In this document: positions 1-64,000 of the stretch, in pieces
Numbering within the stretch: position 1 is the first letter of the stretch
Layout of the letters: every line of letters starts with the position of its first letter
Source: Sphaerodactylus townsendi
Lineage: Eukaryota
Assembly (NCBI RefSeq): GCF_021028975.2
Contig: NC_059437.1
Coordinates: 32,240,001 to 32,304,000, forward strand
Direction of reading: 5' to 3'
DNA length: 64,000 nucleotides
Notes under the pieces: model-generated
Told to the model about the DNA's origin: nothing
What the model saw: only the letters and a program-made list of their open reading frames with translations
Database searches by the model: none
Program-made: the position numbers and the translations under genes

Positions 1-258
1 TGCAGAAATCTTGGAATAGGAAATGTAGCATTGAGAATGAAGTCTTTCGCACCATCTTTTTAAATCGAGAGGAAGTTGTGGTGTTGTACTAGAATTGCTC
101 TCACATAAGTTTTTACCATCAAACTATTTAATAAAATGCTAGAAATTGGGGACTTTATGGAGCCAATGCAGAAATGACTTGCTACAACAAGAAGAGCTCT
201 ATTTTCCTTTCTTTTTATAAACAATGAAAATACGATAATGGAATAGAAGGCTGTAGGG

Positions 259-396
259 CAGGGGTGTCCAACTCTGGCACCCCTGATGTTCATAGACTAT
301 GATTCCCATCAGCCCCTGCCAGTATGACCATGCTGGCAGGGGCTGATGGGAATTGTAGACCGTGAACATCTGGGGTGCCAGAGTTGGACACCCCTG
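259..396. mobile_element. Palindromic hAT-type MITE
   Basis: Near-perfect fold-back CAGGGGTGTCCAACTCTGGCACCCC...GGGGTGCCAGAGTTGGACACCCCTG; TSD CTGTAGGG/CTGTAGAG. Confidence 0.8.
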
Positions 397-1163
397 CTGT
401 AGAGCATTTGGGTGGCCAAACAACCATTTAAATGAAAATCTGTGCCTGGGCTGACCTGAAGAATTTGCCAAACCTCCTTATATTCTGGTGACACCAGCTG
501 TTTGATTTCTATCTGGTTTTCAGTGTAGCATAAAAATATGCACAATACAAATATGGAGGATGGTGCCTCTGATGTAGAGAAATGGGAGAAAGGCGCCTCA
601 TGGAACGGATTGCAAACATGTCCTGAGTCAATTATGGATAAAATATTTTTTTTAATATGTTGGGAGTAAATGTGGTGTGATTGGGAGCGGCTGGAGTTAC
701 ATACTCACCAAGAAAACATAGAAAGTACAGGGTTGTGTTTTTCATTTACTGGATCAGCTAGTGTTCTTTTGTGGATTTAATGGAATATCAGTATGAACTC
801 CAGTTTCTCTGAGAAGCTGGCTTGTGTTATATTCCAAGGAGCTGACAGTGTACCTACAGAGATGGCAATGGGGCTGGGGAAAAGGCAGCTTATTCACAAT
901 ATCGTAGGAGACCCTGTTTCTTAAACCATGACTTGCTTTTGGGCTAGTCTTGAAGGTGTGAAACCCTGGAATTCTTATGGAGGAGTATAGAAAGGCATTT
1001 GAATGGCAGAGGAAGAATCAGTGTTGTACAGTCCAGGAAGTTGCAGCAAGTGCCACGAATCCATTGTGGATTTCTTCATTGTGGCCTGCCTGCCTGAGAG
1101 ATCCTTTGCCTCATAAGTACTTGTGCCTTCCTCAATGGTATTGTCTCTGTGTTCCTCACTCAG

Positions 1164-4498
<3,335 letters not shown>

Positions 4499-5819
4499 GC
4501 TCATCAGTGAATGGAAATAAAGTCTGCAGCCCATCTAAGGGTTAAATTTTTCTATTCAGGACAAACAGTGCTGCTAATCAGAGACTTCTTGTTCATTCTT
4601 CATTTTTATTGTGTTCATGTGTATTGCAAGTGAATGTAAAGTGAATGAGATGACTTGACATGGAGGGCATCTTGCTGAAGGTATAATTTCACCACTAAAT
4701 GCAACATCGATGTATGAGTGATGTAGCTTTTTGTTCTTATCAGCTAAAAATGATGCAACCATGATCAGCTCTCAACAGCTGTTTTGTATAGTGATACTAA
4801 TACTACTTGCCTATGAAGTTTTTTTGCTTCCCATTGTGACTTATGGGCTTTTGTTTACATCTGTTGAAGCACTTGACCCAAATGTGATTAAACTTGTTTT
4901 TACATAGCCAATGTGGTTGTTTTTGCTTGCTTCCTACTGTCCTTCCTTCTATGGAACCAGTGGCAAAGAATCTTTTACCCTGTTTTGTATTTGATCTTAG
5001 TATTATGTGGCTTTTGATTTTGGATCCAGCCTGCTGTTACCAGTCAGGGAAGATGTGTGGTTTGGCTGGATTATTTGGCAGTCTATTTTAGAAGTGAATT
5101 AGGGCCCTCAGCCTTCTTGGGGGCTCCTTTTACCTAGACATCTGTTTTGAGTTTCTTCACATACTATTATACAAACTGCAGGCTCTGCAGTGCAATCTTA
5201 TGTACATAAACTTAGAAAAAAATATTTGTTAATAAGTATGTTTAGCTCTGACTGGATAATCTAATCTCAGAGCTGACCCTGCAAGTATTTGGATGAGGAA
5301 GCTCTAAGGACTACCAGGATAATGACACAGAGGGAGGCAATGACAAACCACCCCAAAGGTCTTTTACCTTGAAAATCCCAGCAGGCAAAAAAATAAAAGT
5401 ATATTCAGATTTGCTGTCTGAAATATCTTTCCTACATGACTCGGCTAATGGTAGGCTGAGTTGTTATAGTAGATGTCTGACAGCACAAATTTTGTGTCTG
5501 ACAGTACCTCAAAGATGAACAAATTTTTCCATAGTATAAGCTTTTGTCAATGCAACATCTTTTGGAAGACAGAGATCTATACAAGTGAACTGCTTCGCAA
5601 AAGTTTTATAATGTGTAATATTTTGTATGCAGAAGGTGCTACTGAACCCGAATTTAATTCTTCTACAACATACTAACATGACTATCGACTTAGATTCATA
5701 ACCTGGCTCACTTTTGGGGTTTTCTTATCGCAGAGGGGTGGCGCTTAAAGTTCCTTCCAGAGCCTAACAATTGTTACGCTGAGAGCTGTTTTAATATTTT
5801 GTTTTCCCATTGCCTCTTA

Positions 5820-5937
5820 GCTCATTCCGCACAGCATATTTATAACGAGTACCAATCGTTATAATTCGTTTAAATGGAAAACGAATTCATTTATATCGAT
5901 TGCAACTCGTTATTAAATCTGCTGTGCGGAATCCACC
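5820..5937. mobile_element. Palindromic MITE-like element just upstream of the OGT promoter
   Basis: ATTCCGCACAGCA...TGCTGTGCGGAAT arms with continued internal symmetry (ATAACGAGT/ACTCGTTAT, CAATCG/CGATTG, TTCGTTT/AAACGAA). Confidence 0.6.
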
Positions 5938-5989
5938 TGACTCAGGCCTCTGAAGAGGTTTCGCAACTTCCTCAGTAGACGGGTAGAAA

Positions 5990-6454
5990 TTCAACCGGGG
6001 GAAGGGCTTCCCTTGGGCCCTGCCGCAGTCGAATTCCCGCCCTTTTCTTTCCCATCGGCTTCCGCGTATCTGCCCCGCGGTGACCCCCCCCCGATGTAGC
6101 TCGGAGTGCGCATGTGCGCTGCGCTAATGTGTCGCAGAACCGATTTGGCGGAAGAACTCCAGGACAGCCAATCTTGTTGCGTCATTCTTGTCCGGAAAGG
6201 ACTCTTGGTAGAGCCAGTGCAAAAATAACGAAACAATTGTATAAGGCAAATCCGACAGGCAAACCTTGGTGTGCTTCCGCGGCGGCTTTCTTATAGTCCG
6301 GCCGTCATTCATCTCCATCTCAGGGACTAGTTCGTGTGCAGAAAGAAGATCCGGCCGCACTCCGCCCAGCCTCACCGTTCTCACCGCAGCCGCCATTTCA
6401 GGAGGTGCCGCCTGACGGCTGAGAGAACCCGAGGGGCGCTGGCAAGGTGGAACT
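5990..6454 (+). promoter_or_regulatory. OGT CpG-island promoter / 5' UTR
   Basis: CpG-rich segment before the OGT ATG; NRF1-like TGCGCATGTGCG 6107-6118, E2F-like TTTGGCGG 6144-6151, CCAAT and TGCGTCA near 6168-6184, YY1-like CGCCATTT 6391-6398. Confidence 0.7.
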
Positions 6455-28763
<22,309 letters not shown>

Positions 28764-31249
28764 AGGACTTTAGGCCTGAAGAAGACCCTTCAGGAAATGT
28801 CTCTGATTCCTGAGAAATGTCTCCTGATCCCTGAGCAAAGGCAGTGGAGAGCTAAGGACTCCATATCTGCTTAATCTGCTTGCTACTCTTAACAGATGTG
28901 ATCTATGGTAGTAATCAAAGAGCACAGCCGGACTCGTCTCCTGCATGACAGGGGAGATGAGGAATTTTGCATCCTGTGAGAAGTTTGCAGTTGAGCTGTG
29001 TGACCTTGCTAGGTGCCTGCAGGGAAAGGTGTGAAATTCCCAGGCAATTGTGATTTCATGGGTTCAGTTTTCCTGTGAATTAGATTTTTCTCTTTCTGCA
29101 TTGATTTGGAATTGGAGCATTTTAATATTTGGTTTTCAGGTATTCCTGTTGGTATGTATGTGGGATTTCCCTGGCAAGATTTCCGGCTAGTGTGTGTTTT
29201 CCTTCCCAGAGATATTTTTCTGAGCTTTACTGAAAGGGGGGGGTGGGGTGGTCTGCTGGTGAAGCTTTTTTATAGGTTTTATAAACCACTTAAGCATTAT
29301 CAGCTTTATTACTGTTTGATTTCTCTTTTGATGACTTTTCTGTGCCATCTTGAATTGGGTGAGGATTTTTAAAGCTTCATCTGTGTAAATTAAATTCAAG
29401 ATGGCATCTTTTCTCTGCACAAAAAGTAAATTCAGTTTAATGCTTTTTCTCCTGCCCCCACTTCTCCCCCCCCCCCCAACACACATGGAGGGAACACAAC
29501 TTGGTGCCAAATGCATATTCTTCATGAATGATAACAGCTGCAGAGGTGCAGGCCTAGCCACTGTAGCAGATACTTCATAAAAATAAATGCGTTTGTCCAG
29601 TTTTGGCCCATCAGACATGTTTCACTGTTCCTCCTTTACAAAACAATGATGTATTTGGCCATTGGCCTCTTGACGTGGTCCTTTTTAACTCTTCAGCACA
29701 AATGCAATCCCAGGTAAGTATGGATTTTCTTTGCAGGGTTTGCTTCCAGTTGAAACTGCTTTTACGATGGTATCTCTTGGCAGAACTCCAGGAACTTTTT
29801 TGGTTTGGTGATTTGAGAGTGCAAGACGTTTGATTTACATATTGAATGAACAAGAAGGAATCGCTGTAAATCTCTTCACCTGCTTTGACTACAGGTTCTA
29901 AATAAAGCAGTGTCACTGGTCATGCTTTACACGGGTACTTGGAATTAGATACTAGACAGCAGTCCCCTGCAAATGCTGGCCCAACACACCCTTCATTAGA
30001 TTCAGGTATTTTACCCTGAGATAGGCTTGACTGGAGTGCCAGTGGTCATTGTTTTAGTAGCAGTTAAATTGAGCGAGACACTTGAGGCCCTGTGCTCAAT
30101 TTCTTCTCTGCAGCAGCAACATGTTACTTACCAAGGCACTTCAATAGTTACGGCAGGTGGGGAATCCTAACTCTGGCCCCTTATTGAGAGGACTCTCTAG
30201 GAGTCCATGCTGCTGCTTGGGTATTCATACACCTGGATTAAATTTGGAGTAGACATTAATGTAGAAACTGTGTGTCCTCAGCAAATTAACCACTGTGTGT
30301 AGTTTTAAGATGAGAGTGAAGAAGGGAATTTCCCCCCTTTGAGAGTGCAGCTGTTTTACTTCTGCTTGCTCACTGTATCAGCTCTTGTTTCCAGATAACT
30401 GTATGACAAATACAAATGAAAATCACTGGCTTCTGCTGTGTTGTCGTCATTGGGGTGGTGGGTGTCTGAAGGCTACTTTTCTTGGTAATGATGCTAATTC
30501 AAAACAGAAACCTACTGGGTTAACACTCAATCAGAATAGTACGGCGGAAATCTATGGGGGCCCAAGGACAGAAAGGTTCCTGTGCGCATGTTAACCCTTT
30601 TCAGAATGTGCTGTAGCTGCCATCAAATGTCAGGGTGTGTGTCATGAAATGGCAGCCATTGGCTTCACCTGAGGACCAGACTAGTGTGATACTGACGGTG
30701 TACTAGTAACTACCCAGCCCACAAATAGTCATTAAGATGGTTGTGTAATTATGTGAATCTGCTGAAGTAAATTGGGAGTTTATCTGCTGAAGTAAATTAT
30801 TGGCATGTACTACTCTTTGAAACAAGTGTCTTAGAAGGAGGAATCTAATTGAAGGCAGAAGTTAAAAGTCCATATTCCTAACGGCTTCTCATGCAAGAGA
30901 GAGATGGTATTTTCAATGTGGTAAACGGTGGGAGCCTTTCCCTGGTGGGGATGGGGAAGCCCCCCCCCCCCCCCCCCGCTTCTCTCCCTCTGGCTCTCAG
31001 TATTTCATTTTTGACCGCTTCCTATTTGCGATCGTTGCCAAACCCAGCTGGAATCCTCTCTGGGACCAATTAAAGGGAAGATGTTGAAAGGCGAGCAAGT
31101 CTACACTACATACAGCCCCTCCTTTCCGCTACGCCACGACAAAAGCTCTTAATTAAATTCATGGGATGAAATTCTGCACGAGGCCCCTGCGTTGCATGGG
31201 GCTGCTCCCAAGGCTTTGTCCCGCAAGGAAAAGTGAAAGCCCGTTTCTA

Positions 31250-31720
31250 GCTTAAGAGTTGTAAATATTCGAGTCCTGCCTCAAGGCTTGGGGGCCAGGG
31301 CAGTCATAGTTCGCAAACCTATGGAAACACGCGGGGTCCTGTTCAACCATTTGCTCGTGCAGACAGCCCGCTTTAAGGAAAAAGTTCTCCCCGCCCACCC
31401 AGATGTCATAGTAACGACGGAACCAATGCCCTGCAAATGAACTGTTGTAGGTTCCATCCCGTTTTCAATCACGCGTCTCGTGCGCCATTTCAGACGTTAC
31501 CGGCCAGGCGGGGGTGGGGGTGGAAAGGAAGGAAAAGCAAGCAAGAGAACAGGCGCGGCTTCATTGGGATTCAGTACTTTATCCACTTTACCTGCCCGGG
31601 AACGACGTCATTTTGGAGGCGTGGCCGCTAGCGAGCTCCACTCCGGTCAGACGAAGGTGCGTAGATGAGTCTGAGGCGGGGGGGCGGAGCTCGGTGGTGT
31701 GGGCGTGGCCGTTGCGTTGG
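31250..31720 (+). promoter_or_regulatory. CpG-rich promoter of the centrin gene with X-box-like motif
   Basis: CpG-rich; GATGTCATAGTAAC 31402-31415 resembles an RFX X-box (intact RGYAAC half), CCAAT at about 31423, GACGTCA at about 31604, GC boxes, donor-like AAG|GTGCGT at about 31656. Confidence 0.55.
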
Positions 31721-33061
31721 AGCCGCTCTTTGGGGTTGCCAAAATTACCTTTAGATATTCCTGGAGATTTGGGGATGCCGGTGTCAGTGGAGGGCGGAGT
31801 TTGGAGAGGGGAGGCTGTTGGGGTGTGAGTAATGATGCTGTAATATGCTATCATGGCCAACAACCAAAGCTGCCATTTTTTTCCAATGGGACTGTTCTCT
31901 GTTGTTGAAGATCATTTTAATCCCAGGAGATCTCTAGACCCGATTAGAACAAAGATACCAGTTCTGCAGAGCACATTTTACCAAGGTTAAGTTTATTGGA
32001 GGAAGCTATAAACACCCTTGGGTGGAACTGCTTGTCTTCACATTGCAAGTGCTGGGTGTATTGGGTGTTGAAATAAACTCAGCCTTTTGCAACGCTGACA
32101 AGATTAACAAGCTGTTTATTTATAAAGGACTGTTTGAGCAAAAAGATGCCCTGGTGCAGTATACAACCCGATTCTAAAGTGTATTAATAAACAAATTTTA
32201 ATGAAATGCAAACCAGTTTTCTGGCATATAGTGGACATGATAAAATGTACCCAGGGGTTGCATTCCACTGGGTGTCAAAATGCTTGTTTGGTGACTGTCG
32301 TTGGGATGGGACAGCCTTTTAAAAGACTGTTTTTACAGTGCTGGATTTTGTCTAATGAGTAGTTGAGAAGTGGAGCATATTCTTCCCCTGAAGGGGAAAC
32401 CTATTGGGTAGAAACCTATTGGGTAGAAACCTATTGAGATCTTCAGGGAAAGAATATGCTCCACTTCTCAACTACTCAGACAAAATTTGGGCTTTAGACA
32501 AAATTCCAGGCTTTTGGCACAACCCGGAAAACCCACCAGAACCTGCTCTGTGTTTTTTTTTTTTGCAATGATTTAGAAAATGGACAAATGTAGATAAGGT
32601 GAGTTTGCTTGACTATGCGCAGTAAACTGTTAGGGAGTATTTTCCCTCTGGACCTCTCTACTAGACAGAAAAATCTGGAGTCACCAAGAGTCACATATGA
32701 AAATGCCTTGTACTAAAACAGATAATTGATTCATCATGGTCAGTATTGTTTGCTCAGTCTGGCAGCAGCTATTCAGGGACTTGGGCAGAGGTCTTTTACC
32801 TCATCTACTTTTAACCGAAGGTGCTGGGGATTGAATCTGGGATCTTCTGCATGTCAGGCAGATGCTCTGTCACTAAGCAACCTTTCTTTTGTTTTAGTAG
32901 CCTCTGGTCTGATCTGTTGGGAGCAAATGTGACTATCAACAACCAAGTTGGCCCAAAGTGTGAGATGAATAGCAGCATTGTTCAGGATAGGACGGTTGCC
33001 TCTCCCAACTGGAGGACGGCATCTCAGTGGTGTCTTTTGTTTTGGTATTGACCTTTTCCAG

Positions 33062-33450
33062 GCTTCTAAGGCCCTGAAATCCTTGGTAGAGGAGATGGCG
33101 CAGAAACGAAGGACTGGCCCCAAGCTTGAACTCACTGCAGACCAAAAGCAGCAAATGCGAGATGCTTTTGACCTGCTGGATTCTGATGGCACAGGAACCA
33201 TTGATGTAAAAGACCTGAAGGCAAGTTCCTTGGTTTTATTTGTCCCCCATGTGCTGAAAACTCCAAGTGAAATCCTTTATTTCAGTAGTTACAGAGGGAT
33301 AGTCAGAACCACCTTAGCATGTTGCAGTTTAACTGAACAGGAATCTTGTTCTAAGACTAATAAGATTTTATTTCAGCATAAACTTTTGTGTGCTAGAGTC
33401 TATTTTGGGAGATGCATGTAATATAACGGTTCTTACTAAGTAGATGTTTA

Positions 33451-33511
<61 letters not shown>

Positions 33512-36500
33512 TGGGTTTATAGACCGCCCTCCCCCGGAGGGCTCAGGGCGGTGTACAGTACAGATAGAGCACAATCAATTTAAAATACAATAAATAAGAA
33601 TTAAGATGGCTCTAATAAAAATAAACCCTACCCCATTAAAATGCAGCTTATAAAATTAATATTAATGTTAGCTCAAGATGGCGCCTGCTATCAATTCCCT
33701 CTCAGACATACATCAGAAAAGAAGGGCGGTAGGGGCCACATGATGTTACAGCAGCAAACAAAGGGAGGAAGGGGCCCCTATCAATGGCTAGTCTCCCCAA
33801 AGGCCCGGTGGAACAGTTCGGTCTTGCGTATATATGAGGTTTTAGTATATGAGGTTATGAAGAAAAAAATATAAATGGCCAGTCAAAGGCCAGAAGGTAC
33901 AAGGTGAGATGTAACCAGGTAACATTCAAATGTGATTGAGAGAAATACATTCTCATTCTGAATTTTATGGTCAAACATCAATGAAGGGCGCTACCTCTAT
34001 AGAAAGGCTCTTCTGCTGTGGTTATCCGAGTCGAACAAAACAAAGAAAACTATAAAAATACTAAAGGAAAAAGTTAAAAAACAGCAGCTGTGTTTTTTTT
34101 TCTGGCAGGATTGCCTGAAAATGTGAATATTTGAGGGAAGTTTCATCCTGAACTACCTGACCATATATACCCCCCTCAGCCCTGAGTATTTCTATTATGC
34201 TTAAGTGCCATTGAACACGAAGTCCCTTTTGAGTTGATTTAGAATCTTTCTGACATACGTAGCAGTTAAATGGGACACTTCCACATTACTGTCTGGTGTT
34301 TTAATGGTATGTGGAGTTGCAGTACTTTACTGTTCTGGAAAAAGAGACAGCAAATTAAATATAGCACTGTATTAACTACAACTAGTTTGCACAAAACACT
34401 TGGGGTGCCTTGAATAGAAGTTTGAGTTGTATCCATCTCCCTCATTTTCTTGAAATAGGAGGTACGTGGATGAAGGTCTTATTGGATCAGGCTTGGTGGG
34501 AAGAGTTAAGTCACCCCCCCCCACACACACACACTGTTTTCCAGAAACATCCCTGGGGACCTGCTGTTTGCCCCATTACAGCAAAAAATACTTGTACTCC
34601 TGTTAGTGACTAGTACTCCTATTAGTGTCTTTCCTTTGTCTGTTGATCCTTTTCTTGTAATGTGTGCAGGTGTCCATACGAGCACTAGGGTTTGAACCCA
34701 CAAAAGAAGAGCTCAAGAGAATAGTAGTCGAAGTGGATAAAGAAGGAACTGGGCAAATTGGCTTTGATGCCTTTTATTCTGTGATGACTCAGAAAATGGT
34801 ATATCTGTAAATTCAACACTTGTCTATAGTTAGAAATTTTCTTCTTTAAGAGTCTTGTGGTAACACGGGGACTGTTGGACATACTGTGGCTGATAGCTTA
34901 ATGGCTTAGCAATGCCCCCTTTGCTGATGGGTGCATACATTGGGGGGGGGGGGGATCAGAGCAAGGATGAAGCAAAGGCTTTCATGGCCAGAATCACTGG
35001 GGGTTGTGGGTTTTCCAGGCTGCATGGCCATGTTCTTGTAGCATTTTTCTCCTGATGTTTCGTCTGCAACTGTGGCTGGCATCTTCAGAGGATCTGATGG
35101 TAGTAAATGGTTCTTTCTCCCACCCTGGACATTCCACAGGTATATATACTCCACTTGCTTTACTACCATCAGATCCACTGTGTAGCAAAGCCTTTCAATG
35201 TAAAGGAAACAGCAGCAGCTGAGCACCAGTAATTCTTGTGTTTAGTCTTTGAGCTTGAGAGGTGCAGAAAGATCATAGAATTTGGAGATTTTGGTGTGAG
35301 TCTTTGTCCTCCATTTCTATCTTCAGTCACAGATTGATCCCAAAGAAGAAATCCTAAAAGCCTTCAAGCTATTTGAGGACAGTGAGAGTGGCAAAATCTC
35401 TTTCAAGAACCTCAAGCAGATTGCCAGTGAGATAGGAGAAAAACTGACAGACGAAGAGTTGCAGGTGAGTGTGGCGGTGCTGTCTTGCTTTGATGGCTGG
35501 AAACTGGCTTTTATCCTTCAGGCATGAGAGCTGCAGTTCCGTCTCTAATTAAATAGAGGGAAGGGCTCTTCCTGTGTCATCTCCCCACCTCACTCTTCAC
35601 ATTTTCTTGGTGCAAAGTGTGTTTGTGTCTGTGTGTGCATGAGTAGCATGGAACCACTTGGCCATGTGTCTTCTTCCCCAAAAGGGTTGAATTAGCTGAT
35701 TGCTGTGTTTGTCAAAGGGGGAAGAGCAAGATGAGGAAAGGGGTCCTTCTCTTGCCTGATGGAGGAACCCCAGAATTCTTCACACAGTGGGAAGGCTTAG
35801 GCTGTTTGCCAAGCAGTAAACCTTGTCCAGGGTCACCAGCTTGTTCTATAAGAGGAGCTATTTCTGAGTATTGAAAACCATCCTATTAGTCCCACCTCTA
35901 CCCAGCAGGTTACCAAGTTTTGTTCTGTCCAAGAGACAGAATGTGGATTAGGAAGAACTCCAGAAACGAAGCCATCAGCTAAGCAGCACAGAAGAAAATC
36001 CCGTGAAATGAAAGTTTATTTTCCCAGGCCTTTTAGGGGATGTACAAGCGGTTCTGCAGCAACTGGTGAAACTACCTGTAGATCATGAGCTACCCGTTGG
36101 ACCCTGTTGTTCTGCATTTGTATGAAAGTGGGTTTATTGTTTCAGAAGGCCAGTCTGTGCGGTTAACTTCTGAATGGCTTGAGGAACTGAGGATGGCTTT
36201 GAGCACTCCTCTAAAGTACATAAACCTATCAGGAATCACGTGGGAAGGGGAGGAAAGAGTGTCTCCTTCAGCCCTCTTGTTGACCAGCTGCAGGAGCACT
36301 GCTGCTTTTTTTGGCTGTCAGGGGTGGGGTGGGGAGAATGTGGGATATCTGCAGTATTCTATAAGGGGCNNNNNNNNNNNNNNNNNNNNNNNNNNNNNNN
36401 NNNNNNNNNNNNNNNNNNNNNNNNNNNNNNNNNNNNNNNNNNNNNNNNNNNNNNNNNNNNNNNNNNNNNNNNNNNNNNNNNNNNNNNNNNNNNNNNNNNN

Positions 36501-36798
36501 NNNNNNNNNNNNNNNNNNNNNNNNNNNNNNNNNNNNNNNNNNNNNNNNNNNNNNNNNNNNNNNNNNNNNNNNCCAATCAATTGATCAGTCGATCAATCAA
36601 ATCTAATCTGTCTATCCCTGTCTGTATATAAACTTATATACGCACACACCCCTGCTACTGTTATGCTCTCTGTGAGCAATGCTGCAGTCTGACTCCTTTT
36701 CTGCCCTGCAGGAAATGATTGATGAAGCTGATGTGGACGGAGATGGGGTGGTGAATGAGCAGGAGTTTCTGAAGATACTGAAGAAAGTTGGCAGTTAA
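33062..36798 (+). CDS. Divergent centrin/caltractin paralogue (CETN2-like exon structure): 33062-33220, 34670-34798, 35327-35464, 36712-36798; start probably ATG at 33095 or in an unseen upstream exon
   Basis: ...[32 protein letters not shown] / [32 protein letters not shown]...MTQKM / [16 protein letters not shown]...[25 protein letters not shown] / [28 protein letters not shown]; four EF-hand positions; all introns phase 0; first donor is AAG|GCAAGT. Confidence 0.9.
33449..33508. repeat. (TTA)n microsatellite, tail of a minus-strand LINE fragment extending to about 33826
   Basis: About 20 TTA units followed by GGGTTTATAGACCGCCCTCCCCCGGAGGGCTCAGGGCGG. Confidence 0.85.
36370..36572. other. 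Assembly gap
   Basis: Run of N. Confidence 1.
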
Positions 36799-38039
36799 CA
36801 TGGACTCCTCCCCCCCTCTCACTTGAATATGGCTCTTTCCCTCCAGCCTTCCTGATTCTTCAAGGACCCATGGAGACAATAGTGGTCTCTATTTAGGATC
36901 CACAGATGCGTTGACAGTCAGGGTGGTGGTGGTGGAGAGTGAACAGTGGGAGGAAGAGAAGGGTGTAGCTTTTAGCTTTTTAGCTCCTAATAGGCACTCA
37001 ATTCATATTAAACGCTTTGTGCCATTTCAGAGCTGTTTCATTGTGGATAGTTTGGTGTATGGAAAAGACTATGCTGGGGATCATACAACCCGCACAGACA
37101 AAAGCTGCGTGAGATAGGGGTGATGGGATAGAGGAGAATTGAGAAAGTCTGAACAAAAAATCTGGCCCGATGCAAACCATCATCTTTGCTTTGCTTGCTC
37201 TTTATGGAACAGGGGGACAGAGCTGCTTGAAAAAGTTTCCATCTCTCCTGAAAGCAAAATGAGCCTGTTGTTTGCTTTCATTCTCTTGCTTCACTTGCAT
37301 GCGGATCCCAGACAGTTGGCCATTATTTTAAATCAAACATCACAGGGGCATTCTGTGCTGTCGGCCCAAGAGTTCTCCCGGCAACCAATTGTCAACCTTA
37401 TCTGTGCATCATTATTGATTGTGTGGGGAGAGTTCTGCTTTCTTTAAACATCCCTTGTTGATCCAGAGGCTTGGTGCCCTCACTCACTGTTGTGGTCCTC
37501 CAAACCTTTTAAACACCCTCACCTCCCCCCTGCACAAAATAAGCAGAAGACTGGCATGGTTCCAGATTTATTTGAGGGGTGTTTGTGGGGAGGGAGGAAC
37601 ACACCAACATGCCTTCCACATGGTGATAGCCAGCTGTTAACCATCATCCAGTTCTCTTTACATATAGCCATCATGTTGACATCTATCTTCTCTGTCCCAA
37701 CGGGTTCTTCACAGTCTGTGAATCATCAGTCAGAAATGGATTGGAGGAGAGGGGACAAGTGGTGCTTCAAAGAAGAATAGCCTCTTTTGCACCTCCTCCT
37801 CAAATAGGGCCCAATTTGAAGGTAGGGCTGCTGTTTGCAAGCCTGAAGCTGGCTTGGGAAGGGAAGAGTGAAGAAGAGGGAGTGGTTGAGGACCTAAGGA
37901 TGGTATCCATGTGGAAGGGCTAAAGATGTCCCTTTAACCCAAATTATTCCCACTGACCTCCCCATGAAGTGGTCAGAGGTTTTGACTAGCAGGGGTGAAG
38001 TGAGATGGCCTGTTTCCAGCATCCCACATACACTCTGCT

Positions 38040-38436
38040 TCAAGCAAGCTTTAGCACTTCTTTGACCATCTTTCCAACGCCGTCGTAGATGGTGTGGATA
38101 GGTGCATTGCACATGAAAGCACTCGTGGTCACCAGTTTGTTCTTTACGTCCACGTGGACCTCGTCAACATTTTTGTTCACGTGTTTGCAGCCCAGCTCCT
38201 TCAGGCCTTCAGCAGTCTTGGCATAAGGCCACCTGTGGAGGCAGAAGTGAGAAGGCAGTGAGTGTTTTCAGGGTCAGGCTCTCTTACGGAAAATTTGGAC
38301 AGGGCTGAGGGAAGGGGGTGATTTTTCCTCTAGGGTTTTCAGGACACTGTGTAGGCTAGACTTGTATCTGGGGAAAAAAACTATGCTGCTGAGATGAATG
38401 TGGATGGAACCAGTTCTGGCAAAGAACTTGATGGCC

Positions 38437-38517
<81 letters not shown>

Positions 38518-41500
38518 AATCCCTAATTACTAAAACCAAATAACAGTAATATTAATATCACAAATTTTACACAGTCCCCAAAAATACATCCCAGAGGGGA
38601 TAAATGTAGGTGGAAAGAAAAGAGGGAAGCCTGAGGGTAGCAGCCGTAGCTCCCTCAACCTTATGCTTGGTGGATCAGCTCTGTCTTACAAGCCCTGAAA
38701 AATGGCATCAAGTCTTGCAGGCTGTGCGTCTCTCTAGGCAGAGCATTTTACCAGGTTGAGGCCAGGGCTGAAAAGGGTGTTTTCATTTGCAGAACACAAT
38801 GTTCTTTGGGGGATGTACTGGGTGAGAGGGTCCCAGACAGCTTTAGAAAATTCATTCAGGGAGGATTGTGTTGGACCAGTTCTGCTTGCATGCATTTCTC
38901 TCCCCCTTTCCTTACTTTGCATAATTCTGCATATACCACCTATAGCTGTACTGGTTGCTGTAACATTGTCCTTGGACTGGCACCTCCCACCATCATAATC
39001 CCTTCTCTAACTAGAGAGTTCACCACCAGGCACTGTCTTTGCAGCTCAAATGGCTAGAACTTTGCTTTCCAAATCAAGACTCAGAATGCAAGGATATTCT
39101 GCTGGATATTGAAATAGAGCCACCCACCATCCCCCACCTTCAGCCAGTGGCACTTACTTCTCACATTCTGCGTCATGCCCAACGGTGACCTCACAGCCTG
39201 GGATAATTTTAGCTGCCAGCACAGGGGAAATGCAGCACAGACCTATGGGTTTCTTGGCTGAGTGGAAGGCCTTGATGGTATCTTCCACAGGTTTTGAGAC
39301 TTTACAGTTCTTTCCATCCACCGCCCAAGAACAAAGGTTTTTAGCCACTCCAAAACCACCTGGGAAGAGGAAACAGGATTCAAACAAGATGCTAGTCAGG
39401 TAGATAATGTGTCACATTATGAAGAGAACATGAAAGCCCAGGAGGACTCGGTTCCGTCTGCTCAGTTCTGAAGCTCTTGAGCAGGGCCGATTGCCATACA
39501 GGAGACAAGGTTTAAACATGTTGCTCCTCCTACCTGGGATGATGAGGGCATCTAGTTCCTTCACTTTCAGAGTGGCCAGATCTTTGACGTTGCCTCTGGC
39601 GATCCTGGCACTCTCCACCAAGACATTACGTTTCTCTTCGGTTGGCTCCCCTTTGATGTGGTTCACCACGTGCATTTGGTCGATGTCTGGAGCATAGAGC
39701 TCTGCCTAGAAAAATACCACTGTATTGATCTTGACATTCTCCCTCAGTAAACAGGGTTGGTGAACAGGCTATTCCTGTCACCTTATTTTTGTTCAGAGGC
39801 TCTGCAAACTTTTCATAACTGCAGAACAGGCAGGAAACAGTCGAAAAAGCTTTTTCCAGCTTGGAGCTGCAATGATGGGCAAAATGGCAGCTTCTGCCTG
39901 CTAAAGGCATAGATGTTTGTCCATGAATTGTACATGTGAGGAAGATGGTTATTTCTTTCAAAGTTTTCAGGAAGCTGTGGGTGAAGTGGGGGGATTCTGC
40001 AAAGGAATTGGCAGCTTTCCTGGTCCAAGAAGTAAGCATTCCCTTTGACTGTGCAAGAGTGCTTGGTCTACACCAGGGGTCTGCAACCTGCCGCTCTCCA
40101 GATGTTCATGGACTACAATTCCCATCAGCCCTTGCCAGCATGGCCAATGTTGGAGGGGGTCGGAGGACAGCGAGGGAGGGCCTTCGGAGGCCAACTTAGA
40201 GGCTGGACAGCGGTGATGAGGAGTGAGTGGGGAAGAGACGGGGACAACAAAGCATTCAGCCCGGTGCCTTTTCGCTTACCAGCGCCGCCCGGGAGGAGAT
40301 CGCTGTATTCCAAAAACCTCCCTCCTGGAGGTTTTTGAAGCTGACTGAGGCACGCCCTGGAGAGCCAGGTTGGGCAGCTGCTGCCCAGTTTTGCTTGGCA
40401 GCGCTGCCTGTACGAACGGCTCCCTGGGGACTCAAGGCATTTTTGCTGTCCCCAAGGCGTCGTTATTGGCCCGTGCGGAAAGGGCCTAAGTGGTAATGGA
40501 AGGGTAAACCTCTTCTCCTTTCCCTACTTGGCCAAAATGTGAATCCAGGAAGGACAAGCCTGCAGTTTACACCTTGTTTGATGCAGAAGAAGAGGAGGAG
40601 TTTGGATTTATACCTCACCTTTCTCTTTTGTAAGGAAACTCAAGGTGGCTTAAAAACCCCTTTCCCTTCATCTTCCCACAACAGACACCTAGTGAGGTAG
40701 GTGGGGCTGAGAGAGTTCCGAAGAACTATGACTTCCCAAGGTCACCCAGCAGGAATGTAGGAGTGTGGAAACACATCTGGTTCACCAGATAAGCCTGTGC
40801 CACTCAGGTGGAGGGGTGCGGAATCAAACCTGGTTCTCCAGATTAGAATCCACCTGCTCTTAACCATTACACCACACTGGCCTAGTCCTAATTTGTTTAA
40901 TCCCTTACCTGGTTCTAGGAACCGTGATACTGCCCTCTTCCACAAGAGGGACCCCAAGAATTAAACAAAAGTGGTTTGAAAAACCCGAACAGTCTGAATC
41001 TTCACAGAAAAATTGAGGGAGGGTGGCAAGGGTAAGAAATGAATTTGACATGCAGCAAGCTTGAAGCTTTTTAGCCGTAACAGATGAAAACTGACATGCA
41101 GCACAATTCTATGTAAGCTTATTCACTGGTAACCTCTGCTGACCTGACCTGTGAACATCTCTTGCCTTGAAAACTCTACTGGGTTGCCATAGGTTAGCTG
41201 TATCTTGACCTCACTACACACAGACACACAAAACCTCTGCTCTTCTCAGGTAACTGCTGCTGCTTTGGAGACAGGGGATTTCTTCTTAGAAGTGCTAACC
41301 AACTTGGCAACACCAGGAACCCCTCACCCATTACAACTGTAGACTAGGTTTAACAAAACCAGGGAATGGGCTATCTTTCTCTTTTGCATTTCCTGGCCCC
41401 TTGACCTGCTGTTTTCCCCTCCATTCCTTCTACAAATTGCATACTGAGGATTCAGTCACAAGACTCCTGTTTAAGTTTTACTGGAACAGACCAATGTGGC

Positions 41501-42901
41501 CATCCCACTGGAATTACTGATGATTTTGATGAGTAAACACGTTCAGATTTATGAAGGAAGAAGGATCTATCAATGGCTGTTATCTGTAACAGCTGAAAAA
41601 ATTGTCCATAGACAAAGGCTATAATATCTTTGACTCCCAACTGCCAAGGACCAATCACAAGGGCTTGTACTCCCTCTCACATCTTACATGTGGGCTCCCT
41701 GAAGCATCTGGCTGATCTTGGAAACAGAATGGACCGGTGTCTGATCCAGTAAGGCAGCCTTTTATGTCCATGTGAGAGGCCAGGCTTTTTCACAAGTGAG
41801 GCTTAAACTGGATTTTGTTACTTCAGTCAAAAACCTACGCTGGCCCAAATGTCCATGTCATCTTCAACTGCTTTCCTATTGACTCCTATCCCTACCAGCA
41901 TGATGTTCATGAAAGTTCCTAAACCCAGTCTGTCTTAACATTGCTTGAGACCACGCCATCCCAGCAGCACATAGCAATTGGGCCAGGCAGCCTAACTCAG
42001 CTATTGACTGCAAAGAAAGTCTTTCTTTCTGTACGATCCACCTTTCTCCTCCGCCCATCCCTACACAGGGGTTTAGATTACTAAAACAGAAACAGGGCAA
42101 ATCTATCTTTCCTCTTCACAAAGAATGCATCACACCATTACATAATCTAGGTTTTTTCATTGTTGTTGAATCTTCCCCAACCCAGAAAAAAGCACAGGAA
42201 GTCTGATTGGGTGCACCATATCTGAGTGTGCAAGTCCACAGCTTGCCCAACTGTCCTGCAGTGCTGTCAATCAACTGGGTGCAGAAAAATTGCCCACAAA
42301 GAGGTCATGTTTAAAGGAAATTCTCCCCCTATTTTATTTAACCTGCACCTCCCAAGAAGGAGCAGAAAAGGCCATGCTTGGGTAACAGGCCATGGCAAAA
42401 GAGATCAGGGCAGACTCTCTCAATTAAAGCTGAATATCTGCTTTACCCTCTCCACTCCTTGCTTTAGCAATACTTCACAGGACAACAGATAAAAAGTTTG
42501 CTCAGCTAAAGAAACGGCACATATGAATAGGCTGTCTGAACAGAATGCCCGGCAAGATTTCTTCTGCTAGGGAAAAGAGCTGGGTTGAGGGGCACCCTGA
42601 CAGGAAAGCAGATCATGGAAATGTTCCCAGCAAAACGAGAAAGCCTTTGAAACAATTGGCATTGGTCTAGCAGCTGAGGAAAGAATGACGATCTCATTAG
42701 AATGAACAGCACATCTAGATTTTCAACCAACTTTGCATTCTCGTAAGTTAGAAGCAGAAAAGCTTGGCCCCCACAGTGCAAGGGTTGTCTTACCTGGGCC
42801 CCATCCCTGCTGAGATGCACCATGACAGCTGACGCCTCGTGGACTTCGCTACCATCATACACCCCGCAACCAGAGAGGACAACAGCAACTTTCTTGCCCA
42901 T
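38040..42901 (-). CDS. GATD3/ES1/ElbB-like protein (DJ-1/PfpI superfamily), 224 aa, exons 42901-42794, 39705-39534, 39359-39158, 38232-38040
   Basis: [36 protein letters not shown]...[12 protein letters not shown]...[15 protein letters not shown]...[10 protein letters not shown]...[14 protein letters not shown]...[11 protein letters not shown]; 675-nt open frame; Kozak ACCATGG; TATAAA at 42980-42975; AATAAA (minus) at 37572-37567. Confidence 0.93.
38438..38517. repeat. (CAT)n microsatellite
   Basis: About 26 perfect units. Confidence 0.95.
40586..40880 (-). mobile_element. tRNA-derived squamate SINE (Sauria-like)
   Basis: Reverse complement of the 46004 element; A/B boxes at the 40880 end, (TCT)n-type tail at the 40586 end. 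Confidence 0.75.
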
Positions 42902-43295
42902 GGTCAGCAGTGGAGAGATCTTCGCAGCCAGAAGTGTCGTGCTAGCCTCTGGCAGTTCCTGTTTCCTGGAGGCCTTTATAGACAGAATCTCCACCCACAA
43001 CACAGAGGCTGGGCATGGCCTTTACCAGCAGGAAATTTTCCACTCCCTGCAAGCAAGCCAGGGCTGTGCATGTTGCCTGATTATTATCTGCTGTTAGTTC
43101 CTCTTTTTCAAACTCTGGAGTTTGGATAATCTCCTGCCAGCCATGGCTGGTTTGGCACCAGATGGCTTGGTTTTGGGCTCGTTCCAGGACCATACCAAGA
43201 TATTTTGCCAGGCAGCTACACTTCATAGACTGTCAGCTGCATCCCAGGAAGATTTATCATCCTGCAATTGGAGGTGGGTATGCAAACTGAGATTT

Positions 43296-44220
43296 CATGG
43301 AATCATACAGTTGGAAGAGACCACAAGGCCATCGAGTCCAACCCCTGCCATGCAGGAATACACAAAGCACTCCTGACAGATAGCCATCCAGTCTCTGTTT
43401 AAAAACCTCCAAAGGAGACTCCACCACACTCCGAGGCAGCATATTCCACTGCTGAACAGCCCTTACTGTCAGAAATGTTCTTCTTAATGTTTAGGTGAAA
43501 TCTCTTTTTTTGTACTTTGAACACATCACTCCTTGTCCTAGTCTCTGGACCAGCAGAAAACAAGCTTGCTCCATCGTCAATATGACATCCCTTCATATAT
43601 TTAAACATGGTTATCATGTCACCCCTTAATCTTCTCTTCTCCATACTAAGCATACCTATCTCCCTGAGCCATATTTGTTCATTGACAGTAAATAAAGTCT
43701 TCTTCTTCTCCTCCCTGAGCCACTCCTCATAGAATCCAGACCTTTTACCATTTTGGTCACCCTCCTCTGGATCCGTTTCAGCTTGTCAATATCTTTCTTG
43801 AACTCCAGTGCCCAGAATTGGACTCAGTATTTCAGGTCAGGTCTTACCAATGCAGAATAGAGTGATCCTATTATGTCCCTCGATCAGGGGTGGAGCGAGG
43901 GGAAACTGCGCCTGGGGCATGCCTGCATTCCTGCCACGCCCTCACTCGTCCTGCTTCGGAATGCCCCGCCACGCCCCGCACCCCTGCATCATGCCCCGCC
44001 ATATCCCCTTGGCACTACGCCGCTGCCCTCGATCTAGACACTAAACTCCTATTTGATGAGCATTGGCTTGCTCAGATATGGTGCACCCCAGACTTGCATT
44101 GGCTTTATTGGATGCCACATCACTCTGCTGCCACATATTCAGTTTGTGGTCTACTAAGACTTCTGGATCCCTTTCACATGTACTGTTGTCAAGCCAGGTG
44201 TCACCCATCCTATTCATGCC
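43296..44220 (-). mobile_element. CR1 LINE 3' fragment (degenerate), interrupted by a hAT MITE
   Basis: Translated remnants SMEKRRLRGDMITMFKYMKG, ERDPEVLVDHKLNMWQQ, VVESPLEVFKQRLD; CR1-type 3' end (..CAACTGTATGATTCCATG). Confidence 0.85.
43885..44025. mobile_element. Non-autonomous hAT-type element nested in CR1
   Basis: Perfect 8-bp TSD CCCTCGAT on both sides; CAG...CTG termini with imperfect TIRs. Confidence 0.8.
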
Positions 44221-44895
44221 ATTACAACACCCTCCTGGGTCCAGTGCTGTCAATTATTTTAACTCTTTGGGCTCTAAATGGCTGTGTGGCATTAAGCCAT
44301 CTAACAGAGGTAGATGTCTATTGTGAAGGGTTCTATCTCCTTTGCCAGGTTGCAGGGGATCCTGGACTACACCTCCTGTATTGCCATGATGGCATCCTGA
44401 AAATAACAGTGCTCCCTTCCATGTGACAATCGCTTGGGCAGTTAGCGCAGCCATGTCTTCTAAGGAATAATTAATAGGTAATATACCTGTAGTGTGTGAT
44501 GATAGTGGCAATTTTGACTATACCAGTGGTGAAGGTGTGGTATCTTCTGGCTTTCTGGACCCTGCACAAAACAGCACCGCATGTGATGTGGACTGCATGT
44601 AACTTGGCACATTAAAAGCCCAGGGAGGGGGGGGGTACCCGTTGAGGTGCCATTTATTATTCTTGTTCTCCACTTAATTCAAAACATAGAGATCTTGCTG
44701 GGTCAGACTGAAGGCCCCCCTGTCGAGGTGAAATTGCTCTCACTTTCAAGGGAAAATTGTTTTCACTTTCCTTTTCATGCCATTACAACACCCTCCTGGG
44801 TCCAGTGCTGTCAATTATTTTAACTCTTTGGGCTCTAAATGGCTGTGTGGTATTAAGCCATCTAACAGAGGTAGATGTCTAATGTGAAGGGTTCT
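44213..44895. repeat. 122-bp direct repeat (44213-44334 and 44774-44895)
   Basis: TTCATGCCATTACAACACCCTCC...GTGAAGGGTTCT twice, two mismatches. Confidence 0.9.
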
Positions 44896-46003
44896 CTTCC
44901 TCCCCAAAGGGTGACTGGTCGGTCCTAGTCTCTGCAAGACGTGGACTCTCCCTTTAACAGTTCACACATTTTACAGCATTCGTGGTGGCCTGGCTCATGG
45001 GAGAAGTGACTTCTCTTAGGATTTTTTTTAAAGTCCATAAAGTATAAAGTTTATTTCTAAGCACGGAGTTATAGACATGAAGGGAAATTTTGGAAAACAG
45101 TAAAGTTCCAAGAGGAAATAAAACATACAGTTGCTAATACAGAACAACATCAACATTCAGTGGAAAGGCGAGAGGTGATTGGGGCTAACCAGGAAATGGG
45201 GGACTATATGCAAAACTGCTTCATGTGTTCCACCTTGACCAATGAAATGTGATGTTTAGGATTTAGATGTATTTTGCACGCAATACTCGTGGTTACATGA
45301 AAAGACTTTCACGGGGTGCAGATTTTTTTGAGCAACATGCACCGGGAGTGTTAAAAGGGGGAACATTTTATTGTGATGGGCCAGTGGGTTTCCCCATTTT
45401 TTTCCTTCCAGGATGGCAATGACAATCGGCAGCATACTTGGCAGCCAACCACGGTATCATGTCTTTTAGGCTTATATGTGACCATGGTATTTTGGTCTGC
45501 TGAGTCTTTCTTATAGTTAAAATTGAGTTGGGTTTGCATGTGTGTTTGATCCATTATCATCTCAATATGCTGATTTTCTGAGTGACCAGCCACGTGCTGC
45601 TGGGAAGCCTGCAAAGAGAGGTTTCCCACCCACACATGGACCTGGCCTGGGTTTGCCAGCGCAATTCAGAGGCCCATTTCCTGTAACTTCCCCCTATGTT
45701 TGTCAGAGGACAAATATGCTCACTTGCAAGGAAATTAAACATCATCCTGGTATCAGAAAATGCACAGGTTTCATATGTGGCATACGCATCTATACTGAGA
45801 ATCAAACTGCCTAGTCATGCTTACTGTAAAAGCGTTCTGGTTTCTTTCCAAAACTACACTTTGCTTTCTAAATAAAGGGAAAAAACCACAGATTACATCA
45901 GGTCTCCCATAAACTAACATCATAAAACTAACATCTTTTTTGTAGATCAGAATGCAAATTCTGGGATCAGCTGCAGGTTTTAGACAGCATGATGATTGAT
46001 TCT

Positions 46004-46284
46004 GAGAGTCAGCGTGGTGTAGTGGTTAAGAGCAGGTGGATTCTGATCTGGAGAACTGGGCTTGATTCCCCACTCCTCCACCTGAGTGGCAGAGGCTTAT
46101 CTGGTGAACCAGATGTGTTTCTGCACCCCTACATTCCTGCTGGGTGACCTTGGGCTAGCCACAGTTCTCTCAGGACTCTCTCAGCCCCACCTACCTCACA
46201 AGGTGTCTGTTGTGGGGAGAGAAAAGGAAAGGAGCTTGTAAGGAGAGAAAGTTAGGATATAAATCCAAACTCTTCTTATTCTTC
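46004..46284 (+). mobile_element. tRNA-derived squamate SINE (Sauria-like)
   Basis: Head TGGTGTAGTGGTTAAGAGC...GGCTTGATTCCCC (boxes A/B), body CTGGGTGACCTTGGGC...CCTACCTCACAAGG, TCTTCTT tail. Confidence 0.78.
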
Positions 46285-47929
46285 ATGGGGAACAGAGGGT
46301 CTGCAGAGGGCTGCAGCTGCTACCCCAGAATCAGCGCAGGAGGAAGCAAAGAAGACCTCCTGTTGCCATTTGACACCCTTTGGCCTTGTAAAATAATCCT
46401 TTGTTTATTTTATTAAAATCCTCATCCTGGTTCTTATATCCTATCCTGGATCTCTGGGACAGCAAATGGCAATTTCAAAATGATGAAAGTAGTGGCTTGT
46501 TTGGATGTCACTTCCGACTGCTGATGATCATGGATGTGGAACGGATACTTGGTTCTGTTTTGGCCAGGGCTTGTTTTTCTGACTCCAATCTATCTTGGCC
46601 GAAGTGAGTAAATTGGGAAAAAAACCCTGGCAGCTTGTCTTTTTAGCACAGCTATCAGTTCTTTGAGAGAAGGCCATAATGCCATCGGTGTTAAAGCGAG
46701 CTGTAGTGAGGCATCTTTTGAAAAAGATTTCTCATGAACATGCCCTCCACCAAGATTGGTAAAAGGTAGACTTGAGTCAGATCTCCCACTCTTAGTCCAT
46801 TCTTAGTCAAATTATCCAAATAACTTCAAGATCAGATGCCCCCAACCTTGTTAAACCTATGGACATATTTGGAGTTTTGAGAAAGGGTAATGGAGACCAT
46901 TGCAAAATGGCTGCCAAAAAAGGGGGCAATTAGCCAAGCATCCTCCTACGATTGGGGGAACCGTTTCCCAATTTAATTTGTTCAGTCATAAATTGTCCCC
47001 AAGATTATAACAAAAAATAAATTAAATAAAAATAATAAATTAGGGTTAGGGTTAAAGCAAGGGCAGCGACTCAGGCTTGCCTTAGTGTTACGTTGAGTTC
47101 TGGGGCGCAGTCCGATAATAGGGCTATGGTCAGTTTTAGGTTTCGGGTTTTTGTTACAATTTTGGGAACAATTTATGAAGCAAACCAAACCCGTGCGTAT
47201 TGACCTCCATTTTTGAAGTGGGGAATCAACCTTAGTCACCTTGAGATCCTTCACATTTACCTACGGAGCTGCCTTGTGCTCTCAAGACAGTCATCTGTCA
47301 TGGTCGAGCCTACTCTGGCTGGCAGTGACTGTCCAAGAGCGCACTCTCACATCAGCTACTACTTGATCCTTTGAACTGGAGTTCTCCTGGAGTAGACCTG
47401 GGAGCTTTGGCAATGCCAGATTGGCATACTTGGGCCTGGACACCTCTGGCTTGGACCACTGTAGCGTACTTTCCATGGGGCTGTCCTTGAAGATAAAGGC
47501 AAACTTGAAAGAAGTTTGGAAACAGCCCCATTGCTGGTGTTCGGCAGGGAGAGTGGACTCATCTAGAGTGTCACTGAGAGTGTCAACATTTGTTTTTACC
47601 TTCCGTTGATAATTGAGTTCATGCTTGCAGCAGCGAATGAGTTTTTGCAAAAAGTTTTAAAATACTCTTGGAGGACACTTTTTTTTTAAAAATCGCAAAA
47701 TGACCCAGAAAGTGTCCAAATAAATCAAACGTGTCCCCTGCCGGCTCAAGGAGTGCTGGAGAACCACGCCTCTCCTGTCCCACCGAGACGTCCATGTTTC
47801 TCAGATGCCGCCCCTGTTTGGTTGGGGAAGGGGTTTACTGTTAAGAGGAACAGAAAATCCGTATCGTTAACACACACACACTCACACACACACACACACC
47901 CACTGCTCAGGCAGGAACACAAGCGCGCC

Positions 47930-48105
47930 TTTTCTCTTTCGCTTGAAGGAAGGCGGGGGCGGAGAGGGGGGGGGGCAGAAAACCAGCGAGGCCGCCCGAG
48001 GTTGCAGAGACCCAGCCGGCTCGGGAGCCGCATCTGGCCGGACCGGGGAGGAGCGAGGAGGAAAGCCTATAAAGCGCTCGGGAGCGCCGCGCACAAAGCC
48101 GGGCG
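47930..48105 (+). promoter_or_regulatory. CpG-island TATA promoter of the AceTr-YrdC gene
   Basis: GC boxes (GGGGCGG), TATAAA 48068-48073, ATG 48106 in good Kozak context (GCGATGG); CpG island continues into intron 1. Confidence 0.65.
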
Positions 48106-51100
48106 ATGGCGTCGCTGCACGGGGCCGTCGGGCTCCTGGCCATCGCAGCCGGTAAGAGCAGCGGCTGCTGCCCCGACGACACACTCGCCTTCTGGCCGAG
48201 CCGGGGCGCCGGAGACTCAGCCTGGCCAGCGGCCCCAGCTCCAGGCGTCCCGGGGCCAGGGTCAGAGACCCGGCAGGAGGGAGGGCTCCCGACGCGCCTC
48301 CGCCGGCTGGAGAAAGCGGCGCAGCTCCGTCGGTTGCGCCTCTGGACCTCGCCGGGGCGCTCCTTCTGCGCTCTTCAAGCATTTGGAGTCACGTCGGAGC
48401 AGAGTTTCGTCCCCCCCAGTCCCCACCGGAGTTCCAGCCTTTTACATCCATTACTCGGCTGGCAAAAACTGTCCTTCCGCTTGCCCCCGTTTCCTCTGCA
48501 TCCAGCAGCCTTGTCGCTTGTTTTGCTGGGTGCCCCTCACTTCTCGCTTGGCTTCCAGACTCCCCCCGCCTTCCGCTGCTGCTGTTGTTGATGCTTCTCC
48601 TTCCCTTTCAAGTTTGCCTTTATATCTCGCTTGGGGCAATCGCATAAAGGCATGGCAGCTGGCAAAGGCCCGTTCCCTCTTGTCCGTTAAGGCTCCTCTC
48701 TGTCTCTCCCTTCCAGGATCTCTCTTGCTGGCCGTCCACTTCTACAGCTTCACCAGGCCGACCCCCCTGATTCCCAGCACTGCTCTTGGAGTCCTTCTGC
48801 TCATTTTGTCGCTTCTTCTGGCATACACAGGTGAGACAATGGTCGTTGCTGTCTTGGAAGGCAGCTCTGGAAGGCAGGCTGTATTTTTTCATGGAACTCT
48901 TGATGCCGGTGCATCTTTGCCAATTTAACTGCCTAGTAGTGCGTGGGGAGGGGGCAGAGCTCAGCGAGAGAGCATCTGCTTGGCATGCAGAAGGTCCCAG
49001 GTTCAATCACCGGCATCTCCAGCTGAGATGATCAGATAGTGGGTGCTGTGAAGGGCCTCTTCCTGAGATCTTGAGGGGCTCTGCTGACCAGAGCGGACAA
49101 TGTTGACCTTGATGGACCAGCAGCCAGATTCAGCGCAAAGCCTCTTGATATGTGTTGATGTGGCCCACAGATTTCAGCTCCCAACTGGGGAAGCTGGTTA
49201 CAGTCCTGTAATCACATGTGCCAGGTTACAGCAGCAGGCACAAGTTTTATTTGTTTATAACTCCCCTTTCTCTCCAGCAAGAACACAGAACACCTTAAAT
49301 TCTCCTGTCCTCCATTTAGTCCTCACAGCAACCCTATGAGGTACATTAGATTGTGCTACTGACCCAAGGTGCTGCAGAAAACCCCATAGTAGAGTGGGGA
49401 TCCAAACTGGCATCTTCTAGTCCAGGGGTCTGCAACCTGTGGCTCTCCATAGTCTACAATGCCCATCAGTCTCTGCCAGCATGCTGGCAGGGGCTGATGG
49501 GCATTGTAGTCCATGAACATCTGGAGAGCCACAGGTTGCAGACCTCTGTTCTAGTCTAACACTCTAACCAACGTACCCCACTGGCTTCAAGCCTAGTTTC
49601 CATGTGTGGTTTCCAAGTATGAAGCTTAGTCTCTTTAATTGCCTGGGGGTGTTGTTAGCTGGACCAAGAAGCAGTTTTAAAAATCTGTGGCTGAAGATTC
49701 TGTTTATGATTGAAACTTTGCAACCCTACAAGTTACAAAATGGCTGTCCTGCCCCCCTCCCCTATCAACAGGAGTGCGGAAGACCTTCCAGGATGCTTCC
49801 GTGTTTGTGTCGCTCTGCCTGACGGTTTCGGTGCTCTGGTGCGGTTATGGAGTGATCCAGATCCTGGCTGGGCAAGGAGTCCTCTCCAGCACTGCTGACC
49901 TGCGCAATGCAGCTGTTCCTGGACTGGCAGCCTTCAGTTTGGGGCTGCTTCTCATCAGCCTGGCGGGCTTTCTCCAGAAAGAGGTCCCCCTCGCCATGAT
50001 AGCGTTTGCCATTTCTCTGGCCTGCGCCCATGAAATTGCAGCCTTTTACAACGAGGCCTTCAGAACTTCTGCTGTGGCCTGCAATTATGTGATTGTCTGC
50101 TTTGTCGGGGGCTACGTTGGGTTGGGGAGGATTCTCTTTTTTCTAAGCCGTGAGAAATTTGTCCTGCCCGGCACAGACCTGGTCAAGAAAGAGGCCGGCA
50201 ACTGGCAGCACCCAGACGGCAGCACGAGCTCAAACGAGTTGGCTGCGTTTGGTTTGATCCTGAACATGCTCTCGGCCAGTGTCTTGGGCTGCAGGCTCCT
50301 GGGGGTGACTGATGACCTCTTTGTGGGGCAGGTCCCCTGGCTGTGGGCAGGAGGGATCTACCAGTTTGGGACCTCTATCTTCTTCTATCGTTCCCTGAAT
50401 GCACTGGCTGCCACTTTTTGGGGCTTCACCTCCCTCCTGAAGTTTGGGGAGGGCTATTCCTTCTTGATCTTGCTCTGGGTGCCCGAAGAGCCCATCTTTC
50501 CCATTCCATTCTCGGTGGTTTTTGCTATCCTCTTTACTGTCTTGGCCCTTTTCGTTGCCATCGAAAGCCTGGCCGATGGCGTCTACCTGCTATTCTACGT
50601 GGCCTTGTGCATTGCGCTTGCCTGCAGCCCACGAGGCTTTTTGGAAGGTGGCCCTCAGGGCGTGGCAGTGGGCATTTTTGCGGCCTCTGCTCTCCTGGCT
50701 CTTCTTCACCTTTACAATGAGAATGCGACAGTGAAAATCCCAAGGGGGAAGGGAGTGCTCAAGGATTTGCTCTCCCGCCTCCAGGTTTGCAAGCTCCAGG
50801 AGGGGAAAGACCTCCACGCCCCTTACCTGGGTTACTCCAAATATGCTGATGCCGAAGTACTGGGCTATGCCTGCAGCGTGCTGGCTTCTTTTGCCATGAC
50901 TGTGGCAGCAATGCCCAACTCCCCTCTTGCTATAATCGTCATACCTTGGGTGGTGGTTGCGGGGGGACTCTTGAAGCTTCTGTGCGGCTCCATGGCTTTC
51001 TCCCGAGGCAAAACTTTAGAGAGCTGTGCTTTTATTCTCTATGGGTTCATGTGGATTATCTGGGGCATTACCAGGTACGGGGGGCTGTACAGTGCTTCGC

Positions 51101-54100
51101 GGGGGTTCCAGGTAGCTGTGGGTATTGTCTCGCTCATGCTTTTCAATGCCTTCCTCATCCTTTGCACTCTCTTCCTGAGCATCTCCTGGTTCATCTACTC
51201 GCTCACCTTTGAGCTCATACTCATCAGCTTCTTGTTGGATGCGGTTGGTGCTACCTCCGCTGGCTATGACATTGCTGTCACCATCATTTTCGGCTTGGTC
51301 AGCTTCTACTGTTTCCTGACTGCCCTGGTCAACGGCACTTTTGAGAGGCCTCAACTCCCCATAGGACGACCCATTGTGAGGCTCAGTGGCTTCGGGGGAG
51401 GAAGCAGCAAGTGCCTTCACCTGCCAGCCAGGAAAGCGTCGTCAGTCAAGCAAGTCGCAGGTGAGGAAACAGTCCAGCCAGTAGGGCTATTTTTTTGCCC
51501 TTAGGCAGAATTTTGGTCATCTACCTTTGTTAAAATTCCTTCCAAAAATTCCTTCCACACGCCTTATACTGAGTCAGGCTCTAACACTGCAATCCCTGGG
51601 AGGAGGGTGGGAGGAAGGGCTGTGAAACCGACGTGACTCTGGTGTCATTGCCAGCCCATATGGCATAAGTGGCACTAATGCTACTGCAGGGGTCACTTCC
51701 ACTAATGCCAGGGAGCCACTCAGCTCTGTGTTGCTGAGTGCCATTGCACTGCTGCTGCACCGGTATTCCTTTGTTGCTGGAGCAGGTGCCAGCACCGATG
51801 GCTTCATTCTCGGGGGCAGAGCCAGCTTTAGTTGGCTTCCTGAGGTGTATCAGCCTGGGAATGCCCCCTTGTACTGGCATCAACTTATACCATCTAAAAG
51901 TGTGACACAGCCCACTGGGGAGTTTCAAGGGAGCTGGGAATATTTCCCCCTTTTCTCACATCCCACACTGCTGAAAACCTCTTTGGAGAGGGTGAAACTG
52001 TGCCATCCCCAGCCACTGCAAAACTATCTCCCCGCTGTGAATTGGACTGTTAGTCTGTCCAGCTCAGTACTGTCTACTCTGAGTGACAGCAGAACTGCAG
52101 GCTTTCAGGTGGAGGGTCTTTCACACTATTTACTAACTGATCCCTTTAACTGTGCGATCTGCCTTGAGTCTCACAGAGAAAGGTGGACTATAAATAATGT
52201 AAATAAATAAAATCTGTAAAAAGTTGTGATGTTGGGGAAATCAAACCTGGGACCTTTGGCATGCAACACTGATGTTGTACTGCTGGCCCCAACTCCCGTC
52301 TCATCCCGTCTCATCTGATGCTGTGCCCACAGGCCTGTTCACCAGATTGCACAGAGAGCTCCTGTTTCGTCAGCAGAGTTGGATTTCTGTTCTGATTTTG
52401 GACACTTAGATCTATTTTGCCACCTCAGACAAAATTACCCCATTATATACACAACTTACATGAGCTCAGTTGTCTGTTGCTACTAGTCCTTCCACGAATA
52501 AGCTAAACAGCGGCTGCCTAGTTTATAATGTACTAATGGACTGAAAGAGTCAAGGCATACTGCACTCCCTGTTCTGTGAGTCTGTGGCCTGGCATTGTTA
52601 ATTGAGGAGCTCATCCTTTGATTGTAGAGATAATGAAGAAAGGGGGCATCTGCGGGATCCCCACGGACACGGTATATGTGCTTTCAGCAGCCTGCAATCA
52701 ACCTGAAGCTGTGGAGAAGGCTTACAAGTAAGGGGTTAACTCTCCATCCAGAATTTCTCTGGAGATCTAATGCATGCACGGGGCGGCAGGGTGGGGCATC
52801 ATGTTTCTTGGGTCTCGTGGTCATGGGCAGAAACCTTTGCAACATACCTTCTCTCTGCAGCTGCCACACTCCCACACAGAATCTCTTCCAGAAGCTCACT
52901 GATAGTCTCCCTTTGGTTATCATGTAGCCAGATCTCATCCCTTTGAACATGCTTAGTTCACAAGTGTTTGTATGTGCATCCACATAGCTACTCGCCATGG
53001 GATCGGAGTAACCCGCCACAACTTCACACATAGTTCCTGTTTCTCATTCACATGGCACCATCCAGGACAATATTTTCATTAGCAGTCCTGGAAGTGACAT
53101 AGGGGATATTTTTGGTTCCAGGAGGAGAGAGAGTGGATTGTGTTGCTGTGGTTGCCATGATCAAGGAGTGTGGCAACTTCCAAGGTTTGGCTGAGGTCCT
53201 TGATTCAAATTTGCCTATTGATAGACTTATTGAACCTCTTGGTTCTCTCTCTCTCCCTAGCACAAAGCAGCAGGCTCAGGACCGTCCCATGTCCCTCTGG
53301 ATTTCAAGTTTGAAACAACTGGAACCAGCCAAGCATCTATTCAACCCTGTCCTCTGGGATTTCATGGATGCTGCATGGCCATCGCCTATCAGCCTGGTCA
53401 TTCCCAGGGGTGAGAGACTCTCCTCATTGCTGTCCTGATTTCTCTTTAACCCTTCCCTGTTTTGTTTTTTTGTTTTGCATCCCACTTCTCTGAGTGAATA
53501 GAATAGAATCTTTATTGGCCAAGTGTGATTGGACACACAAGGAATTTGTCTCCGGTGCATATGCTCTCAGTGTACATAAAAGAAAAATACATTTGTCAAG
53601 AATCATAAGGTACAACACTTAATGATTGTCATATAGGTCTAGTAAGCAATCAGGAAACAATCATTAGTAACGAAACCATAAAATGTAAAATCATAAAATA
53701 AAATGAAATAAAATGTAATGTAATGTAATGTCAGCACAGGCTATAGTCATACAGTCATAAGCGGGAGGAGATGGGTAATAAGAATGATGAAAAAAAGTAG
53801 TGCAGTAATTATATAATAAATATATAATAAATAGTTTAACATTATCGAGGAAATTATTTGTTTAACAGAGTGATGGCATTCGGGAAAAAACTGTTCTTAT
53901 GTCTAGTTGTCTTGGTGTGCAGTGCTCTGTAGCGACGTTTAGAGGGTAAGAGTTGAAACAGTTTATGACCAGGATGCGAGGGGTCAGTAAATATTTTCCG
54001 CAGCCCTTTTGACCTGTGCAGTATACAGGTCCTCAATGGAAGGCAGGTTAGCAGCAATTGTTTTTTCTGCAGTTCTGATTATTCTCTGAAGTCTGTGTCG

Positions 54101-57100
54101 ATCTTGTTGGGTTGCAGAACCAAACCACACAGTTATAGAGGTGCAGATGTCAGACTCAATGATTCCTCTGTAGAACTGTATCAGCAGCTCCTTGGGCAGT
54201 TTGAGCTTCCTGAGTTGGCGCAGAAAGAACATTCTTTGTTGTGCTTTTTTGATGACATTTTTGATGTTAGGTGACCATTTTAGGTCATGAGATATGATGG
54301 AACCTAGAAATTTAAAGGTCTCTACTGTTGATACTGTGTTGTCTAGTATTGTGAGAGGAGGTAGGATGGGAGGGTTTCTCCTGAAATCTACCACCATTTC
54401 TACGGTTTTAAGTGTGTTCAGTTCTAGATTGTTCCAGTGGCACCACGAGGCTAGTTGTTCAACCTCCCGTCTGTATGCGGTTTCATCGTTGTCTCGAATG
54501 AGACCAATCACTGTTGTATCATCTGCAAACTTCAGTATTTTAACAGATGGATCGTTTGAGATGCAGTCATTGGTATACAGAGAGAAGAGAAGTGGTGAAA
54601 GTACACAGCCTTGGGGGCCCCCTGTGCTCATATTACAAGTGTCTGATGTAATTTTTCCTAGCCTCACCTGCTGTTTCCTATCTGTTAGGAAGCTTGCGAT
54701 CCACTTACAAATATGCTCAGGTACTGCTAGCTGATTTAGTTTGGTTAGAAGAATGTCCGGTATGATAGTATTGAATGCTGAACTAAAGTCAACAAAGAGG
54801 ACCCTTGCATAGGTCTTTGGCGATTCAAGATGCTGTAGAATATAGCGCAAAGCCATATTAACAGCATCATCTGTCGATCTATTTGCTCGGTATGCAAATT
54901 GCAAGGGGTCCAACAGTGGATCCGTGATGGTTTTCAAATGATACATCACTAGCCTTTCAAAAGTTTTCATAACTACAGATGTTAGAGCAACTGGTCTGTA
55001 GTCGTTCAGTTCCTTGATGGAAGGCTTCTTTGGCACTGGGACGATAGTGGAGTGTTTGAAGCAGGAAGGAACATAGCACATCTCTAGTGATTTGTTGAAG
55101 ATTTGGGTGAAGATGGGGGCCAATTGGACAGCACAGACTTTTAAGCAAGAAGGTGTTATCTTGTCTGGGCCTGGTGCTTTTCCAGGCTTCTGTCTGTGAA
55201 ATAGATCTTGCACTTCCTTTTCTGAGATCACCAGGGGTTGTAAACCCAATGAAATGGGTGCAGTTGTAGGAAGTTTGGCTATTGTTGGTGCATCTGAAAT
55301 AGAGGTTGTGGAGAAAGGTGACTGTAGATTATTTTCAAACCTGTGGTGCTCCACTTAAGTGGTGCTTAAGTGGTGCTTAAGTGGTGCTCCACTTAAGGGC
55401 CGTTGCTGTCATTTTCTCTTCAGGATGGGAGAGTTTTCATGCTGATTAACTCTTTTTCTTTCCAATGTAGGTGAATGGGTGGACTACCTGGGCATGAAAG
55501 ACTCTGCTAAATATGTTGGTACCCCTCAGAGCGTAGCTATTCGCATCCCAGATTGCTCAGTCACTACCCATCTGATTGATTTGGTGAGCTGAATCTAGAA
55601 CCTCTTCAGTATGTCTGCCTCTGTGTTTGTGAAAGACCATGGAAAGATTGGTGAGCAATCCAGGAATGTATTCTGTACCACTCACCTCTTAAATAGCATA
55701 TAGGTGAAATCTGTAAGGTTTGCAGATTTGAATTCTACTTCAATGTTTTTTTCTGCACCAGACTTCTCAGTTCTAGAGAAGTGTGAGCTTGGTTTATTTT
55801 CAAAAAAGTCTCCTCATAAGGATAGGAAGCTTTTTAAAAAGAATGTGATTTTTATTTAATCTGACTTCCATGACAGAGCCAATACACAGGGAATTGTCTC
55901 ATTCTAGGATTTGCTCTGTTATGACAGGAAAAGCTACCCTCTGTAGATCCAGCCTCGTGCATGCAATTCTTTTTGATCTTATGAATAGCCGCATTCTCTC
56001 ACTTTCTTTCTCGGTCTTTAGGTTGGCCCAATTACTGTCACATCTGCCAATCCTACAGGAGAAGCAGACACTACTCACCACAACCAGGTGTATGCCAAGC
56101 TGGGAAACAAGGTAAATTCTATGCAAATGCTTGCTCTTTTGGCAGTCCCTCTTGGAACTTTAGGGTACCAGTGCTTAAGTTCAGTGTACTTTGGGGAACT
56201 TTGGGGGAGTCAAATGTCTAGAACAGGAGTCTCCAATGTGATGCTTGTGGGTGCCATGGCTCGAACCAACACCTTTCCTGGGCCCTGCTGCCTAGTGTTT
56301 CTAGAAAGTGGATGGATCAAATGTCTTTTTTTCCCCAGCAGGGTATCTGACTGGCTGTTAGAAAGCTTATTGGCTGTGCAGGGTTTTTTTTAAAAAAATA
56401 GTACTTTGGCAGCAGCTATCTTCAAAGCACAAGAACCGTAAACAATATTTTATTTTTAGAAGGCATCCTGTTAAATGGAGTTTCTGCCTGCAGTGCTAAA
56501 AGTTACAGAATTATATGTGACCTTACTCTGGCTCCTATGGCAGCCATTTTGTGCTTGCATCTACCACCCTGTGACACACTTCTAAAAGTGCCTGCAGGCT
56601 CAGAAAGGTTGGAAGGCCTTGTTCTAGAAAGACCCAAAATATAAGTGCTGCTGATTTGCTCAGAATAAGAGCCTTTTATTTCACTGGATCCATTCACTAC
56701 AGTTGTGCGCAGGACAGGAGTGGAAACATCTGAGCCTTTTCAGTTTACCTACCTTCTTTCCCTATGAAAAGAAGAGTGGTCCTTTCCGCACAGCCAAAAT
56801 GAAATGTCCTGCAGACATTTTAAAAAGATCTGTTTTGGCTCTCTATGCTGAGCCATGGATCTTCCACCAGTTTAGTCTGGCTTGAACTCAGAATACCAGA
56901 GCACCATGAAGGCAGGATGTATTTCTTGTATAAATTGCCAGAACATGTCTGGACAGAGCTTCTTCTCTCCACTAAAAAAAATCTGAGACACAGTGACGAT
57001 TCTTCTCTAGGTGGATGCTGTTCTTTGTGATGGACCTTCTCCGGAGAACATAGCCTCCACAGTGGTGGATTGCACCAAGATTGAGAGTGGGAACATTGGG

Positions 57101-58164
57101 TTCTTTAGAGTCGGTCTTGTCCCCAAATCCCAGGTCAGCATTGTCTCATCGATCCTTCTCTTGTACAATCATCTTGATGTGTTAATTCAGCCACATTTAT
57201 TGTTTAAAATTATGTATTGTAAAGTACAGTGCAATGTGTATAAAACGTTTGCAAGCCTGATAAAAGTTCTACACAAAGATCGTAGGAGGGGAACCTCTGG
57301 GCACTTAAGCAAAAATGTAAACATGTTGGCACTCCAATATATCTGCCATCCAGGGGCACAGAAAGTGTTGTCCTTCTTTTTTAAATAACTTTGAACCTAC
57401 CTTCTTCCAAACAGCTTAGAGCAGCACGCATAATTCCTTTCCATTTTGTCTCACAACATCCCTGTGAGGGAGGTTAGAAAAAAATGACTGGCCCAAAGTC
57501 ACCCAGGTAGTTTCAGTAGGAATTTGAAATCAGGACTCAGTGTGGCATACTGAGGACTACACACTAAGCACTGGATTTCTGGAAGGACAAACTCATATTT
57601 TTTCTCGCAATCATACATGTAAACTTTGCTGAGAACAGTCTCACTTGCTAATGCAACACCCCTTTGCAGTCTACAGAGCTTGCCATCTGCACTTGCAGCT
57701 CACTGTCCGACAGCATTGCTTTGCCCAGGATTCTAGAAAACGAAGCATTTTATAGGGCTTCAGTTCTACTGATGACTTTTGCAGTCAGAGTCAGAGTGTG
57801 GCCCTGTGCAGCCTGTGCATGCATCAGAGCAGCAGGTGTGCCTTGAGAGACCCGGAGCTCTTGAAAACGGACACCGGGCTTCATTCAGAGGAGATTAAAC
57901 TAGGAAGGGAGTCCCTAGATCCACCGAACATCCATTGAATCTTGCATTCTTTGTCTCTGTTTTCAGGTATTACAGATTCTGGAGCAGGTCCAAAAAAGAC
58001 ACCAGTCAGGCCACATCAACAGCACCCTGGCTCTGGAGGGCAAGGAAGAGCAGCATACCCTGTTAAAAGCCTCCCTCATCAATGGTGCTCATGTTCAGAG
58101 GAAGTCACCAACATCGTATACTAACAGTGCATTTTGTGTTGATGAGAGAGATGAACCTCAGTGA
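48106..58164 (+). CDS. Uncharacterised 873-aa polytopic membrane protein: three SatP/YaaH/Gpr1/Fun34-like repeats plus C-terminal Sua5/YrdC-like domain; exons 48106-48151, 48717-48830, 49772-51460, 52628-52727, 53261-53409, 55471-55583, 56022-56111, 57011-57133, 57967-58164
   Basis: Nine GT-AG exons give a 2622-nt open frame. Membrane part: YADAEVLGY...AGGLLKLLCGSMAFSRGKTLESCAFILYGFMW...[21 protein letters not shown] aligns by eye with E. coli SatP. YrdC part: GGICGIPTDTVY, AWPSPISLVI, AIRIPD, TSANPTG, STVVDC, FFRVG. TATAAA at 48068-48073; AATAAA cluster 59188-59254. Confidence 0.88.
48951..49160 (+). mobile_element. tRNA-derived SINE (Squam3-like); further minus-strand copies at about 32690-32880, 47280-47420, 52060-52280
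   Basis: AGCTCAGCGAGAGAGCATCTGCTTGGCATGCAGAAGGTCCCAGGTTCAATC tRNA-like head followed by a body shared among the copies. Confidence 0.7.
49423..49548. mobile_element. Palindromic hAT-type MITE (family of 259 element)
   Basis: TSD TTCTAGTC on both sides; CAGGGGTCTGCAACCTG...CAGGTTGCAGACCTCTG. A half copy lies at about 40074-40145. Confidence 0.8.
53496..55342 (-). mobile_element. 5'-truncated Rex1/Babar-type LINE (RT domain) in intron 5 of the AceTr-YrdC gene
   Basis: ORF 55354-53984: KAPGPD, NDYRPVALTS, QFAYRANRSTDDA, FVDFSSAFNTI, PQGCVLSPLLF, KFADD; one frameshift near 54000 continuing to ...SFFPNAITLLNK*; 3' AATAAA and (TTCTA)n tail at 53496-53515. Confidence 0.88.
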
Positions 58165-59718
58165 ACAAAAGTAGTCCAGATGTAAACATGAGTTGGTCCT
58201 CAAACTGCGCCCCAAAGCCCCTTTTGTTCATCAAAGAATGGGCTTCATTCCAATTGAACATAGACAGTGTTACGGCCTGGAAATGGAGGATGGACCATGG
58301 CCAGCTGAATTCTCATGACAGCTGCTCTGGAGCTTTACTTTTGGCCTCAGTTTGCCATCTGTCAAGTGACTTGCCCGGCAGCCTCTTGCAGGCTGTGAAA
58401 TGTTTCCAACATTATTTAAATAATAATGTGCTGTACAGTTATTTTTGGTTGCATTCCAAAACTGTTGTCCCTTTTCTTACAACTTTTAAAACACAGTTAA
58501 AATATTTCTTATACATCTCTTATCTACATTACTAAAGCCCATTTGACTTTGAAAGAAAATGGGCTCTGGGAAGGGTGGGAAGGGCAGGGTTGCCAGGGAT
58601 CCCTGCCCCCTCCCTCAGGCCCCCCAGGAGACTGCTCGCACAGCAGCCTTCGCCTGAGTCCCAGTCAGACTTACCAGAGGGTGGAGGTGTTCCTCACTGC
58701 CAGGTGGGTGCGGGTGCCAGATGCAGTGGGAGAGTGGCAACTCTATTCTTGTCTATGCTGTGCTGTGGTTGCAAATAGAAAAGGGCCGCCATATCTGGGA
58801 GGCACAAAATTCCCACTGCACATGTGATATAAAGAGTTTGTGTTGTTCTCCAACAAATGAGAGGCCTTTTCTAATGTATAGATGGAGCCTGATCCAAATG
58901 GACCCCAAACCCAACCTGTGGATCCACAATGTGTGAACTGGTGGTGAGCAGGTTTCAGTGTGTATCTGGACTTCTCAAGCAAACCCTGGGTGAACAATTG
59001 TAAAGATACAATTTGAAAGCAAGCTATTACATTGAAAGCAAACTATTGTCTAGAATACAGTTTTACAGCTGCTGTTTTGTGAAGCATCTACTCTCTCTTG
59101 CTGACAGCTCTATCCCTGAGGGCTCCACTCATATTATGCAACCATGCTGGACATCAGCATTCCTTAAAATTAGGTGCTCCCAAAAGAAATAAAGGCCATT
59201 GTCAACATTAAAAAATGTGCACACATTTAAATAAATAAAAATCACCTCAATAAAACAGTCCTGTCTATGCAAAACTGAGGGTGTCTGGAGGTAGAAGCTG
59301 GCCTAGGTGGAAAGGCCCATTTAGACCCGTTTTGTTTTTCACACAAGTGCCTAAATACAGTATAGTCGGCCTTCTTTATCTGATCTACCTTCTCAGCATC
59401 CACATCAAAAGGTGGGAAAGAGAATCAGCTGACACTTTTGAAGGGCAGCCTTACCCCCTCAGTGACAAATTACCCCTGCTATAAAGGACAGGAGGAAGAA
59501 GCAAGGTTGCTTTGCTAGTTGGGACTCTCTCCCCGTTTGACTTCTTACTTAGGGTTGCTAACTTCTAAGTGAAGATCTGAAGATCCCCCAGAATTACAAC
59601 TGACCTTCAGATGACAGATCAGCTTAGAGAAAATGGCTGCCTAGGAGGGTAGACTCTACAATATTACAGCCAGCTGAGGTCCCTTCCCACCCCAAACTAC
59701 ACACTCGTCAGGCTCCAC

Positions 59719-59838
59719 CACTAGCACCAAGGGGGCAGGGGTGTGTGTGACGCACAGGATGCATGCTGGTGTGGGGGCGTGACAGGGGCGCAGGGCGCAC
59801 TTGTGCCCCAGGCATAGTTCCCCCTCGCTCCAGCCCTG
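59719..59838. mobile_element. hAT-type MITE (family of 43885 element), left end eroded
   Basis: 8-bp direct repeat GGCTCCAC flanks; right end TTCCCCCTCGCTCCAGCCCTG matches the family terminus. Confidence 0.65.
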
Positions 59839-62182
59839 GGCTCCACCCCCAAATCTCCAGGAGCCCACCAGCTCTATCACATGACACCACCAGTTCCAAG
59901 GTCTTGGCCTTGCCCGCTTCAGTCTCCCTTAGAGGCCTTTATAATGGCTACAGCTGGGGGTCTCCAAACTTTAATTATACAAGTCAAACTATGTAAAAAA
60001 TTGGAGTCAGAGACCAGCAAAGAGCCAAGATATCACTTTCTCTTATTATGTCACTTCTAGGTTAAAGGACAACTCCTGAAATTCTTCTTCCAGTGAGGTT
60101 ACTCTTTCCCACCAACATTCTAATTTAAATTCCCTGCCTTACATCACTTCCTCTCCCTTACATCATTTCCTGCACTCCTCCTCCATTCATTGATGTTCCT
60201 CCATACCCTTGAGGATTAAAACACAAATAAAGAACTAGCCAGTAAATATACAGATTAATATTATTGGTATAACTGACTTATTGATTAACAATTGCATTAA
60301 AATAATGTTTATACCCCCAGACTTTTCCCAGTGGGACTTCTATTGCTTATTTCTCTGGGAGAAGGCCTGCTCACACATGTGATTTGAAGGAAGCTGAAGT
60401 ACACAGAGTCAGAGAGTCAGGGTTTTACAAGTGCCTGCTTTATTCAGCCATGTAAGAGTCAACTGTTGTAAACAGAATACTGGCATCATAGCAGCTTCTA
60501 CAAGGTCTCTCTCTTCTAGTCAAAAGGAGAGGCAGATATGCAGGCATAGATAGATTGCAGAGACACACTTATTGAGTATTTGCATAGTATAGATTGAAAG
60601 AGTTTGCTTTTCCTTTATCTAGTGTAACTTTTTCTTTATCTTGTGTAACCTCATTTGTTATCTAGTGAAGTTCTACAAGACAACCACTCACATTTCTGCC
60701 CTATGATTTACTCTAATAATTCAGTAGAATACCAACAAAAGGTTAAGGGCCCAGGGGTTTCCACTGCATTATTTGTGTGTTTCAGAGGACCCAAGAAGGG
60801 CTCCATTGTGACTGTCACCACTTTATCTCATTGCGTGACACCTGCAATTAAATTGGCTTACCACAAGGCTATCCTTGCCCAATTGCTATGAGGGCACACT
60901 CTACCAGCCACTTAGCCACTAACAGCTTTTAAATCTCACGTAGACTTCAACGACCTCTGCAAAGTAGCGATGTGGTCCACTCCATTAACTTTCATCAGGC
61001 ATTATGCTGTGGACTTCAACGCTAGGGTGGAGATGACTGTGGGTCAATCTGTGTTGCAATCTGTGGATCACTGATAGTACCACGCCCACCTCCACAGTAT
61101 GTGAGCTTGCCATTCTTCCATGTGGGACTGCATAGAGGCCATGACAATGAAGAACAGCATTGCTTACCATAGTGGCTCTAGATTCATCTAGAGTCTCTCT
61201 GTGCAGGCACACATCCCTCCTACCTTTCCCTCTGTGAGTTGTCATCTAGCTCAAGTGGTGGCTTCCCCTAGTGGTAAAGGGAGATCTTGGAGGGAGGGAG
61301 TGCACCCTTTCCCCTTGGCTTGGTCACACGCTCTTCCTGGGCAGGAAGAGAAGCTAGCCCAGGCTTATGATTGAAGGAAGGGAAGAACTCATCTGATAAC
61401 TAGAAGCTCTTAAAAAGCTAATTAAAATGCTCTGCAGCTGGCCTGCACAAGTGCAGTCCCAAAATCTTTAATTGCCTCTAAAGGCGGGGGGGGGGGGTCC
61501 CCTTTGTTCTATCTGTCTGAAATTTGGTACTAGTGAAATACTGCAATCATCTGAAAACCATGAAGATACATACCTGAGTGGGGAAAAAAAGATGTCTGTG
61601 CCTGCCATTGAAAACCAAATTTAACATTGGACTGGATCGTGTTGTAATTTGCACCAGTGGTCATTGGATACGCGTCTAGACAAGTCATTGTCTTCATACT
61701 TCATTGGCACTATTATTTGTGCCATAAAGACCTCTTAATATTTACTCAGCACACCTCTCTGCGGTACCAATTTTATCAGTATTTGCTCAAATATAGTAAT
61801 CTTTTCAAATACCTTAAATTGCTTTCCAAGTATGGGTATTCATACCCTAATACAGCTTCTGACTCAAACTTCTCTTGAATTGTTGCATATATCAGTAATG
61901 ACTGTGACCCTGTAGAATCAATTAACTAAGTGAATCCATGTCTTACTCATCATAAGAAGTTGCTGGTTTTCCTGGTTACTTCAAATTTCTGATGGGCAAT
62001 AAAAGGTACCTAACAAAAAGTTGGTGCTATTTGTGACCTGTTTATGTCCCACAACTCTAAAATCTGAGCATATTAAACTTGGCATGGACTGCTTCTGTTC
62101 TCTTTTCTAAACACATCCAACTGGCTACTGGATCATGTCTGTGTATTTTATTTGTTCCATATTCCATAAATACGTTTAATCA

Positions 62183-62185
62183 AAA

Positions 62186-62240
<55 letters not shown>

Positions 62241-62241
62241 A
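62183..62241. repeat. (AAAT)n microsatellite
   Basis: About 14 perfect units. Confidence 0.95.
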
Positions 62242-62421
62242 GTTTATTTGTCCCATATTCCAGGCAACTGGCAAATTGTTCCGCATTTGTAGGAACAAAG
62301 CTGCAGCTTTTGCAACATTTGCTTCTGTGCTTGGAGCAGGTAAAACCTCCTTGAGAATATGGCATACAAAGGAACGTTTCTGATCTTAGGGTGCTTAAAT
62401 TCATATTGTTAGCATGTGGAT

Positions 62422-62609
62422 CAGAGGCGGAGCAAGGGGAAACTTCGCCCGTGCAGTGCCCGTGGCCTGCACCCCTGCTGTGGTGCCGCCCAACCTGGAA
62501 CACCCCCGCCACGTCCCCGTCATACCCCCTCCACGGCCTGGCCATGACTCCGCCATGGCTCCATCTGGGGCACTGCGCCCCACCCCGCCCTGTTGGTGCT
62601 ACCCCTCTG
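62422..62609. mobile_element. hAT-type MITE (family of 43885 element)
   Basis: TSD ATGTGGAT/AGGTGGAT; CAGAGGCGGAGC...GCTACCCCTCTG termini. Confidence 0.72.
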
Positions 62610-63029
62610 AGGTGGATTTATAGTTGACAAAACACAAGAGGCTGCTAGCATGCAAAATCTCAGCTGTGCCTCTGGATCACATGCCTTGAGACCTCAGGGC
62701 CACATGCTACCGTATCTCGTTTTATTACTTTCAAAGACCTAAATCACATATATTATTTGAATGTGGTGAAGTTACTGGAATAAGGACAGACCAGGAAATG
62801 AAAGTTCAACATATTTGTGCATTTGTTCAGAATGTATCACATCTCCGTTATCTCTATGTGCTGCAAAGAAATTGGACTTATCAAAATTATGAAGTTAATT
62901 ATTGCCCTTGTTCTTAGGCTTCCTGGTTTGTTTTAGCAAGACGTGTGATCTCACATACCCAAGTTGCCTCCCTTCATTGCTGAAGCAAGTGCTTGTTCTG
63001 TAAATATGGATTAAAAATATCAGATCAGG

Positions 63030-63610
63030 TGAGATACCAAATTAGGTTCAAAATGTTAGTATTAACTTTGAAAGACCTAAATGGTCTGAGACCATCATAC
63101 CTGTGGGACCATGTTTCCTGGTTTGCCCCCCAGAGAGCATTACACTCAGTAAATAACCTTCTGACCCGAAAAGTATCTGGCTGTCCTCAACCAGTGCCAG
63201 AATCTTTTTGGCTCTGGTCTTGGCCTGGTGGAATGCTCTGTCAAATAAAACTAGGGCCCTGTGGGATTTATCCCACTTCCACAGGGCCTGTAAGATGGAG
63301 CTGTTCTGCCAAGTCCATGGTTGAGGGCAACAATGGTTTTTCTCCATCTTAGCTGGCCTCCCTTTCCCATCCTTTTCTCTTCCCCTTTTTCCTATATTTC
63401 CTTTGCCCCTTTCTTTCTTTCCTTCCTTCTTGTTAACTGGTTTTCTTTATTAATTTGATTAGCATGATTTAAAATTTAGATTGCTCTGCCCTTTACTGGA
63501 TTTATTTAACTGCCATAGTTGTATAGCTTTTATGCTTTATGTTGTAAACTGCTCTGAGCCTGTTGCAAAAGGGAGGTCAGTCTAGAAATTTAATTAACAA
63601 ACAAACAAAT
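63030..63610 (+). mobile_element. Degenerate L2-type LINE 3' fragment
   Basis: Remnant IRFKMLVLTLKDLNGLRPSYL resembles the L2 ORF2 C-terminus; 3' end TGTAAACTGCTCTGAGCC...AAATTTAAT(AAAC)n. Confidence 0.5.
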
Positions 63611-64000
63611 AGGGCCCCCCCTTAAATATCTTTTGCTGTGTTCTGGAGCACTCAAAATGTCGGGCACAAGCTGAGTGTGAAACTGAACAGACAGCAAAAC
63701 TATCAGGTGGGAAATATCCTCTTTCCCCCTCTGTTGCCTTTGCTGTACCAGAAGATGCCTCTTTTTAAGATATTTCCCAGATGTCTTATTTTGGGTGTAC
63801 AGCGTGAAAGAGGCAGTTTCCTCTTTTTAAGACGTCTTACAGATATATATTTTTTGTGCTGTGCAGAACAGACCAATATGTCAGGGAATAATCTTGGTAT
63901 TTTCTATTTTGATAACAAAAAATACTGTTCATGTGAGAACTGTTTTGTCTGAAAGGAAGGAGGGGTTTTTTTGGGTAGAATTCTTTAACAGGTTGGGGAA

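Follow-up and report, generated by a model that had tools for sequence, protein, structure and literature searches.

LOC125442380 of Sphaerodactylus townsendi is a single conserved nine-exon gene with an intact open reading frame and belongs to clade A of the vertebrate ATO family, which has been described previously. Its product is almost certainly built of three tandem six-helix units of the SatP/AceTr type and a Sua5/YrdC-type domain; in the predicted structure, 18 transmembrane helices form the three tandem units and a short linker leads into a YrdC domain of the Sua5/TsaC type. The explanation we favor overall, with a probability of roughly 0.55, is that this is a vertebrate ATO clade-A channel with a YrdC-type ligand domain. 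The likeliest function proposed for the protein is that of a channel for small dicarboxylates with a cytosolic domain that binds ATP or another ligand, and the odds that it conducts small carboxylates are about even.

The LOC125442380 protein (P0001, annotated as "uncharacterized") is identical, letter for letter, to the 873-aa product encoded in the window, i.e. the whole 64-kb stretch of DNA that was analyzed. The gene occupies positions 48106-58164 of the + strand, with 2622 nt of coding sequence ending in a TGA stop (Table 1). Mapping the protein onto the window reproduced exactly the nine phase-consistent exons, the length of 873 aa, and the start and end that an earlier note had read from the DNA alone, and each of the motifs listed in that note is located in the protein: PTDTVY at 628-633, WPSPISLV at 689-696, IRIPD at 723-727, TSAN at 744-747, and STVVD at 783-787. 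Each of the eight introns has GT-AG ends and a pyrimidine tract, their phases are consistent, and exon 3 has 596 codons without a stop. A TATAAA lies at 48069-48074, ~40 nt upstream of exon 1, within a G+C-rich stretch (G+C of 0.57 across 48-50 kb of the window). The tail (aa 826-873, nt 58018-58161) is predicted to be disordered (pLDDT <50) and is variable in the orthologue alignment. A protein database search found >100 intact orthologues across vertebrates; identity among intact orthologues from geckos to sturgeon and platypus is 63-86%.

Table 1. Exons and channel units of LOC125442380 (nucleotide positions in the window).
Feature	Position (nt)	Strand	Residues and content
Exon 1	48106..48151	+	aa 1-16; start codon, onset of helix 1 of channel unit 1; GT donor
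Exon 2	48717..48830	+	aa 16-54; helices 1-2 of channel unit 1 (model helices H2-28, H36-60)
Exon 3	49772..51460	+	aa 54-617 (1689 nt); remainder of unit 1, units 2 and 3, linker into YrdC-like domain
Channel unit 1, end	~50181	+	~aa 190; in exon 3
Channel unit 2	~50224-50751	+	~aa 205-380; in exon 3
Channel unit 3	~50827-51375	+	~aa 406-588; in exon 3
Exon 4	52628..52727	+	aa 617-650; onset of YrdC-like domain, PTDTVY, T631 (Sua5 Thr35); PF01300 28.6 bits alone
Exon 5	53261..53409	+	aa 650-700; K652-x-Q654, R658, W663, WPSPISLV; PF01300 19.5 bits alone
Exon 6	55471..55583	+	aa 700-737; IRIPD with R724 (Sua5 Arg121)
Exon 7	56022..56111	+	aa 738-767; S745-A-N747 (SxN, kept), family-specific PTGEADTTHH; PF01300 14.7 bits alone
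Exon 8	57011..57133	+	aa 768-808; STVVD, S783 (Sua5 Ser181); FFR, R800 (Sua5 Arg195)
Exon 9	57967..58164	+	aa 809-873 and TGA; last YrdC-like helix to ~aa 825, then tail

The membrane part was compared with the AceTr-family (PF01184) channel SatP/YaaH, which conducts succinate and acetate, from E. coli and Citrobacter koseri (PDB 5ZUG, 5YS3). Alignment of three slices with hhalign to an AceTr alignment that included E. coli SatP gave probabilities of 99.5% (unit 3), 97.8% and 96.4%, with E-values of 1e-22, 1e-12 and 1e-9. Exon 3 alone matched PF01184 over profile positions 16-192 of 207 with 24.8 bits (E 1.9e-5; cut-off 25), and the full protein scored below cut-off for both PF01184 (23.6 versus 25) and NCBIfam AceTr_1 (23.9 versus 50). 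With exon 3 as the query, an unbiased phmmer search of 1.84 billion proteins recovered genuine single-unit AceTr proteins. The AlphaFold model of the 873-aa protein (pLDDT 80.5, pTM 0.73) has 18 helices arranged as 6+6+6; its unit 1 has the six-helix fold of SatP (Z 19.2-19.4, about 19.3; rmsd 2.5-2.6 A; 180 of 182 residues), and Foldseek returned a TM of 0.72 between the model and SatP. Together, the hhalign, phmmer and superposition results bear out the SatP/AceTr-type repeats proposed in the earlier note and set their number at three, and profile-profile alignment recovered both of the peptide matches by which that note had likened a membrane unit to the two ends of E. coli SatP/YaaH.

Common to SatP and the gecko units are GG..Q/K, (Y/F)(K/R)xG(N/K)T, YG.(F/M)W and a C-terminal F..P.LP.G. 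By contrast with SatP, whose protomer has 188 aa, the gecko protein carries three units per chain and joins them to an enzyme-like domain. None of the three units has the AceTr hallmark NPAPLGL(M/S); unit 3 has ADAEVLGY in its place. The SatP constriction F17-Y72-L131 corresponds to S422-Y477-F533/I536 in unit 3 and, in a residue mapping based on alignments at 11-17% identity, to N218-T273-L332 in unit 2 and I13-V72-I134 in unit 1, leaving Y477 as the sole residue kept from the F-L-Y constriction. With the hallmark gone and Y477 alone retained, the permeant need not be a carboxylate.

The YrdC-like domain is the best-conserved part of the protein, with 60-65% identity between gecko and molluscs as against 15-39% for the membrane units. 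Its assignment to the Sua5/YrdC type, also made in the earlier note, is confirmed by the PF01300 match of the full protein (3e-34) and by its fold, which superposes on the TC-AMP synthases Sua5/TsaC2 (P. abyssi 6F87, S. tokodaii 3AJE, T. maritima 9DSQ) with Z 24-25 and rmsd 2.1-2.4 A over ~203 residues at 23-28% identity. Unlike Sua5, the gecko protein lacks a SUA5 domain and linker lid, and unlike Sua5/TsaC2 it has a family-specific GE(A/P)D(T/S)THH after SxN and is attached to an 18-helix membrane domain. The fold also resembles that of E. coli YciO (PDB 1K7J/1KK9; Z 22, TM 0.81 normalized to YciO), a TsaC paralogue outside the t6A pathway that is regarded as inactive in t6A synthesis; YciO differs in being soluble, bacterial and single-domain, and its sequence similarity to the family profile is weak (E 0.02).

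We mapped active-site residues by HMM alignment to P. abyssi Sua5 and a conservation table, taking residue roles from the literature (PMC6004061). Of 12 active-site positions in Sua5, ten carry the same residue or a conservative replacement here and are near-invariant from molluscs to birds. Retained ligands include the KxR lysine (K652) and S745/N747 of SxN for ATP, and T631, R724, S783 and R800 (Thr35, Arg121, Ser181 and Arg195 in Sua5) for the carboxylate/carbamate substrate. The changes are Arg58 to Gln654, Asn62 to Arg658 and His67 to Trp663. The first removes the KxR arginine, which TsaC/Sua5 cannot do without in handling ATP/PPi (PMC6004061) and which is Q, L, H or K throughout clade A; the last places W663 at the threonine-binding histidine position. 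R658 is near-invariant and lies four residues from the lost arginine, and from its position could compensate for it.

The earlier note counted prior characterization of an orthologue with this architecture as a refutation, and an in silico description of such proteins, as "vertebrate ATOs", has been published by Ghasemi et al. (bioRxiv 10.1101/2025.05.26.656167; iScience 2026;29:116467, PMC13316224), so the core claim on the gecko gene is not new. These proteins have ~900 aa, three tandem six-helix Gpr1/Fun34/YaaH (AceTr) domains and a C-terminal Sua5/YciO/YrdC domain, and fall into two vertebrate clades; a six-unit ring formed by a dimer was proposed, and the example modeled was Oryzias melastigma A0A3B3D9A3 (PMC13316224). 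Our analysis adds the gene neighbors described below and, at the level of sequence, the loss of the KxR arginine in one clade and its retention in the other. Clade A, found in tetrapods, platypus, coelacanth, sturgeon, gar and molluscs, has lost both the KxR arginine and the threonine-binding histidine. Clade B, which in fish includes zebrafish si:ch211-153b23.3, has KxR intact, indicating that this gene is a paralogue of the gecko gene; the zebrafish si:ch211-153b23.x genes, which the earlier note had entertained as orthologues, thus belong to the other clade.

The published survey found no mammalian members and describes the family as present "except mammals" (PMC13316224); we found a clade-A gene in the platypus, a monotreme, and in no other mammal, which agrees with the earlier note that the family has no characterized human member. 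Molluscs have fusion proteins in both clades, branching outside the vertebrates, and the two clades adjoin in sturgeon and two scallops. Ghasemi et al. suggested gene transfer, whereas this pattern fits vertical descent better and favors an old tandem duplication.

An ElbB-like gene lies head-to-head with the clade-A gene in gecko, goose, platypus, gar and sturgeon, and an MmgE_PrpD gene (IRG1L, the itaconate synthase) lies head-to-head with the clade-B gene in sturgeon, catfish and gar. The 64-kb window contains no IRG1L exon, and in the species examined the 10 kb to either side of the clade-A gene contained none. A preprint on IRG1 evolution reports that oyster pIRG1 and vertebrate IRG1L share synteny with VOC, YrdC, 2OG-Fe(II) oxygenase and GAT genes, and that therian mammals have lost IRG1L. 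The expression evidence concerns zebrafish clade-B paralogues rather than clade A: irg1l is co-expressed with si:ch211-153b23.3/.4/.5 in two datasets (PMC6980646; PMC11140123), and across 18 conditions the correlations are 0.86-0.90 (PMC8877790), although in the same table the unrelated gene sult5a1 correlates equally well with irg1l. These neighbors and the fish expression data tentatively tie the family to the immune metabolite itaconate, a link that we regard as doubtful for the family and as weaker still for the clade-A gene itself.

Under the favored reading, each unit, or at least the best-preserved unit 3, would form a pore for small organic anions, and, if the protein assembles like the homohexameric SatP, a pair of gecko chains would complete a ring of six units, a hypothesis that has already been published. 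The Ser or Asn mapped to the constriction Phe position may admit succinate, as a smaller residue does in yeast Ato1, where widening at F98 or L219 allows succinate to be carried (PMC8379382). Since both ends of an AceTr unit are cytoplasmic, the YrdC-like domain would sit at the cytosolic face, where, at the mouth of the channel, it more likely binds ATP and a dicarboxylate resembling succinate; it may then adenylate the dicarboxylate, or sense it and gate the pore. The chanzyme mechanism proposed in the earlier note, with small-anion flux coupled to an adenylating or ATP-sensing domain, is likewise hypothetical. On the evidence of gene neighborhood, phyletic pattern and the co-expression seen for the sister clade in zebrafish, a candidate physiological ligand is itaconate, or else a related C4-C5 dicarboxylate that IRG1L produces.

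The strongest competing explanation, which we consider unlikely but far from negligible, is that the YrdC-like domain performs no chemistry on the permeant and serves the channel only as a regulatory sensor of a ligand or nucleotide, or as a structural plug. Replacement of the essential arginine (PMC6004061) across clade A is consistent with this, as is a TIGR00057 score of 114.8, below the equivalog cut-off of 123.2. Moreover, the frog paralogue P0127 retains the domain but has lost every active-site residue, a pattern that speaks against catalysis and in favor of a role in structure or regulation. By contrast, the near-invariance of the other active-site positions, possible compensation by R658, and the intact KxR of clade B speak for retained chemistry.

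It is rather improbable that the protein is instead a channel for ammonia/ammonium, urea or bicarbonate/carbamate coupled to carbamate adenylation of the HypF/TobZ type, yielding carbamoyl-AMP. HypF and the O-carbamoyltransferases TobZ, VtdB and GdmN, multidomain proteins whose YrdC-like domains adenylate a small carboxyl or carbamoyl compound, share the fold (Z 10-18), the bicarbonate ligand Arg195 (PMC6004061) is retained as R800, the hydrophobic constriction Phe is now polar (N218, S422), and yeast AceTr members were named Ato after ammonia export (PMC8379382). However, the gecko protein lacks the Kae1-like transferase domain of these enzymes and matches Sua5 far better (Z 25 versus 10-18; identity 25-28% versus 12-17%), and neither neighborhood nor expression data point to nitrogen metabolism. 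UreI, the urea channel of H. pylori, has a similar fold (Z 14.7), but this likeness is already known for SatP at the level of the fold.

Still less probable is that the protein makes threonylcarbamoyl-AMP for tRNA t6A as ordinary synthases do and differs from them only in its membrane anchor, even though many orthologues are automatically named "Threonylcarbamoyl-AMP synthase" in UniProt, the PF01300 and TIGR00057 similarity is strong, Sua5/TsaC2 is the best fold match, and SxN and four substrate ligands are retained. Loss of the KxR arginine and of the threonine-contacting histidine makes this synthesis unlikely, and the TIGR00057 score falls short of equivalog level; from these residues, the domain is probably not a TC-AMP synthase. 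The gene is also missing from therian mammals and most invertebrates, yet t6A is universal, and canonical YRDC is a separate gene in vertebrates. Published surveys judge whether an enzyme is functional by its KxR tetrad (PMC10321239), which is incomplete here.

Finally, the NCBI model of LOC125442380 is a prediction, but a wrongly fused pair of membrane and YrdC genes, or a decaying pseudogene, is very improbable given the canonical splice sites and fitting phases, the recurrence of a stop-free 870-890-aa architecture in >100 species, both clades and molluscs, the intron positions common to clades A and B in the YrdC part, and full-length clade-B proteins on run-assembled contigs of ~2.8-3.5 kb (P0220, P0247, P0268, P0272, P0287, P0306). 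These contigs are much shorter than the genes of the family (3.9-7 kb), and hence most likely represent spliced transcripts.

The fusion is real and has already been published. The gecko gene that joins three tandem six-helix SatP/AceTr channel repeats (units 1, 2 and 3) to a C-terminal YrdC-like domain is a member of the vertebrate ATO family of Ghasemi et al. (bioRxiv 10.1101/2025.05.26.656167; iScience 2026;29:116467, PMC13316224). Their paper describes three tandem six-helix Gpr1/Fun34/YaaH domains followed by a C-terminal Sua5/YciO/YrdC domain, places vertebrate ATOs, "except mammals", in two clades, reads the few protostome sequences as possible horizontal transfer, advances as a hypothesis that two chains form a SatP-like ring of six domains, and says outright that what the fusion does is not known (PMC13316224). 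The architecture is therefore not new, since it had been described in silico. The gecko protein has three AceTr domains, a C-terminal YrdC domain, a length of 873 aa against ~900 aa for the family, and a place in a vertebrate clade. What we add is modest: a clade-specific change in the active site, a deep history of two clades, a monotreme copy, and a neighbourhood that includes ElbB-like and IRG1L genes. The window itself, from the gecko Sphaerodactylus townsendi (record CM037626.2, ~32,240,001–32,304,000), contributes one well-documented ATO member with exact exon coordinates. The ATO family, the sole animal offshoot of a family of microbial channels, is widespread in vertebrates and absent from therian mammals.

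A protein database search with the open exon at 49816–51444 returned P0001, named "uncharacterized protein LOC125442380" (873 aa), with 100 % identity over exon 3. Mapping P0001 onto the window gave nine exons identical to those of the earlier note, and their concatenated translation is P0001. All introns have GT-AG boundaries with a pyrimidine tract, the phases are compatible, and the coding sequence of 2622 nt ends in a TGA stop. The motifs that the note had quoted are all present in the gecko protein, and both of its peptide matches to SatP were recovered. Intron 5 holds, antisense to the gene, an open frame of 456 codons for a retrotransposon reverse transcriptase, which matches RVT_1 (1.4e-33) and has an ALKBH8_N-type match. 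A (CA)n repeat lies directly upstream of the G+C-rich promoter region.

Coordinates of the AceTr-YrdC gene, of other features of the window and of clade-B/MmgE_PrpD loci in three fishes
Feature	Sequence	Position	Strand	Remark
AceTr-YrdC exon 1	window	48106-48151	+	P0001 mapped onto window
AceTr-YrdC exon 2	window	48717-48830	+	P0001 mapped onto window
AceTr-YrdC exon 3	window	49772-51460	+	P0001 mapped onto window
AceTr-YrdC exon 4	window	52628-52727	+	P0001 mapped onto window
AceTr-YrdC exon 5	window	53261-53409	+	P0001 mapped onto window
AceTr-YrdC exon 6	window	55471-55583	+	P0001 mapped onto window
AceTr-YrdC exon 7	window	56022-56111	+	P0001 mapped onto window
AceTr-YrdC exon 8	window	57011-57133	+	P0001 mapped onto window
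AceTr-YrdC exon 9	window	57967-58164	+	P0001 mapped onto window
Reverse transcriptase frame	window	53984-55354	-	
(CA)n repeat	window	~47870-47900		
ElbB-like gene	window	38043-42901	-	four exons, 224 aa, DJ-1/PfpI superfamily, without presequence
Trinucleotide run	window	~38390-38500		
TPR-repeat exons	window	19486-19926	+	
N run	window	16330-16516		
N run	window	36370-36572		
Clade-B/MmgE_PrpD locus	L008, sturgeon	4874-8085		
Clade-B/MmgE_PrpD locus	L009, catfish	5441-8872		
Clade-B/MmgE_PrpD locus	L010, gar	1-2774		

Of the channel repeats, unit 3 is the best preserved. In an exon-by-exon profile search, exon 3 matched PF01184 (Gpr1_Fun34_YaaH) over profile positions 16–192 of 207 with 24.8 bits, just below the cut-off of 25, and full-length P0001 scored 23.6 bits (4.4e-5, aa 410–574) against the same cut-off, which is passed by the orthologue P0050 (26.3 bits) and by the clade-B protein P0158 (28.3 bits). 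A phmmer search with exon 3 across 1.84 billion representative proteins brought up 55 relatives. These include single-unit proteins of ~200–240 aa that belong unambiguously to AceTr (PF01184 E values of 1e-16 to 1e-48) and all match the last third of exon 3. For aa 1–400, a protein-cluster search gave PF01184 clusters at only 0.86, a lead rather than evidence. We aligned the units, sliced from a 44- or 108-sequence family alignment, by hhalign with an AceTr alignment that includes E. coli SatP; unit 3 matched at 99.5 % (E 1e-22), unit 2 at 97.8 % (E 1e-12) and unit 1 at 96.4 % (E 1e-9), each nearly full-length and in register over 172–183 columns. With close orthologues alone, only unit 3 was recognised, units 1 and 2 reaching 2 % and 29 %; they became clear with the wider family. 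The units also align with one another (98 % for units 2 and 3, 95 % for units 1 and 2). An AlphaFold model built from the 108-sequence alignment (mean pLDDT 80.5, pTM 0.73) has 18 long helices arranged 6+6+6, followed by an alpha/beta domain; a model from 22 close orthologues gave a pLDDT of 43 and was discarded. Unit 1 is the least recognisable by sequence, yet in the model it superposes on SatP in the PDB (VIA Z 19.2–19.4, rmsd 2.5–2.6 Å, 179–180 of 181–182 residues), and Foldseek gave a TM of 0.72 to SatP, normalised to SatP. The structural reading in the earlier note, of SatP-like repeats with a YrdC-like domain, proved correct.

The pore landmarks of the AceTr family are the NPAPLGL(M/S) signature and, in SatP, the F17-Y72-L131 constriction (PMC8379382). 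The signature is not kept in any of units 1–3, the aligned stretches being A7-V-G-L-L-A, E209-L-A-A-F-G-L and D413-A-E-V-L-G-Y, respectively. At the positions of F17, Y72 and L131, unit 3 has S422, Y477 and F533 or I536; the residues assigned to unit 1 (I13, V72 and I134) and unit 2 (N218, T273 and L332) come from alignments at 11–17 % identity and are tentative. The gecko protein thus differs from SatP in retaining only Y477, in unit 3, of the constriction. Clade B, the paralogous branch of the family, has N, D and N at the F17 position of units 1, 2 and 3. In yeast Ato1, shrinking F98 or L219 admits the larger dicarboxylate succinate (PMC8379382), so a naturally small or polar residue at the F17 position would be compatible, by analogy, with a wider pore.

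Exons 4, 5 and 7 each match PF01300 (Sua5_yciO_yrdC) separately, and P0001 scores 118.5 bits (3e-34) over aa 617–793. Residues 600–816 of the AlphaFold model superpose on PDB structures of Sua5/TsaC2 with Z 24–25 and an rmsd of 2.1–2.4 Å over ~203 residues. Within the protein, conservation is highest in this domain, at 60–65 % identity between gecko and molluscs, compared with 15–39 % for the membrane units. As judged by NCBI curated models, the gecko protein is a relative rather than an equivalog of both parent families, because it scores 114.8 bits for TIGR00057 against an equivalog cut-off of 123.2, and 23.9 bits for NF038013 (NCBIfam AceTr_1) against a cut-off of 50. The score for type 1 TsaC (NF007919) is 42.9 bits against a cut-off of 175.

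We took residue roles from structures of P. abyssi Sua5 (PMC6004061) and transferred positions by aligning the family HMM with that protein. Kept in the gecko protein are Lys56 (K652), Ser143/Asn145 (S745/N747) and Gly148 (G750), together with four of the five ligands of L-threonine and bicarbonate, namely Thr35 (T631), Arg121 (R724), Ser181 (S783) and the bicarbonate ligand Arg195 (R800). Ser147 is conservatively changed to T749. Replaced are Arg58 of the KxR motif (Q654), Asn62 (R658) and the fifth ligand, the threonine-binding His67 (W663). The KxR/SxN tetrad, which when complete is essential for ATP binding and activity (PMC6004061, PMC10321239), is therefore incomplete, reading K652-Q-Q654 with S745-A-N747. 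The change follows the two clades exactly: among 108 family members, the KxR arginine gives way to Q, L, H or K in 42/42 of clade A, to which the gecko gene belongs, and is retained in 66/66 of clade B. The Sua5 histidine position is Cys or Thr in clade B and Trp in clade A, where W663 is near-invariant, all listed members having it except P0127 (F). Common to both clades is the family-specific stretch after SxN, SANP(T/S)GE(A/P)D(T/S)THH. Many bird and reptile orthologues carry the automatic names "Threonylcarbamoyl-AMP synthase", "SUA5 synthase" or "YRDC protein" (e.g. P0017, P0038 and P0011); for clade A such names are probably misleading, because the KxR arginine is missing. P0127, from the frog Pyxicephalus adspersus (locus L012, with no called neighbour genes within 10 kb), is a divergent paralogue of 814 aa, 32–41 % identical to the gecko protein; it retains a YrdC-like domain (PF01300 2e-11) in which 12/12 of the checked active-site positions are changed.

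A maximum-likelihood tree of 39 members separates clades A and B with 100 % SH-aLRT and places the gecko protein in clade A, together with Gekko and other squamates. Clade A also contains other reptiles, birds, amphibians, platypus, coelacanth, sturgeon and gar, and among invertebrates scallop, snail, argonaut and chiton; clade B comprises teleost si:ch211-153b23.3 proteins, sharks, chimaera, bowfin, gar, sturgeon and the scallop Argopecten. The zebrafish genes that the earlier note named are, by the tree and the KxR pattern, clade-B paralogues and not orthologues. In each clade, molluscs branch, on long branches, outside all vertebrates. Genes of the two clades lie head-to-head ~0.5 kb apart in the scallops Ylistrum balloti (L005) and Argopecten irradians (L011), on the same stretch in sturgeon, and ~80 kb apart in gar; no clade-B remnant was found downstream of the gecko gene in the window (58–64 kb). 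In the YrdC part, the two clades share their intron positions. The outside position of molluscs in both clades, the adjacency of A and B genes and the shared introns fit a tandem duplication that predates the split of protostomes and deuterostomes, with many later losses, under the caveats of long branches and few invertebrate sequences. Recent transfer from vertebrates to protostomes is unlikely, since the protostome members branch outside vertebrates in both clades of the tree. An intact clade-A gene is present in platypus (P0110, 878 aa), so the absence of the family is at most therian, not mammalian.

The ElbB-like gene of the window and the AceTr-YrdC gene point away from each other, 5.2 kb separating their start codons. 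Summed over the exons of the ElbB-like gene, the score for NF008747 ("isoprenoid biosynthesis glyoxalase ElbB") is ~256 bits, where the cut-off is 180, and positions 2–217 of the model are covered. Goose, platypus, gar and sturgeon have the same head-to-head pair of an ElbB-like and a clade-A gene, an arrangement conserved across bony vertebrates. In sturgeon, catfish and gar, the clade-B gene is head-to-head with an MmgE_PrpD gene of 474–498 aa, which we take for IRG1L, the itaconate synthase paralogue, judging by its length and Pfam families and by the synteny of IRG1L reported in a preprint (10.1101/2022.06.17.496652). We found no IRG1L exons in the window, nor within 10 kb of the clade-A genes of goose, platypus, gar, sturgeon and scallop. 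In the scallop Ylistrum, the next neighbour of the A/B pair is a PF00903 glyoxalase/VOC gene. The preprint finds pIRG1/IRG1 in lophotrochozoans and deuterostomes only, and IRG1L lost in therian mammals (10.1101/2022.06.17.496652); the phyletic pattern of the ATO family is the same as that reported for pIRG1/IRG1 and IRG1L. In zebrafish, Shigella infection induces irg1l together with si:ch211-153b23.3/.4/.5 (PMC6980646), and the same genes are hubs of a single WGCNA module (PMC11140123). In the data of PMC8877790, irg1l correlates with the three genes at r = 0.86–0.90 across 18 conditions, a value that one unrelated gene equals; these zebrafish expression data concern clade-B paralogues, not clade A.

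The ElbB-like pairing, the clade-B/IRG1L pairing, the shared phyletic pattern and the co-induction in infected zebrafish together suggest a testable idea, that ATO proteins move or activate itaconate-like dicarboxylates in the innate immunity of non-mammalian animals. We give about one chance in four to the proposal that the AceTr-YrdC fusion is the missing transport and activation part of an ancient metazoan IRG1L/pIRG1 cluster, its repeats being itaconate-like dicarboxylate channels and its YrdC domain binding or adenylating the ligand at the pore mouth. The cluster would on this proposal comprise a cis-aconitate decarboxylase with VOC, 2OG-Fe(II) oxygenase and ElbB-like/GAT genes, and the whole module, the AceTr-YrdC gene included, would have been lost together with IRG1L in therian mammals. 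If true, it would put a name to a class of transporters of an immunometabolite and add a new chemistry to the YrdC fold. The ATO paper makes no mention of itaconate, IRG1 or synteny, and the literature searched yielded neither a functional link between irg1l and YrdC nor a connection of the fusion with the IRG1L cluster.

At the molecular level, the pieces may fit as follows. Both termini of AceTr proteins are expected to be intracellular, which by analogy would place the YrdC-like domain in the cytosol, and two chains may close a six-unit ring as in SatP. A complex prediction of aa 1–592 with a second copy of unit 1, which would correspond to ring closure, scored 0.00 and speaks neither for nor against binding. 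At least unit 3 would form a pore that admits a small organic anion. The YrdC-like domain appears to keep an ATP site and a carboxylate/carbamate site, and lacks two residues tied to threonylcarbamoyl-AMP synthesis. It would stem from an enzyme adenylating N-carboxy-threonine, which is an aza-analogue of a succinate substituted at position 2. In N-carboxy-L-threonine, the compound that Sua5 and TsaC adenylate, the two carboxyls are two atoms apart, just as they are in such a succinate. The channel SatP conducts succinate and acetate, and itaconate is itself a substituted succinate, 2-methylenesuccinate. Because of this geometry, the SatP substrate and the structure of itaconate, our best reading, by analogy, is a channel for a succinate-like dicarboxylate with a cytosolic domain that would bind ATP and the dicarboxylate and then either adenylate the ligand or gate the pore. 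Itaconate is the leading candidate ligand because of the association with IRG1L.

The main rival to a dicarboxylate channel coupled to a ligand-binding domain is that the YrdC-like domain is purely regulatory, which is favoured by the loss of the KxR arginine and by the frog paralogue, which lacks every active-site residue of the domain. The membrane part may also be read as a channel for ammonia, urea or carbamate. Ordinary t6A synthesis by the gecko protein is unlikely.

Within the span of the ElbB-like gene there is a long trinucleotide run that would read as poly-Met or poly-Asp on the - strand. Further upstream, the + strand neighbour is represented by TPR-repeat exons, and the window contains two runs of N.

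Follow-up and report, generated by a model that had tools for sequence, protein, structure and literature searches.

The coding stretch analyzed here, part of a window of 64,000 nucleotides from Sphaerodactylus townsendi, probably (at roughly 80%) encodes the membrane region of a protein belonging to the vertebrate 'Ato/AceTr-YrdC' family, a single polypeptide in which three SatP-type domains (18 transmembrane, TM, helices) are followed by a Sua5/YciO/YrdC-like domain. The protein translated from the window (P0001) is 100% identical to the 873-aa product of NCBI LOC125442380, and a nine-exon model with GT-AG introns recreates this annotated protein exactly; the gene is real and intact. Both the protein family and the half-hexamer idea raised in a preliminary description of this DNA are already known. 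Ghasemi et al. (bioRxiv 10.1101/2025.05.26.656167; iScience 2026;29(7):116467, PMC13316224) described the triplication and the YrdC fusion in proteins of ~900 aa with three tandem six-helix Gpr1/Fun34/YaaH domains and a C-terminal YrdC, with Oryzias melastigma A0A3B3D9A3 as structural example, and presented the hypothesis of a dimer forming a six-domain ring (their Fig. 7C). Because the idea is in print, the window adds only one more orthologue, with three six-helix AceTr units and a C-terminal PF01300 domain in 873 aa, an architecture identical to that of the published vertebrate Ato/AceTr-Sua5/YciO/YrdC family and with no essential difference. What our analysis contributes is sequence-level proof that, in the tetrapod clade, units 1 and 2 are AceTr domains despite being invisible to Pfam, and a unit-by-unit inventory of constriction residues that can serve as mutagenesis targets.

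All features lie on the forward strand. Exon 1 (48106-48151) carries the start codon and codes for residues 1-15 plus one base, the first, of codon 16. It supplies the N-terminal half of the TM1 helix in unit 1, where GAVGL is a remnant of NPAPLGL in register with the PLGL of AceTr proteins. The end of TM1 and TM2, with IPSTALG, are encoded by exon 2 (48717-48830, residues 16-54; helices H4-25 and H36-59). A single exon of 1689 nt, exon 3 (49772-51460), then covers most of unit 1, both of the following units in full, and the linker as far as the edge of YrdC. It encodes in turn TM3-TM6 and the C-terminal EKFVLPG of unit 1 (49772-50172, residues 54-187); a 19-aa linker (50173-50229, residues 188-206) that is predicted to be cytoplasmic and is poorly conserved (mean identity to gecko 32%, pLDDT <50); the six TM helices of unit 2 (50230-50748, residues 207-379); a second predicted cytoplasmic linker, rich in K/R and with a short helix at 382-388 (50749-50841, residues 380-410); unit 3 (50842-51366, residues 411-585), the most SatP-like of the three; and a conserved cytoplasmic stretch that connects unit 3 with the YrdC-like domain (51367-51460, residues 586-616; mean identity 76%). 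The unit boundaries of the preliminary description (48106-50172, 50230-50748 and 50842-51366) translate precisely into residues 1-187, 207-379 and 411-585 in the LOC125442380 protein, the first range being interrupted by two introns. Beyond those coordinates, the same protein continues into the Sua5/YciO/YrdC-like domain (residues 617-~810) and a variable tail (52628-58164), encoded by exons 4-6 (52628-52727, 53261-53409, 55471-55583) and exons 7-9 (56022-56111, 57011-57133, 57967-58164). This domain matched PF01300 with 118.5 bits over residues 617-793, and PDB structures of Sua5/TsaC with an E-value of 4e-20.

Homology of all three units to AceTr was shown by comparison of sequence profiles. 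With deeper profiles, hhalign matched each unit to the AceTr profile over its full length (173-183 columns), at 85.7% for unit 1 (P 5.5e-6, 178 columns), 96.9% for unit 2 (P 1.7e-10, 173 columns) and 99.7% for unit 3 (P 4e-27), whereas controls with reversed target columns gave P values of 0.10-0.17 (0.12-0.17 for units 1 and 2). These values bear out three tandem AceTr units in one chain, as well as the greater divergence of the first two. Unit 2 also matched unit 3 directly (96.9%, P 1.6e-10). The gecko protein belongs to clade A, one of two vertebrate clades, in which units 1 and 2 have diverged more. Unit 1 of this clade matched its clade B counterpart at 96.3%, and that counterpart in turn matched AceTr at 99.6%; in clade B, units 1 and 2 retain EPxxLG and both give AceTr matches at >99%. 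Shallow profiles built from close orthologues revealed no unit-to-unit similarity by hhalign, and Pfam gave no match for units 1 and 2 in ten clade A orthologues. In this clade Pfam detects only unit 3, which scored 23.6-24.6 bits against PF01184 (cut-off 25; E 2-4e-5); this unit also matched NCBIfam AceTr_1 (E 1.9e-5) and, as an orthologue profile, PDB 5zug (E 0.033). Unit 1 was detected by Pfam in three clade B-type proteins, from two fish and one scallop. Single-domain AceTr proteins of 200-300 aa were recovered with the section of the profile that represents unit 3. As a separate observation and a lead only, the protein-language-model neighbours of units 1 and 2 all fell in PF01184 clusters.

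The 18 TM helices anticipated in the preliminary description were recovered by two approaches. Kyte-Doolittle hydropathy averaged over 109 orthologues indicated about six hydrophobic segments per unit, and the full-length AlphaFold2 model of the gecko protein, although of middling confidence (pLDDT 58), has 18 long helices arranged as 6+6+6 with the same loop pattern in all units. Lysine and arginine are distributed asymmetrically, with 22 on the predicted inside versus 3 on the predicted outside; the loop at 179-206, which includes the first linker, has 4. By the positive-inside rule, this distribution supports a cytoplasmic location for the N-terminus, the two linkers between units and the YrdC domain. 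Each unit thus agrees with an AceTr protomer in its six helices and predicted N-in/C-in topology.

Comparison of predicted models with solved structures showed the SatP fold in units 1 and 3, unit 1 being judged on a frog orthologue. Unit 3 of the gecko model (residues 409-586) superposed on SatP 5ys3_B with a Z-score of 18.8 and an rmsd of 2.5 Å over 170 aa, and its six best Foldseek matches in the PDB were all SatP chains (TM-score by target 0.70-0.76). The frog model (P0131), which covers two units at pLDDT 83.8 and pTM 0.83 and is 38% identical to the gecko protein, yielded a superposition of unit 1 on SatP (Z 13.9, rmsd 2.7 Å, 172 aa), and in an unbiased scan of 48,161 PDB representatives SatP was the top match to this unit (Z 13.6). 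The six-TM fold is common to gecko unit 3, frog unit 1 and the succinate-acetate channels SatP/YaaH (PDB 5zug, 5ys3, 5ys8) from E. coli and Citrobacter koseri. Both units also resembled the six-helix channel fold of Helicobacter pylori UreI (PDB 3ux4, 6nsj; Z 14.0 for gecko unit 3 and 11.4 for frog unit 1), a likeness of structure. UreI is an acid-gated urea channel whose single-domain protomers, each with its pore, assemble into a hexameric ring. To our knowledge, SatP and UreI are the only solved relatives. The gecko protein shares with SatP the N-in/C-in topology, the C-terminal 'LP(I)G', the glycine of NPAPLGL and, in units 1 and 3, the TM3 tryptophan. However, the SatP homohexamer is assembled from single protomers of 188 aa, whereas the gecko protein fuses three diverged protomers (12-18% identity to SatP), has an enzyme-like domain appended and a degenerate NPAPLGL. 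Fungal Ato1/Ady2 and other eukaryotic AceTr proteins (PF01184, TCDB 2.A.96), although homologous to the gecko units in their 6-TM domain, are likewise single-domain; they lack YrdC and conserve the NPAPLGL, FLY and SYGFW motifs.

The positional motifs listed in the preliminary description are in register with the AceTr family by profile-profile alignment: GAVGL, AAFGL and EVLGY (units 1, 2 and 3) align with the (NPA)PLGL position, IPSTALG, VPWLWAGG and IPWVVVAGG with the start of TM2, and EKFVLPG, TVKIPRG and RPQLPIG with the C-terminal 'ILPIG' of SatP. As it had also proposed, the NPAPLGL(M/S) signature, which opens TM1, is degenerate throughout, reading xxxx-A-V-G-L in unit 1, E-L-A-A-F-G-L in unit 2 and D-A-E-V-L-G-Y in unit 3, with only the glycine and mostly the leucine residues kept. 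None of the gecko units has the complete SatP constriction F17/Y72/L131. According to a mapping through P0168 to SatP and hhalign, which depends on remote alignments, the corresponding positions are I13/V72/L136 in unit 1, all aliphatic; N218/T273/Y329 in unit 2, a polar set; and S422/Y477/L535 in unit 3, the only unit to keep the SatP tyrosine and leucine. The constriction phenylalanine is lost in all three, replaced by I, N or S. Canonical acetate conduction by the gecko protein is therefore doubtful, given the loss of both NPAPLGL and this phenylalanine from every unit.

Among 40 vertebrates, all units and their unit-specific pore residues are under purifying selection, and the constriction residues of units 1 and 2 are near-invariant (N218 in 40/40, T273 in 39/40, L136 in 38/40). 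The preliminary description had left two fates for these pores, specialization or conversion to structural elements. Because the constriction residues are distinct in each unit and strongly conserved within it, the first fits better than decay, and each unit may retain a central pore of its own, an arrangement known from SatP and UreI, the three pores being non-equivalent. A possible though rather unlikely alternative is that unit 3 is the sole working pore, with units 1 and 2 as scaffolds whose pores are closed or lost; a dimer would then have two pores, or a monomer one, and the other units would be structural ballast. This would be consistent with unit 3 being the most AceTr-like and best conserved TM unit, with the aliphatic triad of unit 1, and with the lack of an equivalent of SatP Tyr72 in both unit 1 and unit 2. 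Yet the near-invariance of N218, T273 and L136 exceeds what a scaffold needs, and the paralogous units 1 and 2 of clade B keep both EPxxLG and their strong AceTr match.

If neighbouring units pack like adjacent SatP protomers, one chain would amount to half a ring, and by this analogy two chains would form a six-domain ring with two cytoplasmic YrdC domains, an arrangement to which we give about even odds. The same domains might instead close as a pseudo-threefold monomer or build a different oligomer, since the hexamer idea is drawn only from analogy with SatP and UreI; we consider this improbable, as both relatives are hexamers, the short 19-aa linker between units 1 and 2 suits side-by-side neighbours, and the high pTM of the two-unit frog model suggests a defined packing between units. 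A repeat that is merely artefactual, either hydrophobic helices that look alike by chance or separate genes wrongly joined in annotation, would explain the empty shallow-profile searches and the single Pfam-matched unit, but is very improbable and is contradicted by the significant, full-length and in-register deep-profile matches with clean reversed controls, by the first rank of SatP in structure searches and the frog unit 1 superposition, by the exon model with its one 1689-nt exon, and by the recurrence of the architecture.

For the half ring with one pore per unit, the likely cargo would be a small anion or neutral solute of carboxylate or bicarbonate size, and the YrdC domain may consume or sense something tied to its flux. 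Taken jointly, a ring of three different conserved pores, a flux-coupled YrdC domain and an architecture that pre-dates the protostome-deuterostome split and was lost in therians form a picture that we put forward tentatively and think more likely to be wrong than right. If true, it would describe a hetero-pore channel combining an aliphatic, a polar N/T/Y and a SatP-like S/Y/L pore, each fixed for hundreds of millions of years, with a YrdC-like domain coupled to small-anion flux such as bicarbonate or carboxylate; the two-paralogue split would also predate the protostome-deuterostome split, and the architecture would have arisen neither in vertebrates nor by horizontal transfer.

The family comprises a large, strongly conserved vertebrate membrane protein in which a microbial-type channel is welded to a tRNA-modification-type enzyme domain. 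Over the entire TM region, the gecko protein is 59-86% identical to proteins of reptiles, birds, amphibians, coelacanth, sturgeon, gar and platypus, and clade A is monophyletic (SH-aLRT 100). Clade B proteins of ~880-890 aa sit on RNA-sized Logan contigs of 2.8-3.2 kb, consistent with one mRNA. The family is apparently missing from therian mammals and present in most vertebrates. Ghasemi et al. (PMC13316224) stated that mammals lack the family and that protostome clades lack the fusion; by contrast, our searches recovered an orthologue from platypus, and several hundred vertebrate, amphioxus and mollusc proteins share the architecture of three AceTr units plus YrdC, the full architecture being present in both invertebrate groups. 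These matches hint at an older and wider architecture than the published statements imply.

P0001, the 873-aa product of LOC125442380, is a chain with three tandem domains homologous to AceTr (PF01184), followed by a YrdC-like domain (PF01300). A word search with the translated large open exon identified it at 100% identity as the NCBI 'uncharacterized protein LOC125442380', and tblastn against the window spread its sequence over nine exon blocks. In a script-built exon model, one GT-AG solution reproduced P0001 residue for residue, with nine plus-strand exons at 48106-48151, 48717-48830, 49772-51460, 52628-52727, 53261-53409, 55471-55583, 56022-56111, 57011-57133 and 57967-58164. The three nucleotide ranges that the preliminary description had assigned to tandem AceTr protomers correspond exactly to P0001 residues 1-187, 207-379 and 411-585, hereafter units 1, 2 and 3.

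Unit 3 is an AceTr domain. Its PF01184 match (residues 410-574) scored 23.6-24.6 bits against a cut-off of 25 (E 2-4e-5), the NCBIfam model AceTr_1 matched it with E 1.9e-5, and a profile of 40 orthologues found SatP (5zug) over the whole length with E 0.033. The top six Foldseek PDB matches of the P0001 AlphaFold2 model were SatP chains only (TM-score by target 0.70-0.76), and VIA-align superposed SatP 5ys3_B onto residues 409-586 of the model (Z 18.8, rmsd 2.5 Å, 170 aligned residues), the urea channel UreI ranking second (Z 14.0).

In ten orthologues from the vertebrate clade that includes the gecko protein (clade A), Pfam at E up to 10 matched unit 3 alone and gave no match to units 1 and 2. 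A TM-only profile of six sequences found no match in the PDB, and unit-versus-unit hhalign comparisons with profiles of 109 close orthologues (Neff about 2) returned nothing significant. This last null result reflects the shallowness of the profiles rather than a lack of homology, and it was resolved once sequences from molluscs, from amphioxus and from a fish paralogue clade (clade B) were added. An exhaustive representative search, its profile restricted to the membrane part, supplied them; the 67 relatives include mollusc and amphioxus proteins collinear across the three units and carrying PF01300, a clade B group, which a further word search revealed to be a large fish paralogue clade ('si:ch211-153b23.3'), and AceTr proteins of 200-300 aa with a single domain. 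In one clade B protein, each of the three units is matched by the unit 3 part of the membrane profile, and Pfam detects unit 1 in clade B.

With 16 single-domain AceTr proteins as the target profile, hhalign gave in-register matches covering the whole unit in each case, with probabilities of 85.7% for unit 1 (P 5.5e-6, 178 columns), 96.9% for unit 2 (P 1.7e-10, 173 columns) and 99.7% for unit 3 (P 4e-27, 183 columns); the controls with reversed columns gave P 0.12, 0.17 and 0.10, respectively. Unit 2 matched unit 3 with a probability of 96.9%, unit 1 of clade A matched unit 1 of clade B with 96.3%, and the latter matched AceTr with 99.6%. As a lead only, in an ESM Atlas feature search every cluster closest to units 1 and 2 carried PF01184 (scores 0.85-0.86). 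By profile comparison, units 1 and 2 of clade A (the tetrapod clade, gecko included) can demonstrably be assigned to the AceTr domains, yet they are missed by Pfam.

The triplication proposed in the preliminary description holds on these full-length, in-register matches of all three units to AceTr, and the 18 transmembrane helices that it expected were also recovered. The full-length AlphaFold2 model (mean pLDDT 58; about 60-88 across most of the membrane part) contains 18 long helices, six per unit, and the mean hydropathy of 109 orthologues has about six hydrophobic segments per unit. The modelled helices span P0001 residues 4-25, 36-59, 64-87, 94-121, 125-144 and 149-178 in unit 1, 207-226, 238-260, 264-289, 299-318, 320-338 and 348-371 in unit 2, and 412-430, 438-464, 468-489, 495-519, 524-544 and 552-576 in unit 3, with long and short loops following the same pattern in all three. 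With the N-terminus set inside, as in SatP, the loops carry 22 Lys and Arg residues inside versus 3 outside, a positive-inside count that puts the two linkers between units, and also the YrdC-like domain, on the cytoplasmic side.

The structure of unit 1 was assessed in P0131, a naturally truncated Discoglossus (frog) orthologue that comprises units 1 and 2, shares 38% identity with the gecko protein and was modelled from a diverse 44-sequence alignment with pLDDT 83.8 and pTM 0.83. In a scan of 48,161 PDB representatives, independent of Foldseek, the best two matches for this model were SatP (Z 13.6) and UreI (Z 11.4), both of which align to unit 1; on unit 1 itself (residues 5-186), SatP aligned with Z 13.9 and rmsd 2.7 Å over 172 residues. 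For unit 2, the AceTr fold is predicted from helix count and sequence profiles.

SatP residues were mapped onto the units via the AceTr protein P0168 and hhalign alignments, and the pore mapping depends on these remote alignments. In this mapping the NPAPLGL signature has degenerated in every unit, as the preliminary description had stated, its equivalents being ..A-V-G-L in unit 1, E-L-A-A-F-G-L in unit 2 and D-A-E-V-L-G-Y in unit 3. At the positions of SatP Phe17, Tyr72 and Leu131, unit 1 has I13, V72 and L136, aliphatic throughout in 40 vertebrates; unit 2 has N218, T273 and Y329 (N in 40/40, T in 39/40, and Y or F, in vertebrates); and unit 3 has S422, Y477 and L535 (39/40, 40/40 and 40/40 vertebrates). 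Fish clade B, in which units 1 and 2 retain an EPxxLG motif, has a different constriction pattern again. Units 1, 2 and 3 have mean identities to gecko of 65%, 66% and 73%, respectively, and the YrdC part has 87%. The unit-specific residues and their conservation therefore indicate that the units differ from one another and that each is tightly constrained. Plain acetate conduction appears uncertain, because the canonical motif and the constriction Phe are lost; a reasonable guess for the cargo would be a small solute, either anionic or neutral. The substrates of YrdC-type enzymes are bicarbonate, threonine and ATP, and a link between the cargo and these compounds would be speculation.

SatP and UreI form hexameric rings in which each protomer has its own pore. 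If neighbouring units of P0001 were packed as neighbouring SatP or UreI protomers are, a single chain would make up half a ring, and two chains would close it. By analogy with these channels, we give such a dimer-ring of two P0001 chains roughly even odds (about 0.5). A complex prediction of unit 3 (aa 400-590) with unit 1 (aa 1-195) scored 0.01, with the alignment unused and without controls, and is evidence neither way.

Both the three-unit observation and the ring interpretation are already published, in silico only, by Ghasemi et al. for the Ato/AceTr-YrdC family (bioRxiv May 2025, 10.1101/2025.05.26.656167; iScience June 2026, PMC13316224). In the latter paper, an AlphaFold model of Oryzias melastigma A0A3B3D9A3 fitted SatP with a TM-score of 0.82, two protomers were hypothesized to assemble into a ring of six domains resembling the SatP hexamer, mammals were described as being without the family, and horizontal transfer was suggested as its origin. 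Our modest additions are the homology of units 1 and 2, the constriction residues of each unit, a platypus orthologue and the invertebrate architecture. The platypus orthologue (P0110, 878 aa) is 59% identical over the TM region, contains PF01300 and falls within the amniote part of clade A in a maximum-likelihood (ML) tree; no therian proteins were among the 120 matches listed. The full three-unit and YrdC architecture was found in scallop, oyster, snail, chiton, argonaut and amphioxus proteins (P0139, P0141, P0143, P0307, P0318, P0155 and P0161).

Three groupings are starred in the ML tree, a quick one with midpoint rooting and long branches that calls for care: clade A of vertebrates, a group of molluscs, and a third in which amphioxus and one scallop protein join fish clade B. 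An old bilaterian origin would fit this pattern at least as well as horizontal transfer; given the mollusc and amphioxus architecture and the scallop grouping, the fusion, and perhaps the duplication into clades A and B, would predate vertebrates. The Astyanax genes of clade A (si:ch211-153b23.4, AMEX_G12829; protein P0121/P0314) and clade B (si:ch211-153b23.3, AMEX_G12828; protein P0197) have consecutive locus numbers, which suggests that they are tandem neighbours. In the gecko window all tblastn matches were exons of the LOC125442380 gene, with no clade B paralogue.

Conservation is highest in the YrdC-like domain (52628-58164 (+), aa 617-810), with 91 invariant columns and the 87% mean identity to gecko across 40 vertebrates. 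This domain was poorly modelled in the full-length AlphaFold run (pLDDT 25-35 over 715-807), probably because the alignment was shallow. Complete clade B proteins of 879-892 aa (P0231, P0245, P0268, P0275 and P0298) lie on Logan contigs of only 2.8-3.2 kb, which are therefore intron-free transcript assemblies and indicate that in fish a single mRNA encodes the channel-YrdC fusion. Our literature search found zebrafish si:ch211-153b23.3 and.4 in RNA-seq gene lists, without a functional study.

A LINE-type retrotransposon fragment lies in the intron that separates YrdC exons 5 and 6; it is a 456-aa reverse transcriptase ORF at 53987-55354 (-) with a Pfam RVT_1 match of 116.7 bits and a short PF09004 match, of a kind frequent in such ORFs. 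Two N runs, at 16330-16516 (187 bases) and 36370-36572 (203 bases), represent assembly gaps or masked stretches.
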